Source of the DNA: Thermoleophilia bacterium
GTDB lineage: Bacteria > Actinomycetota > Thermoleophilia > BMS3ABIN01
Reading direction: 5' to 3'
Assembly: GCA_014859345.1 (NCBI GenBank)
Contig: JACUUL010000005.1
Span: forward strand, 1,072-65,071
Length of the DNA: 64,000 nucleotides
In this document: piece by piece, positions 1 through 64,000 of the stretch
How positions within the stretch are numbered: the first letter of the stretch is position 1
Layout: the number at the start of each line of letters is the position of its first letter
Notes under the pieces: generated by a model
Told to the model about the DNA's origin: nothing
The model's database searches: none
Seen by the model: only the letters and a program-made list of their open reading frames with translations
Program-made: the position numbers and the translations under genes

Positions 1-37
1 TCACCTGTCCGGCCGCGGCGTCTTTCTTTCGAAGCCC

Positions 38-1048
38 TTGATATTCCCCCCTGTGAAAATCTCAGCCGTCGGCACATACGTGCCGGAACGGGTCATGACC
101 AATGATGAGCTGTCGCTCAGCCTCGACACTTCTGACGAGTGGATATCCTCCCGCAGCGGCATCCGCGAGCGCCACATCGCGGAGAACGGACAGGCGGCGT
201 CCGATATGGGCGCGATTGCAGCGCGGCGGGCCTTGGCGGCGGCGGAAGCCAGTCCCGGCGACATCGATCTGATCATCGTCGCCAGCCTTTCACCGGACAT
301 GATTTTCCCGCCCACCGCCTCTTTCATATCTGGCGCGATAGGGGCCAACGGGACACCGGCCTTTGACCTCTCCGCCGCTTGCACCGGATTCATTTACGCC
401 CTGGCGGCCGGAAGCTCATTTATTGCTTCAGGACAGGCAGAGAGAGTGCTGGTAGTGGGTGCGGAGGCGGTGTCCAAGATGATAGACTGGGCGGACCGCT
501 CCACGGCGGTCCTTTTTGGGGATGGCGCCGGGGCGGTGCTGCTGGAGCCGGCCTCCGGGGAAGGAGAGGGCATAATAGGCTTCGACCTGGGAAATGATCC
601 CGAGGGGGCGGATCTGCTTGATTTGCCGGCGGGAGGGTCCCGCCTGCCGGCGAGCCGGGAAACGATTGAGAATCGCCTGCATTTTCTGAAAATGAACGGA
701 CGTGAGGTTTTCAAATTTGCCACCAGGATCATAGTATCCTCCGCGAGAAAGGTGCTGGCCGAACACGGGCTGCGGGTGGAGGACGTCGACCTCTTCGTGC
801 CCCATCAGGCGAATATACGCATCATTGATACCGCGGCGAGGAAGCTGGGCATTCCCCCGGAGCGGGTCTTTTCCAACCTTGAGCGGTATGGCAATACTTC
901 CTGCGCCTCGATTCCGCTTTGCCTGGACGAGGCAGCGGCCGCGGGCCGCCTGGGAGGCGGCAGCCTGGCCCTCATGGTGGGATTCGGAGCGGGACTGTCC
1001 TGGGGGTCATGCCTGGCTCGGTTTGACGAACTGAAAAGGGCTACCTGA
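38..1048 (+). CDS. fabH: 3-oxoacyl-ACP synthase III (FabH); TTG start at 38, may extend upstream of window
   Basis: Track ORF. N-terminus 'KISAVGTYVPERVMTNDELS' and the C-terminal Cys/His/Asn region are typical of KAS III. Heads a fab operon. Confidence 0.8.
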   Translation: MIFPPVKISAVGTYVPERVMTNDELSLSLDTSDEWISSRSGIRERHIAENGQAASDMGAIAARRALAAAEASPGDIDLIIVASLSPDMIFPPTASFISGAIGANGTPAFDLSAACTGFIYALAAGSSFIASGQAERVLVVGAEAVSKMIDWADRSTAVLFGDGAGAVLLEPASGEGEGIIGFDLGNDPEGADLLDLPAGGSRLPASRETIENRLHFLKMNGREVFKFATRIIVSSARKVLAEHGLRVEDVDLFVPHQANIRIIDTAARKLGIPPERVFSNLERYGNTSCASIPLCLDEAAAAGRLGGGSLALMVGFGAGLSWGSCLARFDELKRAT

Positions 1049-1179
1049 GGCATCATCCGGCACTCCGGCTTAAGCAATGCAAGCGCGACACGACTTTAAT
1101 ATGCCGAAGATCTCGAACGTCAGGCTCTTCGCCACGCAGGTCTTCAACCTGACAAGTGGAACGAGAACTGGAGGATGCG

Positions 1180-2142
1180 ATGCCTAACCGCATCTGCGAG
1201 CTGCTCGATATAGACCATCCCATCATCCAGGGCGGCATGACCTGGGTAAGCGATGCTTCCCTGGCGGCAGCCGTCTCAAACGGAGGCGGCCTGGGAATCA
1301 TCGGCGCCGGAGCCATGCCGGCCGACGTGCTGCGTGAGGAGATTGGCAAGGCCCGCACGCTTACCGACAGGCCATATGGCGTCAACCTGATAATGATCAC
1401 CCCCAATCTTGACGAACAGCTGGAGGTGGTTGTGCGGGAACGGCCGCCAGTGGTCTCACTGGGCGCCATTCAGAGTACGTCGGTAATACCGGTGCTAAAG
1501 GAGGCCGGCATCAAGGTCGTGCCCGTCGTGGCGGCCGTATCCATGGCCCGGCGCTGCCAGCAGCAGGGCGCCGACGCCATTGTCGCAGAGGGCGCGGAAG
1601 CAGGGGGGCACATAGGAGAGACTACCACCATGGTTCTGACACCGCTGGTGGCCAGAGCGGTGGAGGTGCCGGTGGTGGCGGCCGGCGGGATCGTGGACGG
1701 CGCCAGCCTGGTGGCCGCGTTCGTTCTGGGTGCGGAAGGCGTCCAGATGGGCACCCGCTTCGTCTGCGCAACCGAATGCACCGTGCACGAAGCTGTCAAG
1801 GAGAAGTTTGTTAAATCCGGAGACCGGGCCACGGTTGTGACCGCGCGCTCCATCGGCTACCCCGTCCGCTCCTTAAAAAACAAGCTCGCCAAGCTCTACG
1901 ACGAGTGGGAAAAGAAATTCATAGCGAGCGAGTGCACCGCCATGGAAGTGGAGAACCTGGGGCTGGGCAAGCTGCGCGAGGCCATGCGCGAAGGCAACGT
2001 CAGGGACGGTTCCATGATGGCAGGCCAGTGCGTGGCCCTGGTGGAGAACGTGCAGCCGGCGGCGGAGATTATAGCCGGGATCATCGCTGAGGCGGAGCAG
2101 GTGGCCGGGGAGCTGCCGGCCAGGCTGGTGCTCAGGAGATAA
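1180..2142 (+). CDS. fabK: enoyl-ACP reductase II, FMN/NMO-type (FabK)
   Basis: Nitronate monooxygenase-like fold ('IIQGGMTWVSDASLAAAVSNGGGLGIIG'). Lies inside the fab cluster. ATG at 1180 is preceded by GGAGGA; the track ORF starts at 1156. Confidence 0.7.
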   Translation: MPNRICELLDIDHPIIQGGMTWVSDASLAAAVSNGGGLGIIGAGAMPADVLREEIGKARTLTDRPYGVNLIMITPNLDEQLEVVVRERPPVVSLGAIQSTSVIPVLKEAGIKVVPVVAAVSMARRCQQQGADAIVAEGAEAGGHIGETTTMVLTPLVARAVEVPVVAAGGIVDGASLVAAFVLGAEGVQMGTRFVCATECTVHEAVKEKFVKSGDRATVVTARSIGYPVRSLKNKLAKLYDEWEKKFIASECTAMEVENLGLGKLREAMREGNVRDGSMMAGQCVALVENVQPAAEIIAGIIAEAEQVAGELPARLVLRR

Positions 2143-2222
2143 AGGGCCTATGGCGGGAATCTTTGAACCAGACAACGATACGGGCGCGCAGGGCGGCAGG
2201 CCGGCGGTGAGCGCGTAGAGTC

Positions 2223-3140
2223 ATGGGCAAGCTGGCGTTGGTATTTCCCGGCCAGGGCTCCCAGGCGGTTGGCATGGGGGTGGAAATGGCCTTAAAGTAT
2301 GAGTCTGCTGCGGAGGTTTATCAGCGCGCTGACCGGTCGCTGGGCTGGAATATAAGCGACCTCAGTTTTTCGGGCCCCGCCGAGAAATTGAACCTGACGG
2401 AAAACGCCCAGCCGGCGCTTTATGTCAACAGCCTGGCTGCCATGGCGGTGCTCAGGGAAAAGGGCATCCGGGCTGATGTTGTTTCCGGCCACAGCCTCGG
2501 AGAGTACAGCGCCCTGGCTGCTGCGGGCGCGGTCGGGTTCGAAGAAGGACTGAAACTTGTGCGGCGGCGGGGAGAGATCATGGGAAGGACGGCCGCGGAG
2601 CGCCCCGGCTCGATGGCGGCCATCCTGGGCCTCGAGGACAGGCAGGTAGAGGAGATTTGTTCGCGGACGGGGAGAGTCTGGCCGGTCAATTACAACTCCC
2701 CGGGCCAGCTGGTGGTCAGCGGCGAGGCCGAAGCGGTGCAGGCTGCCATGCAGGCTGCGGAGGATGCGGGGGCCCGAAAAACGGTGAGACTGGCGGTTGG
2801 CGGCTCGTTTCACAGCCCGCTCATGCAGGCCGCCTCTGAAGAAATGGAGGAGCTGCTAAAGGAAACCCGGTTTGCCGAACCGGCGCCGCCGTTTCTTTCA
2901 TCGATAAGCTGCGGCTACGAGGGCGCCGCCGCCCTGGCAGGCCTGCTCACCCGACAGATCGTGGCTCCCGTGCGCTGGCGCCAGGCGGTGGAGAAGCTGG
3001 TCGCCGATGGAGTCGACCGCTTTATCGAGGCAGGCAGCGGCAAGGTGCTTTGCGGGCTGATAAAGAGAATCAGCCCGGATGTTGCCGCGGTAAACGTCTC
3101 GGATGAGGCCAGCCTCAAGAAGGCGATGGCCACGGTATAG
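2223..3140 (+). CDS. fabD: malonyl-CoA:ACP transacylase
   Basis: 'LVFPGQGSQ' and the 'GHSLGEYSALAAAG' active-site serine motif. Confidence 0.9.
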   Translation: MGKLALVFPGQGSQAVGMGVEMALKYESAAEVYQRADRSLGWNISDLSFSGPAEKLNLTENAQPALYVNSLAAMAVLREKGIRADVVSGHSLGEYSALAAAGAVGFEEGLKLVRRRGEIMGRTAAERPGSMAAILGLEDRQVEEICSRTGRVWPVNYNSPGQLVVSGEAEAVQAAMQAAEDAGARKTVRLAVGGSFHSPLMQAASEEMEELLKETRFAEPAPPFLSSISCGYEGAAALAGLLTRQIVAPVRWRQAVEKLVADGVDRFIEAGSGKVLCGLIKRISPDVAAVNVSDEASLKKAMATV

Positions 3141-3183
3141 AGACTCCTGTTTACTGCCAGATTAATCTATCAAAGGACGGGAA

Positions 3184-3951
3184 TTGAACACTGGTGACGA
3201 AACTCGCAGCACGCTCGAGGGCCAGGTGGCCCTGGTCACCGGCTCGGCAAGAGGCATAGGCCGCGCCACGATCGAGGCGCTGGCGGCGGCCGGGGCCGCC
3301 GTGGCCATAAACGATCTAGGGAACATGACAGGCGCCCAAAAGCTGGCGGCCGGCCTGGGCGAAGAGGGGGTCAAGGCCACGGCCTACGAAGCTGACATAT
3401 CCGATGCCGGCCAGGTGAAGGCCATGATCGAGCATGTGGAAAATGAGCTGGGAGGGATTTCCATACTGGTAAACAACGCCGGCATCACCCGCGACGGTCT
3501 GGTGATGCGTATGAGCGAAGCCGACTTTGACGCTGTTATCGCCACCCACCTTCGCGGATCATTTCTCTGCTGCAAGGCGGTCGCCCGGGGCATGATGAAA
3601 GCCCGGGGCGGCGTCATCATCAACATGGCCAGCGTCGTCGGCAGGCGCGGCAATCCCGGCCAGGCAAATTATGCCGCCGCCAAGGCCGGCATCATCGGCC
3701 TCACCAAATCACTGGCGCGTGAATTGGGGCCGCGCGGCGTCAGGGTAAACGCGGTGGCCCCGGGCTACGTGGCCACCGAAATGACCGCGGCTCTATCGGA
3801 AGCGCAACAGGAGTCCATCCTGAAAAATACGCCTCTGGGCCGGCTGGCTACGCCGGAGGAGGTGGCCGGCGTCATAGCTTTTCTGGCTTCACCTGCGGCT
3901 TCCTATATCACTGGAGCAGTGATTCCGGTAGATGGAGGACTGGGTATATGA
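3184..3951 (+). CDS. fabG: 3-oxoacyl-ACP reductase (short-chain dehydrogenase/reductase)
   Basis: 'VALVTGSARGIGRA' Rossmann motif, 'NNAG', and the 'YAAAKAG' catalytic Y-x3-K. TTG start with AAGGA upstream. Confidence 0.85.
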   Translation: MNTGDETRSTLEGQVALVTGSARGIGRATIEALAAAGAAVAINDLGNMTGAQKLAAGLGEEGVKATAYEADISDAGQVKAMIEHVENELGGISILVNNAGITRDGLVMRMSEADFDAVIATHLRGSFLCCKAVARGMMKARGGVIINMASVVGRRGNPGQANYAAAKAGIIGLTKSLARELGPRGVRVNAVAPGYVATEMTAALSEAQQESILKNTPLGRLATPEEVAGVIAFLASPAASYITGAVIPVDGGLGI

Positions 3952-3998
3952 AAACATTGCAGATTTGCAGACTGGTTCTTCATGGAGAGAGATAAAAA

Positions 3999-5234
3999 AT
4001 GAGCGGCCGCCGCGTGGCCATAACAGGAATTGGCGTGATTTCGCCGCTGGGCATCGGTCTGGAAACCTTTTGGGATGCGCTGGTGTCGGGCAGGTCTGGC
4101 GCTGGTCCCATCACCCAGTTTGACGCGTCCGAATTCCGCGTGCGCATCGCCGCGGAAGTCAAGGATTTCGATCCTGCGGAATGGATGGAAAAAAAGAAGG
4201 CTCGCCGCATGGACCGGTTCGCGCAGTACTCGGTGGCCGCGGCCAGGATGGCCGTGGAGGACGCCTCCCTGGATGTCGCCGGGGACGCTGAAAAAATCGG
4301 CGCCATGGTAGCCAGCGGCATAGGCGGGGTAAAAACCTTTGAGAAGGAGACCGGAAACCTGATCAGAAAGGGGCCGGACCGGGTTAGCCCCCTGTTCATC
4401 CCCATGGAGATCGCAAATATGGCCTCCGCGCAAGTATCCATCGAGCTGGGCGTCAAGGGACCGGTAAGCACCGTATGCACGGCATGCGCCGCCGGCAACA
4501 ACGCCATCGGCGACGCGTTCGAGATAGTCAAGCGCGGCGCGGCCGACGTCATGCTGGCCGGGGGCAGCGAAGCCTCGGTGTCGCCCGTAGGAATAGCCGC
4601 CTTTGCCGCCATGCGGGCCTTGTCGGAAAGGAATGACGAACCTGAGCGGGCGAGCCGGCCCTTTGACCGCGACCGAGACGGTTTTGTCATGGGCGAAGGA
4701 GCGGCCATTCTGGTGCTGGAGGAAATGGAGAGAGCCAAAGACCGGGGCGCACGAATCTACGCGGAGATTTCCGGTTACGGCATGAGCTCGGACGCGTATC
4801 ACATCAGCGCCCCGGAGCCCGGAGGAGAAAATGCGGCCCGGGCCATGACTGCGGCGCTAAAGGAAGCGCAGCTATCAGCCGCGGACCTCGACTATATCAA
4901 CGCTCACGGCACCTCTACCCCGCTGGGCGACGAGATCGAGACGCGAGTGATCAGGACGGCCCTCGGAGAGCACGCGGACAGGGTGGCTGTCAGCTCAACC
5001 AAGTCAATGACAGGGCACTGCTTGGGGGCGGCCGGGGCGCTGGAGGCGGCGGTGTGCGTTCTGGCAATCGAGCGTGGAGTCATTCCCCCGACCATAAATC
5101 TCGACAATCCCTGTCCAGGATGCGACCTGGATTATGTCCCCAATCAGGCCAGGGAACGGCAGGTCACGGTGGCGGCATCCAACTCCTTCGGTTTTGGCGG
5201 CCACAACGTTACCCTCATCTTTCGCGCTCACTGA
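3999..5234 (+). CDS. fabF: 3-oxoacyl-ACP synthase II
   Basis: 'RRVAITGIGVISPLG' and the KAS II catalytic Cys/His/His regions. Starts 48 nt after fabG with no acpP between. Confidence 0.9.
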   Translation: MSGRRVAITGIGVISPLGIGLETFWDALVSGRSGAGPITQFDASEFRVRIAAEVKDFDPAEWMEKKKARRMDRFAQYSVAAARMAVEDASLDVAGDAEKIGAMVASGIGGVKTFEKETGNLIRKGPDRVSPLFIPMEIANMASAQVSIELGVKGPVSTVCTACAAGNNAIGDAFEIVKRGAADVMLAGGSEASVSPVGIAAFAAMRALSERNDEPERASRPFDRDRDGFVMGEGAAILVLEEMERAKDRGARIYAEISGYGMSSDAYHISAPEPGGENAARAMTAALKEAQLSAADLDYINAHGTSTPLGDEIETRVIRTALGEHADRVAVSSTKSMTGHCLGAAGALEAAVCVLAIERGVIPPTINLDNPCPGCDLDYVPNQARERQVTVAASNSFGFGGHNVTLIFRAH

Positions 5235-5247
5235 GCCTGAGATTGTC

Positions 5248-6195
5248 ATGGCACATGTCTCCGTCGACATCAGCAGACGCAACGGCACTCCGGACGCTGT
5301 TGGCTGTCCCTCCTGCAAGGAGCTCCTCAACAGGGCCGAGCTGGCGAAAAATCTCCAGGTCTGCCACCATTGCGGCCATCACTTCCGAGTCGGTGCCCGG
5401 GAACGAGTCGGGCAGCTTGCCGACGTCGGCACATGGTCCGAGATCGCCGGAAGCCTGCGCTCGGCAGATCCACTTGAATTTTACGATCTCAGGCCTTACC
5501 CCGAGCGAATCGAGGAGGCCGAGTACGATACCGGCCTTTCCGAAGCCATCCTGGTTGGGACCTGCAAGCTTCACAAGATGGATGTCGTGCTCGCGGCCAT
5601 GGATTTCGCTTTTTTAGGAGGAAGCATGGGCAGCGTCGTCGGCGAAAGGTTCTGGCGGGCGGCCGAGACCGCAGCGGAGTCCCGCTTTCCACTTGTCGTG
5701 GTGTGTGCTTCAGGCGGCGCCCGCATGCAGGAAGGCATCCTCTCGTTGATGCAGATGGCCAAGACCACCTGCGCGGTGGAGATGTTGGGCGAGGTGCCGG
5801 TCCCCTTCGTAACGGTGCTTACCCATCCCACTACCGGCGGAGTGATGGCAAGCTTCGCCACGCTCGCCGATGTCATCATCTCGGAGCCCGGGGCCCTCCT
5901 TTGTTTCACAGGACCCCGCGTCATCGAGCAGACGGTCAAGGAGGCGCTGCCGGAAGACTTCGGCAGGGCTGAGTCCAACCTGGCTCATGGCCAGATCGAC
6001 ATGATTGTATCCCGTCCGGAGCTCAAAGACCGGCTCGTGCAAATACTGGGCATGATGGAAGGGGGTGTCGCCTGTGCCCTCGAACCGATCTGGGAAGCAG
6101 AAGCGCGCCGTGGAAGACGAGGAGGGCCGTTTGCGGAAGCGCTTAAGCGAATTAAAGCGCTTGCCAACCCTTCCGGGCGTCCATCTAAAAGATGA
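5248..6195 (+). CDS. accD: acetyl-CoA carboxylase carboxyltransferase beta subunit
   Basis: N-terminal C4 zinc ribbon (CPSCKELLNRAELAKNLQVCHHCGHHFR) followed by a carboxyltransferase domain. ATG at 5248. Confidence 0.85.
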   Translation: MAHVSVDISRRNGTPDAVGCPSCKELLNRAELAKNLQVCHHCGHHFRVGARERVGQLADVGTWSEIAGSLRSADPLEFYDLRPYPERIEEAEYDTGLSEAILVGTCKLHKMDVVLAAMDFAFLGGSMGSVVGERFWRAAETAAESRFPLVVVCASGGARMQEGILSLMQMAKTTCAVEMLGEVPVPFVTVLTHPTTGGVMASFATLADVIISEPGALLCFTGPRVIEQTVKEALPEDFGRAESNLAHGQIDMIVSRPELKDRLVQILGMMEGGVACALEPIWEAEARRGRRGGPFAEALKRIKALANPSGRPSKR

Positions 6196-7063
6196 AATAA
6201 CAAAAATTAGCCAGCGCATTAAGGAGCTGGGCAGCGGCCGGCGTGTCGACAGGCATGTCTGGGACAAGGTGGAGCTGGCCAGGCATCCCAAGCGGCCCTA
6301 CTCTCTCGATTACATCCAGCATATGTTTTCCGGCTTCATCGAGTTGCGCGGAGACAGGCTTTTCGCGGACGACCCGGCCATCATCGGGGGGCTGGCCTCC
6401 TATCATGGCCGCACCATAATGGTTGTCGGCCACCAGAAGGGCAGGGATCTGGCGGCACGGACACGCCGCAACTTTGGCATGCCGCGGCCGGAAGGATACC
6501 GCAAGGCCCAGCGGCTGATGAATCTGGCCAGCAAATTCGGCATCCCGGTCCTTACTCTGATAGACACTCCGGGCGCTTATCCGGGAGTGGCTGCCGAAGA
6601 GCGCGGCCAGGGCGGCGCCATCTCCAGCACCCTTATGTGCATGGCGCGCCTGGACGTGCCTACTGTTTCGGTGATAATTGGAGAGGGAGGGAGTGGCGGC
6701 GCTTTGGCCCTGGCCCTGACTGACCGGGTGCTGATGCTGGAAAACTCGATCTATTCGGTTATCTCCCCCGAGTCTTGCGCCGCAATCCTCTGGAAGGACT
6801 CCGATGAGGCGCAGCTGGCGGCCCAGACGCTCAGGCTAACGTCTGCTGAACTGCTGGATCTCGAAATCATCGATGGAGTACTCCCGGAGCCGCGCGGCGG
6901 CGCCCATCGCGATCACGCATCAGCCGCGCGCATCCTGAAGGATGCTCTTGAGGAAAACCTGCGGGACCTGGAAACGGCGCATCCGCGGCGAAGAAAAAAA
7001 GAGCGCCACGAAAAGTTCAGAAGGATGGGGGTCTGGCGGGAACACGGCCTGACGCTCTTTTAG
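6131..7063 (+). CDS. accA: acetyl-CoA carboxylase carboxyltransferase alpha subunit; start uncertain, overlaps accD 3' end in another frame
   Basis: 'ARHPKRPY...GDRLFADDPAIIGGLA...IMVVGHQKG' AccA motifs. Candidate TTG at 6131 with GGAGGG upstream. The track ORF opens at GTG 6065. Confidence 0.7.
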   Translation: MRKRLSELKRLPTLPGVHLKDEITKISQRIKELGSGRRVDRHVWDKVELARHPKRPYSLDYIQHMFSGFIELRGDRLFADDPAIIGGLASYHGRTIMVVGHQKGRDLAARTRRNFGMPRPEGYRKAQRLMNLASKFGIPVLTLIDTPGAYPGVAAEERGQGGAISSTLMCMARLDVPTVSVIIGEGGSGGALALALTDRVLMLENSIYSVISPESCAAILWKDSDEAQLAAQTLRLTSAELLDLEIIDGVLPEPRGGAHRDHASAARILKDALEENLRDLETAHPRRRKKERHEKFRRMGVWREHGLTLF

Positions 7064-7123
7064 GAGCCGGCTTTTAGCAAGCTGTCGGAAATCCGCGCCT
7101 CAGCTGGCAGCGACAGCCGGCGC

Positions 7124-7603
7124 TTAAACCACATCGCTGTTCCCGATCTCCCGGTCGTGATAATCATGATAAGCAAAATAGCCGGCTATCTCTCCCGAGA
7201 TGAACGCGTCTCCCAGCCGGTTCAGGGTCAGAATTCCCTGAAGCAGCTGGTTCTCCTCCCAGCTGTCGACCGCGAGCAGGTGGTTTATCAGGGTTTCCTC
7301 CAGCGCTCGCCGCAGGGCCATGCCGGTGGATATGATATCCGGAAGGCCGAATCCGACGGCACTTCGCCGATAAGACGTCTCCTGGGCGGCTGACCGCACC
7401 CGGCGGAGGACATCAGTACGCTGATATTCCTCGGCCTCGAAAAAAGCGATTGTGAGCGACAGCAGGCCGGAGGCGAAGTTCGTCCCCATGGATGTTTTAA
7501 GCATCTGCTCGAAGTCCTCGGCGATAATGCCGTTCAGATTATCGAGCCAGCGCCTGATGACCTCTTCCTGATTTTCTCTGAGGGTATTTGCAAGTAAATA
7601 CAT
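7124..7603 (-). CDS. hypothetical protein, RsbRD_N-like (RsbT co-antagonist N-terminal-like) domain
   Basis: The track ORF is longer with a low-complexity Arg/Gly-rich N-terminus. The conserved part starts at ATG 7603 ('MYLLANTLRENQEEVIRRWLDNL'). Confidence 0.4.
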   Translation of the reverse strand: MYLLANTLRENQEEVIRRWLDNLNGIIAEDFEQMLKTSMGTNFASGLLSLTIAFFEAEEYQRTDVLRRVRSAAQETSYRRSAVGFGLPDIISTGMALRRALEETLINHLLAVDSWEENQLLQGILTLNRLGDAFISGEIAGYFAYHDYHDREIGNSDVV

Positions 7604-7704
7604 ATAAACGTCCCGGTCAGAGACTATTTTTGCTATCGGAGGATAGATGCAGAAACTTAATTTGCAGGGAAAACAGGAGCCATGCGAGGGCGCGCCCCGG
7701 AGTG

Positions 7705-8469
7705 TTAAACGGCTTGGTTGGCGATGAGCGCGGCGGTCGCGCCTGCCCCGATGCCGTTGTCGATGTTCACCGCGACCAGTCCGGGACAGCAGCTCTGCAG
7801 CATTGAAAGCAGGGCAGTTACGCCTTCGCCACCCAGACCGTAGCCGGTTGAGGTGGGCAAGCCTATAACCGGGACGGCAACCAGGCCGGCAACCACCGAC
7901 GGCAGCGCCCCCTCCATCCCCGCCGCCACGATCATCACAGCCACTCCCGCGTCCACCATTTCGCTGAGAGGTTCCGCCAGCCGGTGCACGCCGGCGACCC
8001 CGACGTCGTAAGCCCTGAACACATCGCAACCCATCTCTTCAGCCATTATTCGGGCCTGCTCGGCTACGGCCACATCGGCAGTGCCGGCCGTGAGAATGCC
8101 CACTTTGCCGCCCCCGGCAGGTTTTTCATAGTCACGGCCTCTCACGACCAGTGTTCCGGCCGCCTCGTTTCCAGCCGCCACCATGCCGTCGAATTCGGTG
8201 GCCAGATCTTGCCAGCCCTCCCTGTCGAGGCCGCTGATGATGGCCCTGCCGGAGTGTTCAATCAGGCCGGCCGATATCTTCCTGACCTGTTCGGCTGATT
8301 TACCCGGGGCATAGACGACCTCGGGCACGCCCTTGCGGCCGTGGCGGCCCAGGTCCAGGCGGGCGAACTCGCCGATGTGCGCTACTGAAAGCAGGGCCAG
8401 CCGGGAGTCAGCCTCGTCCAATGAAATTTCCCCCCGGGCCAGCTGGCCGAGTATCTCGCGTATCTTCAT
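7705..8469 (-). CDS. larB: LarB-family PurE-like carboxylase (pyridinium-3,5-biscarboxylic acid mononucleotide synthase-like)
   Basis: ~250 aa with an N-terminal LarB-specific domain plus a PurE-like fold ('VGILTAGTADVAVAEQARIMAEEMGCDVFRAYDVGVAGVHRL'). Overlaps the upstream amidohydrolase gene by 4 nt. Confidence 0.7.
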   Translation of the reverse strand: MKIREILGQLARGEISLDEADSRLALLSVAHIGEFARLDLGRHGRKGVPEVVYAPGKSAEQVRKISAGLIEHSGRAIISGLDREGWQDLATEFDGMVAAGNEAAGTLVVRGRDYEKPAGGGKVGILTAGTADVAVAEQARIMAEEMGCDVFRAYDVGVAGVHRLAEPLSEMVDAGVAVMIVAAGMEGALPSVVAGLVAVPVIGLPTSTGYGLGGEGVTALLSMLQSCCPGLVAVNIDNGIGAGATAALIANQAV

Positions 8470-9392
8470 GCCCCCACCATCCTCAGCAGTTCCTGGCCGC
8501 TGCCGCCCAGGATAGCCTCCCGGTCCGCAGCCGGCAGGCCGGATTTTTCTATGTCCCCGAAGTAGCGGTCCATGGGAATGAGCGGGTAATCGCTGCCAAA
8601 GAGTATTTTTCGTGAGCCCACCGCCTCCGCCGCCAGGCGATATACGGAGGCGTCGTACAGGTAGGGACTGGCCGAACAGTCATACCAGACATTCGCCAGC
8701 GCCTCCCTGACGTCGGGCATCAGTTCGAAGAAGGCCAGGCCGCCACCCCAGTGGGAGTAAATCAGTCTCAGCTCCGGATGTCTCAACGCAAGGTTGTAGC
8801 CCTTGCGGGGGCTGGTGGGGCCCTTCCCCGGGTATTTGCGGCCCACCGGCTCGCTCAGATGGACCATGACCGGGAGATCGTGGGCAGCGGCGAACTCCCA
8901 GAACGGCTCCAGCCCTGCCTCATCGTCCAGGTCGAAATGTTGTCCCAGGGGCTTGAGCTCACCGACTCCCTTGAGGCCCAGGCCCAGGCAGCGATCGAGT
9001 TCCCTTATAGCTTCGGGATGCAGGGGAGGGACATTGGCCAAGCCAACCAGGCGCTCCGGATAACGCGCCGCGGCATCGGCAATATAGCTGTTGGTCTCGA
9101 CGTAAAGATCGAAGCTTTTCCAGGCGAAGCCGCACACCACCGCCCGGTCCACGCCGCAGCGGTCCATCTCCCCGATAAGCTCGGACACCCGTGCCATGCG
9201 GGCCTGGGGAGAGCCGTAGAGCCGGGCAAACCACTCCTCCCGGGCCAAATAGGCCTCGCGGTTGGCGATCACATCCGGCGAGAACACGTGAGTGTGGAAG
9301 TCGATGATCATTAGCTGGCGGCCAGCGTTGGAAATTCGGGCAATGACTCGACAGAGGAGGGCATCGCGCATGTTCCGCACCGCCTGGAGCAC
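8466..9392 (-). CDS. amidohydrolase-2 family metal-dependent hydrolase/decarboxylase
   Basis: 'IIDFHTHVF' metal-binding start and a TIM-barrel amidohydrolase_2 pattern ('FGSDYP'). Confidence 0.65.
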   Translation of the reverse strand: MLQAVRNMRDALLCRVIARISNAGRQLMIIDFHTHVFSPDVIANREAYLAREEWFARLYGSPQARMARVSELIGEMDRCGVDRAVVCGFAWKSFDLYVETNSYIADAAARYPERLVGLANVPPLHPEAIRELDRCLGLGLKGVGELKPLGQHFDLDDEAGLEPFWEFAAAHDLPVMVHLSEPVGRKYPGKGPTSPRKGYNLALRHPELRLIYSHWGGGLAFFELMPDVREALANVWYDCSASPYLYDASVYRLAAEAVGSRKILFGSDYPLIPMDRYFGDIEKSGLPAADREAILGGSGQELLRMVGA

Positions 9393-9423
9393 GGTCCAGG
9401 CGGTGCGGAAGGACGAAACGGGT

Positions 9424-10374
9424 TCAGCTCTGCAGCGTCAGGCACTTGTCACCCTGGTAGATATGGGCAGCCTCCTCCACGGACATGTTGGCCAGCGTGA
9501 TCGCCGAGATGGCGTCGCACATGCGAACGGCCTCGTCGAGTGGCTTCTGGTGGATATTGCGCCCCGTGGCATTGCCCTGGGCGCCGGCGATGTGTATCTG
9601 GTCATGGAGGCGCTGCAGGAAGGCGGTTGCGTCGGTGGAAGAGCCGCCTGCAGCCACCACCCGGGTGCGTCCGGCCGCCACGACGGCCTCCTTGAATATT
9701 TCGGCCGAATTCTCTCCTTCTTTCTTGGGGTAGTTGACCTTGACGAAGTCCGCTCCCAGCGCCAGAGCCACGCCACAGGCTCCGGCGATCAGGTGCGGAT
9801 CCTTTTCATCGGACACATCCTTGCCCCGAGGGTAAATCCAGAGCACGACCAGCAGGCCTTGGCCGTGGGCGTCCGCAATCAGCTGAGCCGCCTGCTGGAG
9901 CATGCGGTCCTCGAAGGTGCTGCCCAGATAGATGGTGTAGCCCACGGCCGGAATCTTCAGCCCTGCTTCGCGCTTGACGTCGATAACATTCCGGACGCCC
10001 AGCCACTGATTGCTGAAGGGATCCTGTGTGGATTTCTTCACCAGATGTGTTTTTGAGTTAAGCTTGACAAGATAGGGGATATCAGGATAGTCGCCGCCGT
10101 ACATCGAGATCAGGCCCAGCTGGGTGGCGAAGACGCCGATGGTGCCCTTGCTGGCGATCCGGAACATATGCTCGGGGTCGGCGTCGTCCTCGGGGATCCG
10201 TCCCAGCTCATATTCGCCGAAAAAGTCGTCGTTTAGATGCTCAACTTTCTGGTCGCCGGCGAAAAGCATGAGGCGCCCGGTCGACTTTGTCATCAGTCGG
10301 AAGTTTTTAACATACTCTTCCCGCGCCGACTGGGGTACGTCGAGCGGTATCTTGATTTCTGCGGCATCGGACAT
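9424..10374 (-). CDS. class I (DhnA/FbaB-type) aldolase
   Basis: DhnA-family length and motifs ('GADFVKVNYPKK', Schiff-base lysine region). Confidence 0.6.
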   Translation of the reverse strand: MSDAAEIKIPLDVPQSAREEYVKNFRLMTKSTGRLMLFAGDQKVEHLNDDFFGEYELGRIPEDDADPEHMFRIASKGTIGVFATQLGLISMYGGDYPDIPYLVKLNSKTHLVKKSTQDPFSNQWLGVRNVIDVKREAGLKIPAVGYTIYLGSTFEDRMLQQAAQLIADAHGQGLLVVLWIYPRGKDVSDEKDPHLIAGACGVALALGADFVKVNYPKKEGENSAEIFKEAVVAAGRTRVVAAGGSSTDATAFLQRLHDQIHIAGAQGNATGRNIHQKPLDEAVRMCDAISAITLANMSVEEAAHIYQGDKCLTLQS

Positions 10375-10505
10375 GGTTCTCCCTACCTTCCTTTCTCTCT
10401 AACTGGACAGTCTGCTCGAATATCGATCGCCGGGCGAACCCGCCCCGGAAGCGACCACCCGGATAATATATAATAAGCAGGTCGTATCCGCACCAATACG
10501 GATTA

Positions 10506-11759
10506 TTGCCATTGACTTCAGTGACGGAAAAAGCCGGGGCGGCACGGCTTGCATTTTATGAACTGGCTGTCCTGCCCACTAAAGCCAAAAACGCGGCGCT
10601 GCTGGCTATGGCCGACGCCCTGATGGAGAATGTGACCGAGGTAGAGGAAGCCAACGCCAAGGATCTGGGCGCCGGGAAGGCCAAGGGGCTCACGACCGCG
10701 ATGCTCGACCGGCTGATGCTTGACCGGGATCGCGTGGAACTGATGGCCGGAAATCTACGGGAAATGGCGGCCCTGGATGACCCGGTGGGAACCGTCATCA
10801 ACGCCTGGACAGCGCCAAACGGCATGAGTGTGTCACGGGTGAGATCGCCCATCGGCGTCATTGGAATAGTTTACGAAGCCCGTCCCAATGTGACCACCGA
10901 TACGGCGGGCCTGTGCTTGAAGGCCGGCAACTGCATAATCCTCAGGGGCGGCTCCGAGGCCATTCACTCAAACCGGGTGCTGGCCCGCCTGATGGCAGAA
11001 GCCGGCTCAAGAGCTGGCATGCCGGACGGGGTCATCCAGTTCGTGGAGACCACGGACCGGGCTGCCGTAAGCGAGCTGCTGGGCCTGGCGGGGATGGTCG
11101 ACCTGGTGATCGCCAGGGGCAGCCACCGTCTTATCAAGACCGTAACCGGCGAATCGAAGATACCCGTCATGAAACATTACCGGGGCCTTTGCCATATATA
11201 TATCGAGAAGTCCGCCGACCGCGAGATGGCATTGCGGGTAGTCCTGAACGCCAAGACCAACAGGCCCAGCACCTGCAACTCCGTGGAGACGGTGCTGGTG
11301 GACGAAGCCCGGGCGGAAGACATACTGCCCCAACTGGCGGCTTCTCTGAAAGGGGCCGGTGTCGAAGTACGCGCTGATGGCCGGGCCCGCGCCATCGTTC
11401 CGGAATGGTCCGAGGCCACAGAGGCGGACTGGGACACCGAGCACCTGGACCTCATCCTCTCTCTCAAGATCGTCAGCGGGTTCGATGAAGCCATCGAGCA
11501 TATCCGCCGCCATCACTCGGGGCTGGCGGACGCGATCATAACTGAAACCGAGCAACAGGCCGAGAAGTTTCTGGCCATGGTCGACAGCGCCGCGACCTAC
11601 TGGAACGCCTCCACCCGGCTGACCGACGGCCTGCCTTTCGGCATGGGCCCGGCCAGCGGCATCAACACCGACCGGGTTTATCCCCGCGGACCCATGGGCA
11701 TCGAGGAGATGACCGGATCCAGGTTCGTGATCAGGGGAACGGGACAAGTACGCTCTTAA
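10506..11759 (+). CDS. proA: gamma-glutamyl phosphate reductase
   Basis: 'TKAKNAALLAMADAL' plus the aldehyde dehydrogenase fold over 417 aa. Confidence 0.85.
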   Translation: MPLTSVTEKAGAARLAFYELAVLPTKAKNAALLAMADALMENVTEVEEANAKDLGAGKAKGLTTAMLDRLMLDRDRVELMAGNLREMAALDDPVGTVINAWTAPNGMSVSRVRSPIGVIGIVYEARPNVTTDTAGLCLKAGNCIILRGGSEAIHSNRVLARLMAEAGSRAGMPDGVIQFVETTDRAAVSELLGLAGMVDLVIARGSHRLIKTVTGESKIPVMKHYRGLCHIYIEKSADREMALRVVLNAKTNRPSTCNSVETVLVDEARAEDILPQLAASLKGAGVEVRADGRARAIVPEWSEATEADWDTEHLDLILSLKIVSGFDEAIEHIRRHHSGLADAIITETEQQAEKFLAMVDSAATYWNASTRLTDGLPFGMGPASGINTDRVYPRGPMGIEEMTGSRFVIRGTGQVRS

Positions 11760-11842
11760 AGCAGCGAAAAACCCCGCGACCCCCGGAAAAAGCCTGACTC
11801 CCGGCTGCGTTCTACCGCGGCAGCGTCAGGACCCGCGACGCG

Positions 11843-12901
11843 TCAGACCAGCACGTCGATCCGGCCGGTGTCGTCCTCCGCCTCCATGATTCCGATCTTC
11901 GCGTGCACGATCGTGCCCGCCTCCTTAAGCGCCGACTCCAGCTCATCGGCTTTTTCGGGCGGGCAGGAAATGAGCAAGCCTCCGGATGTCTGGGCGTCAG
12001 CTAGCAGCAGCCGTTCCGCCTGAGAGAGCCCCGGATCGAAATTGGTGAACGCCTGGACGAATTCCAGGTTGTTTTTAGTTCCGCCGGGGACAATGTTCAG
12101 GTCTTCGAAAACGAGGTCGCGCGCAGCCTGGATCGTAGGGACCGCCCGCGCGTGGATCCTGGCGCCTACGCCGCTACCCTGGGTCATCTCGCCCAGATGC
12201 CCCAGCAGGCCGTAGCCGGTAACGTCGGTGCAGGCGTTGACACCCACCTTCACCATTGCCTCCGCCGCCGCCCGGTTGAGCGTGGTCATGATCTCGGTCA
12301 CGCGCCTGATGGCTGCCTCGCTGGCAATGCCCCGCTTGATGGCGGTGGCGATGATTCCGGTGCCGATCGGTTTGGTCAGAAAGAGGACATCTCCTGCCTG
12401 CGCTGTGGAATTGTAGACGATCGCGGCCGGGTCGAGCACGCCGGTGACGGCAAGGCCGTACTTGGGCTCCTTGTCATCGATGGTATGGCCGCCCACGATC
12501 TCGATACCGGCCTCACGGGCCTTGTCGGCGCCGCCTTTCATCATCCTGGTCAAGATCTCCAGCGGCATGCCCCGGGTATGGAAACCGACTATATTAAGCG
12601 CGAACATCGGGCTGGCTCCCATGGCGTAGATATCGCTTAACGAATTGGCAACCGCTATGGCTCCGTAATCGTAGGGATCGTCGACGATAGGAGTGAAATA
12701 ATCGACTGTCTGAATGATTGCCAGATCGTCGGTTATCTGGTAAACAGCGCAATCATCGCCGGTGTTTATGCCCACCAGCACGTTGGGATCGCGCACCGGA
12801 GGCAGCTCCCTGAGAATCTTTTGCAAGTCCGACGGACTTATCTTGCAGGCTCAGCCGGCGCCGTGGGCCAGCTGGGTGAGCCGGATTTCCTGCTCTTCCA
12901 T
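11843..12901 (-). CDS. selD: selenide, water dikinase (selenophosphate synthetase); selenoprotein with in-frame UGA (Sec) at 12851-12853
   Basis: The track ORF (TTG start at 12826) has all SelD core motifs but lacks the catalytic N-terminus. Reading upstream in frame gives ATG (12899-12901), then MEEQEIRLTQLAHGAG-TGA-ACKISPSDLQKILREL. This matches the E. coli motif HGAGCGCKISP with Sec in place of Cys17. RBS GGGAGAGG lies upstream of the ATG. A hairpin starts 11 nt after the UGA. Confidence 0.85.
12822..12846 (-). ncRNA. candidate SECIS hairpin inside the selD coding sequence
   Basis: mRNA: UGA-GCCUGCAAGAU(11 nt)-AAGUCC-GUC-GGACUU. Inverted repeat AAGUCC/GGACUU, extended by GCAAG/CUUGC. Confidence 0.55.
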
Positions 12902-12948
12902 GAACCTCTCCCTTCTATGACGGTTTGTAATACTTAAGTATAATAGTT

Positions 12949-13734
12949 TTAAACGCCTGCCAAATCCAGAGCCATGCCCACCGCCGTGGCGGCTATCACG
13001 AGCGCCAGGACCTGCCGCAGCCGGCGTCTTCTGGTGATCTGCGATAAATATCCGCCTCCCTGAGCGCCCAGGAGAGCGCCTGCGATTAGAAAAACCGCCA
13101 TGGCCATCTCGACCTGTCCGGTCACCACTTTGCCGGCTGACCCTGCAAGGGCCGCCAGAAACACGATGCCGAGCGAACTGCCTATTGTCGTCCGGGTGGG
13201 GATTTTCAGCACATAAAGCAGGACCGGGATGATGATAAAGGCCCCCGATTGGCCCACCAGCCCTCCCACCAAGCCCAAGATTAACGCGCAGGCCGCCGCC
13301 AGGGGCCGGCTGAAATCGATCTCGGACGCGTGCGGTTCCTCAGAAGGCTCCTTTTTTGGAATGAGCATCATGACGGCGGCTATCAATGCCAGCACGACGA
13401 ATACACCCATCAACGCGCCGGCGGAGGCGAACCTGGAAAGCACGGCCCCGGTCAGCGAGGCAACAGCAATGATACCGCCCATCCACAGGACCAGTTCCCT
13501 GCTGACAAATTGGAACCGGCGATGGACGATGACACCGGAGCCGGTCGCGAACAGGCTCTGCACCATGGTGAGTCCGGCGACCACCTTCATGTCAGGATTT
13601 GCGACTCCGAGGGCCGGGGGTACGTACAGAAGCAGGGGGGCCATGATGATGCCGCCGCCGATTCCCAGCCAGCCGGAAAAGAAGCCTCCAACGAGGCCGA
13701 GGCCGAGCAATGTTATGGCCAGCTCGATGGTCAT
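12949..13734 (-). CDS. TauE/SafE (DUF81) family anion permease
   Basis: 261 aa, 7-8 TM helices, Gly-rich internal repeats typical of TauE/SafE. Lies 47 nt upstream of selD on the same strand. Confidence 0.65.
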   Translation of the reverse strand: MTIELAITLLGLGLVGGFFSGWLGIGGGIIMAPLLLYVPPALGVANPDMKVVAGLTMVQSLFATGSGVIVHRRFQFVSRELVLWMGGIIAVASLTGAVLSRFASAGALMGVFVVLALIAAVMMLIPKKEPSEEPHASEIDFSRPLAAACALILGLVGGLVGQSGAFIIIPVLLYVLKIPTRTTIGSSLGIVFLAALAGSAGKVVTGQVEMAMAVFLIAGALLGAQGGGYLSQITRRRRLRQVLALVIAATAVGMALDLAGV

Positions 13735-13772
13735 AAAATGGTTGCTTGTTCCTGGGGAGGAGAACCGGCCTG

Positions 13773-14327
13773 TCAGTCCTTGTCTGTCAGGAGTTCATCC
13801 AGATAGGCCACGTGGCTGGAAAATCCGAGGGCTGAGGTATATGCCAAAGCCTCGCTCAGAGTCCGGCCCACCACATAGGAGCCGTGACCGCGGATGACGG
13901 CGGCCACGTGAGTCTGCAGCACCTGGGGGATACGGCTGTTGGTCTGTTCCGGATCCACCACAGGAACCTCCCGGAGAAACACAGAGCCTTCGAGATCCCT
14001 TGGAGCAATCATATCACTTCTGAGGGAGAGGGCAATGGCGTGTGGCGGGTGGGCATGGATGATGGCCGCGGCCGGAGTAAACCTGTAAATGAGCTGATGC
14101 AGGCCGGCATCACTGGACGCGCCGCCGGCGATGCGGTCCGGTTCTTCCCGAAGGGGGATTTCCACCAGGTCGCCCGGACCCAGGCGGCCCAGCATGGCGA
14201 AATGAGTGGTCACGATCATGTGGCCCGCGTGACGGACGCTCATGTTGCCGCCGTGGGACGTAGAAAGGCCCAGCCAGAGAAGATCTTTCCCTACCTGCTG
14301 AAATTGCTCGAAGATCAGGTCCTGCAT
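13773..14327 (-). CDS. class II aldolase/adducin-family protein (FucA/MtnB-like)
   Basis: 'LSTSHGGNMSVR' and the conserved His metal-ligand region. Confidence 0.65.
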   Translation of the reverse strand: MQDLIFEQFQQVGKDLLWLGLSTSHGGNMSVRHAGHMIVTTHFAMLGRLGPGDLVEIPLREEPDRIAGGASSDAGLHQLIYRFTPAAAIIHAHPPHAIALSLRSDMIAPRDLEGSVFLREVPVVDPEQTNSRIPQVLQTHVAAVIRGHGSYVVGRTLSEALAYTSALGFSSHVAYLDELLTDKD

Positions 14328-14342
14328 GATCGTGAACTCCGT

Positions 14343-15698
14343 TCAGCTTGACTTTCCGGCGCCGCCCGCTTCACCTGGCAGCTCCACCGTATGCACAATC
14401 CGGGCCCGGGAGCCCGCCCGGGCAAGCATGTCTGTCAAGTGCATGCGGCACGAGGGGCAGCCGGTAACCACTGCCTGGACGCCGCTGGCTGCAATCTCCT
14501 CGGCCTTGCGGAGCCCTATTTCGAGAGCCATGTCATAATGCTTGAGGCTGAAGAGGCCTCCGCCGCCGCAACAGGATTGCCCGCCCGGCATCTCGATGTA
14601 TCTTACCCCGGGGATGGAAGCGATAATCTCCCGGGGCCCGTCGGTCATGTCCAGCCCGTGGCGGAGATGGCAGGGGTCGTGCCAGGTCACGGTGATCTCG
14701 TCTTCGCCCGCCCCCTTGTCTCCCGGGGACATGCCGGCCCGGGCGCGGGCCGCGCGCTTTTCTTCAGGCCCGGCGACCGCCCCGGTCTTGGCAGGCGTGC
14801 CGTATCCGGCCATAGAGCCCGAAGCAAGGAATTGATGGATGTCCAGCACTTTGGCAGCCAGCTTCCTTGCGTCCGACCGGTCCGGGCCCAGCAGCCTCGG
14901 CAGCTCCTCCCTGAGGGACAGGGCGCAGGACGGACAGGGGGTGACGACGGCATCGGCGTCGAGAACGCCAAGAATGTGAAGATTGTTCTCGAGCATCAAG
15001 CGGGCGGCGCCTTCTTCCCCCAGCGACAGCAGTGGCATGCCGCAACACTTAAGGCCACGCGGGCTGAGGACATCGTTTCCGGATCTGTTCAGCGCCGCGA
15101 CGGCGGCGAGACCCGTTTCCGGATAAAAGGCAGTCGTACTGCAACCAGGAAAGAGGATCACCCGGGAGGCGCCTGCTTCCGGGCCGCCTGACGCGTGCGA
15201 GATCTCCGGCAACATATCCAGAAGAGATCTCCCGGGCGGCGCGGGAAGTACGCGTTTGCGGCCCGAGCGGCAATAAGGCAGGTAACTCGCGGCCGGGGCC
15301 TTTTGGTAAAGGGCAGCCTCCAGGAGGCCCGCCAGCCTTAAACCGGCTTGGGGGCGGCCGCCTGTTCCGGCCAGGGCCGCAGTGGCGGACCGGGACAGCT
15401 TCCAGAACCCGCCTTCCGCGGCCAGAAACGCTTTCGCGGCCGCGATGATCCGGTGTGGGTCGATGCCACTGGGACAAACCCCTGCGCAGGCGCGGCAGCC
15501 CAGGCAGCGGGAGAAGCGGCCGGCCAGTCCGCGGGTCAGGCCCAGACGATCATCGAGCACCGCCTCCAGGAGGCTGACGCGGCCTCTGGCCGCCAGCGAT
15601 TCGTCGCCAGAAACCTGATAGGAAGGGCATGCCTCCAGGCAGGCGCCGCAGCGGGTGCAGCGGCGGATCTGGTCCTCGATCTGTCGGGGAAGGGTCAT
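14343..15698 (-). CDS. (Fe-S)-binding oxidoreductase, GlcF/GlpC-like with two CCG domains
   Basis: N-terminal 2x[4Fe-4S] ferredoxin motifs (CTRCGACLEACP...CLGCRACAGVCP) and C-terminal CCG motifs (CCG...CPSC). Confidence 0.65.
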   Translation of the reverse strand: MTLPRQIEDQIRRCTRCGACLEACPSYQVSGDESLAARGRVSLLEAVLDDRLGLTRGLAGRFSRCLGCRACAGVCPSGIDPHRIIAAAKAFLAAEGGFWKLSRSATAALAGTGGRPQAGLRLAGLLEAALYQKAPAASYLPYCRSGRKRVLPAPPGRSLLDMLPEISHASGGPEAGASRVILFPGCSTTAFYPETGLAAVAALNRSGNDVLSPRGLKCCGMPLLSLGEEGAARLMLENNLHILGVLDADAVVTPCPSCALSLREELPRLLGPDRSDARKLAAKVLDIHQFLASGSMAGYGTPAKTGAVAGPEEKRAARARAGMSPGDKGAGEDEITVTWHDPCHLRHGLDMTDGPREIIASIPGVRYIEMPGGQSCCGGGGLFSLKHYDMALEIGLRKAEEIAASGVQAVVTGCPSCRMHLTDMLARAGSRARIVHTVELPGEAGGAGKSS

Positions 15699-15722
15699 GA
15701 ATGATCCCGTTGTTTATCTGGC

Positions 15723-16736
15723 CTATTGCGGAGAGACTGCCCGCAACAGCCTGGCAGCGCTCTCGGGCGCCACGATGTTCACCCAGACACCCGCCCCCAT
15801 CTCCAGGCCTCCCAGCATGGTCGTGCGCGGCAGGATCTCCAGATGCCAGTGGAAGGGCCGGAGCTCTCCATGCAGCGGATAGGTGTGGATCCAGTAGTTG
15901 AATGCGGGATCGCCAAGCCGCTCGTGGTAGCGCATGAGCAGGCCGGTCATCATCTCGGCCATCTCAGGAAGATGTTCGCATTCCTCGAATCTCATCTCGT
16001 GACGGCGCGGCACGATCCAGCTTTCGTAGGGCAGGCGGGAGGCAAATGGGCTGAAGGCAATGAAGTTTTCGCTGAGGCTTATCAGCCGCTCCCCGGATTC
16101 GATCTCCTTCAGGACGATGTCGCACAGAATGCAGCTTAGCTCGCCGGGCCGAGACTGGGCGAAGCCGTCCAGTTCCATGTCTATCAAAGACGGAATGAAG
16201 GGCAAACCGTAAAGCTGCGAATGCGGATGCGGCAGCGAAGACGCGGCCGCGAGACCGTGATTGCGGATGATGTGGACATAGGCGGTGCGGCCCTCTTCTT
16301 TCATGGCCAGGATACGGTCGCGGTACGTGTTGAGCATGTCAAGAACCTGAGCCGGCCCCCGCATCCAGGGAGGCTCTCCATGCTCCGGGGTGTCGACGAT
16401 GACCTCGCTGGTGCCCAGAGCGGGCTTTAGGTCCGGCGAAAATGACTGTTCGGCGCCGGCGCCTGGAACCTGGCTGACCAGGATAGGGAACTTGTTGGGA
16501 AAGACGCGCACAGTCCAGCCGGGGCAGTCGCGGCCCTCCTCTTCACGGCAGGCACTTATTTCCGGAGGAGTCTCCATCTCGTGCCCAGGACAGAAAGGGC
16601 ATTGCTCTTCGGGCTGGGTTTCCGTCACTGCCGGCTCGGGGGCCCCGGGCCGCTTGCCTCGCCCGGCGGCCAGCACCACCCATTCCGAGGTGATCGGATC
16701 TCGCCGGAATTCCGGACTGAATCTCTCTTCGCTCAT
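15723..16736 (-). CDS. galT: galactose-1-phosphate uridylyltransferase-like HIT-family nucleotidyltransferase
   Basis: 'CPFCPGHE' zinc site and an HxHxQ-type motif ('HPHSQLYG'). Confidence 0.65.
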   Translation of the reverse strand: MSEERFSPEFRRDPITSEWVVLAAGRGKRPGAPEPAVTETQPEEQCPFCPGHEMETPPEISACREEEGRDCPGWTVRVFPNKFPILVSQVPGAGAEQSFSPDLKPALGTSEVIVDTPEHGEPPWMRGPAQVLDMLNTYRDRILAMKEEGRTAYVHIIRNHGLAAASSLPHPHSQLYGLPFIPSLIDMELDGFAQSRPGELSCILCDIVLKEIESGERLISLSENFIAFSPFASRLPYESWIVPRRHEMRFEECEHLPEMAEMMTGLLMRYHERLGDPAFNYWIHTYPLHGELRPFHWHLEILPRTTMLGGLEMGAGVWVNIVAPESAARLLRAVSPQ

Positions 16737-16742
16737 GACCGG

Positions 16743-17078
16743 CTACGTCCGCGGCTGTTTTTTTTCACGGCCAGCGAAGGGCTCCAGTGTCCACTGTCCG
16801 GTGCCTTCGTCAAGGGCAATGTCGTACATGCGGCCGTTGTGGGCGTATACGCGGAAGAAGGTCTTGCGCCGCCTGCTCTTGCTCGATTCCTCCTGCCAGG
16901 TCTTCTTGACCTGCAGGATGGTTAATTTTTTTCCCTCTATCTCGAATGAGCGGGGTCGTTCATCGCTTTTGAAGCCGGAATATGAATGCACGGTGATGGG
17001 CCGGCCTTCGCTCTTTTTTTTGGAGCCGCTGGCGCTCGCCTTTCCTCCGGCTGGCTGATGTTTCTTTTCAATGGACAT
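16743..17078 (-). CDS. hypothetical protein (basic N-terminus)
   Basis: Track ORF, 111 aa. Has its own upstream region containing a tandem direct repeat. Confidence 0.4.
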   Translation of the reverse strand: MSIEKKHQPAGGKASASGSKKKSEGRPITVHSYSGFKSDERPRSFEIEGKKLTILQVKKTWQEESSKSRRRKTFFRVYAHNGRMYDIALDEGTGQWTLEPFAGREKKQPRT

Positions 17079-17144
17079 CGATTCGATTATATGAAACTCG
17101 CGGGCGCCGTACTAAATTAATTTTAGGTTCCAGGCCCACTGCCG

Positions 17145-17176
17145 CGAAAATCGGGGACAGCGAAAATCGGGGACAT
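17145..17176. repeat. tandem direct repeat 2 x 16 nt (cgaaaatcggggacaG / cgaaaatcggggacaT)
   Basis: Read directly from the sequence. Lies 67-98 nt upstream of the 16743..17078 gene start, next to an AT-rich near-palindrome (ctaaattaattttag). Confidence 0.8.
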
Positions 17177-17364
17177 AATACAATTTTTTGGCAATCCCGG
17201 GAACGAAACTGATGTTCGCGCATTCATGTGGGCTTGCTTGGGGAGTGTGCTGTTGTCCCTGGAGTTTTCGCTCTCGGTTTTCTTCGTACTGGCCTCTTAT
17301 TGATGTTCCCTCCGCCCGCGTCGGGAGCTTTGCAAGCCGGGACTGCGTACCTGCGAATATGGAT

Positions 17365-18072
17365 TTAAATCGGAGGTTCGGCGGCGTGGCGCAGGATATA
17401 GGCCAGCTGGTCGCGCACGAGATCATCAAGCGGCAAAGCAAGTGTCCTGGCTACCGCCTTTTCGACGTCATAATCGGCCCGTTTCAGCTCGACCTTTCCA
17501 TCCTCGATCAGCGCGTAGCCGGCCCGGGGGATGCCGTCCCGGGGCTGGCCGACGCTGCCCACGTTCACCAGTAGCCGGGCACCATACTCCCTGACAAACG
17601 GCTGGTGGGAGTGGCCCGTTAGGATGATGTCGGCATCGGCCATGGCGGCCTCCGCCTCCAGCTCCGCGGCCGGGGTAGACGGCCTCAGGTACTTGAACAG
17701 GTGGTTGCTGGGGGCCGCGTGCACGGCAAAGATGCGCCCGCTGTCGATCTCCGTCTCGAGGCTGGTTGCCGGCTTGCCGATCCAATCGAGATGCTCCCGG
17801 CCGAGGATCTGCCACATATATTCCCTTGTGGCGACGGAGAGGTGCCGGAAGGCCTCGCCGCATTCGCAATCAACCCGGAAGGCGACAGCGTTGTCATGGT
17901 TGCCCCGCACGCGCAGCAGGTCAGGCTGCTGCTTCAGCAGCTCGATACAGGCGGCAGGCTCCGGCCCATAATCGACGATGTCGCCCAGGCAGATAAGAGC
18001 GTCGCGGGGCTCGTCGATGGCCCTCAGCGCGTCGATGTTGCCATGGATGTCGGAGATGACCAGGATCCTCAT
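17365..18072 (-). CDS. metallophosphoesterase (YfcE/MJ0936-like)
   Basis: 'ILVISDIHGN' and 'GDIVDYGP' metallophosphatase motifs. Confidence 0.7.
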   Translation of the reverse strand: MRILVISDIHGNIDALRAIDEPRDALICLGDIVDYGPEPAACIELLKQQPDLLRVRGNHDNAVAFRVDCECGEAFRHLSVATREYMWQILGREHLDWIGKPATSLETEIDSGRIFAVHAAPSNHLFKYLRPSTPAAELEAEAAMADADIILTGHSHQPFVREYGARLLVNVGSVGQPRDGIPRAGYALIEDGKVELKRADYDVEKAVARTLALPLDDLVRDQLAYILRHAAEPPI

Positions 18073-18257
18073 TTTGCTTCACCGGAAATCTCGCCCTCCT
18101 CGTCAAGCATGGTAATATTTTTCAGCCGCTCCCTGAGGACGCCCTCCTCCCGGGTTAAAAATTCATTGAACGTGTCATGGATTTGCGGATGAACAAAAAG
18201 GTTAAACTCGCCGGCCAGCGCCTTATCGGTCACCACCTCGTTTGCCTCCGCCCGCAC
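18069..18257 (-). CDS. small hypothetical protein (62 aa)
   Basis: Overlaps the downstream metallophosphoesterase start by 4 nt (ATGA), suggesting coupling. No recognisable domain. Confidence 0.3.
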   Translation of the reverse strand: MRAEANEVVTDKALAGEFNLFVHPQIHDTFNEFLTREEGVLRERLKNITMLDEEGEISGEAK

Positions 18258-18335
18258 GAGATGGCTGCTGTCCCGCCGCTCCTGGGCGATTTTCTTTTTT
18301 CGCGTCCAGGCATCCGGAGAAATCCGCTATTGATT

Positions 18336-19826
18336 TTACTGCGTGACGTAATGGATGATCATCTGGTCGGTGAGCCACTCCACCGGCGCCTTGTCGTCTG
18401 TGAGGATACGGCCGCCTGGCTTGACCTCCGTGACCCTGGGGATTATTTCCAGGGCCAGTTCCTGAACCTCGGGCGGCATCAGTGCCATCCTTTCTTTCAT
18501 GTCTATGGTCCGCGAGGGCTCCCTCGTGCCGATCAGCAGCAGGTTGAACGATCCGGCTCTTATGGAATAGACAGAGGGGAACACCTCCCGCATGGTGGCC
18601 CCGATGGCGTCGGCCAGCCTCTCGTCGCCGGGCGCGTGGGCGACGTTGATCATTACGGAGCCGCCCGCGTTTAAACTGTCGCGTGTTTCCTGGAAAAACT
18701 CCCTGGTGGTCAGGTAAAAGGGGATGTACGGCTGCCGGTAGGCATCCACAGCGATGAAATCATAGCTCCTGGCGCTGGTTTTCAGGAAGGGACGGCCGTC
18801 GGCCACGAAGACTTCCAGGTTGGGGAAATCCATGTCGAAGAACCGCTTTCCGGCCTCCACCACATCAGGGTCGAGCTCCACGCCGTCCACCAAGGTGTCC
18901 GGGTAGAAACGGGAGTACTGGCGCGCCATGGTGCCGGCGGCGCTGCCGATGTTGAGCACGCGGCCGGGCTCCCGGTCGTTGCCGAACCAGGGACCCACCA
19001 GGAAGTAATCCCAATAGGCCGCCGTAAAGATCTCATCCGGGTTATAGATCGAATGCACCGCCCAGCCCTCGTTGAGTTTTAGATAAGTGGTGTTTCCCCG
19101 CTTGACGACCTGTACGTATTGATAAGGTGAATCAATCTCGAACAGGGTGTCCGGGTCAGGCTTGATGGCTCCCTGGGGGATCATCAGCCCCGCCAGGATG
19201 ACCATGGGCGCGCCGGCATAAAAGCCGCGACCCAGGCCCACCGCCGATACCGCCGCCAGCAAGCCGGCAAAGAGCAGCATGGTGTTCCTGGTGCCTATCA
19301 GGGGAATCAGCAGCAGCACAGGCAGGAAGGTTCCGATGATGCTGCCTACTGTGGAAAGTGCGTACATGCCTCCGGCGACATTACCGGCGGTCTCGATGCC
19401 GGTCATCCGCAGGCGGATAGCGAACGGGGTCACCATGCCCAGGATGGTAATCGGCAGGGCGAACAGAAGCACGGTAATCGTGAACGACCCTAAAAAGGCG
19501 CCGGCTGAAACCTGCTCCAGGCCCCTGACGGCGACGCGCATTATGGGGCGCGCCACGAAGGGAAGAAGAGCGATGGTGACTGCGGCTGTCATTGTGAGTG
19601 AAAAGAGCAGCCGCGGCTCCGGGCGGCGGTCGGCCAGCTTGCCGCCCAGGTAATAGCCGAGCGTCAGATAGATAAGGATGAGCCCTATGAGATTGGCCCA
19701 GATAAACAGCGAGTTGCCGAAGAACGGGGCCAGCAGGCGGGAGCCCGCCATCTCTGTGGCCATGGTGGTCATGCCTCCGGCAAAAACCAGCGGGTATAGT
19801 ATCTTCCCCGGGGGGGTTCCGGTCAT
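18336..19826 (-). CDS. fused polytopic membrane domain + spermidine synthase-like aminopropyl/methyltransferase
   Basis: N-terminal half has ~7 TM helices. C-terminal half carries the spermidine synthase fold ('NVLNIGSAAGT', 'DFIAVDAY'). Confidence 0.6.
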   Translation of the reverse strand: MTGTPPGKILYPLVFAGGMTTMATEMAGSRLLAPFFGNSLFIWANLIGLILIYLTLGYYLGGKLADRRPEPRLLFSLTMTAAVTIALLPFVARPIMRVAVRGLEQVSAGAFLGSFTITVLLFALPITILGMVTPFAIRLRMTGIETAGNVAGGMYALSTVGSIIGTFLPVLLLIPLIGTRNTMLLFAGLLAAVSAVGLGRGFYAGAPMVILAGLMIPQGAIKPDPDTLFEIDSPYQYVQVVKRGNTTYLKLNEGWAVHSIYNPDEIFTAAYWDYFLVGPWFGNDREPGRVLNIGSAAGTMARQYSRFYPDTLVDGVELDPDVVEAGKRFFDMDFPNLEVFVADGRPFLKTSARSYDFIAVDAYRQPYIPFYLTTREFFQETRDSLNAGGSVMINVAHAPGDERLADAIGATMREVFPSVYSIRAGSFNLLLIGTREPSRTIDMKERMALMPPEVQELALEIIPRVTEVKPGGRILTDDKAPVEWLTDQMIIHYVTQ

Positions 19827-20332
19827 CTCTCCAGCCCTTTGCGGTGTCTCTCGGGCTCGGCCGCCCCGTCCCCGCTGTTGTAAGGCCTCTCCGGTTCGCC
19901 GGCCTGGCCGCCGTATCGGGCGCCCCGTCCGCCGCCTGGCCAGAAAACGATAGTGCCCATGGTGCGCCGCTCGACGGCCTGACGTAACCTCTTCTCAAGC
20001 CAGGCTCTGAATGGCCTGCGGGTCAGCGGCAGGATCACCGCCAGGCCCGCGGCATCAGTAAGGAAGCCCGGGGTCAGCAGGAGCAACGCTCCCGCCAGGA
20101 CCAGGAAGCCGTCCAAAAGCGCGTTCCCGGGCATCCGGCCCTGCCTTATTTCCTCCTGGATGCGCAGCGCAGCCTGGTATCCCTGCTGTTTTGCCAGGGC
20201 GGCTCCGGCCACGCTGACAAGCACAAGCGCGGCGAAAGTCGGCAGGTAGCCGGCCGCGGATCCGATCTGGATGATGAGCCAAAGCTCGAGCAGGGGGACT
20301 ATGATGAATAAAGCCAGGATAAAGAGGAACAT
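19823..20332 (-). CDS. fxsA: FxsA family cytoplasmic membrane protein
   Basis: 'PLLELWLIIQIGSAAG' signature. Overlaps the downstream gene by 4 nt. Confidence 0.7.
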   Translation of the reverse strand: MFLFILALFIIVPLLELWLIIQIGSAAGYLPTFAALVLVSVAGAALAKQQGYQAALRIQEEIRQGRMPGNALLDGFLVLAGALLLLTPGFLTDAAGLAVILPLTRRPFRAWLEKRLRQAVERRTMGTIVFWPGGGRGARYGGQAGEPERPYNSGDGAAEPERHRKGLER

Positions 20333-20381
20333 ATACTTATTATTTTGTATGGAGAAGAGGCTGATTACAAGTTAGCGAAGG

Positions 20382-20813
20382 TTAACGTGCTTCAGTTCCG
20401 GGACACGTCAATTCCTTTTCAATCAGTCCGCGCACCCGGATAGCCGCCGCCGCGACTTCGGCCGAGAGCCCGCCGTCCCGGGGCATGACATTTCCTACCT
20501 GCACGGCGAATACGAGGACCTCTGGATCGATTCCTTTCAGGCGGGCGCTGGTGATCAGGTAAGGCAGGCCCATGCCATGGATATTGTTGGAACGCAGATT
20601 CATGATGCCAGCCTCGTCGGGATGGAATTTGAAGATGGCGCCCGGACTGGCTCCGCAGTCGATGGCGTCCACCGCGATAACCAGGTCATAATCCAGGAAA
20701 TATCTGATCAGCGCCATGCCGGCCGTGGCCCCGGTGACAAGCTCGACTCCGGGAGGCACCGATCCGGGATCGAACCCCTCAACCACCGCCACGCCCACTC
20801 CGTCATCGGCCAT
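20382..20813 (-). CDS. hydrogenase maturation endopeptidase (HyaD/HybD/HycI family)
   Basis: 143 aa with 'DDGVGV' and 'AVDAIDCG' motifs. Last gene of the hydrogenase operon. Confidence 0.7.
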   Translation of the reverse strand: MADDGVGVAVVEGFDPGSVPPGVELVTGATAGMALIRYFLDYDLVIAVDAIDCGASPGAIFKFHPDEAGIMNLRSNNIHGMGLPYLITSARLKGIDPEVLVFAVQVGNVMPRDGGLSAEVAAAAIRVRGLIEKELTCPGTEAR

Positions 20814-20875
20814 AAGGGTGTTGCCGATGCCCAGGACGGCTATCTTGTTTGGAGGACGTATCTTCTCTCAGCCTC

Positions 20876-21538
20876 TCAGCCCTGGCTGGAAGCCCGGGAC
20901 TCCGGAGCTTTCGGCTCGCGCCAGGCGAACATCATACGCCACTCTCTCAGCACCTCCGCCATTGTCAGGTAGATATGTACGCCCACTGTGATGATGAAGG
21001 CCCACATGATCAGATAGTGATACGTGCGCATGGCGGCCAGGCCGCCCAGGACGTTCGTCATCGGCGCGAACAACCCCCTTGTCGGAGCCCATAGAGCCAG
21101 GCCCGTGAGAAATGACAGGGGGATGAGGATAAAGGCCCAGAGCAGGTAAGTGTACTTCTGCAGCGGATTGAATTTGTAGACGCTGGGATATGTGTCCCGC
21201 AGGAACAGGTAATACTTGATCGTTTCCCTGGGCTTTGATTCCCCGGTCCTCCTGAGCGGGCTGAACCACTTGTAATCGGGCCCCTTGACCCTCCCGCCCG
21301 GAGGCGCGGAGCCGGCGCCAAAGAAAGCCCAGTAGAGGCGAGTCACCGTGGTGAGGACGAAGGTCCACATGGCGATCTGGTGGATCGTGATCATGTAGCC
21401 CATGGCGCCTCCGAAAAACGGGCTGTTGATGTAGAAACCCGTGAAGACCAGCAGGATCAGAGACGTCAGGTGTACGCCGTGCATGATTATCGCGGGCAGC
21501 GGATGCTCTTCTCTTGTCGGCGGTATCCGTCCGGCCAT
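20876..21538 (-). CDS. Ni/Fe-hydrogenase b-type cytochrome subunit
   Basis: 'HPLPAIIMHGVHLTSLILLVFTGFY' HyaC/HydC signature, 4 TM helices with His ligands. Start taken at 'MAGRIP'. The coordinate is +/-1 because my hand reading of 21480-21541 disagreed with the track. Confidence 0.65.
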   Translation of the reverse strand: MAGRIPPTREEHPLPAIIMHGVHLTSLILLVFTGFYINSPFFGGAMGYMITIHQIAMWTFVLTTVTRLYWAFFGAGSAPPGGRVKGPDYKWFSPLRRTGESKPRETIKYYLFLRDTYPSVYKFNPLQKYTYLLWAFILIPLSFLTGLALWAPTRGLFAPMTNVLGGLAAMRTYHYLIMWAFIITVGVHIYLTMAEVLREWRMMFAWREPKAPESRASSQG

Positions 21539-21548
21539 GTCAGACCTC

Positions 21549-23180
21549 CTAGCGCACCTGGAACTTGAGGACCTGGTTGTTTTTCGGTTCAATCACGTGA
21601 ACCGCGCAGGCCATTCATGGGTCGAATGTGTGTACCGTTCTCAGTATTTCCAGCGGTCTGGCCGGATCGGCGACCGGAGTGCCTACCAGCGCCTCTTCCA
21701 CCGGGCCGCGCACCCCGTCGTCGTCCCGGGGCGAGAGGTTCCAGTTGGAAGGAGGCACCGCCGCATATGAGTCGATCTTCCCCCCGCTGATGCGCGCGTA
21801 GTGGGCCAGGGCTCCCCGGGAAGCGTCCCAGCCGCTGTGGCCGTCACCCTCGCGGCCGTAGTCCGGCTCCCTGTAGACCTCCTTGTTGCCGGCGCCGATA
21901 TTTTCCAGCAGCTCGTCGGCCCACCTGACGGCGTTGTCCGAGTTGACCTTGGCCTTTATGACACGGGCCGCCACCCGGCCCAGATCTGACAGGAGTATCT
22001 CCGGCTGGCCGGCCGCTCCGACAGCCGCCAGGGTGTCGTCGACCAGCTGTACCACTTCCGGCCGGCCGGTCAGATAAGCCACCAGAACCTGGGCGAGGGG
22101 GCCGACCTCCATGGGCCGGTTCTGGTCGCCGTAGCGGACCGCCTGGGTCCAGTCGTACTTGCCCTCGGGCAGCTCTTCGCCTTCCATCGGCGGCAGCTCC
22201 GTGAACTGGATCGGCTCCTGGCCCGAGTCCAACGGGTGTTTGCCGTCGCCCACGCTGTCATCGAACCAGGAAGACTTGGTGTACATCCTGGTCTCGTCCG
22301 GATGAACCTCCTGAAGCTCAAGCTGGCCATCGAAAATGGCGCCCCGGGGGAAGAGACGGTCGTAAGGATCCTGGCTCGCCTCGTCCAGGACACCCCAGGA
22401 AAGGAAATTGCCGACTCCCTGGCCGGTACCGGCCAGGTCCTCGCCGTAGATGGGCGCGATCGCCAGCAGGTCAGGAACCATGACCGTGTCTATGAAGTTC
22501 TTGACCTCTTCCATGCGCGACTTGTAGAAGGCGATCTCGTCCAGCGCAGGAAGCTGAGTGACCCCGCCGGGTATGTAGTGGTGGATCATTGGGAAGCGGC
22601 CGCCCAGTATCGCGTTGCACTCATTGGCCTTCGACTGAATGTCGATGGACTGCAGGTAATGCGCGGTGAGCTCGAGATCGAGCTCCGGCGGCAGCTTGTA
22701 TGCGGGATGATCCCAGTACATGTTCGCGAACGGTCCCAGCTGTCCGGAATCCACAACCGCCCTTACCTGGTCCTGCACCGCCTGCAACGAAGGAGTTTCC
22801 GGACTGGCATTAAGGGCGTTGGGAACGTTGACATAATCGAAAGCGTTGAGCACATAGAACCAGAGTATGTGGTCGTAGCCGATCTGCGCCGCCTCGGTCA
22901 TGTTGCGGATGAGTCGGGCGTTGTCGTCCACCGTCTCCATACCCAGGGCGGTCTCCACCGCCCGTACTGAGTTAAAAGCATGCGGGTTGGGACAGACGCC
23001 GCAGATGCGCTGGGCGAACTGCCAGATGCTTTTGGGGTCGCGCCCTTTCATGAAAATCTCGAAGCCGCGGAAGAGGGTGGCGGTGTTCCAGGCGTCTGTG
23101 ATAACGCCGTCCTCCACCTGGCAGGTAATGCGAAGATGGCCTTCGATGCGGGTTATTGGGTCGATGACTACTTTCGGCAT
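21549..23180 (-). CDS. [NiFeSe] hydrogenase large subunit; selenoprotein with in-frame UGA (Sec) at 21615-21617
   Basis: N-terminal 'RIEGH' and 'RICGVC' Ni-binding motif. The track ORF stops after '...RTVHTFDP'. That stop is TGA, and continued reading gives U-MACAVHVIEPKNNQVLKFQVR then TAG (21549-21551). 'DPUxxCxxH' is the [NiFeSe] C-terminal Ni-ligand motif (DPCxxCxxH in [NiFe] enzymes). Confidence 0.85.
21586..21603 (-). ncRNA. candidate SECIS hairpin in the hydrogenase large-subunit mRNA
   Basis: UGA-AUGGCCUGCGC(11 nt)-GGUUCA-CGUGAU-UGAACC. Perfect 6-bp stem, 6-nt loop. Confidence 0.55.
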
Positions 23181-23224
23181 CTATAACCTCCTATTTCCAG
23201 AGGACAAAACCGTTCCTGCCACGT

Positions 23225-24328
23225 TCATTCTTCTGTCTCTTCCTTGCCCGCCACCGGGCCTCCCCTGCCGAACCGTCCCTTGGCGACCTGTCCCACTGCA
23301 TGGGCGCCAATGCCGATGGCCGTGGCCGCGCCCAGGGTCACGCCGATCTGGGTGGGCGTGATGTCGCCCGGCAGCCGGATTCCCGATTCCTTGTCGTAAA
23401 ACGGAGTCAGCTTGTCCCAGAAATCCGGCTCGGAACAACCGATGCAGGGACCGGCCTCAACCGGCCAGCTTATCTCACCGTTCCACTTGGTCTTGGGGCA
23501 GGGGGCATGGGTGACCGGACCCTTGCAGCCCACTTTGTACAGGCACCACCGTTTTTCCGATGCCTCGTCACCGAAGCGCTCCACAAATCTGCCGTTGTCA
23601 AAATGGCCGCGGCGCTCGCAGTTGTCGTGCACGGTCTCGTCGAAAAGGAACAACGGGCGGCCAAAAGAATCCAGCTCGGGCAGCTCGTTGTGCACCAGCA
23701 CATAGGCCAGAATGGCGATAGTGTCCTCGGCGTTGCCGGGGCAGCGCGGCGAGTTGATCACGGTGACGTCGGACAGCCCGGCGTCCTGGCGCAAATAGTC
23801 GGCCACTCCCTTGGCGCCGGTGGGATTTGGCGCAGCCGCCTGGATGTTGCCGTAGCAGGCGCAGGAGCCGATGGCAATAGTCGCGTTGGCTCTCTGGTAA
23901 GCCTCCAGCACTATATCGGCGGCGGTCCGGCCGTGGATGGTGATAGCCTCGGGTATCTCGGTGGCGACGGCCCCTTCGACGATATAAAAGAAATCATCGG
24001 TGGCAAGCGTGTCCTGAAAGCTTTGCTCAGCCTCGTCTCCGGCGGGCGCCATAACCGCCTCGTGATAATCGAGGGAGATCTGCTGCAGGATAAGCTGGGC
24101 CGGAGTCGGCTTGCGACTCTGAAGCAGGTTGACCGAACAGCCCAGGCATTCCTGGAAGAGGGACCAGATTACCCGCGGTCTCATGGCTACCTCCTCAAAG
24201 GCCTGGGCGACTCGCGGAGCCGCCAGCGGTCCGCTCAGGCCTATGAGGGCCGCCAGGGTGCCGCAGCTTTTGAGAAAATCCCGTCGCGACAATCCTGGAA
24301 AAATGGACAGTTCCCGGTGATCTTCCAT
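23225..24328 (-). CDS. [NiFe(Se)] hydrogenase small subunit with twin-arginine signal
   Basis: 'SRRDFLK' Tat motif and Fe-S cluster cysteine patterns. ATG at 24328 is preceded by GGGAGG; the track ORF has a 27-aa upstream extension. Confidence 0.8.
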   Translation of the reverse strand: MEDHRELSIFPGLSRRDFLKSCGTLAALIGLSGPLAAPRVAQAFEEVAMRPRVIWSLFQECLGCSVNLLQSRKPTPAQLILQQISLDYHEAVMAPAGDEAEQSFQDTLATDDFFYIVEGAVATEIPEAITIHGRTAADIVLEAYQRANATIAIGSCACYGNIQAAAPNPTGAKGVADYLRQDAGLSDVTVINSPRCPGNAEDTIAILAYVLVHNELPELDSFGRPLFLFDETVHDNCERRGHFDNGRFVERFGDEASEKRWCLYKVGCKGPVTHAPCPKTKWNGEISWPVEAGPCIGCSEPDFWDKLTPFYDKESGIRLPGDITPTQIGVTLGAATAIGIGAHAVGQVAKGRFGRGGPVAGKEETEE

Positions 24329-24592
24329 ATCCTGCCTCCCTGCCTCGTTTTTTTGCGGCATGCCAGCAAGTTTCTTAATCCATTCTGTGCCGGTGGGGTC
24401 ATTGGCCATGTTTTACCCCGCCGGCTTACTTTTTTCCGCCAAGCCCTGTCTTTAATCTTTTCGCAATCATATCACGTTCTTCTTTTCTGGCTCTTCATTC
24501 CTGTTTCCTGTTTTTCCATCCGGTTCCGGTGATAACTTTGCCGGCGGGACAGGCGAGGCTCAGCGGCGGTAGAATAAACGGACATTGCGGAG

Positions 24593-26326
24593 GTGGAAAT
24601 GGACGCGGCCAGGTTGAAAGAATTGCTTGGGCGGATAGACGGCCGGGGCTACAAGGCTTACCGGGAGATTTCCGGCTCATATGCTCTTCCGGGGTTTACT
24701 CTTTTCATAGATTACGTGCAGGGCGATCCGTTCGCGGCCCCGTCGAGGCTGCGGGCCGCCGTGGAGCAGCCGTTGGCTGGTTTCGACCGTTCTCTTTACA
24801 GCAGCCCGACGCGGCGGATGGCTCTGGAAGACTACCTTGCGCGCGCCTTCGACCGGGCGATCCGCAGCCATGTGAGGGGCGGCCGCGGCACCGGGAAATC
24901 CGGTCTGATAGCTGTGGACGCCGGCGGCCAGGAGATCCTTGAGCGCACAGCCGCCGTGGTGAATGACCGATTCGTGGAAGCGCGCTTCATGGCCGGGCTG
25001 CCGGCCTCCGGCCGGCGCTGCCTCGGAAGGGAAGCGGCCGCCATGCTGCTTGAGGAGGTTCCGAGGGTCGTGAGGCAGGCCCTGTTCTACGAGGCTCTGG
25101 ATGCCAGGGAGCTTTCCGCCCATATCGAAGCCGCCGAGGACCAGGAATGGCTGCGGGAGCGCCTTCAGGAAATGAGGCTGGTGGCTTTCGTGGCGGACGG
25201 TTCCGTGTTGCCCCGGGCCAGCGGCGTCAGCGACCTGCCCTTGAAAGGCGGCCAGGTAGTGAGATTCGTCTCTCCTCCCGAGCTGAAGTTGGAGGTTTCA
25301 CTTCCAAATCGCGGGCGGATAACCGGCATGGGCATCCCTGAAGGGGTGACCCTGGTGGCGGGAGGCGGATATCACGGCAAGTCAACGCTGCTGGAAGCGC
25401 TTATGCGGGGGGTCTGCTGCCACATCCCCGGCGACGGCCGCGAACTGGTCGTGGCCCGGGCCGATGCCGTCAAGATCCGGGCCGAGGATGGCCGGCGGGT
25501 GGAAAAGGTCAACATCAGCCCCTTTATCTCCAACCTGCCCTTCGGCGTTGACACGGTGGCTTTTTCCACGGAGAACGCCAGCGGCAGCACCTCTCAGGCG
25601 GCCAACATCGTCGAGGCGCTGGAGGCCGGCGCCCGGGTGCTGCTGATGGATGAGGACACCTCGGCCACGAACTTCATGATCAGGGACGAGCTCATGCAGC
25701 GGCTCATCCCCAAGGAGAAAGAGCCGATCACGCCATATATCGATCAGGTACAAAATCTTCACAGGGAATACTCCGTATCAACGATCCTGGTGATGGGGGG
25801 CTCGGGGGACTATTTCGAAGTCGTCGATAACGTGATTGCCATGGATAACTATCTGCCCCGGATGGTCACGGAGCAGGCCAGGCGCATCGCCGGCGAGCGC
25901 CGGGATGCCCGGTCCCGCGAGGGCGGCGAAAGGTTTGGCCCCCTGGTCCGGCGGGCGCCCCTGGCCGAAAGCATCGACCCTTTGCGAGGCGGCAAGGAGC
26001 GGGTCCTGGCCAGGGAACCAGGTTTCCTGTTATTTGGCCGGCAGACAGTCGACCTGAGCCAGGTCGAGCAGTTGTTGGACATCAGCCAGACCCGGGCCAT
26101 TGGCGACATGATGTCCTATGCCCGGCGGCGGGGATATTTCGACGGCCGCACGGCTCTGCCCCAGGCGATCACGCGAGTCTTCGATGAAATCGCTCGCGAG
26201 GGCTTGGATGTGATATCTTCTTTCCCCGGCGCCGATCATGCCCTGCCCAGGCCTTTCGAGGTGGCCGCCGCGCTGAACCGCCTGCGGAGCCTGAAAGTAA
26301 AACAGATCCGTGAGAAGGAAATGTAA
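24593..26326 (+). CDS. predicted ABC-class ATPase (COG3044/PF09818-like)
   Basis: 577 aa. Walker A-like 'GGGYHGKST' and Walker B-like 'VLLMDEDTSATNF'. The N-terminal architecture matches the 'predicted ATPase of the ABC class' family. Confidence 0.5.
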   Translation: MEMDAARLKELLGRIDGRGYKAYREISGSYALPGFTLFIDYVQGDPFAAPSRLRAAVEQPLAGFDRSLYSSPTRRMALEDYLARAFDRAIRSHVRGGRGTGKSGLIAVDAGGQEILERTAAVVNDRFVEARFMAGLPASGRRCLGREAAAMLLEEVPRVVRQALFYEALDARELSAHIEAAEDQEWLRERLQEMRLVAFVADGSVLPRASGVSDLPLKGGQVVRFVSPPELKLEVSLPNRGRITGMGIPEGVTLVAGGGYHGKSTLLEALMRGVCCHIPGDGRELVVARADAVKIRAEDGRRVEKVNISPFISNLPFGVDTVAFSTENASGSTSQAANIVEALEAGARVLLMDEDTSATNFMIRDELMQRLIPKEKEPITPYIDQVQNLHREYSVSTILVMGGSGDYFEVVDNVIAMDNYLPRMVTEQARRIAGERRDARSREGGERFGPLVRRAPLAESIDPLRGGKERVLAREPGFLLFGRQTVDLSQVEQLLDISQTRAIGDMMSYARRRGYFDGRTALPQAITRVFDEIAREGLDVISSFPGADHALPRPFEVAAALNRLRSLKVKQIREKEM

Positions 26327-26519
26327 TTCTCGCCCGCGGTTTTGTACCTTTTCTCAGAATAAACACCAGGGAACCGGACACCAGGGTGCAGAAACGACGT
26401 GGATTAAAAAAATTAACCGGAAATGCCAGAACGATTCCGGTAAAATATTGTTTACGTGTAAGACGAACGGATTTGCATGGTCCGCGACGCATCGGGAACG
26501 TGTGAATCCAACAGGAGGG

Positions 26520-27218
26520 ATGGATATGGAACGGGAAGACACCGGCAACTGGACTCTGGAGCAAAAAGAAGAAAAGAGCATCGATGTGCTGAAAAATGCT
26601 CTGGAGCGCTTTGACGGCCGGATTGCAACGACTTTCACAGGGGGGAAGGACTCCCTGACGGTTCTGCATCTTCTTAAACGCGTTGGTGACGGCAAGGTAA
26701 AAGTGCCGGTACTGAACCTCGACACCACCGTCAAGTTCAGGAAAGTCATCGAGTTTCGTGACCACATGGCTCGTGAATGGGATCTGGACCTGGTCATCGC
26801 CACCAACCATGAAGGGCTTAAAAAAATCAACATCGCCGTGGATCACGAGGAGTGCTGTCTGGTGATGAAGGCCCAGGCAATAGACATGGCGATGGAGAAA
26901 CATGAATGGAAAGCCCTTGTGACAGGTGTTCGTTGGGACGAGCAGCCAGCCCGGATAACAGAGGAATATTTTTCCGAGCGGCCCGGACACACCCGCGTTC
27001 AGCCCATACTGCATTTCAGCGAGCTGGACATCTGGTCCTATATCGACAAGTATCAGCTCCCTTATTGTGAGCTTTATGATCAGGGATACCGCAGTCTCGG
27101 GTGCGAGCCCTGCACGGTAAAGAGCGTCCGCCCCCGCGGTGACGGGCCCGAGCGCGAAGGACGGGCCCAGGAGAAAGAGCAGATCATGGCCCAGTTGAGG
27201 GATCTCGGATACTTCTAG
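26520..27218 (+). CDS. APS/PAPS reductase family protein with [4Fe-4S] cysteines (CysH-like)
   Basis: PP-loop 'FTGGKDS', 'VTGVRWDE', a Cys pair 'EECC' and C-terminal 'GYRSLGCEPCT' (the CC...CxxC cluster motif of APS reductases). ATG at 26520 with AGGAGG upstream; the track ORF starts earlier at 26310. Confidence 0.6.
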   Translation: MDMEREDTGNWTLEQKEEKSIDVLKNALERFDGRIATTFTGGKDSLTVLHLLKRVGDGKVKVPVLNLDTTVKFRKVIEFRDHMAREWDLDLVIATNHEGLKKINIAVDHEECCLVMKAQAIDMAMEKHEWKALVTGVRWDEQPARITEEYFSERPGHTRVQPILHFSELDIWSYIDKYQLPYCELYDQGYRSLGCEPCTVKSVRPRGDGPEREGRAQEKEQIMAQLRDLGYF

Positions 27219-27365
27219 CTCCGGCTCCACTTCCCGTCGGACATGATTTAAAGGAGCGGGTCCGCGGCGTTCGCCTTCGGGGAAACAGACTCCTGTCCCT
27301 GGTTCGGGTCCAGGCCGGGCCCTGAGCAACCAGCGAGCCGGGAAAGACTCAGGCAGGCAAAAAGC

Positions 27366-27578
27366 ATGTCAAAATCCCATCAGAATCTCATAATCGTATG
27401 GTCTGTAGTTTGCGCCTCGGGCCTCGGCATATTCCTGTTTCAGATCTTCACGCCGGCGGTGCCGCCGCAGACGGGATATGATTCCGGGAAGCTGGCGTTG
27501 GCCATTGGCTTTTTTTTCCTTTTGTGGAGCGTTCCAGCCGGCCTGATCTGGGCAGCCGGCCGCCGGCAGAAGGAGTAG
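27366..27578 (+). CDS. small membrane protein (2 TM)
   Basis: Track ORF, 70 aa, two hydrophobic helices. Confidence 0.35.
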   Translation: MSKSHQNLIIVWSVVCASGLGIFLFQIFTPAVPPQTGYDSGKLALAIGFFFLLWSVPAGLIWAAGRRQKE

Positions 27579-27582
27579 GCGC

Positions 27583-28182
27583 TTGAAGGACTTAATGCAG
27601 AATCATCCCAAAATCACCACTCTGGCGATGATCGGCCTCGCCTCCCTCGTGGTGCTTTTTCTGTACTACCTGTCCATACAGGAGCCATCGCTCCCTTCCT
27701 CCTCCGAGCCGATCATAGCGCACGGCAGGTCCGGACCGGTGGCGACCGGAGAGGGAATTGGCTCTGGCGCCGGCAGTCCGTCATTTTTCCCCCAGGGAAT
27801 CAGGGATTTGGACTTTGAGTCTCTTCTCGATGATGCCGTCTCCGGCGGCTGGATTCTGGAAAACGTGATATACACCGATATCGACGGGAACGGCACGGAG
27901 GAGGCGGTGGTGTTGCTGCGTGGCAAAGGTGACAGCCGTCCCTTGAACTGGTCTCTTTACGGGCTCCGGGGCGACCTCGTCGAGCTTTTTTATGAACGCA
28001 GCAATGTAGCCCACGGAGAATTGACGGCCGCGGGCCCGCAGCTGGTGGAGCGTGAAGGCGTTTTCGCGGAAGGCGATGCCCCCTGCTGTCCCTCATCCAT
28101 GAAGGAAACCCATTACGTATGGAAGGGCGACTGGTTGGTGGTATCCAGGATCGAGACCGGCCCGGTATCGCCAACGCCATAA
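27583..28182 (+). CDS. LppP/LprE-like membrane-anchored protein
   Basis: N-terminal TM/signal anchor, then 'YTDIDGNGTEEAVV' and a 'CCPS' motif reminiscent of LppP/LprE lipoproteins. Confidence 0.4.
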   Translation: MKDLMQNHPKITTLAMIGLASLVVLFLYYLSIQEPSLPSSSEPIIAHGRSGPVATGEGIGSGAGSPSFFPQGIRDLDFESLLDDAVSGGWILENVIYTDIDGNGTEEAVVLLRGKGDSRPLNWSLYGLRGDLVELFYERSNVAHGELTAAGPQLVEREGVFAEGDAPCCPSSMKETHYVWKGDWLVVSRIETGPVSPTP

Positions 28183-28266
28183 TTACAGGCCGCTGGCATG
28201 GCCGCGGCGGCCAGGCGCCTTCCCGACAGGATCGGCTCTCTTGCCGCTTACCGGCTCGGCTTGCCC

Positions 28267-29433
28267 TTAAAAACTGCCGGGAGCCACGCAGTCCGCCGCC
28301 CAGAGGGAAAGCTGCACTTTTCTGGCCGGCACCGGCCGTCTCCCTCCAAGCAAAACATAGGATTCCGCCCGGCGGGCGGCGGCGCCGGCGCGCTTGAGGT
28401 CGTCCAGGGACTTGATCCGGCCATCCCGGCGGCGCCTGAGGATGCGGCCGGCGGACACCGGTCCTATCCCGGGGACCCGCAGCAGCTCCTCCCGGGTGGC
28501 CGTATTGACCTCTACGGGAAAGAATTCCGGATGTCTTGAAGCCCATGCTGATTTGGGATCAACGCCCGGGGGAAGATTACCGTTCTCATCGAGCACGAGC
28601 TCGTTGGCAGAGAAGCCGTATTTTCTCAACAGGAAATCAGCCTGGTAAAGACGGTGCTCGCGCTCGAAGGGAGCCGGCGGGCGCCCCTCGAGCGGCGTTG
28701 CCCTGACCGGCTGAAAAGCGCTGAAATATATCCTGGAAAGCCCCAGCCGCCCGTAAAGGTCGCCCATAAGTCGGATGAACTCGCCATCGGTTTCCTCTCC
28801 CGCGCCCACCACAAACTGTGTGGTCTGCCCGCGGCAGCGGCCCGCCCTGCTGTCAACCAGGTTCTGGATCCAGGCCATGCGCTCGTAGATGTGTGAATGA
28901 AAGCTCTTCTGCGGAGAGAGCGCCGCCAGCCGGGACGGAGAAGGGGCTTCCAGATTGAGCGACAGGCGGTTTGCCAGCTCTGCTGCCCGCCCTACCTGCT
29001 CACGGGAGGCCCCCGGCAGGATCTTCAGATGCACCCAGCCTCGATAGCCGTGACGGAAACGGACGATCTCCACGGTTTTGATCATCCTAGCCATGGCCTC
29101 ATCGACCGTGCCGCTGATGGCCGAGCTCAGGAACAGTCCGGTGACCTGGCCCCTGCGGTGCATTTCCACGAAGGCGGCGGCAAGCTCCTCCGGAATAAAA
29201 CCGGCCCGGGGGAAGCCGCGGCCTCGGCGCTGGGCGCAGTAGGCGCAGTCCCGGGTACAGGCGTTGGAAAGCAACACCTTGAGCAGGTTGGCGCGCTTCC
29301 CCCCGGGCAGAACGGCCGGATAAATCCAGCGACCCAGCGGTCCCCGGACTCGCGGCTGGGAAGGTCCGCAGGCACATGCCAGGTCATAACGGGCTTCGGC
29401 CGCGAGGATGTCAAGTTTTTGGGCGACGTGCAC
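28267..29433 (-). CDS. putative DNA modification/repair radical SAM protein with C-terminal helix-hairpin-helix
   Basis: 'CTRDCAYC' radical SAM cysteine triad, and C-terminal 'LLRVPGIGPVSAGRIL' HhH. Confidence 0.65.
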   Translation of the reverse strand: MHVAQKLDILAAEARYDLACACGPSQPRVRGPLGRWIYPAVLPGGKRANLLKVLLSNACTRDCAYCAQRRGRGFPRAGFIPEELAAAFVEMHRRGQVTGLFLSSAISGTVDEAMARMIKTVEIVRFRHGYRGWVHLKILPGASREQVGRAAELANRLSLNLEAPSPSRLAALSPQKSFHSHIYERMAWIQNLVDSRAGRCRGQTTQFVVGAGEETDGEFIRLMGDLYGRLGLSRIYFSAFQPVRATPLEGRPPAPFEREHRLYQADFLLRKYGFSANELVLDENGNLPPGVDPKSAWASRHPEFFPVEVNTATREELLRVPGIGPVSAGRILRRRRDGRIKSLDDLKRAGAAARRAESYVLLGGRRPVPARKVQLSLWAADCVAPGSF

Positions 29434-29644
29434 CAGATTCAGCCTTTTTTCGGGTAGAGGCCAGGATAAGGCTATCAGTTCCGGCGGACGGAGCCTGACA
29501 CAGGTTACGGTTGCCGTTCCCGGTCCGCAAAAAACGGAAAATCCGAGAACCGCGCCAAAACCTTGTCAAGCCCGATGGCTGATATGATTGAGTTACATTT
29601 TAGCAGGCATCTGCCAGTGAAAGGATCCTCTGTACATCGTCACG

Positions 29645-30202
29645 ATGGCGCTCGTTATCATCCACAAATTCGGAAAGACGCCGGGAATTTCTCTGGGTGA
29701 GCTGGCTGAGGAGCTAGGCAGCGCATTTCAGGTCCCCGTCTCAGCCGGCGCTCCGCAGCCGCTCCCCCCGGATGGGTACGACCGGCACCGCCACCAGTAC
29801 AGTGCGGCTGTTTTTATCCAGCGCCTGTTACAAATAAAGGAACGATCGCCCATGGATCAGCGGTCGGCCGTGCTCCTGGGATTGACGGGCGCCGACCTTT
29901 TCGTTCCGCAACTTACCTTCGTATTTGGCCTGTCCGACAGAAGGGCCGGAGCGGCCGTTGTTGCCACGAGCCGCCTGAGGCCAGAATTTTATGGCGAAGA
30001 ACCAGATCAGGCTTTTTTTGGCGAACGGGTGCTAAAGGAAGCGACTCACGAGCTGGGCCATGTCTTCGGCCTGCCCCACTGCGGCGATGCGCTTTGTATC
30101 ATGCATTTCTCCAACTCCATCGCCGACACCGACCGCAAGGGCCCCGGCTTCTGCCGGAAGTGCCGGGCGCGGCTGGCCGAACTCGGTATCGTCGGAAACT
30201 GA
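29645..30202 (+). CDS. amzA: archaemetzincin-like zinc metallopeptidase
   Basis: 'HELGHVFGLPHC' followed by a CxxC zinc-binding pair. 185 aa. Confidence 0.7.
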   Translation: MALVIIHKFGKTPGISLGELAEELGSAFQVPVSAGAPQPLPPDGYDRHRHQYSAAVFIQRLLQIKERSPMDQRSAVLLGLTGADLFVPQLTFVFGLSDRRAGAAVVATSRLRPEFYGEEPDQAFFGERVLKEATHELGHVFGLPHCGDALCIMHFSNSIADTDRKGPGFCRKCRARLAELGIVGN

Positions 30203-30230
30203 CGGTCCCCTTTTTCCCGCTTTCCCTTCC

Positions 30231-31086
30231 CTAGAAGAAAGCCTGGATCTCGCCGGCCACGTCCTCGATTGAATATGGCTGCTTCACAAGCGGATCCGTG
30301 GCGATGACCGGCAGGCTGTCCTCAAAAACAGGACGGTCGTTCCTGTAGATGACCCCGGTGGGGATGCGTTCGCCAAACTCCAGCGCCAGTTGGAAGGCCG
30401 CCTCCCTGTCGGTGGGGTCGTGCTCATCAGCTTTTATGTGGTAGACACGCTCCTTGTACCATTTGCTCGTATTGATCTTGTTGAAAACAACGCAATTCTG
30501 TAATATATCAACCAAGGCGAATCCCCGGTGCTCCATCGCCCGCTTCAGGAGTTCCTTGAGAAAATCTGTGTCACCCGTGAACCCCCTGGCTACGAAGCTG
30601 GCATTCATGGCCACCGCCAGGGCCACCGGATTCAGGTTCTCCGGAAGCACGCCGAAAGGTTGGGTCTTGGTCATCATGCCCTGGCCGCTGGTGGGCGAGG
30701 CCTGCCCCTTGGTGAGTCCGTAAATCTGGTTGTCATGCACGAAGAGCTTGACATTGATGTTGCGGCGCATGGCGTGCAGGAAATGGTTGCCGCCCTCGCC
30801 ATAGCAGTCCCCGTCCCCGGCTTCGGCGATTACCGGCATGCCGTGGTTCACCAGCCGGATGGCTGTGGCCACCGGCAGTGTCCGGCCATGCAGGCCGTTG
30901 AAGGTATTGCAACGCGTGTAATGCGGCAGTTTGCCGGCCTGCCCGATGCCGGAGACCACTATCAGCCCGTGAGGCTCCACGCCCAGCTCAACCATGGCCT
31001 GCTTGAAGGCTTTTAGCAACTGGAAATTGCCGCATCCCGGACACCAGGCCGGAATCTGTCCCCTGTAGTCCTCGAGCTCAGGCACG
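30231..31086 (-). CDS. korB: 2-oxoacid:ferredoxin oxidoreductase beta (TPP-binding) subunit
   Basis: 'WCPGCGNF' and the TPP-binding 'GDGD' region. GTG at 31086 overlaps the korA stop by 8 nt. The track ORF extends to 31157 in overlap. Confidence 0.7.
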
Positions 31087-32793
31087 CAGTTTTTCCACCA
31101 CCTCTTCCAGCAGGAACGGCCTGCCATCGTAGCGATTAATCCGCTCATCGAACTCAAAGCCGGTCTCCATGCGAATCAGGCGGGCAAACTGGGAGGTGGC
31201 GTTATTCTCCAGGCAGATGGTGCGCCCGGCGCCGTCAAGAAGATTCATCCAGTCAAACTCCTCCATGCACGGCAGCGGCCAGATTTCATTGAAGTGGAGC
31301 ATGCCGATGCTTTGCCCGTCCCTGAGCGTCTTTACCGCTTCGCCCACAACTCCGAGATTGGAGCCCCAGCAGGCCACGAGGGTCTCGGGGCGCTCGGGTC
31401 CGTAATATCTGGGCGGCGACATTTCGGATTTGATCTGCAGCAGTTTTTTCAGCAGGCGCTTCTCGACCATCTTTATGCGCGTTTCCGCATCCTCCACGAT
31501 ATGGCCCTCCTCGTCGTGCTCGTCACTGTCGGTGACCACCAGGTGCCGTGAGGCCCCCGGCTCGGCCAGCGGCGTGACGCCCGAATCTGTGAACTCGTGC
31601 CTTTTGTACGCCTTCAGCGTGTCCAGCTCCTCCGTGCGCAGCCGGTAATCCCGGTAAACGAGCTTTGACGTTTCAAGCTCTGGCAGGCTCCACTCCGAGT
31701 CGGCCAGGTACTGATCCATGAGGATAATTGCCGGGACCTGGTACTTCTCAGCCAGATCAAAAGCCTTGTTGGTAAGATAGAAAGCCTCCGCCGGCGTTCC
31801 CGGCGCCATGATCACCCGGGGAAACTCCCCGTGGGCGGCATGGGTCACGTAAAGCAGGTCGCCCTGCTCGGTGCGGGTGGGAAAGCCGGTCGCCGGCGCC
31901 GGCCTCATTCCCACGTATATGACCACGGGCGTTTCGGTCATGCCCGCCAGCGAGAGCCCCTCGACCATGAGAGCGAAACCGCCTCCGGCTGTGCCGGTCA
32001 TGGCGCGCACTCCCGCGTAGGAGGCGCCGATGGCCATGTTGATGGCGGCGATCTCGTCCTCGGCCTGCTCCACCACCAGGCTGTGTTTCTTGCTGGCGGC
32101 CGCCAGGTAGGTGAGGATTCCCGTGGAGGGAGTCATGGGATAGGCGGCATAGAAGCGGCAGCCGCTGAGCAATGCGCCCAGCGCCACAGCCGTGGCTCCG
32201 TCCAGAAACATGAGCCGTCCTCCCTCCCCGGGCTCGGTCACGGTAAACTCACAACGCTCGCAGTATTTTTCCGCGTAGTCGGAGCCGGCCTTCGCGGCGG
32301 CTACGTTCCGGTCGACGATATCCTGGCCTTTGCGAAGGAATGTATCGGACAGCAGCTTTTCAAGCGGCTTCAGGTCCATTCCCATAATTCCCATGACCGC
32401 GCCTACAGCCACTGTGTTCTCCATCAACCGGGAACCCGCAGCTTCCTCCGCCAGTTGCCGGAATGGAACGTCCAGGAATACAGGAGATTCGTATTTCTCC
32501 TTGACCGCCTCGGAATCGTAAATTACCAGGCCGCCCGGATTCAGCTCGTGCTCGTGTCTTTGTACCGTCGTCTTGTCCAGGGCGATGAGGATGTCTATTC
32601 CCCGGCGCGAGCAGCTGATCGGGGAATCCGAGAAGCGCACCTGATAGAAATTATGGCCGCCCCGGATACGGGACTCGTAATCCTGGTGCGAGAAGACCTG
32701 GTAGCTCATCCGGGCAAAAAGCTTTCCCAGCACGCTGCCTATGGTCTGCAGCCCCTGCCCTGCCTGCCCGCCTATCATGATGGTGTAATCCAT
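31078..32793 (-). CDS. korA: 2-oxoacid:ferredoxin oxidoreductase alpha subunit (2-oxoglutarate or pyruvate type)
   Basis: 571 aa with 'MIGGQAGQG' N-terminus and KorA/PorA domain order. Confidence 0.75.
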   Translation of the reverse strand: MDYTIMIGGQAGQGLQTIGSVLGKLFARMSYQVFSHQDYESRIRGGHNFYQVRFSDSPISCSRRGIDILIALDKTTVQRHEHELNPGGLVIYDSEAVKEKYESPVFLDVPFRQLAEEAAGSRLMENTVAVGAVMGIMGMDLKPLEKLLSDTFLRKGQDIVDRNVAAAKAGSDYAEKYCERCEFTVTEPGEGGRLMFLDGATAVALGALLSGCRFYAAYPMTPSTGILTYLAAASKKHSLVVEQAEDEIAAINMAIGASYAGVRAMTGTAGGGFALMVEGLSLAGMTETPVVIYVGMRPAPATGFPTRTEQGDLLYVTHAAHGEFPRVIMAPGTPAEAFYLTNKAFDLAEKYQVPAIILMDQYLADSEWSLPELETSKLVYRDYRLRTEELDTLKAYKRHEFTDSGVTPLAEPGASRHLVVTDSDEHDEEGHIVEDAETRIKMVEKRLLKKLLQIKSEMSPPRYYGPERPETLVACWGSNLGVVGEAVKTLRDGQSIGMLHFNEIWPLPCMEEFDWMNLLDGAGRTICLENNATSQFARLIRMETGFEFDERINRYDGRPFLLEEVVEKLRA

Positions 32794-32957
32794 GTGAGCT
32801 TAATTACCCTTAATGACAAGTGGGGAAACAAGGAGGCGAGAACGAGGATTATGTCCCCGTTTGGCCTGCGTTTCCCCGCTTTATGGGTAACGGTCTCCGG
32901 CAAGCGGGATTATGTTCCCGAAGCGGCCCGAAAAAGGAGACCTCTCACACTCGGAGG

Positions 32958-33515
32958 TCATGTTCCCGGAAACAGCTCGCTATACCTGAAAAGCGGCTCG
33001 AACGGCACCCCGGTTTTGGCAACGTTCTCGGCTCCGCCCTCACCGCGGTCCACGAGGGCGTATGCTACCAGCGGTTCCAGCATCTCCTGCCGGGAAATAT
33101 CGATGGCCCTGATGAGGGAGCCGCCGCTGGTCACGACGTCATCGATTACGGCAACGCGCATGCCCGCTTCGACAGGGCCTTCGATCCACCCGGTGGTTCC
33201 GTGTTTCTTCGGCTCCTTGCGGGCGATATAGCCGCCGATGGGATACCCGAGCCTGTAGCCGGCATCGACTACGCCGGCCACCAGGGGATCGGCGCCCAGG
33301 GTAAGGCCGCCAATGACTTTGATTCCGGCGGCTCTCATTTTTGCCACAATCAAATCCGCGCAGAGCGGCAACCCTTCCCCGTCGAGCGTCACCTGTTTGG
33401 TATCGAAATAATGGCTGCTGCGTTTGCCCGAGGTCAGGACAAAATCTCCGGTGAGATAGGCCTTCTCGATCAGAAGATTCCGAAGCCTTTCGCGAATGGC
33501 GTAAGTTTCCGTCAT
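32958..33515 (-). CDS. pyrE: orotate phosphoribosyltransferase
   Basis: 185 aa with a PRPP-binding motif ('VAVIDDVVTSGGS'). Confidence 0.8.
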   Translation of the reverse strand: MTETYAIRERLRNLLIEKAYLTGDFVLTSGKRSSHYFDTKQVTLDGEGLPLCADLIVAKMRAAGIKVIGGLTLGADPLVAGVVDAGYRLGYPIGGYIARKEPKKHGTTGWIEGPVEAGMRVAVIDDVVTSGGSLIRAIDISRQEMLEPLVAYALVDRGEGGAENVAKTGVPFEPLFRYSELFPGT

Positions 33516-33766
33516 TTCCCTCCCTGGGCGGCAAAATTTCTTCCAGACTATTTATACCCCGGCGGAGCAGATTCCGCCAGCTTGGAATGAAGATGACGGT
33601 TTCCAGCGTCGCGGTTTAAAAAACGGGAAAACGGAAACGGGAGCCTGAAATAAGAATGAAGCAAAAAAAGCGATCGGGAATCCGAAGCAGGTCGAACAGT
33701 TCATGATTCAGGGGGAGGATAAGGACGTCCGTCTGAGAATAATCATTACAGCCGGAAGGAGGAAAG

Positions 33767-34003
33767 ATGAAAAGCGAACAACCAGCCCGGGACCGCGGCG
33801 ATAAAGGCAGCCTCGGGGAAAGGGCGGCCGGCGCCGGCCGCGCCAACATCATGGCCGCCGCCCAGATTATTTTCGGGATTGTGATTTTTTCTGCGGCCTG
33901 GTGGGTGCCGGAAGAAAGCCGCCAGACGGCTTTCTATATTTTCGGATTCATCACCGTGCTGATTGGAATCCTGTCTGCGGTTATGCTGGCGCCCAAATCT
34001 TGA
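33767..34003 (+). CDS. small membrane protein (2 TM)
   Basis: Strong RBS (GGAAGGAGG) 8 nt upstream of the ATG. Hydrophobic C-terminal two-thirds. Confidence 0.4.
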   Translation: MKSEQPARDRGDKGSLGERAAGAGRANIMAAAQIIFGIVIFSAAWWVPEESRQTAFYIFGFITVLIGILSAVMLAPKS

Positions 34004-34050
34004 CACTTTCTGAAACAGCGTGTGATAATACCTTATACCCATAGGGGTAA
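34000..34050 (+). promoter_or_regulatory. sigma70-type promoter plus CsoR-type operator: TTGACA (34000-34005), 17-nt spacer, TGtGATAAT (34021-34029), inverted repeat TACCC-ATA-GGGGTA (34036-34049)
   Basis: Read directly. The GC-rich pseudo-palindrome sits just downstream of the -10, upstream of the CsoR-like gene. Confidence 0.6.
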
Positions 34051-34116
34051 AGCTCCCTTCTTTAATTCGTTTGATTTCTCACGGGTGTTTCCTGTCCGTT
34101 CGCGAAGGCAAGGTTT

Positions 34117-34407
34117 GTGATGGCTTCAGTCGAGAAGACAGATACTGAAAAGGCATTAAACAGGCTGCGCCGGATAGAGGGTCAGGTCCGGGGCCTGCAG
34201 CGCATGATTTCGGAAGACAAGCGTTGCGAAGATGTGCTCACCCAGCTGGCGGCCACCAGGGCGGCGCTTGACCGGGTAGGCGTCTTTCTCATCAGCAACC
34301 GCATGAAAGAGTGTCTGAAGCACAGCTCGGTCGAGATCAAGATGAACGACGAAGCCGTAGAAGAGGCTTTCGAAGTTTTCATGAAGTACATTCAACATGT
34401 AAAGTAG
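34117..34407 (+). CDS. CsoR/RcnR/FrmR-family (DUF156) metal-sensing transcriptional repressor
   Basis: 96 aa, 'LNRLRRIEGQVRGLQRMISEDKRCEDVLTQLAA' helical-bundle signature with conserved Cys/His positions. Confidence 0.75.
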   Translation: MMASVEKTDTEKALNRLRRIEGQVRGLQRMISEDKRCEDVLTQLAATRAALDRVGVFLISNRMKECLKHSSVEIKMNDEAVEEAFEVFMKYIQHVK

Positions 34408-34431
34408 ACAGCGGGCCGCATGTAAATATGC

Positions 34432-34460
34432 AAGGGGACATGATTCGTGTCCCCTTTATT
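34432..34460 (+). terminator. intrinsic terminator: GGGGACA-tgattcg-TGTCCCC-TTTATT
   Basis: Perfect 7-bp GC-rich stem followed by a T-run, 25 nt after the csoR-like stop. Confidence 0.75.
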
Positions 34461-34579
34461 CGTTTCCGTTCCTGATACCGGAGGTTCCTGAATAAGCTCC
34501 GTTATCCGATGGAGTTCCGGGTATTTATGAAAATTCTTTTTACTATAGAATTGTAAGCCGGAATTTTGAGATTTGTTAA

Positions 34580-36577
34580 ATGACCCGTCGTCGAAAACAA
34601 AAACAGCGAAAGAGGGCGCGGCGGTCGATTCTGGTATTCGGAGCCGGATGCTTGACCCTGATTCTGGCTGTCGGGGTTCTGGCCGGGAACCAGACGGTCA
34701 TGGCCCTGATCAATGACCTGCCGAAACTCGACGAGGAGAACTTCCTTTCGCTGGGGCAGACTTCACGGATCTATGCGGCTGACGGCTCCCTGCTGGCCGA
34801 GATCTACAATGTCGAGAACCGCACCGTCATGCCCCTCGCGGCCATTCCCAAATATCTGCAGGATGCTACCATCGCCATTGAGGATGCGCGGTATTTCGCC
34901 CATAGCGGCCTGGACTACCGGGCTATCGGACGCGCCGCGGTAATCGATGTCACCGAGGGCAGGCTGGTCGAGGGCGGCAGTACCATTACCCAGCAGCTGA
35001 TCAAAAATGTCTACATGTCGGATGAACGATCATTTAACCGCAAGATGGTTGAGGCGGTAATGGCGGTACAGCTGGAGCGCAGCGCCGGCAAGGATCAGAT
35101 CCTGGAGCGGTATCTGAACACGATCTATTATGGCGAAGGCGCCTATGGTGTTGAGGCGGCCGCCCAGACTTATTTTGGCAAGAGCGTGACCGAACTGGAT
35201 CTGGCCGAATCCGCCATGCTGGCCGGTCTGCCCGTTTCCCCGTCAACGTTCTCTCCGAGGCGCGACATGGCCTCGGCAATTCAGCGCCGCAACCTGATTC
35301 TGCAGAAGATGGCGGATCAGGGATATATCAGCCAGGCCATCGCCGATGGAGCGGCCTCGCTACCCGTCAACCTGAAGACTTACCATGCCACACTGAATGA
35401 ACCGTATTTCGTAGAATATGTCAAGGAACAGCTTGTGGAGAAGTATGGTGCCAAGACGGTTTTCGAGGGGGGGTTGCGCGTCGACACCAGCATCGAGCCG
35501 GGATTGCAGGCTGCCGGACTCGATGCCATTCGCAACACCCTCAATGAGGAGGGTGATCCCGCCGCGGCGCTGGTCGCGATCGATCCTGCCACTGGTTTCA
35601 TCAGGGCGATGGTGAGCAGCCAGGATTTTCAGCAGTCTCAATTCAATCTGGCGGTGCAGGCCCGCAGACAGCCAGGTTCGACATTCAAGCCCTATGTGCT
35701 TACCGCTGCCGTGGAACTGGGCGCCGATCCTGCCAAGACCTATTACATGTCGAAGCAGGTCGACATCCCCATGCCCGGCGGGCCTCCATGGCGCGTGTCT
35801 ACCTATGATTTCCGGTATTTCGGAGTCTCGAGCCTGGAGCAGGCGATGCTGCGTTCTGACAATACGGTCTACGCCCAGCTGGTAATGGACGTGGGTCCCG
35901 AAAAGACGCGAAATGTTGCCGAACGGCTGGGCATCAAGAGTCCCATCACGCCGAATCCTTCGATTGCCCTGGGAGGGCTGGGGCAGGGCGTGTCACCGCT
36001 GGAGATGTCTTCCGCCTATGCCACCCTGGCGGCAAACGGCCTCTATGTGGAGCCGACCGCCATCACCAGAGTGGAGATGCCCGATGGCACAGTTGACTAC
36101 CAGGCTGACCCATACCCGCGGCGGGTGGTCGCCGACGGCGTTGCCTGGACGGTCACCCAGGTGCTGAAGGCGGACATGGAAAGAGGCACCTCATCAAAAG
36201 CCAACCTAGGCCGTACGGCGGCTGGCAAGACCGGATCGACCGAGAATCTCCAGGACGCATGGTTCGTTGGTTATACGCCAGAACTGTCTACCGCGGTCTG
36301 GATAGGCTATCCGGACGGCTCGATTCCAATGACCAACGTTCACGGCGGCAGCGTCTGGGGCAGCGGATTTCCCGCCACCATCTGGAGGATCTTTATGCAG
36401 GAAGCCTTAAAAGATGTCCCTGTCAGGGATTTTCCCCCTCCCAGGGAAATGCCCGAGTTCAAGAAATTGAGCGGTACATACGTGCTGTATTCGGGTGGGG
36501 AAGCCCCGGTCTCAACCACTCCTCGCGATGACGCTTACGGACCAGGCAACGCATCGAACCAGCCGCATGGCGATTAG
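34580..36577 (+). CDS. class A penicillin-binding protein (transglycosylase + transpeptidase; PBP1A family)
   Basis: N-terminal TM, GT51 motifs ('EDARYFAHSGLDY', 'GGSTITQQL') and transpeptidase motifs ('STFKP', 'KTGST'). Confidence 0.85.
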   Translation: MTRRRKQKQRKRARRSILVFGAGCLTLILAVGVLAGNQTVMALINDLPKLDEENFLSLGQTSRIYAADGSLLAEIYNVENRTVMPLAAIPKYLQDATIAIEDARYFAHSGLDYRAIGRAAVIDVTEGRLVEGGSTITQQLIKNVYMSDERSFNRKMVEAVMAVQLERSAGKDQILERYLNTIYYGEGAYGVEAAAQTYFGKSVTELDLAESAMLAGLPVSPSTFSPRRDMASAIQRRNLILQKMADQGYISQAIADGAASLPVNLKTYHATLNEPYFVEYVKEQLVEKYGAKTVFEGGLRVDTSIEPGLQAAGLDAIRNTLNEEGDPAAALVAIDPATGFIRAMVSSQDFQQSQFNLAVQARRQPGSTFKPYVLTAAVELGADPAKTYYMSKQVDIPMPGGPPWRVSTYDFRYFGVSSLEQAMLRSDNTVYAQLVMDVGPEKTRNVAERLGIKSPITPNPSIALGGLGQGVSPLEMSSAYATLAANGLYVEPTAITRVEMPDGTVDYQADPYPRRVVADGVAWTVTQVLKADMERGTSSKANLGRTAAGKTGSTENLQDAWFVGYTPELSTAVWIGYPDGSIPMTNVHGGSVWGSGFPATIWRIFMQEALKDVPVRDFPPPREMPEFKKLSGTYVLYSGGEAPVSTTPRDDAYGPGNASNQPHGD

Positions 36578-36864
36578 AACCTGGCCGCGCCTGATAAAAC
36601 AGGCATAAAGGATTCGCGCCCTCCCGCGGTGAAAAAAATCAAAGAACGGTCAGCAGTCCCCGTACCGCGAGCGCCGGTTATGGGCCTGCCTACGGGACCG
36701 GCGTCCCTCTTCGCGGCAGCCGGGGTGAATGTCCCTGAAGAGGCCCGGCATAACCGGCAGCGCCTGCTGGAAACAGGCATCTTGTCCCCGGAATGGGAGC
36801 AGTTCCGGGGTGACTCTGCTGGAGCGCCCGGCGGCGCCGCAGAGGAGCCTCGGCAAATGGAGCA

Positions 36865-37218
36865 TCAGACAGAGGCGCGGACTTTCCCGGTCAATTTACC
36901 GATGGCATCCTTCCGTCCCACGAGGATGAGCACCAGATCGCGGTTAAGGGGAGCCAGAATCAGATCGTGGCCGGTCAGCTCCAGGTTCAGCAGCCGAGGC
37001 AGGGTGGTGCCCAGTTCCTCGGCCATCGTTTTGAAAGACGCCAGCATGGAAGCGGCATGCGCGGCTATGACTTCCGGATCGGGGCCATTATCTCCCGACC
37101 ACGCCACCAGCAACCCGTCCAGGGATGAAAGACCGGCGGCGTCTATCCCTTCTATCTCGGTGTAGGGCCTGATAATGGCCTCAAGCTCATCCCTCTCAAT
37201 GCGGTTTTTTTCCATCAA
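36865..37218 (-). CDS. Roadblock/LC7 (MglB-like) domain protein
   Basis: 117 aa with the Roadblock fold pattern. Overlaps parB by 4 nt. Confidence 0.55.
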   Translation of the reverse strand: MMEKNRIERDELEAIIRPYTEIEGIDAAGLSSLDGLLVAWSGDNGPDPEVIAAHAASMLASFKTMAEELGTTLPRLLNLELTGHDLILAPLNRDLVLILVGRKDAIGKLTGKVRASV

Positions 37219-38099
37219 TATGATTCCTCCAGTGTATCGATGATCTTGCGCAGCTGTTCCTCGCCGGAGAACTCGATCTCGATCCGGCCGGCTTTCCCGG
37301 CCCAGCGCACCTTTACCGGCAGCCGGAAAGCTGAATAAAGAGCATCAGTGGCTTCGTCCATGACCTCTTGCCTCACCGGCGGCGCCTGAGGCCGGCGATT
37401 GTCGCCTCCGGCTGTTTCCTTGCGGGCGAGGTCCTCTGTCTGCCGCACGGACAATCCACGCGCCGCCGCCCGGGCTGCCAGCTTTTTCTGTTTCAGGCGG
37501 TCAGGAACCGAGAGTAACGCCCGCCCGTGTCCCTCCGACAGCTGTCCATGTTCGATCAGCTTCTGAACCTCGTCCGGTAAGTCAAGCAGCCGGATTGTGT
37601 TGGCTATCGCGGAGCGGCTGCGCCCCAGCCGGGTGGCCAGATCCTCCTGGGTGGTGCCGAACTCCTCTTGCAGGTTGGCGTAGGCCCGCGCCGTGTCCAT
37701 TGGATTCAGGTCCTCACGATTAATGTTCTCGATCAAGGCCAATTCAAGGGATTCGGCATCGCCCGCCGATCTGACAATAGCCGGCACGGTTTCCAGGCCG
37801 GCGATCCGCGCCGCCCGCCAGCGGCGCTCCCCAGCCACCAGTTCGTAGCCGCCTCCCTTTTTTCTGACGATCACGGGCTGCACCAGGCCCACGGCGGCAA
37901 TGGAGCGGGCCAGCTCGTGCAGCTTCTCATCGTCAAAAAAAGTGCGGGGCTGTGAAGGGTTCACGGAAATTTGATTAATGGACAATTCCTGGTAGGATTC
38001 CGCGGCGCTTGCCGCCTCGCTTTCAGAGGCCACGCTCCCGCTCTCCCCGATCAGCGCCGATAGGCCTTTGCCCAGACCCTTGGTGTTTTTACTACTCAC
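37215..38099 (-). CDS. parB: chromosome partitioning protein ParB
   Basis: 'KGLGKGLSAL' and 'GERRWRAA' ParB box. Overlaps parA by 8 nt. Confidence 0.9.
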   Translation of the reverse strand: MSSKNTKGLGKGLSALIGESGSVASESEAASAAESYQELSINQISVNPSQPRTFFDDEKLHELARSIAAVGLVQPVIVRKKGGGYELVAGERRWRAARIAGLETVPAIVRSAGDAESLELALIENINREDLNPMDTARAYANLQEEFGTTQEDLATRLGRSRSAIANTIRLLDLPDEVQKLIEHGQLSEGHGRALLSVPDRLKQKKLAARAAARGLSVRQTEDLARKETAGGDNRRPQAPPVRQEVMDEATDALYSAFRLPVKVRWAGKAGRIEIEFSGEEQLRKIIDTLEESY

Positions 38100-38892
38100 G
38101 CTCTACCACCTCCGTCGCCAGATCGAAATAGGCATCCGAGCCCGCGCAGGCCGGATCATAATGGGAAATAGGTTTACCAAAACTGGGAGCTTCGCTCAAC
38201 CTGACATTGCGGGGGATGACGGTGCGGTAGGTCAGGTTGGGGAAATGGGACCGCACTTCGCCGATAACCTGAGCCGAAAGCCTGGTGCGGGGGTCGTACA
38301 TGGTCATGAGAAGGCCGGCTATCTGGAGGCGGGGATTGAGCCCGGACTGAACCGCTGCCACCGTCTTGAGCAACTGACCGAGGCCCTCCAGGGCGAAGTA
38401 CTCGCATTGGACCGGCACTATCAGCTTGTCTGCGGCAACCAGTGCGTTTACGGTCAGCAGGCAAAGCGAAGGCGGGCAATCAATGAATATATATGCGAAG
38501 TCACGGGAGATGGCGTTAATTGAATCGGCGAGGATGAACTCCCGCCTTTCCCGCTGTGGCAGCTCCACGGCAGCGCCCGCCATTTCCGGGGTCGAAGGGA
38601 TTATGTAAAGATTGGAAATGCTGGCGGACGCGATGGCAGATTCCGAGGTTACGTTTCCGGATAGCACATCGTAGGAAGTCCCCGGCGCCTGCGATTCATC
38701 CAGACCAAGGCTGTGCGTTGCGTTGCATTGGGGGTCGAGGTCGATCAGGAGGGTCGTTGCTCCGGCCTCGGCAAGGCAAACCGCGGTGTTAACGCAAGTG
38801 GTTGTCTTGCCGACGCCGCCCTTCTGGTTGGCGACAGCATAGACGAGACCGGAGCCGTTAGCCCGCGACGCTGATGAAGGCATATCGTGCAC
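38092..38892 (-). CDS. parA: chromosome partitioning ATPase ParA/Soj
   Basis: 'ANQKGGVGKTTT' deviant Walker A. Confidence 0.9.
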   Translation of the reverse strand: MHDMPSSASRANGSGLVYAVANQKGGVGKTTTCVNTAVCLAEAGATTLLIDLDPQCNATHSLGLDESQAPGTSYDVLSGNVTSESAIASASISNLYIIPSTPEMAGAAVELPQRERREFILADSINAISRDFAYIFIDCPPSLCLLTVNALVAADKLIVPVQCEYFALEGLGQLLKTVAAVQSGLNPRLQIAGLLMTMYDPRTRLSAQVIGEVRSHFPNLTYRTVIPRNVRLSEAPSFGKPISHYDPACAGSDAYFDLATEVVERE

Positions 38893-39034
38893 GGAGGAAT
38901 TCTAACACGGTGCGGGACAGGTGACCAGAGAAGGTCAAGGAAGCAGGGTTGCGCAGCATGGCGTTATTTGGCCTGGTGGCGGCGTAATCGGCGATCATTT
39001 CACCGCCGTCCGGAGCCGCAGACACGCAATTTTC

Positions 39035-39739
39035 TTAACCGCTCAGCGGCCGTTTTCGGGGGATTCCGGGACGGCGGGGGTATGCGGACGGCGTGTCCGC
39101 CGTCTTTTTGAATATCCAGACATGCAGGTTTTTAGCCTCTGGGTAGGGTTTAGCTGTTTCGACGCGGACCAGCTCGCCTCCGAGTGCTTTGCCGGCTGTT
39201 TTCGCAGCGGCGTCATCACCCGGCTCGCGGGCACCTCTTTGCAACAGGGCATAGCCTCCCAGCCGTAACAGCGGAATAGAATACTCGAGCACTTCCGGCA
39301 ATGAGCCCACCGCGCGTGCCAGGGTCGCATCAAACGATTCCCGAAGGTCGGACCGCGCGGCTTCCTCGGCGCGGGCCGGCAGAACGCGGACGTTATCCAG
39401 GCCAAGCGCGGAGGCCGATCGCGAGACGAAATCGCTTTTCCTGCGGTTGGCCTCAATGAGAACGAATCTGCTCTGAGGCCTGGCTATTGCCAGCGGCAGG
39501 CCCGGGAAACCGGCGCCGCTGCCTATATCCGCCACTGCGGTTGCCTCAGCCAGCTCCGGCAACCGCAGCAGCCACAGGCTGTCATTGAAATGTACCCTGA
39601 CGATGTTCCGGGTGCCGGAGACCGCAGTCAGCTTGCTGTTTTTTTCCACGGCGACAAGGTCAAGGAGCTTTTCGAGCTGCGATATCTGACCGTCATTTAA
39701 GCGGCACTCTTTTTTTAGCTCTTGTTGCCAGTCGCTCAA
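39035..39739 (-). CDS. rsmG: 16S rRNA (guanine527-N7)-methyltransferase
   Basis: GidB family, 'DIGSGAGFPGLPLAI'. Overlaps mnmG by 4 nt. Confidence 0.85.
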   Translation of the reverse strand: MSDWQQELKKECRLNDGQISQLEKLLDLVAVEKNSKLTAVSGTRNIVRVHFNDSLWLLRLPELAEATAVADIGSGAGFPGLPLAIARPQSRFVLIEANRRKSDFVSRSASALGLDNVRVLPARAEEAARSDLRESFDATLARAVGSLPEVLEYSIPLLRLGGYALLQRGAREPGDDAAAKTAGKALGGELVRVETAKPYPEAKNLHVWIFKKTADTPSAYPRRPGIPRKRPLSG

Positions 39740-41595
39740 TGCCGGGCCTGGATATAAAGCGAAAGAACCGATACGTCGGCGGGAGAGACGCCGGCGATGC
39801 GCGAAGCCTGGCCCAGCGACGAGGGCCGGATGCGGGTCAGCTTTTCCCGGGCTTCGCTGGCGATACCCTTGAGGCTCATATAGTCAAGATCGTCCGGTAT
39901 ATATGTGGATTCCAGATGGTGCCAGCGTGAGATTTCGGCAAGCTGGCGCTCGATGTAACCTTCGTATTTGATTTCTATGCCGGCGCGCCGGACGGCGCCG
40001 CCGTCAGTAGCAAGGGATGTACTGCAGCCCGCCAGGGAAAGAACGGCAGAAATCGTCATTTCCGGCCTTTTTAGAATTTGCGCCGCGGATTGAGGCTCGG
40101 TCAGCGGGGAACTGCCTGCTTTCGCAAGAAGATCATTAGCCGTTGCTGACGGCCTTATTATTTTCGTTTTCAACATCATCAGAAGGCTTTTCATCTGGAT
40201 ATTTTCTTCCCTGACAGACTCCATGTTGCCGTCCGGAACCAGACCGAGCCGGTGCCCTATCGGTGCCAGGCGTTCATGAGCATTGTCGTGACGGAGCAAC
40301 AGGCGATATTCCGCGCGGGAAGTAAACATGCGATACGGTTCGTCGACATCCTTAGTGACCAGGTCATCGATCAAAACGCCGATGTACGCCTGGTCGCGCC
40401 GCAGGATCAGCGGATCCTCGCCGCGTACATAACGAGCGGCATTGATACCGGCGATCAAACCCTGGGCGGCGGCCTCCTCATAGCCGCTGGTGCCGTTTAT
40501 CTGGCCCGCCAGGAAGAGTCCCTCAATGGGTTTGGTCTCGAGACTGAGCTTGAGTTGGCTGGGGGGAGCGTAATCATATGCCACGGCATACCCGGGCCGC
40601 ATCAGCCGGGCATTTTCCAGGCCAGGCGTCGCCCGGATAATCTTCTCCTGCACCCATACTGGCATACTGGTAGTCAATCCCTGAAGGTAAAGCTCTTGTG
40701 TGTGCCGCCCCTCAGGCTCCACGAATACGGGATGGCGGTCCCTATCGGGGAATTTGACAACCTTGCGATCGATGGAAGGGCAATAACGGGGGCCTTTGCC
40801 GCTTACTGATCCCGTTCTGATAGGGGAAAGATGCAGATACTTCCTCACGACCTCATGGGTTTTTGCGGTAGTGTAGGTGAGGTAACAGGGAATCTGCTCG
40901 AATTTTTTTTGGCGCGAAAAAGGCGAGAAGGTTTCAGGATTCTCATCTCCCGGATCGACGGTCATCCGGTCAGGATCGATCGAACGGGCGTCGATCCGCG
41001 GCGGCGTAGCCGATTGGAATCGCTCAAGTTTCAGGCCGGTGTCCTCAAGGCTGCCTGAAAGCTCGAGCGAGGGCGGTTCGCCCATCCTTCCGGCAGGGAA
41101 ACGCTGATCACCCACGACGATGTTTCCCCGAAGAAAGGTGCCGCAGGCCAGTACGACGGCGCCGGCGGTGATCATGCTGCCATCAGTGAGTTCGATTCCC
41201 GTGGCTGTTTCACGTGAAACAACAAGCTTGGCGGCTGCGCCCTCGAGGATCTTCAGTGATGGCGCCGATGACAGAACCCGTTTCATATTGTCCTCGTAAA
41301 GTTTTTTATCCGTTTGCGCCCTCAATGCCCGGACCGCCGGGCCTTTGCCGGTATTGAGCATCTTCATCTGGATGAATGAGCGGTCGGTGTTGCGGCCCTG
41401 CTCGCCACCCAGGGCGTCGATCTCCCGTGTGAGCTGACCTTTGCCAACGCCGCCGACAGCGGGATTGCAGGGCATGAGCGCGATCTTCTCCAGGTTCAGG
41501 GTGATCAACAGAGTAGAGCGGTCCATGCGGGCAGCCGCTAGCGCCGCCTCACAGCCGGCATGGCCGCCTCCGACTACGACGACATCGAAAAACAT
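39736..41595 (-). CDS. mnmG: tRNA uridine-5-carboxymethylaminomethyl synthesis enzyme MnmG (GidA)
   Basis: 619 aa, 'DVVVVGGGHAGCEAA' FAD site. Full-length GidA. Confidence 0.9.
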   Translation of the reverse strand: MFFDVVVVGGGHAGCEAALAAARMDRSTLLITLNLEKIALMPCNPAVGGVGKGQLTREIDALGGEQGRNTDRSFIQMKMLNTGKGPAVRALRAQTDKKLYEDNMKRVLSSAPSLKILEGAAAKLVVSRETATGIELTDGSMITAGAVVLACGTFLRGNIVVGDQRFPAGRMGEPPSLELSGSLEDTGLKLERFQSATPPRIDARSIDPDRMTVDPGDENPETFSPFSRQKKFEQIPCYLTYTTAKTHEVVRKYLHLSPIRTGSVSGKGPRYCPSIDRKVVKFPDRDRHPVFVEPEGRHTQELYLQGLTTSMPVWVQEKIIRATPGLENARLMRPGYAVAYDYAPPSQLKLSLETKPIEGLFLAGQINGTSGYEEAAAQGLIAGINAARYVRGEDPLILRRDQAYIGVLIDDLVTKDVDEPYRMFTSRAEYRLLLRHDNAHERLAPIGHRLGLVPDGNMESVREENIQMKSLLMMLKTKIIRPSATANDLLAKAGSSPLTEPQSAAQILKRPEMTISAVLSLAGCSTSLATDGGAVRRAGIEIKYEGYIERQLAEISRWHHLESTYIPDDLDYMSLKGIASEAREKLTRIRPSSLGQASRIAGVSPADVSVLSLYIQARH

Positions 41596-41802
41596 CTCAC
41601 TGCTCCAGGCGGCGCCGCGCCAGGAAGCCTTTTCTGTTGTAACTACTTGTCATAATTTAATAATTGTGGTGGTACGACACCGTCCGGTTCGGGCCGATCT
41701 ATCGTTTTCGGCGCCGGCTTTTCTTAACTGTTTTTTGTTCGGCCGCGGCGCCTGATGGCTAGCTCACTCGAAGATGACACCCGGCGCACCAAACCAACAT
41801 AT

Positions 41803-42777
41803 TTATATTAGGTTGTCAAAAAATGCATCTTTTTCCAGAGACGTTGCCGCCGCGTTTATGCCTGCCATCAGCCCCTGCAGGGCAGCTTCGACGTAGCTGC
41901 CGGCGCCTGCCGCGCGGCCGGCGATGAACAGGCCGGGCCGCGAGATCGCTTCCATGCGCGCGTCCAGCTGGCCACTGCCAAGCGCCAGATAGCTGACCGA
42001 ATAAGAGGCGCGGGTCATCCACGCCCCGGGTTCCCGCATCTTTGACCTGATCCCGGTCAGCTGTTGACGGCGGTTGCCACTCGTTGAAATTTCCTGAACG
42101 AACAGCTCGCCGGTCAGGCAGCCATCAGCCACCCGCGTGTGATTGGCGGCAACGCTGCGCGAATCAACGCGGGGAAGGCCGGACGCGTAAACGGGGACGA
42201 GTTCCAGGCCCAGGTTTCGCAGGCATACCGCCAAAGAATTGGCGGGTATCTCGCCGCGCCGGCCGCCAGGATGCTTATGGCCGGCATCGTCCACCTCGCC
42301 CTTGAGGAAGGTTCCGGCGGCAACCACCACGGCGCCTCCCCGGAATTCCTCGCCCAGATTCGTGCCCACGCGCCACGCCGGTTCATCGTCCGCCTTATTG
42401 CCCGGCTCCAGCAAGGAGACCAGCGATTGCCGCGGCTCGAGACCGGCCGCTGACTCGATAGACTCCTTGTAAGCGAGCCCCAGCTGGCGCCGGTCGATGA
42501 CAATCTTTCCGGGAACATGCCCGCCGGCGTCGGCGGTCACTTTTTCCAGGGAGAGGAATTCCGGAAGCTTTCCCCCCAGGCGCCGCATCACACGAAGCCT
42601 CTCAGTTCTCATATCTTTCAGGTCGCCCGCCAGTATGGGCGTACCGGGAGGGTATCCGGCAGTATCCAGGCTGATAGTCAGGCAAAGGGTGCGGGCGCCG
42701 GCTTTCGCCGCGGCCAGGGCGGCCTCACATCCTGCCGGTCCGGCGCCTATCACGATTACGTCATATTCCGGGATCAT
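41803..42777 (-). CDS. truncated, divergent GidA/MnmG-like FAD-dependent oxidoreductase paralogue (~325 aa)
   Basis: 'YDVIVIGAGPAGCEAALAAAKAG' mirrors the MnmG N-terminus, but the protein lacks the MnmG C-terminal tRNA-binding half. ATG at 42777 (track TTG at 42795). Confidence 0.55.
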   Translation of the reverse strand: MIPEYDVIVIGAGPAGCEAALAAAKAGARTLCLTISLDTAGYPPGTPILAGDLKDMRTERLRVMRRLGGKLPEFLSLEKVTADAGGHVPGKIVIDRRQLGLAYKESIESAAGLEPRQSLVSLLEPGNKADDEPAWRVGTNLGEEFRGGAVVVAAGTFLKGEVDDAGHKHPGGRRGEIPANSLAVCLRNLGLELVPVYASGLPRVDSRSVAANHTRVADGCLTGELFVQEISTSGNRRQQLTGIRSKMREPGAWMTRASYSVSYLALGSGQLDARMEAISRPGLFIAGRAAGAGSYVEAALQGLMAGINAAATSLEKDAFFDNLI

Positions 42778-42960
42778 GTACGGCAGGGAATCCAAGCACA
42801 GTCACCCATATAATGAATGTTCCTCATTTTTAAGTTCCTTGCTCACGGCGCCCCGGCTTGGTTTTTCAGTGCTGGCGGCCTCTGACACAGCCTGTCACGG
42901 AAGGCTGATCCCGGGGGCTCCAGCAGGAGAAGAATCAACAACAAAGCGGCTGCCAAAGCC

Positions 42961-44343
42961 TTACTTTCCTATGCAGAACTCCTGGAAGATGACATCCAGA
43001 AGATCCTCCAGCATCTCCTCGCCGGTGATCTCGCCCAGCGAACCGGTCGCGGAGCGCAACTCCTCAGCGATCAGCTCCGGGCCCAGTCCCACCCGAAAAC
43101 CCTGAGCGGCCCGGGAAACCGAGGCGGCCGCCCGTTCCAGCGCCAGCTTGTGGCGCTCGTGAGTGACTATGGGCCCCTCCAGCGGAGGCAGGCTGCCCCC
43201 CAGCACGAAGTCGGCAATCTTCTCCTTGAGCTCCGTAAGGCCCTGGCGCGTCAACGCGGATATCAAGACCGGTCTGGCTGGCAGCAATCCCTGATTGAAC
43301 GCCGCCGGCCGGCCCCTTAACATATCCGACTTGTTGATAATATATATCGCCCTGTCGGCCGGCACCGAGGTCAGCAGCGTCCGGTCGTGGTCGTCCTCCC
43401 GCAAGCTGCCGTCAAACAAACAGAGGATCAGATCCGCCTCCTCGAGGGCGCGGTGGGCACGCTCAATCCCTATCTGCTCCACCTCATCGCCCGCAGGCCT
43501 CAGGCCTGCCGTGTCAATGAGCCGAAGCGGAATGCCGCACACGTTGATAATCTCCTCGATGGTATCGCGGGTGGTGCCGGGCGTTTCAGTCACGATCGCC
43601 CTTTCGCGCATCAGCAAGGAATTCAGCAGGCTGGATTTGCCCACGTTCGGCTTCCCGACGATTGCCGTGCGAACTCCCTGGCTTATGACCCTGCCCACGA
43701 AAGCGGAGTCGATCAGCTCACCAATGCTGGCTTCGATCTCCTCCAGCTGTTCCTTGTTGACGGCAAAGTCCGGCTCGCCGGGATCCTCATCGGCAAAGTC
43801 GATCTCCGCCTCGACGCCGGCCATCACGCGCAGGAGGCTCTGCCTGAGCGCCTTGACCTCCCGGGAGATCGACCCCTCCAGCTGGGCCATGGCCACCTTC
43901 AGGCCGGCTTCGGTTTTGGCGGAGATTATCTGGGCCACGCTTTCGGCCTGGGCCAGATCGATGCGGCCGTTCAGGAACGCCCTGCGGGTGAACTCTCCCG
44001 GCGAAGCCAGAGCCGCCCCCTGCTTCAAAAACAGGGAAAGGATTTTTTGCTGGGCTACCGTGCCGCCATGACAGTTGACCTCGACGATGTCCTCCCGGGT
44101 ATAGGTTCCCGGACCCCGCATGACGCTCACCAGCACCTCATCCACGAGGGAACCGCTGTCAGGTTCAAAAACCGCCCCGTAGTGAATCGTGTGGGAGTCG
44201 GCGTCCGCCAGCCGCAGTCCCTTGACCGACCGGAATACCGCGTCACAGATGCCGACGGCCGCCGGTCCGGTCATGCGCACGATGCCGATCGCGCCGGTAC
44301 CGAGGGGCGTGGAAATGGCGGCGATTGTAGGAATTTCCTGCAT
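42961..44343 (-). CDS. mnmE: tRNA modification GTPase MnmE (TrmE)
   Basis: G-domain motifs ('GKPNVGKSSLLN') and C-terminal 'CIGK'. Start taken at 'MQEIPTIAAISTPLG'; the track ORF has a 25-aa extension. Confidence 0.85.
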   Translation of the reverse strand: MQEIPTIAAISTPLGTGAIGIVRMTGPAAVGICDAVFRSVKGLRLADADSHTIHYGAVFEPDSGSLVDEVLVSVMRGPGTYTREDIVEVNCHGGTVAQQKILSLFLKQGAALASPGEFTRRAFLNGRIDLAQAESVAQIISAKTEAGLKVAMAQLEGSISREVKALRQSLLRVMAGVEAEIDFADEDPGEPDFAVNKEQLEEIEASIGELIDSAFVGRVISQGVRTAIVGKPNVGKSSLLNSLLMRERAIVTETPGTTRDTIEEIINVCGIPLRLIDTAGLRPAGDEVEQIGIERAHRALEEADLILCLFDGSLREDDHDRTLLTSVPADRAIYIINKSDMLRGRPAAFNQGLLPARPVLISALTRQGLTELKEKIADFVLGGSLPPLEGPIVTHERHKLALERAAASVSRAAQGFRVGLGPELIAEELRSATGSLGEITGEEMLEDLLDVIFQEFCIGK

Positions 44344-44538
44344 AGGGCGTATTATAGCAGCGCCAACCATGGCAGGGAGAAAACAGAACAGGTGATTCAG
44401 AATCACCATCAGCGGCATCTAATCAATGGCAGCGCGAGGGCCGGATGCAAGTTACCGTAAAGCCATGGAAACGATAGCGGGCTGACTTCTTTTCTCCGGA
44501 ACGGGTAAAATAACCGGGTTCCCTATCGAGGAGGCAAA

Positions 44539-46356
44539 TTGGCGAAGGACGAGGCACCCGGGAGCGCAAAATTCTTTTTCTCTCCCCGCCCGAACAGAGC
44601 CCATGAAATCGATTGGATGGAATGGGGGGACGAGGCCTTCCGGCGCGCCCGGGAGGAGAAGCGGCCCATTCTTCTGTCGGTCTCCGCTGTGTGGTGTCAT
44701 TGGTGCCACGTGATGGACGAGACCACATTTTCCGATGGCCAGGTGATCCAGGTGATAAACAGCCGGTTTGTCGGCGTCAGGGTTGATAGCGACAGGCGGC
44801 CCGATATCAACAGCCGCTACAACCAGGGAGGATGGCCGACCGTTGCGTTTCTTACCCATGAGGGAGAAATCATCGCCGGCACAACCTATGTGCCGCCGGA
44901 CCAGATGGGACGCCTGCTGAACGACGTGGCGGATGTCTTCGAGCGCAGCGCCGCAGATCTCGACGCGGCGATTGAATATGTCCGTGAGCGCCGTAACGCG
45001 CCGGCGCCCGTGCCCGGAGGCGGTTTCGACGCGTCCATGGTGGATTATGTCGTGGATGTGGCTGAAAAGGCCTATGATTCCGAAGCCGGCGGCTTTGGGA
45101 ACGAGCCGAAGTTTCTCTATGCCGGCATGCTGGGCCTGTTGCTGTCGCGCCTGGCTGCGGACGCTCCCGGGAACATCGCCGGTATTTTGCGTCACACCCT
45201 GGAAAAGATGGCCTATGGCAACATCTATGATCAGTCGGAGGGAGGCTTCTTCAGATATTCCACCACGCGGGACTGGTCGGTCCCTCACTATGAGAAGCTG
45301 CTGGAGGACAACGCGGCCATGATGACCGTTTATGCCGATGCGTTCAACCTGAGCGGCGAGGCTGATTATGCCAGGACAGTTTATGGCATTCATGATTATC
45401 TGACCAAGACACTGCTGGACCCGGGGACGGGAGCTTTCGCGGGCAGCCAGGACGCCGACGAGGAGTACTACCGGCTGGCGGCAGATGAAAGGACAGCCCG
45501 GAAGCCGCCTCTGGTTGACCGCACTGTATACTCCGGGTTAAATGCGCGGACGGCCTCGGCGCTCCTGCGGGCTTTTCAGGTGCTGGAAGAGGTGGAGTTC
45601 AGGTCCCAGGCGATCAAAGCCCTGGAATTCGTCTATGAACATCTGTGGGACGATGATGCAGGTCCATATCACTATTTCAATGGCGAGGCCAACCTGCCGG
45701 GATTGCTGACCGACGCTGCCTGGATCCTCAGCGCCTGCCTGGACGCGTACGAAAGCGGCGCCGGCGAGAGGTGGCTAGACCGCGCCCTCCGGGTCGCCGG
45801 CTGGATGCTTGGCCATCTGCAGGACCACGGCTCGGGGGCCTTCCTTGACTGTGTCCATCCTCCCGGCTCCCGAGGGCTGCCATCGGAGAAAACCAGGCCG
45901 CCCGTGGATAACAGCGTCGCTGCTGACGGGCTCATCAGGCTGGCTCAAAACTCGGGACAGAAAAAATATGACGAAGCAGCCCGCAGAGCGCTCTTGTATT
46001 TCTCCGGCACCTTCCAGGAGTATGGAATGTTCGCCGCCGAATACGCCGTATCTGTTGCCCGCCTCCTGGATCCGCCGGTGCGCGTGACCGTCGTTGGCAC
46101 TCCGGATGACGCTGCCACCGTGGAACTGATCAGGGGAGCCCACCGGGCGCGAATCCCCTTCAGATCGGTGGAGGTCATCGATCCCGAAGCTTACGGCGAT
46201 GAGCTCGAGGAGACCGGTTATGGTTATACCGGCACTCCGGTGGCCTACGCCTGCATCGGCACGGCCTGTCAGCCTCCGGTCTCGGATCCGAAGGAGCTGT
46301 CGGCGCGGCTGGAAGCCGGGTGGACGGATGCGACCGCGAGATGGGGTCAAGCATAG
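44539..46356 (+). CDS. thioredoxin-domain protein, YyaL/DUF255 family (N-terminal CxxC thioredoxin fold + C-terminal alpha/alpha barrel)
   Basis: 'LLSVSAVWCHWCHVMD' motif. 605 aa. Confidence 0.7.
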   Translation: MAKDEAPGSAKFFFSPRPNRAHEIDWMEWGDEAFRRAREEKRPILLSVSAVWCHWCHVMDETTFSDGQVIQVINSRFVGVRVDSDRRPDINSRYNQGGWPTVAFLTHEGEIIAGTTYVPPDQMGRLLNDVADVFERSAADLDAAIEYVRERRNAPAPVPGGGFDASMVDYVVDVAEKAYDSEAGGFGNEPKFLYAGMLGLLLSRLAADAPGNIAGILRHTLEKMAYGNIYDQSEGGFFRYSTTRDWSVPHYEKLLEDNAAMMTVYADAFNLSGEADYARTVYGIHDYLTKTLLDPGTGAFAGSQDADEEYYRLAADERTARKPPLVDRTVYSGLNARTASALLRAFQVLEEVEFRSQAIKALEFVYEHLWDDDAGPYHYFNGEANLPGLLTDAAWILSACLDAYESGAGERWLDRALRVAGWMLGHLQDHGSGAFLDCVHPPGSRGLPSEKTRPPVDNSVAADGLIRLAQNSGQKKYDEAARRALLYFSGTFQEYGMFAAEYAVSVARLLDPPVRVTVVGTPDDAATVELIRGAHRARIPFRSVEVIDPEAYGDELEETGYGYTGTPVAYACIGTACQPPVSDPKELSARLEAGWTDATARWGQA

Positions 46357-46570
46357 GTCTTTTTCTGTCCTGACCAATCCCTGCCGCGGCTGGCGAAACC
46401 ATTTCTTATACCCGCAGATTGTAATCTAAACACATCTTTCTCACGGAAACAGTAAGGCTAAACTAGAGGGTCATACTTTCCCTTTTTTCAAATGTTGCAA
46501 ATTGCGCAATAAACTTTTCGGACACTCTTTACGCCGGCCGCGAGACTGGACTATCATATTTAACCAGTTG

Positions 46571-46640
46571 CAGGATTTGGCCAGCAAACCCACGAAATAT
46601 AGTATGTTCGTAATTAAGAGTCACAATATCTAGTTAGTCG
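46571..46640 (+). promoter_or_regulatory. two NrdR-box-like palindromes (cacgaaatatagtatg; cacaatatctagttag) in an AT-rich island upstream of nrdR
   Basis: Resemble the NrdR box consensus acaCwAtATaTwGtgt. The ~300-nt region is markedly AT-rich for this genome. Confidence 0.45.
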
Positions 46641-46652
46641 TGTGATGGCTCC

Positions 46653-47096
46653 GTGAAATGCTTCTATTGTGGATCAGCAGAGACCAAGGTGGTCGATTCA
46701 CGCGACACCGAGTCGCGGGATGCGGTCAGGAGGCGGCGTGAATGCCTGCGTTGCCGGAAACGGTTTACCACCTACGAGCGGGTTGAGGAATTGACGCTGA
46801 CGGTCATCAAGCGGGGCGGCGAGCGGGAGGTTTTTTCTCATGCAAAGCTGCTCACGGGACTGTTGAGAGCATGCGAGAAGCGCCCTATCGAGTCCGTGAC
46901 GCTTGAGCAGCTGGTGGAAGGGCTGGAGGCGGAGCTGCGTAACGAATTCAAAACCGAGGTGCCGGCGGCGGAGATAGGCGAGAAGGTGCTGAGCCGCCTG
47001 AAGGAGCTCGACAAAGTGGCATACGTGCGCTTCGCTTCGGTATACCGCCAGTTCGATAACATAGAACAGTTCAAAAACGAGCTGACCGGTCTTTAG
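46653..47096 (+). CDS. nrdR: transcriptional repressor NrdR
   Basis: 'MKCFYCGS...CLRCRKRFTTYE' zinc ribbon followed by an ATP-cone. Confidence 0.9.
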   Translation: MKCFYCGSAETKVVDSRDTESRDAVRRRRECLRCRKRFTTYERVEELTLTVIKRGGEREVFSHAKLLTGLLRACEKRPIESVTLEQLVEGLEAELRNEFKTEVPAAEIGEKVLSRLKELDKVAYVRFASVYRQFDNIEQFKNELTGL

Positions 47097-47217
47097 AAAA
47101 TTTTCGGTTTCTTGATTTTTGCGGGCGGGGGCCCCGGCAGGCAGCTACAATTAACAGGCGATCATCTGTCCGGCTGACTGCTTATAATCCGGGACAAGAC
47201 GCAGAAAGGGGAATCAA

Positions 47218-49500
47218 ATGCTGGTCAATCAGCCTCGCCGATCCGAAAAAAATTCCCGCGTGGCAGCCCTGCCCTTGCAGCCCCAACTCTCTCCCAACGC
47301 TCTCAAGGTCCTGGAAAAGAGATATCTGAAAAAAGACCACGACGGCAACCCGGTGGAAACACCGGCTGAAATGTTCCGGCGGGTGGCCCGCACCATCGCA
47401 GAAGCCGAACGGATTTATGACCCAGATGCCGACGTCGAATCCCGGGAGGAGGAGTTTTACCGGCTCATGGCGCGGCTGGAATTTCTGCCCAACTCGCCCA
47501 CTCTGATGAACGCCGGCCGGGAGCTGGGCCAGCTCTCCGCCTGCTTCGTTCTGCCCGTAGGCGACTCCATGGAGAGCATCTTCGACGCAATCAAGCATAC
47601 GGCGCTCATTCACAAAAGCGGCGGGGGCACCGGTTTCTCATTCTCCAGGGTGAGGCCGGGCAACGACGTCGTCCTCTCCACCAAGGGGGTATCCAGCGGA
47701 CCCATCTCTTTTATGACGGTCTTCGATGCGGCCACCGAAACCATCAAGCAGGGCGGCACCCGCCGCGGAGCCAACATGGGCATCCTGCGGGTGGACCATC
47801 CGGACATCCTCGATTTTATAGTTTGCAAGCAAAGCAACGACAAGCTCAACAATTTCAACATCTCGGTGGCCCTGACGGAGGATTTCATGCGGGCGGTGGA
47901 AGATGACAGCCAGTACGAGCTGCGCAATCCGCGGACCGGCGAGGTTACCAGAAGCCTGGATGCCCGCCGGGTTTTCGAGATGATCGTGAACCTTTCCTGG
48001 AAGAATGGAGATCCCGGCATCATCTTCCTGGACCGGATCAATCGTGATAATCCCACACCGCATGTGGGTGAGATCGAGAGCACCAATCCCTGCGGCGAGC
48101 AGCCACTGCTGGCTTACGAATCCTGCAATCTGGGATCGATAAACCTTTCCCGGATGCACGATGGGGCCGGCGGCATTGATTACGAGCGGCTGGGCCGGGT
48201 AGTCGACAGCGCGGTGCGCTTTCTGGATAACGTCATAGACGTTAACCGGTATCCGCTGCCTCAGATCGCGGAAATGACCAGGGCCAACCGCAAGATCGGC
48301 CTGGGAGTCATGGGATACGCGGACCTGCTCATCGAGATGGGTATCCCGTATAACTCCGAGGGCGCGGTGGAGGTGGCGGAAGAGGTAATGTCGTTCATTC
48401 AGGACCGCTCGAGGCAATACTCCGTGAAGCTGGCCGAGCAGCGTGGCGTCTTCCCGAATTTCGCGGGCAGCGTTTACGACCGCGAGGGAGGTCCCAGGGT
48501 CAGGAACGCAACGTCGACCACCATCGCTCCCACCGGGACGCTCAGCATCATCGCCAACTGCTCCAGCGGCATCGAGCCCCTGTTCGGAATCTCATATATC
48601 CGGAACGTGCTGGACAATACGGAAATGGTAGAGGTGCATCGCCTTTTCGAACAGATGGCCCGGGACGGAGGTTTTTACAGCGAGAAACTGATGAAAGAGA
48701 TCGCCAGGAAGGGCAGCGTCGCGGACCTTCCCGAGATTCCGGAAGAGATGCGGACACTCTTTGTGACGGCCCATGATGTTACTCCCGAGTGGCACGTGCG
48801 TATGCAGGCAGCCTTTCAGAAATATACCGATAATGCTGTTTCCAAGACGGTGAACTTTCCTCATGACGCGAGCGTGGCTGATGTGGATCAGGTTTACATG
48901 CTGGCCTTCAAGACCGGCTGCAAGGGCGTCACGATCTATCGCGATGGCAGCCGTGAGTCGCAGGTGCTCAACATCGGCGGCGTCGGAAAGGCAGCGGCGC
49001 CCGAGATCCTGCCCGGCCAGGTCAAACCACGGCCCAGGCCCAATTACATCTCAGGAGGCACCCACAAGCTCGCGTCCGGTTGCGGGAACATCTACGTGAC
49101 CATAAATCAGGACGAGTATGGTCTCTTCGAGGTCTTTTCCTCCATGGGCCGCGCCGGAGGCTGCAAGGGCGCTCAGTCGGAGGCGATCGCCCGGCTGGTG
49201 TCGCTGGCGCTCAGGTCCGGCGTGGCCGTGGACGCGGTGATCAAGTCGGTAAAAGGGATCCGTTGCCCGACTCCGGGATTCGGTGAGAACGGAAAGGTCA
49301 ATTCCTGTCCCGACGCTATCGCCCAGGCGCTGGTGGCGCACCTGGAGGCGATGCCGGAGCTCGGGCAGGATCTCACCGCCGAACTGCCCTCTTCGGCTGA
49401 GCTGGGGCTGTGCCCGGAATGTCCGGATTGCGGAGACCGGGTGGAGTTCGGAGAAGGCTGTGTCTTCTGCCGCTCCTGCGGATTTTCCAAATGCGGTTGA
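47218..49500 (+). CDS. nrdJ: adenosylcobalamin-dependent ribonucleoside-diphosphate/triphosphate reductase (class II)
   Basis: 'LSPNALKVLEKRYL', active-site 'NPCGEQ', a C-terminal Cys pair, and a CxxC...CxxC tail. 760 aa. Confidence 0.85.
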   Translation: MLVNQPRRSEKNSRVAALPLQPQLSPNALKVLEKRYLKKDHDGNPVETPAEMFRRVARTIAEAERIYDPDADVESREEEFYRLMARLEFLPNSPTLMNAGRELGQLSACFVLPVGDSMESIFDAIKHTALIHKSGGGTGFSFSRVRPGNDVVLSTKGVSSGPISFMTVFDAATETIKQGGTRRGANMGILRVDHPDILDFIVCKQSNDKLNNFNISVALTEDFMRAVEDDSQYELRNPRTGEVTRSLDARRVFEMIVNLSWKNGDPGIIFLDRINRDNPTPHVGEIESTNPCGEQPLLAYESCNLGSINLSRMHDGAGGIDYERLGRVVDSAVRFLDNVIDVNRYPLPQIAEMTRANRKIGLGVMGYADLLIEMGIPYNSEGAVEVAEEVMSFIQDRSRQYSVKLAEQRGVFPNFAGSVYDREGGPRVRNATSTTIAPTGTLSIIANCSSGIEPLFGISYIRNVLDNTEMVEVHRLFEQMARDGGFYSEKLMKEIARKGSVADLPEIPEEMRTLFVTAHDVTPEWHVRMQAAFQKYTDNAVSKTVNFPHDASVADVDQVYMLAFKTGCKGVTIYRDGSRESQVLNIGGVGKAAAPEILPGQVKPRPRPNYISGGTHKLASGCGNIYVTINQDEYGLFEVFSSMGRAGGCKGAQSEAIARLVSLALRSGVAVDAVIKSVKGIRCPTPGFGENGKVNSCPDAIAQALVAHLEAMPELGQDLTAELPSSAELGLCPECPDCGDRVEFGEGCVFCRSCGFSKCG

Positions 49501-49770
49501 TAGACAAGATGCATTGTCATCAACTGTTTGAGAGCGCTTCCGGAGTCGGACCGGCGCAGGAAATTTCCAGGCAACTGGGGAAAAGTAGCAGAAAAACAGC
49601 AGGAAATAGATGACGGGGACAGATTCATGACATTTGAGCAAATCGGATAACTGCTCGTGACCTCGACGCATGAAACCTCGCAGATAGGGGGAGGGCGCGG
49701 ACGCCGCCACCGCCGGATTGCGGCAATTGATCCGGCGGCCTGGCTGAAGAAAAGAGTCCATCACCTCGAT

Positions 49771-50601
49771 ATGCGGCGGAACAATCGAAAGCTGACCGTG
49801 CTGGCTCTGGTTTGTTTCAGCTTCTTCTTTCTCTGGCTGTCGCTGAAGGTGTTTGCCCAGACCGATCTCTGGCCTCTGCTGGCGGCGCCCATTTTGGTTT
49901 CCGCCTGGTTTTTTTACGAAGCAGGAGTCCTGGCAACTGTTGCCGTCACCGGTCTGTTGCTGACTCAGACTTCATTCGAGAAGTCGGAGCCGGTCACCAC
50001 CGCTGTATTCACCTTCGCGGCGATTGGCCTGGGGATATCCTGGGCGCTCAGGCGCCAGCGTCGGGTTCATAGGCAGATACTCAGATGGTCGCTTACGGAT
50101 ACCCTGACCGGGCTTTATAATTACGGCTATTTTGAGGAAGCTCTGGACCGGGAAATGCACCGGGCCCATCGATACGGGGGCGAGATTACCCTGATCATGT
50201 TCGATATCGATCACTTCAAGATGTTCAATGACCATTTCGGCCACCAGACCGGCAACGAAGCGCTCCGGATGGTGGCCGATGTCATCCGCGGTCAGAAACG
50301 CGAGTCTGATATCGCTGCCCGTTTTGGAGGAGAGGAGTTTGTGCTGCTGCTTCCGGGAGGCGAGGCGGGAGGCCTGGAAATCGCCGCCCGGCTCAGTCAG
50401 GCAATTGCTAGTACGCCTGTGCCGGTGGGCGGCGGCGCGACAGCAGCCATCACCGTTAGCGCCGGTGTGGCCAGCTATCCCCGGGGAGCTGTCTCAAAAC
50501 AGGAGTTGCTTGACCGGGTGGATCAGCTTCTGTATCAATCAAAAAGAAACGGACGCAACCGTGTGAGCTCAGCCCCCTCCTGGCGCCGCCTGGCGGTGTG
50601 A
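49771..50601 (+). CDS. diguanylate cyclase (GGDEF) with N-terminal membrane segment
   Basis: 3 TM helices then 'RFGGEEFVLLL' GGEEF active site. ATG at 49771; the track ORF starts at 49657. Confidence 0.75.
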   Translation: MRRNNRKLTVLALVCFSFFFLWLSLKVFAQTDLWPLLAAPILVSAWFFYEAGVLATVAVTGLLLTQTSFEKSEPVTTAVFTFAAIGLGISWALRRQRRVHRQILRWSLTDTLTGLYNYGYFEEALDREMHRAHRYGGEITLIMFDIDHFKMFNDHFGHQTGNEALRMVADVIRGQKRESDIAARFGGEEFVLLLPGGEAGGLEIAARLSQAIASTPVPVGGGATAAITVSAGVASYPRGAVSKQELLDRVDQLLYQSKRNGRNRVSSAPSWRRLAV

Positions 50602-50656
50602 AGACTCCGCTGCTTCGAAAAGGGCCTTGCACGTTGCAATCGGAAGGAGAGAGAGT

Positions 50657-50926
50657 ATGGCGCAGTCCAGGCCCCACGTTGCCAGCACCGAAAGAATAAA
50701 AGTGAGCATCGAAACACGCACCAGCACTATCGTGGGCACTGTGCATCTGCCGGCGGTCGAGTACCGCAGCCGGCTTTCCGATTTGCTCACCCAGCAGGGC
50801 ACAGTGTTTCTTAATGTTACCGATGCGACTGTTTACACACCCAGGGACGCGGAGAATCCATCCTACAAGACCTCGTATCTGGCAGTAAACCTGGGCGGCA
50901 TCGAAATCGTCAGGCCGTTGGATTAA
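50657..50926 (+). CDS. small hypothetical protein (89 aa)
   Basis: Excellent RBS (GGAAGGAGAGAGAG) before ATG 50657, 55 nt after the GGDEF gene. No domain recognised. Confidence 0.45.
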   Translation: MAQSRPHVASTERIKVSIETRTSTIVGTVHLPAVEYRSRLSDLLTQQGTVFLNVTDATVYTPRDAENPSYKTSYLAVNLGGIEIVRPLD

Positions 50927-51060
50927 GACCCGCCTGCGCGAACCTTTGGCAATCATTGCGGCGGGTATTTAAATCCAGGACGGCGGAAACCACAAAACAG
51001 GATACGGAACCACAGGCCGCAGGCACGAAGATCGCGATATCGGAAGCAGGTACGACACGC

Positions 51061-51489
51061 CTATATCAGAAGCACGTACAGCACGCCTGCCAGGAAAACA
51101 ATTTCCACCGAGGTAAGAACAGCCGTCAGCCAGATGAACAGCCGGGCCGCGCCGGTGCCGTCCCCGGTCCTTTTCAGCCTGTTCCTCTCGAAACGGCCGA
51201 CCACCAGGTAAACGATATGGATTAAACCGAAGGCCGCCGCTCCCCAGAAGAGCTGCCAGCGATCTGTGTAAGCAAGCAAAAGGTAATAATAGAGAATCTC
51301 TGCCAGCAACAGGAGGATATTCATCCGGTAACCTGCTTCAACCATCTGTTCGAAGCGGGCTTCCGGATACGATTCCTTCAGCTTCTGGCGCTCCCGCCCC
51401 AGGTCCCTGAGGGCGCGGGGAACCAGTCTGAGGGTCAGGGCGCTGCCGGCCAGCACGAACAAAGTATATATAAACAGGAAGATCCTCAA
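51061..51489 (-). CDS. hypothetical membrane protein (4 TM)
   Basis: Track ORF with four hydrophobic helices. Confidence 0.4.
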   Translation of the reverse strand: MRIFLFIYTLFVLAGSALTLRLVPRALRDLGRERQKLKESYPEARFEQMVEAGYRMNILLLLAEILYYYLLLAYTDRWQLFWGAAAFGLIHIVYLVVGRFERNRLKRTGDGTGAARLFIWLTAVLTSVEIVFLAGVLYVLLI

Positions 51490-51548
51490 GGCTCTTCTAC
51501 GGCCGGTCCCAGCGAATTCTCACTTCACCGGATTGATTATTCAGGCCA

Positions 51549-52466
51549 TCAACGGTTGTTCTTTTCTGGCTTTTCATCCCTCTTCCCTGAATCCGGTTCT
51601 TGAAGAAACCTCCGATACAACAGGTCTGCGTTGACGGCGACAAAAAAGATTGAAAGCAAAGGCAGGGCCGGAACGCCGATGTCGAGGCTTACTCCGATCA
51701 TCATTGTGGCCACAAACGACACGGCCATAGCCAGCGAAGTCAGAACGCGGCGCAGCCGGAAGGTCAGAGCGCAGCCGATGAAGATGGAAAAAAAGATGAA
51801 GTCGGCGATTCCTAACCGGGAAGTGGCGTCCACAGCGATAACCGGCAGGCTGACCGTCAGGTAGTCAATCCAGGGCCCGCTGCTTTCCACCATCTTTTTT
51901 GTGGGCCCGAAAAACACGCTGTAGAAGTCGACGGCGATGATCAGGACCGCGATCAGAAGCACCTGGCTGATCGAGGTAAGCATCAGAGAGATCCAGAGGC
52001 CGGCGGCGCAGGCGAAGACAATTTTTGCCAGGCTTTCCAAAGGAGTCAGCCCCAGCGCGGCGGCGGCGGCTGCGGCAAAGGCGGCGGCCGGCACCAGCGC
52101 CAGCAAAAGGTGCCGCAGCCTGATCAGGAAAGTCAGCCCGGATGCCAGGGCGCTGGCTGCCATCAGTCCCAGAGCCAGAGAAAGGACCGCCCTGCCGTTG
52201 GAATCCGGACCAGGAATGCCGGTAAGGAGCGCGGCGGCCAGGGCTGCCGAAAGAGCAGTCAGGACCACGCCAAAAATTACCAGCGACCTGGTTTCGGTTC
52301 TGGAATCGAGGCGCGGATTCAGGATAGCGAATTCTTTTCTGGATTCCTGACGGCGTTTCAGCCGGGAGATCCGGCTTTCCGCCTCGCCGCTTTCGTTGTT
52401 GGCGGCGCGGCGGGCACGCTCCCGGGGGCGTGCTGGATATTTATCCGGACGGTCATCCAATTCCAC
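51549..52466 (-). CDS. hypothetical polytopic membrane protein
   Basis: Track ORF, 305 aa, ~7 TM helices with a basic N-terminus. Confidence 0.4.
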   Translation of the reverse strand: MELDDRPDKYPARPRERARRAANNESGEAESRISRLKRRQESRKEFAILNPRLDSRTETRSLVIFGVVLTALSAALAAALLTGIPGPDSNGRAVLSLALGLMAASALASGLTFLIRLRHLLLALVPAAAFAAAAAAALGLTPLESLAKIVFACAAGLWISLMLTSISQVLLIAVLIIAVDFYSVFFGPTKKMVESSGPWIDYLTVSLPVIAVDATSRLGIADFIFFSIFIGCALTFRLRRVLTSLAMAVSFVATMMIGVSLDIGVPALPLLSIFFVAVNADLLYRRFLQEPDSGKRDEKPEKNNR

Positions 52467-52529
52467 TCAGGCTTCCAGAAAACAGGAGACAGAAAACCAG
52501 CACCCTGCGGGCGCCAGGTGTTTGTCATT

Positions 52530-53132
52530 TTAATACGGGGGCAATGACTCGTACCACTCGCTCAGCACCTTGAAGGCTTTCCAGAAGTCAGTCTTCTGGC
52601 GCTGGTCGCTTAGAGACTCATCTATTTCGGGAGTGATCAGCGCTTCGATTGTGGGGGTCATCTGCTGGATCTCTCCGGGCCTGAATTCGAGCCTGCCAGC
52701 CAGAGGAAAGTCCAGTTCGTTAATGGCCTCCAGGGTTTCCTCGCCCATTACCACGACCAGTTTGGGCTGGACGATCATGAGCTCCCGCTTAAGATACTGC
52801 GGGCAGTGGCGCCGGCCTTCCGGCTCGTTCACGTTGGCGCACTTGATAACATTGGTCCCGTAAAGGATCAAGGAATCGATGGAGAGCTTCTGGCAGCCCT
52901 TAATAACCGCTTCTCCGGAGCGGCCAAAAAACGCGACACCCTCAGAGGCTTCGCTGGGATGGGTTCGGTACTTGACCAGAAAGATGTCCGCCAGCGGATG
53001 CCCCGAGCCTATCACCGGCACTGCCTTGCCGTGGGCACACCGTTCGCAGTGAGTCAGCTCACGGCAAAGCTCGTTGATTTCTGAGATGGCGCGGGTCATG
53101 TGCTTGTCGTATATGTCTTCCGGTTTTGACAA
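52530..53132 (-). CDS. udg: uracil-DNA glycosylase, family 4 (Fe-S)
   Basis: 'CERCAHGKAVPVIGSGHPLADIFLV' and 'GPVKD' motifs. TTG start with AGAGG upstream. Confidence 0.8.
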   Translation of the reverse strand: MSKPEDIYDKHMTRAISEINELCRELTHCERCAHGKAVPVIGSGHPLADIFLVKYRTHPSEASEGVAFFGRSGEAVIKGCQKLSIDSLILYGTNVIKCANVNEPEGRRHCPQYLKRELMIVQPKLVVVMGEETLEAINELDFPLAGRLEFRPGEIQQMTPTIEALITPEIDESLSDQRQKTDFWKAFKVLSEWYESLPPY

Positions 53133-53391
53133 TTAGCCTCTGGAATCAAAGGTCGTGGTTCCGTTTATTTTTCCTGCGGCCGGCCGCAGGGCTGTGGGTG
53201 CGTCCTCAAGGCAAAAAACCACCCGCGCGAAGGGCAGATCTTCCCCCCTGCTTTTAGCTGGACCACAGCCCTTTTCCCGATAAGGTCAGGTGTAAAATTT
53301 TTTTAAGACAGGCTCTTAGTTATTAGCCACAATCGTAAAAAATCCTGCTACTGACGTATTTATGGCCTGACTCAAGGCAGCGGCACAGCGT

Positions 53392-54756
53392 TCAGGCGAC
53401 CTCGAAAAGGGCGACCACCTCGATATGTGGAGTGTGCGGGAACATATCGACAGCGCCGGCTCCAAGGAGACGGTAACCGCCCTCGACCAGTTGGGCGGCG
53501 TTGCCGGCCAGCGTAGACGCGTTACAGGAAACGTAAACGATCCGGGACGGCATGATTTCCAGGATCCGCTGGACCTCTTTTTTGCTGGCTCCGGCTCTTG
53601 GAGGATCCATAACCACCACGTCCGGCCGCCGCCGAAGGCCAAGGTCCTTTAGCACCTTGCGCACCTTGCCGACGGCAAAGCCGGCGTTTTCGGCGCCATT
53701 AGCGCGGGTGTTCTCCCGGGCCAGGATGACCGCTTCCTCCATTATCTCTATTCCGAAAACCTCGCGGCATCCGCGGGCCAGCAGCAATGAAATGGAGCCG
53801 ATTCCGCAGTAAAGGTCAAATACAAGCTCCTCGCCCCGGAGGCCGGCATAACCGACCGCCTTCCGGTAAAGGCGCTCGGCCATGTGAGTGTTCGTCTGCA
53901 GGAACGACGAAGGAGATACTTTCAACCTGAGGCCCCGGATCTCCTCAAATATGTGATCCCGGCCGGCCAAAACCTGAAAGGGAAAACCGGTCGCCACCGA
54001 CGCTTTCGTGCTGTTGACGCTCCATACAAGGGAGGCGATCTCGGGATGGTCCGTCGTCAGCCTGCGCGCGAAATCCTGCTTTTCCGGGAACTCTCCCGGC
54101 GCAGTCACCAGGTTGACCATCACCTCGCCGGTATTGGCCCCCTCCCTGAGGACCAGATGCCGGAAAAAACCGGCTCCGGAGCGCGGGTCATAGGCTTCCA
54201 GGCCGCTTTCACGGACAAGCTCGCGGGTCAGGTTCCGGATCTTATTGGTAAGCTGCGAATGAAGCACGCAGTCATCGATATTAATTACGCGCTGCCACTC
54301 GCCCGGCCGGTGGAAGCCAAGATCGATACCGGCGCCGGGCGCCGGCGCGAAAGAGAACTCCACCTTGTTGCGGTAACGCCACAAGGGAGCGGCGCCGAGC
54401 GGCTCATCAAGCGGCGGTTCCTCCACCCCGCCGATGCGTTTCAGGCAGTCGCCCACCTGTTTCTGCTTGAACTCCAGCTGGGTTTCATAAGGAAGGGATT
54501 GCCATGAGCAGCCGCCACAAACCCCGAAGTGCGCGCAGGCAGGCTGGATGCGCTGGCGGGATGGGGCCAGAACCTCAACCGACCGCGCCTCGGCATAGGA
54601 ACGCTTTGATGCGGTGACCAATGCCCTTACGACATCGCCGGGCACGGCGCCCTCAACAAAAACCACGAATCCGTTTACGCGCGCCACGCCCCGGCCACCG
54701 AAAGCGAGACTGTCAATGGAAACCTCGATCTCCTGGTTTTTTACCGGTTTGTTCAT
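53392..54756 (-). CDS. rlmD: 23S rRNA (uracil-C5)-methyltransferase RlmD/RumA (TRAM + Fe-S + SAM MTase)
   Basis: N-terminal TRAM, a Cys cluster ('CAHFGVCGGC'), and the C-terminal MTase motif 'DLYCGIGSIS...DPPRAG'. Confidence 0.8.
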   Translation of the reverse strand: MNKPVKNQEIEVSIDSLAFGGRGVARVNGFVVFVEGAVPGDVVRALVTASKRSYAEARSVEVLAPSRQRIQPACAHFGVCGGCSWQSLPYETQLEFKQKQVGDCLKRIGGVEEPPLDEPLGAAPLWRYRNKVEFSFAPAPGAGIDLGFHRPGEWQRVINIDDCVLHSQLTNKIRNLTRELVRESGLEAYDPRSGAGFFRHLVLREGANTGEVMVNLVTAPGEFPEKQDFARRLTTDHPEIASLVWSVNSTKASVATGFPFQVLAGRDHIFEEIRGLRLKVSPSSFLQTNTHMAERLYRKAVGYAGLRGEELVFDLYCGIGSISLLLARGCREVFGIEIMEEAVILARENTRANGAENAGFAVGKVRKVLKDLGLRRRPDVVVMDPPRAGASKKEVQRILEIMPSRIVYVSCNASTLAGNAAQLVEGGYRLLGAGAVDMFPHTPHIEVVALFEVA

Positions 54757-54847
54757 GCTAACGCCGCGGCCGACTACAGGCGGCCACTTTTTTATAATTC
54801 TTGCATTTACAGGGAAAAAGTGGCAACTTCAAGGGGATCCAGTCCAA

Positions 54848-54876
54848 TTGACACATGCTATAGGGTATCCTAGAAT
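54848..54876 (+). promoter_or_regulatory. sigma70-type promoter for tatAC: TTGACA, 17 nt, TAGAAT
   Basis: Read directly. Lies 60 nt upstream of the tatA ATG, which has an AAGGAG RBS. Confidence 0.55.
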
Positions 54877-54935
54877 GGCAGATGGGGTATAAGTACGAAG
54901 TATCCTCACATCCGTTCCCGATTTTCAAGGAGTAA

Positions 54936-55223
54936 GTGATCATGCCATCAATCGGCTGGCAGGAGTTAATCATAGTGCTGGTCATTATTCTGGTCATCTT
55001 CGGTCCCAAGCGGCTGCCGGAGGTCGGGCGCTCTCTGGGCAGGGGCATCAGGGAGTTTAAAAAGTCCACGACCGAGATTCAGGAACAGCTGACCAAGGAA
55101 GAACCGGCCACACCCACCGTTGAAAAGACGGTGGCCGAGCCGAAGACGGCTCCCGAGCCGGCTGCCGCGCCCGAGCCCAAGAGCGCCCCGGAGGCCGGCA
55201 GCACCGAACCCAAAGCCTCCTGA
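54936..55223 (+). CDS. tatA: twin-arginine translocase subunit TatA/E
   Basis: 'IGWQELIIVLVIILVIFGPKRLPEVGRSLGRGIREFKK'. Confidence 0.9.
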   Translation: MIMPSIGWQELIIVLVIILVIFGPKRLPEVGRSLGRGIREFKKSTTEIQEQLTKEEPATPTVEKTVAEPKTAPEPAAAPEPKSAPEAGSTEPKAS

Positions 55224-55271
55224 TCGTCATAAGGGCCGGCCGCTTTGTCCACCCTCTGACCTTCTCCGGCC

Positions 55272-56051
55272 TTGTCAGAATCTAACGACAGACCGATGTC
55301 CCTGATCGAGCATCTGGATGAGTTGCGCAGACGCATCATCATCTCGGTGGTGGCGATCGCCGTGGGCACGATCGGTTGCTTCATCTTCAAAGGCCCGCTG
55401 CTCAGGCTGCTGATCGCTCCCCTGAGCGACATGGAAATGCGGCTGATCACTCTCTCCCCCACCGAATCGTTCATGACCGTCTTCAAAGTGGCTATCTATG
55501 GTGGCCTGATAGTGGCCTCCCCGGTCATCATCTACCAGATTTGGGCCTTTGTCGCTCCGGGTCTGAAAAAACGGGAGCGGCGGATAACGCTGACGGCCGC
55601 TTCTTTCACCACACTGCTGTTTTTTGCGGGTGTGGCTTTTGCCTGGTTCCTGGTGCTGCCCAGAGGCCTGGAATTCCTGCTAAATTACGAGTCTGGGATC
55701 TTCGATCAGCAGGTTCAGGCCAGCCGCTACTTCTCATTTGTGGCCATGTTCCTGTTTGCTTTCGGGCTCGTGTTCGAACTGCCGGCGATGATCGTGACTC
55801 TTTCCTGGGTGGGGATAGTTAACGCCCGCACGCTGAGCACCAAGCGCAAGTACGCCATTCTTCTCGGCGCTGTCATCAGCGCCTCCCTGACTCCTGCAGA
55901 TGTTTTCTCGATGGTGGCTCTATTTATGCCGTTTCTTCTGCTATATGAGATCAGCCTCGTGCTGGTGCGTCTTATCGAACGCTCCCGGCGGCGCAAGCAA
56001 TCAGAGGCAGACATCGACAGCGGCCAGGATGTTGGGCAGACGGCCGGATAA
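55272..56051 (+). CDS. tatC: twin-arginine translocase subunit TatC
   Basis: 'SLIEHLDELRRRI' and 6 TM helices. Confidence 0.9.
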   Translation: MSESNDRPMSLIEHLDELRRRIIISVVAIAVGTIGCFIFKGPLLRLLIAPLSDMEMRLITLSPTESFMTVFKVAIYGGLIVASPVIIYQIWAFVAPGLKKRERRITLTAASFTTLLFFAGVAFAWFLVLPRGLEFLLNYESGIFDQQVQASRYFSFVAMFLFAFGLVFELPAMIVTLSWVGIVNARTLSTKRKYAILLGAVISASLTPADVFSMVALFMPFLLLYEISLVLVRLIERSRRRKQSEADIDSGQDVGQTAG

Positions 56052-56066
56052 GATCCTTTCTTTCTC

Positions 56067-56969
56067 CTATGCGGGCGGGCCTGAGAGTGCCGCCTGGGAG
56101 GGGGCTCTTAAAATGGGAATGAGCATGTCGGCGGTGGTCTTGAAACCGTAGGTGCCTTTTTCGCCGCTGAGTGCGTAGATCAGCGAGATCTGCCCGATGC
56201 GGCTGTCGATGTTGTCGACTGAGGAGACGTCCAGGCTCAGAAACAGGGGTATCTCCGAGCGGGGGGCATCCGAGGGCTCGGCGCCCACCGCCAGTATCCC
56301 CAGCTCTCTCAGGCCCAGCAGAAGCCGTTTTTGAAGCTCTGAGTAATCTGGTGACTGTTCGTCATTTGCCCGGGCCACCAGGACTACCGCGTCAACCGGG
56401 GATTCGTAATTGCCGCTCATCGAGTCGACCAGTATGTTCTGGAGAGCCGTCAAAGCTTTGGGGTTGTCCGCCCTGCCGCCAATCTCCGCGGCCAGCTGAC
56501 GGCCGAGCGCCGGCACGACAGAGGATTCATCAGCGTCAGCGAAGGCCGGGTTGTTCCGCAGGCCGCTCTTCAGTCCGGCAGCCACAGGTCCCGGATCCAG
56601 GCCCGGACTCAGGATTGTGGTGGTGACCACCTGGCCGCCGGCGCTGTTAATCGACGATGAAAGCCTGCGAAGGATATCGTCACCCACCGCGCCGGACGCA
56701 ACCAGGGCAATCCTGGTGCCCTGCAGCCGCCCGCTGATGATGAAAGGGAAGGCATCGTCCTGGAAGCGGAGGTTGAGGGAGCGTTCCCTTTCCAGATCCG
56801 TATTCCGGGAGCGAAGATCGTCAATATCGCGCAGTATCTCATCCGTGAGGCCGGAGCGTCCTGTCTCTACCACACCATTGTCTGACAGGCTGATTCCTAC
56901 CAGGACTCCCAGTCCCAGGGCAAGGAAGACCGCGACCAGCGAAAGCAGGTGATATCTCCAGGTAAGCAT
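56067..56969 (-). CDS. MctB-like (DUF3186) copper-transport-associated membrane-anchored protein
   Basis: N-terminus 'MLTWRYHLLSLVAVFLALGLGVLVG' resembles MctB/Rv1698-family proteins. Overlaps the upstream gene end. Confidence 0.45.
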   Translation of the reverse strand: MLTWRYHLLSLVAVFLALGLGVLVGISLSDNGVVETGRSGLTDEILRDIDDLRSRNTDLERERSLNLRFQDDAFPFIISGRLQGTRIALVASGAVGDDILRRLSSSINSAGGQVVTTTILSPGLDPGPVAAGLKSGLRNNPAFADADESSVVPALGRQLAAEIGGRADNPKALTALQNILVDSMSGNYESPVDAVVLVARANDEQSPDYSELQKRLLLGLRELGILAVGAEPSDAPRSEIPLFLSLDVSSVDNIDSRIGQISLIYALSGEKGTYGFKTTADMLIPILRAPSQAALSGPPA

Positions 56970-58732
56970 CAGCCGGCCAGTAGTCGCAGTTTAAGAAGGA
57001 CGAGTTCCGCCAGCGATCTGAGCTGGGGGGAAGTGGCTATGACGACCGCCATGGGCACCATCGCCGCTGTCACGAGCACGCTTATTTCCACGGCCAGCCT
57101 CAGTGGCGTCGGATCGCAGATATTGATGGCAGCCGGGTCCGGGCCAGCCCTTCGCAGAACCCGGGCTCTCGTCGACTGCTGCTCGAGGGTCCAGGCCATG
57201 AGCCTGCTCCAGGCCCGGGGCAGAGACTCGCGCCCCTTGAGCACGGCCAGCAGGGCCAGCGGTGGTCCGAATACGACCAAAACCCTGAGCGGTTTCTGAA
57301 TATCCATGGAAACAGGCGCGTTCCACCAGAAGCTGTCGAAAAAGGTGACGCTGAACGAAAAGGCCAGCGCGGCCACCAGCATCAGCCGGTGGGGCCTGAG
57401 CGCGATCAGTCCCAGCGCCAGAGTCAGATACCATGGTTGAAACCAAAAAAGCGCAAAGGGGGTGAGAAAAGCAACTCCCGCGGCGGCCGACAGCATTCCG
57501 CCGAAGTGCCTGACACCGGCGATATGCCAGAGCAGGTAAAGGGCCAGTACGCCCGCGAGTGAACCCTGGACGATGGTATTGGACATGGAGAGCTCGATAT
57601 GGCCGGCGGCGGCATCCCTGATGAGCATCGATATCGTGAAGTTGGTCTTCTGGCCGACCGTGGTGAGATAGTAGAAGGTTTCGCGGCCGACCCAGAGAGG
57701 GAAGTAGCTCAGCACCGAGACCGCGGAGCACAGGGCCAGGATGCCCGCGCCCAGGCCCAGCCTGCGGGACAGGCCCTCCTGCTGCCGGATGGCGAGGGCC
57801 AGGTAGATCAACAGGATGGGCAGGGTGATGAACTTCACCAGCGTCGCCAGAGTTATGAAAAGGGCCCCGATGACCACCCGCTTTTCCAGATACATGAGAA
57901 AACCGGCTAGCACCAGCGTCAGCATGAGAATGTCGTTGTGGGCGTTGGCCACCACGAATGTCAGGATGAACGGGTTCCAGCCATAAAAGACGAGGGCCTT
58001 GTTTTCAAGTCCTGGTTTGAGCCTCCTGGCGAGTTTCCAGATCAGCCACAGATTGGTGAGGTTCAGGCCGATAAAGAATCCCTTGAAAATGAAGAAGTTG
58101 GCAGTGAAGCTATCGCCTGCGACCCGGGCCAGCAAGGCCATGAGGTAAACATGAAGAGAGCCATAAACAGAACCGGTGCCGACCCAGCCACCGGCAGTAA
58201 AGAACGGGTCATGAGGAAAGTACGTGGCCGGGATCACCAGTGGATTCTCACCATAGAAAGCCAGGATCCTTCCGTGACGGATATAATCGAAAATATCGGT
58301 CGAGAGCAGGAAAGGGGTAGCCAGCATTATCAGGTGGAACAGTACTGAAAAAACGACGATGACGCGGACCAGGCTCCTGCCGTATACGGGGCCATTCCGC
58401 AGGTGCGGCGGGTTGCCGGCAGGACCGCCGGCTGCCGCGCCGGCGGACCTTAAGGCGAACAGGTAGAGCCCGAACAGGGCCACTGCGTTTATGCTTAAAA
58501 AGACATAAAGAAGAAAATAGCTGGAAAATTTAAAACCGCCCTCCGTGGGCAATGCCAGGTAAGGCGGGAAACGGGTCCAGTCCGTGCCGGGTACCAAAAA
58601 AGGCATCGCAGCGAACTTGACATAAGCCAGAAGCAGGATGAACCCGGTCGCCACGATAACCTGCCGGGGCTTCTGCAAGCCGGCGGCCCAACAATCATTT
58701 ATGATTTTGCGGACATTCACGGGATTTCTCAT
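56969..58732 (-). CDS. large polytopic membrane protein, putative GT-C-type glycosyl/mannosyltransferase (DUF2029-like)
   Basis: 587 aa with ~14 TM helices, typical of lipid-linked-sugar-dependent glycosyltransferases. Confidence 0.4.
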   Translation of the reverse strand: MRNPVNVRKIINDCWAAGLQKPRQVIVATGFILLLAYVKFAAMPFLVPGTDWTRFPPYLALPTEGGFKFSSYFLLYVFLSINAVALFGLYLFALRSAGAAAGGPAGNPPHLRNGPVYGRSLVRVIVVFSVLFHLIMLATPFLLSTDIFDYIRHGRILAFYGENPLVIPATYFPHDPFFTAGGWVGTGSVYGSLHVYLMALLARVAGDSFTANFFIFKGFFIGLNLTNLWLIWKLARRLKPGLENKALVFYGWNPFILTFVVANAHNDILMLTLVLAGFLMYLEKRVVIGALFITLATLVKFITLPILLIYLALAIRQQEGLSRRLGLGAGILALCSAVSVLSYFPLWVGRETFYYLTTVGQKTNFTISMLIRDAAAGHIELSMSNTIVQGSLAGVLALYLLWHIAGVRHFGGMLSAAAGVAFLTPFALFWFQPWYLTLALGLIALRPHRLMLVAALAFSFSVTFFDSFWWNAPVSMDIQKPLRVLVVFGPPLALLAVLKGRESLPRAWSRLMAWTLEQQSTRARVLRRAGPDPAAINICDPTPLRLAVEISVLVTAAMVPMAVVIATSPQLRSLAELVLLKLRLLAG

Positions 58733-58958
58733 TATTCTGCAGGGAACCTCCGGGCGCGAACGGCCCGCATGGCAATTGAGGGAAGGACTCTCTCATGAGC
58801 CTTACTATCCTATAGAAAGAACTTTAAATGCTCAAGACGCCAAAAGTTTTGCAGCGGGCCGCGGCTAAATTATACTTAACGCGCACAGCGATTGCTCGGA
58901 AGTGCCTGTGACTGGCGGACAGACGCACGCACGGGTAAACAGTTCAGGAGGACAAGAC

Positions 58959-60332
58959 ATGGCAGAAACAGGCGCACCAGAAGAAATACAGGTCTACCGG
59001 GCAACTTGGGTAATGCCCATCACGTCTGATCCCATTTACGATGGCGCCGTCGCCGTCAAGGGTGACAGCATCGTGGCGGTGGCGCCGTTTGACAAGGTTT
59101 CGGATGCCTTCCCCGGAGCCAGAGTCATCGATTTTCAGGATGCGCTTCTTCTGCCCGGATTTGTCAACTGTCACAGCCATCTCGAATACGCCTGCTTCCG
59201 AGGGCTTATCGACAATCATAATTTTGGTCCCTGGATCCTGGAGTTCATCGGCTTCAAGGCCAGGCTCAACGGCCCTGATTATGCCGCCAGCGCCTATCTG
59301 GGCGCTGCGGAGTGCATTACCTCGGGAATAACGACCGTGGGTGACGCCATGTACTCCGGCGAGAGCCTCAAGGCCATCCGGCAATCCGGCCTGAGGGCGC
59401 GCGCCTATCAGGAGGCACTGGGCATCGATGACGCCCATCTGGACGATACCATGGCCCGGCTCTCTGAAAAGCTGGACGAGCTCAGGGAACAAACCGGAGA
59501 TCTGATCGAAATCGGTTTATTCCCTCATGCCACGTACACGGTGAGCGCCAGCCTCTACCGGGCCATAGCCGAGTATGCCCGGGAAAGGGGCATGATGGTC
59601 GCGTCACATGTGGCTGAGAGCAACGAGGAGACAATTTATATCCGCTCGGGCACCGGCATGCTGGCGCTGGACCTGCGGGAAAAGGTGGGATGGGATCACC
59701 TGAGCCGCCAGCCTTTCGGCGTGACGCCGGTCAAGTATCTGCAGCAATGGAATGTTTTCGGACCGGATTTCATGGCGGTTCATTGCGTGCATGTGGGGCC
59801 CCGCGACATCGACGTCATGGCCTCGCATGATGTGTCCGTGGCCCACTGCCCCAAGAGCAACGCCAAGCTGGGTTGCGGCATCGCGCCGCTGCCGGCCCTC
59901 CTCGAGGCGGGCATGCGGGTTGGCTTCGGCACTGACAGCCCCGCCAGCAGCAACATCATGGACATGTTCGGGGAGATGCGAACCGCTATTTTCTTGCATC
60001 GCGGCGTGCGCCGCGATACCAGGGTGCTCAATGCTGCCGACTGCGTTCTGATGGCCACCCTGGGAGGGGCGCGGGCCATGAGGATGGATGACCGCATCGG
60101 CTCCCTGGAGCCGGGGAAGCAGGCCGACATGATTGCTGTGGATATCAAGTTCAACCACTTCACGCCGGTTCACGATCCATATTCGGCGCTGGTTTACGGG
60201 GCCAACCAGGAGGATGTATTCTTCACGATGGTCGACGGCCGGGTCGTATACGACCGCAAGGTACTGAAGACCCTGGATAACGAGAAAATGACCGCGGATG
60301 CGCTCGAAGTAAAAAACAAGCTGCGCTCTTAG
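58959..60332 (+). CDS. amidohydrolase-family nucleoside/nucleobase deaminase (MtaD/SsnA-like)
   Basis: 'VNCHSHLEY' HxH metal site and 'HCV...D' downstream motifs. ATG at 58959 with AGGAGG upstream. Confidence 0.7.
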   Translation: MAETGAPEEIQVYRATWVMPITSDPIYDGAVAVKGDSIVAVAPFDKVSDAFPGARVIDFQDALLLPGFVNCHSHLEYACFRGLIDNHNFGPWILEFIGFKARLNGPDYAASAYLGAAECITSGITTVGDAMYSGESLKAIRQSGLRARAYQEALGIDDAHLDDTMARLSEKLDELREQTGDLIEIGLFPHATYTVSASLYRAIAEYARERGMMVASHVAESNEETIYIRSGTGMLALDLREKVGWDHLSRQPFGVTPVKYLQQWNVFGPDFMAVHCVHVGPRDIDVMASHDVSVAHCPKSNAKLGCGIAPLPALLEAGMRVGFGTDSPASSNIMDMFGEMRTAIFLHRGVRRDTRVLNAADCVLMATLGGARAMRMDDRIGSLEPGKQADMIAVDIKFNHFTPVHDPYSALVYGANQEDVFFTMVDGRVVYDRKVLKTLDNEKMTADALEVKNKLRS

Positions 60333-60373
60333 GCCCGCCGCCGGCGCTTTTTTAGAATTTTCAAAGGGCGCAG

Positions 60374-61462
60374 CTAGTTCGTATATTCCACCGGCCAGAA
60401 CTCGCCAGGCCTCATATCCTTCTTCATCTCGCCGTAAAGAAATTTAATGGCGGGGCAATATTCCCTGATGGGCTGAAAAATATCGCCGGTCCACTGGAAA
60501 GTTGTCCCCAGACAATGTCCGCAGCATTGATAGCGTATCTCACAATCGCTGCACTCTTCCATATTTTCCACCCGGCGGCTGCGCAGATTATCCATCCTTT
60601 CGGGGAAGTAGTCGATCTCTTTCCTCTGCGCGTCCCACTTGCCGTAAATGAGATCCTGTATAGGCGTGTCGCCGGAAAAGGCCCGGTCGCAACTGGAGAC
60701 AAAACCATCCGGAGTCAGATGGGGCGTGGGCTCACAGGCGCGGCAATAAAATGAGCTGTGTCCATCGAAGTTGAAGACGAGATCGTTGGTGTAATGCACT
60801 CCCAGCTCCCTGGCATGCCGCCATGCTTCCACAAACTCGCGGGCGTAATCGATGATGTCCACCGCGTAGATATCATCAACCGTCTTGCCAACGGGATTAA
60901 GAACCGCCTTGGAGATAACGCAGTCGATGCCCAGCTCATGAATTTCGTCTATTATCTCCTTCTGGCGCCGCAGGTTGAACAGGCTAACGGTTAGACCGAT
61001 GCCCACGGAGGTCATGTCTTTAAGTCTCTCGACGGTTTTCAGAATCCTGCCGGTGCTGGGCGTATCTTCCGGTGTTACGCGAATCTGGTCGCAGACATCC
61101 CGGGGACCATCATAAGAGACCCAGACCCGGTGAATATGGTTGCCGATCCATTCGGCGACTTCATCATCGAAGCAGCCATTGGTCAGCAGCTCGAAATAAA
61201 CCCCCTCTCCGCCGGCCAGATCACAGGCGATCTCCCGCACTTTCTTGATGCCTTCAATGTTTTGCGTGGGCTCGCCGACGCTGTAAAATCTCACCTTGAA
61301 GTTGCGCGTCTTTTCGAAATATTCCTGCATGGCGGCGCGGACAAAATCGGTATCGATGTGAATGTTCTTCCTTTCCATCGATGAAGTGATGCAATATTTG
61401 CACCGCAGGTTGCAGGCGGTGGTCATCAGGCAGGTAATGAACTTCTTGTTGTAGTGGGCCAT
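60374..61462 (-). CDS. radical SAM protein with C-terminal Cys-rich (SPASM-like) domain
   Basis: 'CNLRCKYC' radical SAM site, and C-terminal CxxC...CSDCEIRYQCCGHC cysteine clusters. Confidence 0.65.
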   Translation of the reverse strand: MAHYNKKFITCLMTTACNLRCKYCITSSMERKNIHIDTDFVRAAMQEYFEKTRNFKVRFYSVGEPTQNIEGIKKVREIACDLAGGEGVYFELLTNGCFDDEVAEWIGNHIHRVWVSYDGPRDVCDQIRVTPEDTPSTGRILKTVERLKDMTSVGIGLTVSLFNLRRQKEIIDEIHELGIDCVISKAVLNPVGKTVDDIYAVDIIDYAREFVEAWRHARELGVHYTNDLVFNFDGHSSFYCRACEPTPHLTPDGFVSSCDRAFSGDTPIQDLIYGKWDAQRKEIDYFPERMDNLRSRRVENMEECSDCEIRYQCCGHCLGTTFQWTGDIFQPIREYCPAIKFLYGEMKKDMRPGEFWPVEYTN

Positions 61463-61497
61463 GATTCAACCCCTCCTTTCTGTTCAATCGAACCGAT

Positions 61498-61899
61498 TCA
61501 GACCGGGTTTTCCTGCACCTCTTCCAGGGGATAGGCGCCATTTTCGTCGTGCACTTCCTGGCCGGTGCATGGCGGATTGAAAACACAGGCCATGCGCATG
61601 TCTGTCTTCGCCCTCAGTATGTGGTGGTCATGCCGGTCGAGAGCATAGATGGTTCCGGCCCTGACGGCATATATTTTTCCATCCTCGACGGTTTCCACCT
61701 CGCCATCGCCCTCGATGCAGTAGACCGCCTCCAGATGGTTTAAATACCGCATGTGCGTCTCCGTACCGGCATGGATTATCGTCTCGTGAAAAGAGAAACC
61801 CATACCATCCTGCTGAAGCAGCAGGCGCCGGCTTGTCCAGTTGGGGGTCGAGACCTCGGCCTCGGTGCCCATGATCTGTTCCACGCTCCTGACTATCAC
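61498..61899 (-). CDS. ectC: L-ectoine synthase
   Basis: 133 aa cupin with an EctC signature ('MIVRSVEQI', 'GDGEVETVEDG'). Overlaps ectB by 4 nt. Confidence 0.8.
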   Translation of the reverse strand: MIVRSVEQIMGTEAEVSTPNWTSRRLLLQQDGMGFSFHETIIHAGTETHMRYLNHLEAVYCIEGDGEVETVEDGKIYAVRAGTIYALDRHDHHILRAKTDMRMACVFNPPCTGQEVHDENGAYPLEEVQENPV

Positions 61900-63173
61900 C
61901 CGATACCTCCCGCCAGCAGGTTTTTCTTATGTTTGAGGACCGTGTAGAGGCACTCCTCGATTACGTCCAGGCCCCTGTACAGCAACTTGTCTTCGATGAT
62001 CAGCGGGGGGAGAAACTTGAGGACATTTTCCTCGGCTCCCGCCACCTCGATGACCATGCCTTTGTTAAACGCCTCTTTCGAGATCTCCGTTGCCAGGCCC
62101 TTGGGAGAGATATCCAGGCCATAGATCAGGCCGCGGCCTCTGACCTCCATTTCCAGCTCCGGAAACTCCTCCACCATCCTTTCCAGCTCCTCCTGGAGGA
62201 TTTCCGATTTCCGGAAGACCTCATCGGATAAACGGTCATCATCCCAGTAACGCAGCGCTTCCGTGGCGATTACGAATGCCAGGTTGTTGCCGCGGAAAGT
62301 GCCTGTATGCTCCCCCGGCTTCCACTGGTCGATTTCCGGTTTCAACAACACCAGCGACAGTGGCAGGCCGCCACCTATGGACTTTGACAACAATATGATA
62401 TCGGGATCGAGGCCGGCCTCTTCAAAGCTGAAAAAGTCGCCGGTGCGGCCGTTGCCCACCTGGATGTCGTCGATAATCAGAAGGATGTCCAGCTCCCGGC
62501 AGACCAGCTCGAGACCCTTCAGCCACCGGCTGCTCGCCACGTTGACCCCGCCTTCGGCCTGAATGGTTTCGACGATGATCGCCGCCGGCAGATCCACGCC
62601 GCTGCTTTTGTCCATCAGCGAGGCTCTCAAGTATTCGATGGTGTCGAAATCACCGTTCAGATAACCCTCGTAGGGCGCAAATGATACATTGATGCGGTTG
62701 ATAAAGGCCTCATCGCGGTAAAATGAGTTTCCCGTCAGGGCCATGGAGCCCATGGTAAGCCCGTGGAAGCCATTGGTAAAGGAAATGACGTTGGACCGTC
62801 CTTTTACCATCCGCGCCAGTTTCAGGGCCGTTTCCACGGCGTTGGTGCCGGTGGGGCCGGGGAACTGCACCTTGTAGTTCATGTTGCGAGGAACCAGGAT
62901 GGTGTCCCGGAGTTTTTCCAGAAACTCCTTTTTTGCCGCCGTGGCTTTATCCAGGCCATGGATGATTCCGTCGCTCTTTATGTACTCGATGAGCGCTTCG
63001 CTGAACCGGGGATTATTGTGTCCGTAATTAAGGGTCCCGGCTCCCGCGAAGAAATCCAGATATTCCCTGCCCTGTTCATCGTAAACCATACATCCCTTGG
63101 CTTTTTCAAACACCGTGGGAAACATGCGGATGTAACTTCGCACGTTCGATTCAATCTCTTCAAAAATACGCAT
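61896..63173 (-). CDS. ectB: diaminobutyrate--2-oxoglutarate transaminase
   Basis: 'IFEEIESNVRSYIRMFPTVFEKAKG' EctB N-terminus and a class III aminotransferase fold. ATG at 63173 with AAGGAGAGG upstream. Confidence 0.85.
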   Translation of the reverse strand: MRIFEEIESNVRSYIRMFPTVFEKAKGCMVYDEQGREYLDFFAGAGTLNYGHNNPRFSEALIEYIKSDGIIHGLDKATAAKKEFLEKLRDTILVPRNMNYKVQFPGPTGTNAVETALKLARMVKGRSNVISFTNGFHGLTMGSMALTGNSFYRDEAFINRINVSFAPYEGYLNGDFDTIEYLRASLMDKSSGVDLPAAIIVETIQAEGGVNVASSRWLKGLELVCRELDILLIIDDIQVGNGRTGDFFSFEEAGLDPDIILLSKSIGGGLPLSLVLLKPEIDQWKPGEHTGTFRGNNLAFVIATEALRYWDDDRLSDEVFRKSEILQEELERMVEEFPELEMEVRGRGLIYGLDISPKGLATEISKEAFNKGMVIEVAGAEENVLKFLPPLIIEDKLLYRGLDVIEECLYTVLKHKKNLLAGGIG

Positions 63174-63194
63174 AAGAAATAACACCTCTCCTTT

Positions 63195-63926
63195 CTATCG
63201 GGGTAACGGACCCAGGCTGAGAAGAATTTCTTCTTCATGCCTTTCCTCTTCAGGAAAAATATTCCGGCCTAAAAAAGGCCTTTCCTCGCAGGCTGTTTCC
63301 AGCTCGGACGCCAGAGATAGAAACAGGCTTCGGGAAGCCTGGTTTGATGGCGTTACAGTTGCTTCGATATACCTCGCGCCGCTGCCTGCCCGGCGCAGCA
63401 GTTCGCGCAACAGGGTTCTGCCAAGTCCCTGCTTTCTGGCGTCCGGAAGGACGGCTATCTGCCAGACAAAGATGACGCTCTCAGCTTGGGGCGGCCTGTA
63501 GGCAAGAACAAACCCGAGCAAGTGGGAATTTTTTTCAGCAATCAGGCATGTCCTGGAAAAATGCCTGCAAAAAAGGAGATAAAAGTAAGGGGAGTTAAGG
63601 TCCAGCGGCTTGCTCAGGCAGGCCAGGCTCCAGATGCGGGAGCCGTCTTCAATGCCGGGATTTCTGATTACGATCGGATTTTCGGCCGCTCGTTCGGAGA
63701 TGTCGAACAGTCCTTTCAGAAAATAACGAGCATATATGTTCCACTTTCTGGAAGTGAATGTCAAATCTGTTGACCAGGAAGATGTCAAGTAATAAAAATC
63801 TACCGATGTGTCAATGGAGCTGCAGGCCGGGAAATTGGAATCGGGAGGCGGCGATCTCCATCGGCCCGGCCGGGGGGTTGGCTTATCCTGTGCACATTGA
63901 TATAATACGCGCAATACAAAGTCCAC
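63195..63926 (-). CDS. ectA: L-2,4-diaminobutyrate acetyltransferase; true start probably internal near 63710
   Basis: The conserved EctA block 'IRNPGIEDGSRIWSLA...LDLNSPYFYLLFCRHF...VWQIAVLPDARKQGLG' covers only the C-terminal ~170 aa. The 5' part of the track ORF is AT-rich and looks like leader. Confidence 0.65.
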   Translation of the reverse strand: MDFVLRVLYQCAQDKPTPRPGRWRSPPPDSNFPACSSIDTSVDFYYLTSSWSTDLTFTSRKWNIYARYFLKGLFDISERAAENPIVIRNPGIEDGSRIWSLACLSKPLDLNSPYFYLLFCRHFSRTCLIAEKNSHLLGFVLAYRPPQAESVIFVWQIAVLPDARKQGLGRTLLRELLRRAGSGARYIEATVTPSNQASRSLFLSLASELETACEERPFLGRNIFPEEERHEEEILLSLGPLPR

Positions 63927-64000
63927 GAAAGACCCGGTTGTCCCTCGCGTTCCTTTTCTGAAACCTTACGGATCAACTGTGTCTGCAAGCGCAGTGCGAT

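Follow-up and report, generated by a model that had tools for sequence, protein, structure and literature searches.

Results

Gene content of the hydrogenase locus

The DNA analysed here, referred to as the window, is a 64-kb stretch from a Thermoleophilia bacterium. Its minus strand carries an operon (24409..20382) for a small subunit with a TAT signal, a large subunit with a predicted selenocysteine (Sec), a cytochrome b and a protease (Table 1). The small subunit contains the TAT motif SRRDFLK, matches TIGR01409 at aa 40-70 and has a hydrophobic anchor at its C-terminus. Its alignment to 1H2A_S assigns four Cys (ECLGC, GSC, RCPGN) to the proximal cluster and a His and three Cys to the distal cluster, and in the medial-cluster motif CPKTKWNGEISWPVEAGPCIGC the fourth ligand position is occupied by Pro. 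The cytochrome b gene starts 10 nt past the large-subunit stop, and its product scores 101.6 bits against TIGR02125, which is under the cutoff of 121.5. The TAT signal, the cytochrome b encoded in the operon and the C-terminal endopeptidase are the features by which membrane-bound group 1 respiratory uptake [NiFe] hydrogenases are recognized.

Table 1. Positions of the genes and of the predicted recoding features in the hydrogenase operon of the window.
Feature	Position	Strand	Remarks
Hydrogenase small subunit gene	23225..24409	-	TIGR00391 315 bits (cutoff 179.5); PF14720 and PF01058 match
Putative [NiFeSe]-type hydrogenase large subunit gene, UGA read through	21549..23180	-	543-aa precursor
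In-frame UGA, predicted Sec codon, residue 522	21615..21617	-	Corresponds to the first Cys of DPCxxCxxH, terminal Ni ligand
SECIS-like hairpin GGUUCA-CGUGAU-UGAACC	21586..21603	-	11 nt after the UGA; within codons Ala526-Pro532
Predicted C-terminal propeptide VIEPKNNQVLKFQVR and TAG stop	21549..21596	-	Predicted cut behind His528, following assembly of the metal site
b-type cytochrome membrane subunit gene, 220 aa	20876..21538	-	PF01292 88 bits (cutoff 30.1)
Hydrogenase maturation endopeptidase gene, 143 aa	20382..20813	-	TIGR00072 86.7 (cutoff 47.45); PF01750 57.9 (cutoff 23)

The large subunit gene and its in-frame UGA

An AGGAGG ribosome-binding site lies 5' of the large-subunit ATG at 23180. 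The ORF 23180..21615 comprises 521 codons and ends with RTVHTFDP in front of a TGA (21617..21615). Beyond this triplet the same frame continues with ATG GCC TGC GCG GTT CAC GTG ATT GAA CCG, reads MACAVHVIEPKNNQVLKFQVR and is closed by a TAG (21551..21549). Both the end of the ORF and its continuation up to the TAG were thereby found as the original prediction had described them. In alignments with PDB chains, which span residues 3-542, the UGA falls on the X (Sec) in ...DPXLGCAVH of 1CC1, 4KL8 and 5JSH, the [NiFeSe] enzymes of Desulfomicrobium baculatum and Desulfovibrio vulgaris Hildenborough. This alignment, together with the TGA shared by relatives, bears out the proposed reading of the site as the DPUxxCxxH motif of [NiFeSe] hydrogenases. 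The Ni ligands of the large subunit would be Cys60 and Cys63 (RICGVCPNPH) together with Sec522 and Cys525 (DPUMACAVH).

The GenBank entry MBE0428554.1 holds only the truncated form of 521 aa, and all of the best 120 database homologues (120/120) end at ...FDP or ...FDA, one residue short of the UGA position. UGA is the stop of 12 of the 22 family-matched genes in the window and the commonest stop codon there. Given that it is otherwise an ordinary stop in this DNA, the recoding would be local.

The residues after the TGA align without gaps with the [NiFe] motif and propeptide of the D. fructosovorans [NiFe] hydrogenase (FDPC-IACGVH-VIEPETNEILKFKV against FDP[U]-MACAVH-VIEPKNNQVLKFQV in the window), the precursor tail VIEPETNEILKFKV aligning with the window propeptide. 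Proteolytic removal of a C-terminal tail is a step in the maturation of [NiFe] hydrogenases. Since the crystallised mature PDB chains terminate at the aligned His, the 15-residue tail is probably a propeptide for the co-encoded protease, in agreement with the C-terminal extension proposed originally.

A conserved hairpin downstream of the UGA

The perfect hairpin that had been reported exactly 11 nt after the UGA is present (DNA GGTTCA-CGTGAT-TGAACC, 21603..21586) and occurs as a single copy in the window. A seventh pair, C-G, is possible at 21604/21585, and the loop carries G-U at positions 2-3. The distance from the UGA to the apical loop is 17 nt, the range for bacterial SECIS elements being 16-37 nt (PMC10778597).

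For comparison, 46 genome loci were picked via N-terminal peptide motifs, a procedure blind to the C-terminus and to the hairpin, and make up, together with the window, a set of 47 sequences (hereafter Sec-type). The 18-nt hairpin is invariant in 45/47 of them. Codons +4 to +9 read xCG GTT CAC GTG ATT GAA in 45-46 of the 46 unique Sec-type sequences, although GTT (9%), ATT (9%) and GAA (24%) are rare among the synonymous codons elsewhere in the same genes. The adjoining D, P, A and C codons are equally conserved as residues, yet they are synonymously free and use every synonym. Nucleotides that are frozen amid synonymous drift support selection on the hairpin at the RNA level. The six stem pairs are kept in 46/47 Sec-type sequences versus 1/32 homologues with a Cys codon at this position (Cys-type). 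Furthermore, a metagenome scan for TGA, 11 nt and the hairpin returned 119 stretches, 119/119 of which are hydrogenase large-subunit C-termini.

The RNAalifold consensus of the relatives is the 6-bp hairpin only. A longer lower stem (GGCCUG...CAGGUC) suggested by the MFE fold was rejected, as its position is not conserved in relatives and RNAalifold drops it. RNAalifold detected no covariation in the hairpin of the relatives because this element never varies, which leaves base pairing as such unproven. The folding energy of the 76-nt region was unremarkable against shuffled sequence (z = -0.82), so that stability provides no evidence. Of the 1942 TGA triplets in the window, 22 (1.1%) are followed, at a distance of 9-13 nt, by a perfect hairpin with 6 or more pairs. 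Taken alone, the combination of hairpin and TGA would therefore be compatible with chance, and it is the comparison with relatives that lifts it above chance. Rfam gave no match for the whole window at gathering thresholds, and around the site at E up to 10 it gave just two chance-level matches.

Relatives and distribution

The Sec-type relatives share 44-79% identity with the window protein. TGA stands at the Sec position in 47/47 Sec-type sequences, while 32 more distant homologues have TGC or TGT. After the TGA all 47 continue with [MI][AG]C[AS]VHVIEP and then approximately 12 codons. A cytochrome b homologue follows the large subunit in 88/88 Sec-type loci with enough downstream DNA, but in 0/27 Cys-type loci.

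The fetched Sec-type genome loci are almost all labelled Actinomycetota (Thermoleophilia, Aquicultor, Coriobacteriia), and the Sec-type sequences come from sediment, groundwater and soil metagenomes. These data indicate that the gene belongs to a large group of membrane-bound [NiFeSe] hydrogenases, widespread in the environment, whose database entries are truncated. A single putative SECIS element, which is invariant, is common to the whole group. A second protein search for cultivated Coriobacteriia, with a Coriobacteriales member as query, returned environmental sequences only. Literature searches that paired [NiFeSe] enzymes with Actinobacteria, Thermoleophilia or Coriobacteriia turned up no account of such a group.

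One neighbour-joining tree, rooted at the midpoint and carrying no support values, nests the Cys-type clade among Sec-type clades; this clade keeps decayed hairpins. An independent origin of Sec in Actinomycetota was considered and rejected because of this nested clade with its decayed hairpins and of the identical hairpin in distant lineages passing the family NF033181.

The window belongs to a subclade of 18 sequences from Thermoleophilia-like metagenome-assembled genomes and metagenomes. The iron-sulfur ligands differ from the set typical of known [NiFeSe] enzymes. The expectation that the proximal cluster is appropriately ligated held, with the ordinary four Cys, whereas at the medial cluster Pro takes the place of the fourth Cys of [NiFeSe] enzymes. 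The medial position reads W-C in 75 other Sec-type and 27 Cys-type loci. Given that Pro replaces the fourth medial Cys in the window subclade, a [3Fe-4S] cluster is predicted for it. The canopy Asp, located via D118 of Hyd-1, is kept in the subclade as well (Y-D103-HILWFY in the window). The Pro at the medial ligand and the canopy Asp are traits of standard [NiFe] enzymes.

Selenocysteine machinery and other candidate sites

Neither the 64-kb window nor the flanks that were fetched yielded a selA, selB, selD or tRNA-Sec gene in a tRNA scan of the window and the 46 loci, with NCBIfam models on 20 large window ORFs, and with SelA, SelD and SelB signature motifs that were also applied to the flanks. 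We therefore infer the insertion of Sec522 from the sequence features of the site, their conservation and the homology of every part. Actinobacteria that decode Sec are known, Rubrobacter xylanophilus among them (PMC1794560).

A scan of the window for TGA triplets flanked on either side by coding-like sequence yielded a single candidate, a GlpC/LdhH-like Fe-S oxidoreductase gene (15698..14343) followed by an in-frame ORF of 184 aa. It was rejected as a selenoprotein gene, as the upstream protein fills its family profiles and the ORF behind it has an ATG of its own and encodes a complete class II aldolase.

Discussion

Proposed function of the operon

The TGA in this Thermoleophilia hydrogenase gene is almost certainly a selenocysteine codon, placed at the nickel site of the enzyme, and does not mark the end of the gene. 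The interpretation as a [NiFeSe] enzyme is supported, chiefly by comparison with relatives and known structures. We hypothesize that a ribosome reaching the UGA would meet a SelB-type factor that carries Sec-tRNA(Sec) and is bound to the hairpin 11 nt downstream, so that Sec522 would be inserted and translation would go on for 21 further codons. The Ni-Fe centre would then be held by Sec522, Cys525, Cys60 and Cys63, with Sec in place of the terminal Ni ligand as in the known [NiFeSe] enzymes. Once the metals are in place, the endopeptidase encoded in the same operon would cut off the 15-residue tail behind His528, and the dimer would be exported via the TAT signal of its small subunit. Three Fe-S clusters would relay the electrons to the cytochrome b, from which they would presumably reach quinone. 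The operon thus very probably encodes a periplasm-facing, membrane-bound, H2-oxidising hydrogenase with a selenoprotein large subunit; the cleavage of the tail, the catalytic direction and the acceptor of the electrons are those parts of the scheme that we infer.

Other explanations of the UGA and the hairpin

GenBank and other sources annotate the TGA as a genuine stop (MBE0428554.1, 521 aa), and TGA is the most frequent stop in the window. Accordingly, the product could be a truncated, non-functional or pseudogenised protein of 521 residues, or the triplet could be a sequencing or assembly error for TGC. The recurrence of the same TGA in 47/47 Sec-type sequences and in 119 metagenome stretches, however, excludes an error. 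The 21 codons behind the TGA are conserved as protein and vary synonymously outside the hairpin, which argues that they are translated. Moreover, a protein of 521 residues would be without two of the four Ni-Fe ligands and without the His of the cleavage site, while the full operon is retained, including a protease whose only substrate would be the tail. A true stop or an error is therefore extremely improbable. The same holds for a split gene, in which translation stops at the UGA and restarts at the adjacent AUG, so that a 21-residue peptide (MACAVHVIEP...) would provide Cys525 in trans. The codon after the UGA is indeed ATG in the window and in 44/46 unique Sec-type sequences, but it is ATT, ATA, ATC, CTC, CTG or GTG (Ile/Leu/Val) in two genome loci and in about half of the metagenome stretches. 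Cys-type homologues carry I, L, V or M after the Cys, which makes Met an ordinary variant at this position. In addition, a split gene would leave the Ni without its fourth ligand and would give no reason for a hairpin frozen 11 nt from the UGA.

Readthrough that is free of selenium, with a near-cognate or suppressor tRNA inserting Cys or Trp and the hairpin acting as a generic stimulator, would be in line with the result that the Sec machinery was not found in the window and its flanks, and the inserted residue cannot be told from sequence alone. However, a single mutation from TGA to TGC or TGT would yield Cys at full efficiency, and TGA has been kept in lineages whose proteins have as little as 44% identity with that of the window, which favours a residue for which UGA is the sole codon. 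The position is Sec in solved [NiFeSe] structures, the spacing and the loop fit SelB-dependent elements, and relatives with the same hairpin pass the curated NCBI family 'NiFeSe_hydrog'. We consider this mechanism very unlikely. Finally, the 18 nt might be conserved at the DNA level, for example as the site of a dimeric regulator, and carry no RNA signal. The core TCACGTGA is a perfect DNA palindrome, and the RNA stem pairing has no covariation support. On the other hand, the element is confined to sites with the TGA, at a constant distance of 11 nt (46/47 Sec-type versus 1/32 Cys-type sequences), its place is the 3' end of an ORF immediately ahead of the next operon gene, and the 119/119 metagenome matches fall on one position of one gene family. 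A mere DNA site is thus hardly credible, and a Sec codon with its SECIS element is the explanation that we prefer.

Implications for [NiFeSe] hydrogenases

MBE0428554.1 and the best 120 database entries are recorded at approximately 520 residues with half of the metal site missing, and surveys relying on complete motifs will miss or mis-score such hydrogenases. The hairpin offers a simple search key for the enzyme class. Given its constancy across proteins of about 45% identity, the 18-nt putative SECIS also represents an unusually clean case of apparent RNA-level selection inside an ORF.

[NiFeSe] hydrogenases are stated to come from sulfate reducers and methanogens and to have three [4Fe-4S] clusters (PMC8020662). 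The Sec trait described here is found in broad lineages, mostly labelled Actinomycetota, and always together with cytochrome b. It appears possible, though somewhat short of probable, that the window subclade represents a natural [NiFeSe] hydrogenase on a standard [NiFe] chassis within a much larger radiation of cytochrome-b-linked Sec enzymes, which is largely actinobacterial among those loci that bear a taxon label and is missing from the papers searched. The chassis would comprise the predicted [3Fe-4S] medial cluster, the canopy Asp, the four-Cys proximal cluster and the cytochrome b anchor. If this is true, [NiFeSe] enzymes are neither limited to sulfate reducers and methanogens nor bound to three [4Fe-4S] clusters, and nature has already uncoupled what selenium does from what the electron relay does. 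Sec was engineered into E. coli Hyd-1 to probe the effect of selenium alone (PMC8020662), and the window clade would provide a natural enzyme that combines Sec with the second-sphere and relay features of standard [NiFe] hydrogenases. Sister clades, in which the medial ligand or the canopy residue is the sole difference, would be a ready series for comparison.

Comparison with known systems

The hairpin shares with the SECIS of E. coli fdhF, whose sequence was verified in 5419 E. coli genomes, the location inside the ORF, the 11-nt spacer, the GGUU at the start of the stem and the loop G-U at positions 2-3. The fdhF element has a bulged U and a 4-nt loop (GGUC), whereas the hairpin in the window is a perfect helix of 6-7 bp with a 6-nt loop (CGUGAU) and is more stable (-8.1 kcal/mol for its 20-nt, 7-bp version versus -4.2 for the 17-nt fdhF element). 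This spacing, the invariance in Sec-type sequences and the decay in Cys-type sequences speak for the SECIS function that the original prediction had assigned to the hairpin.

The periplasmic [NiFeSe] hydrogenase HysAB of Desulfomicrobium baculatum and Desulfovibrio vulgaris Hildenborough (1CC1, 4KL8, 2WPN, 5JSH; NF045518/NF045520; HydDB group 1a) likewise has Sec for the first Cys of DPCxxCxxH (DPU-LGC-AVH, compared with the predicted DPU-MAC-AVH in the window). It also shares an in-frame UGA, a hairpin close downstream within the ORF, a TAT-exported small subunit and a tail cut by a dedicated protease. The D. vulgaris Hildenborough tail reads VLHAESGK, so that its SECIS must differ in sequence. 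HysAB is described as delivering electrons to the soluble cytochrome c3 (PMC8020662), whereas the large-subunit gene of the window is followed by one for a cytochrome b. In the known [NiFeSe] enzymes all three clusters are [4Fe-4S] and the canopy residue is Ser (PMC8020662), the rule being that three [4Fe-4S] clusters go with a fourth medial Cys (PMC8020662, PMC10779653). The window has neither the fourth medial Cys (Pro in ...SWPVEAGPCIGC) nor the canopy Ser (Asp). Its large subunit scores 233-256 bits with [NiFeSe] chains in the PDB and 400-422 bits with the closest standard [NiFe] chains, and all cutoffs of the HysAB families NF045518, NF045520 and NF045519 were missed (large subunit, NF045518, 341 vs 780; small subunit 217 vs 470; protease 39.7 vs 190). 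Thus, of the likeness to HysA that had been suggested, the aligned Sec position stood, but by these scores the window enzyme is not of the Desulfovibrio HysA type.

The best-scoring curated family is NCBIfam NF033181 'NiFeSe_hydrog', which is matched end to end (window residues 1-540 versus 1-507 of 507). The score of 477.6 bits is under the cutoff of 600, as it is for the other Actinomycetota members tested (L030, 431; L041, 467), and the window reaches no cutoff of a curated [NiFeSe] family. Sec-type relatives with the identical hairpin and cytochrome b do pass NF033181 (L042, 606; L087, 628; L109, 602; L192, 744), a family that takes in Cys-type proteins too (L049, 710 bits; L053, 653 bits).

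With HydDB group 1i, the 'Coriobacteria-type' putative respiratory uptake [NiFe] hydrogenases, the window shares an Actinomycetota host. Anaerosomatales isolates have a cluster of small subunit, large subunit, cytochrome b and maturation protease (PMC9686372), which is the same as in the window. From taxonomy and operon structure, one might guess that the window enzyme belongs to group 1i. Group 1i was carved out of group 1a, where [NiFeSe] variants are listed, and the HydDB table has such variants only under groups 1a, 3a and 3c and none under 1i (PMC5037454).

The top-scoring structures for both subunits are the standard periplasmic [NiFe] hydrogenases of D. fructosovorans, D. gigas and D. 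vulgaris Miyazaki (1FRF, 2FRV, 1H2A; HydDB group 1b). Their C-terminal region and propeptide are near-identical to those of the window, and they have in common with it the medial W-P ([3Fe-4S]), the canopy Asp and the four-Cys proximal cluster. These enzymes, which are named periplasmic, carry Cys (TGC/TGT) at the terminal Ni ligand, where the window is predicted to carry Sec.

In-frame UGA of the large-subunit gene

The original prediction was of a [NiFeSe]-type large subunit with Sec encoded by an in-frame UGA and followed by a SECIS-like hairpin, and its sequence details (end of the ORF, TGA, continued frame and hairpin at 11 nt) all proved correct. The ORF, with AGGAGG upstream of its ATG, encodes 521 residues ending in RTVHTFDP, and beyond the TGA the frame reads MACAVHVIEPKNNQVLKFQVR. 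With Cys in place of the stop, the 543-residue product aligned from end to end with the large subunits of nickel-dependent hydrogenases; its best NCBIfam family was NF033181 ('NiFeSe_hydrog'), at 477.6 bits below the cutoff of 600. GenBank holds exactly the 521-residue product under MBE0428554.1, named 'nickel-dependent hydrogenase large subunit [Thermoleophilia bacterium]' and encoded on a MAG contig of 66.7 kb; in the public record the gene thus stops at the TGA. Elsewhere in the genome TGA is an ordinary stop: of the 22 genes in the window that match a family in full, 12 terminate in it.

In a search of 5.8 billion proteins, the 120 best matches were 59-100% identical and derived from MAGs of Thermoleophilia, Aquicultor and Coriobacteriia or from unnamed metagenome sequences; all 120 terminate in the same H[TS][FY]D[PA]. 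Eighty genome loci were then fetched via two N-terminal peptide motifs, a selection blind to the C-terminus. Each of the 46 Sec-type loci (44-79% protein identity to the window; the taxon label is Actinomycetota, or a class within it, in nearly every case) carries the TGA followed in frame by [MI][AG]C[AS]VHVIEP, about 12 further codons and a stop. At the equivalent codon, 32 more distant homologues, termed Cys-type, have TGC or TGT; they belong to Bacteroidota, Ignavibacteria, Acidobacteriota, Planctomycetota, Nitrospirota and others.

The post-TGA residues had been proposed to form the C-terminal Ni-ligand motif, and they align without a gap to solved structures. The D. fructosovorans precursor ends EILRTVHAFDPC-IACGVH-VIEPETNEILKFKV, the window protein EILRTVHTFDP[U]-MACAVH-VIEPKNNQVLKFQV, and the [NiFeSe] enzymes of D. 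baculatum and D. vulgaris Hildenborough have DPXLGCAVH, X being Sec, at the same position. The terminal Ni ligand at this position is the one usually replaced by Sec (PMC8020662), and homology thus points to Sec insertion at the UGA. The crystallised mature chains end at the aligned His, which suggests that the last 15 residues are a propeptide removed by the endopeptidase, with predicted cleavage after His528.

Features of the hydrogenase region and neighbouring genes (window positions)
Feature	Position	Strand	Remark
577-aa protein	24593-26326	plus	divergent from operon; ABC_N, ABC_ATPase (PF09818), MRB1590_C domains; no NCBIfam match
Small subunit, TAT signal	24409..23225	minus	passes Pfam threshold
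Large-subunit ATG	23180	minus	
Large-subunit TGA	21617..21615	minus	
Hairpin GGTTCA-CGTGAT-TGAACC	21603..21586	minus	11 nt past TGA
TAG of continued frame	21551..21549	minus	
b-type cytochrome	21538..20876	minus	passes Pfam threshold
Maturation endopeptidase	20813..20382	minus	passes Pfam threshold
FxsA-family membrane protein	20332..19823	minus	3' of protease
Fused MFS/spermidine synthase	19826..18336	minus	3' of protease
GlpC/LdhH-like Fe-S oxidoreductase	15698..14343	minus	ends in TGA
Class II aldolase, 184 aa	14327..13773	minus	same frame as oxidoreductase

The SECIS-like hairpin

Taken alone, the hairpin, in which a seventh pair (C-G) is possible, is weak evidence. Of the TGA triplets in the window, 1.1% have a comparable hairpin at that distance, the region folds no better than shuffled sequence (z = -0.82), and an Rfam search of it gave no match. 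Its conservation nevertheless indicates selection as RNA. Codons +4 to +9 read xCG GTT CAC GTG ATT GAA across 46 unique Sec-type sequences with a single exception, although GTT, ATT and GAA make up 8.6%, 8.8% and 24% of their synonymous codons in the remainder of the same genes; the Asp, Pro, Ala and Cys codons just 5' of the hairpin are equally conserved, yet every synonym is in use. The RNAalifold consensus is exactly the 6-bp stem and nothing else, covariation being unscorable because the hairpin never varies. All six pairs are kept at the homologous position in 46 of 47 Sec-type sequences (window included) as against 1 of 32 Cys-type ones. Two loci depart from invariance: in L012 (Aquicultor MAG; 4425-4470) a loop G is replaced by T, with the result that Val becomes Leu and the loop G-U is lost, and in L039 (labelled Deltaproteobacteria; 2990-3060), which reads FDA-U-IACAVHVIEQQ, the last stem base is altered and the tail continues into unrelated sequence; L039 may represent either a contig chimera or a gene in decay.

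The geometry would fit a SelB-dependent element, the UGA-to-loop distance of 17 nt lying within the 16-37 nt published for bacterial SECIS (PMC10778597). The hairpin shares its 11-nt spacer, a stem that opens with GGUU, and G-U as the second and third loop nucleotides with the E. coli fdhF element, the sequence of which was verified in 5419 out of 5426 genomes of E. coli; unlike that element, it has no bulged U and a 6-nt loop. Together, conservation of TGA and tail, the alignment and the apparent selection on the hairpin support the [NiFeSe] interpretation, and we are highly confident in both this and the underlying observation.

A metagenome scan for TGA, 11 nt and the exact 18-mer returned 119 stretches, all of them (119/119) hydrogenase large-subunit C-termini; hairpin invariance in this set is by construction, its exclusivity to hydrogenase is not. 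The carriers are diverse at the motif (U-LGCGVH, U-IGCAVH, U-IACAVH and others), and several pass the NF033181 cutoff (602-744 bits; genome locus L042, 606 bits). A neighbour-joining tree of 137 large subunits, rooted at its midpoint, has Sec-type lineages across its whole breadth, and it is among these that the Cys-type clade is nested. The stem is intact in one Cys-type gene and partly decayed in others. This gene, L063 (4159-4215; GGTTCATCTGATTGAACC), keeps all six pairs, and L053, L066 and L071 retain five at the homologous position; all four belong to Bacteroidota-like MAGs with TGC or TGT. Their hairpins look like fossil SECIS left by Sec-to-Cys conversion, which fits the nested Cys clade. 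The simplest reading would be a single ancient Sec/SECIS module followed by reversions of Sec to Cys; it is tentative, given a tree that lacks support values and metagenome loci picked for the hairpin.

Operon and neighbouring genes

At its C-terminus the small subunit has a hydrophobic anchor. Among Sec-type loci that extend far enough past the large-subunit gene, 88 of 88 have a cytochrome b gene 3' of it, versus 0 of 27 Cys-type loci. Quinone is the electron acceptor predicted from homology, on which the direction of catalysis would likewise be assigned. The longest small-subunit ORF begins MANDPTGTEW, 36 residues ahead of the twin-arginine motif; translation may really begin at Met28 within it (MEDHRELSIFPGLSRRDFLK), which leaves the finding unaffected. 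Several homologous large subunits (P0047, P0049, P0050, P0054, P0057, P0058, P0061, P0063, P0081 and P0086; only P0054 has a taxon label, Coriobacteriia) carry a low-complexity Thr/Pro/Ser-rich N-terminal extension of 40-60 residues (e.g. MATPTSTPTSTPTTPVPS), odd because the large subunit is exported by piggy-backing on the small one; wrong start-codon calls could account for it.

No hypA-F maturation genes adjoin the operon (17000-28000), and neither the window nor the flanks of the examined loci contain tRNA-Sec, selA, selB or selD. Sec decoding is documented for other members of the phylum, for example Rubrobacter xylanophilus (PMC1794560).

GlpC-like proteins are a known selenoprotein family, and the oxidoreductase and aldolase genes (13773-15698, minus strand) were therefore checked for UGA read-through; profile coverage and the aldolase's own ATG point to two separate genes.

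Relation to known [NiFeSe] hydrogenases

By its sequence the enzyme is not of the HysAB type, the periplasmic [NiFeSe] hydrogenase of Desulfomicrobium and Desulfovibrio: the large subunit scores 341 against the cutoff of 780 for NF045518, and small subunit and protease are also far under the HysAB-specific cutoffs. Among solved structures, the closest standard [NiFe] enzymes reach 400-422 bits with the large subunit as query, the [NiFeSe] ones 233-256. Matching host taxonomy and operon structure make HydDB group 1i (Coriobacteria-type) a candidate placement; this group was split from group 1a, and its described gene cluster consists of small subunit, large subunit, cytochrome b and protease (PMC5037454, PMC9686372). 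In the HydDB table, [NiFeSe] variants appear under no groups other than 1a, 3a and 3c (PMC5037454). Our literature search found no description of actinobacterial [NiFeSe] hydrogenases; the NCBI family name 'NiFeSe_hydrog' shows that curators are aware of Sec-type relatives.

The proximal cluster, for which a check of ligands had been proposed, has the ordinary four Cys (ECLGC) in the small subunit and is not of the six-Cys oxygen-tolerant type; the distal ligands are His and three Cys. In the medial motif (CPKTKWNGEISWPVEAGPCIGC), Pro follows Trp in the window and 17 relatives, and Cys in 75 other Sec-type and 27 Cys-type loci. Pro at this residue corresponds to [3Fe-4S] and Cys to [4Fe-4S], as in the D. 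fructosovorans Pro238Cys conversion experiment, cited in PMC8020662; homology would thus predict a medial [3Fe-4S] cluster. The 18 Pro sequences form a single clade nested among the Cys ones (midpoint-rooted neighbour-joining tree without support values). At the canopy position, verified as the equivalent of Asp118 of E. coli Hyd-1, the window clade has Asp, and half of the Sec-type lineages and nearly all Cys-type ones have Ser.

At its most basic, the finding adds a member to a known enzyme class, one whose database annotation wrongly shows it as truncated. It is a new variant and not a routine case for three reasons: the Sec-type radiation linked to cytochrome b, whose genome loci mostly bear an Actinomycetota label; the invariant SECIS; and the subclade with predicted [3Fe-4S] cluster and canopy Asp. 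With Pro, canopy Asp and a four-Cys proximal cluster, the enzyme joins Sec with three standard-[NiFe] traits, whereas the [NiFeSe] enzymes of the recent literature have three [4Fe-4S] clusters and canopy Ser and come from sulfate reducers and methanogens (PMC8020662, PMC10779653).
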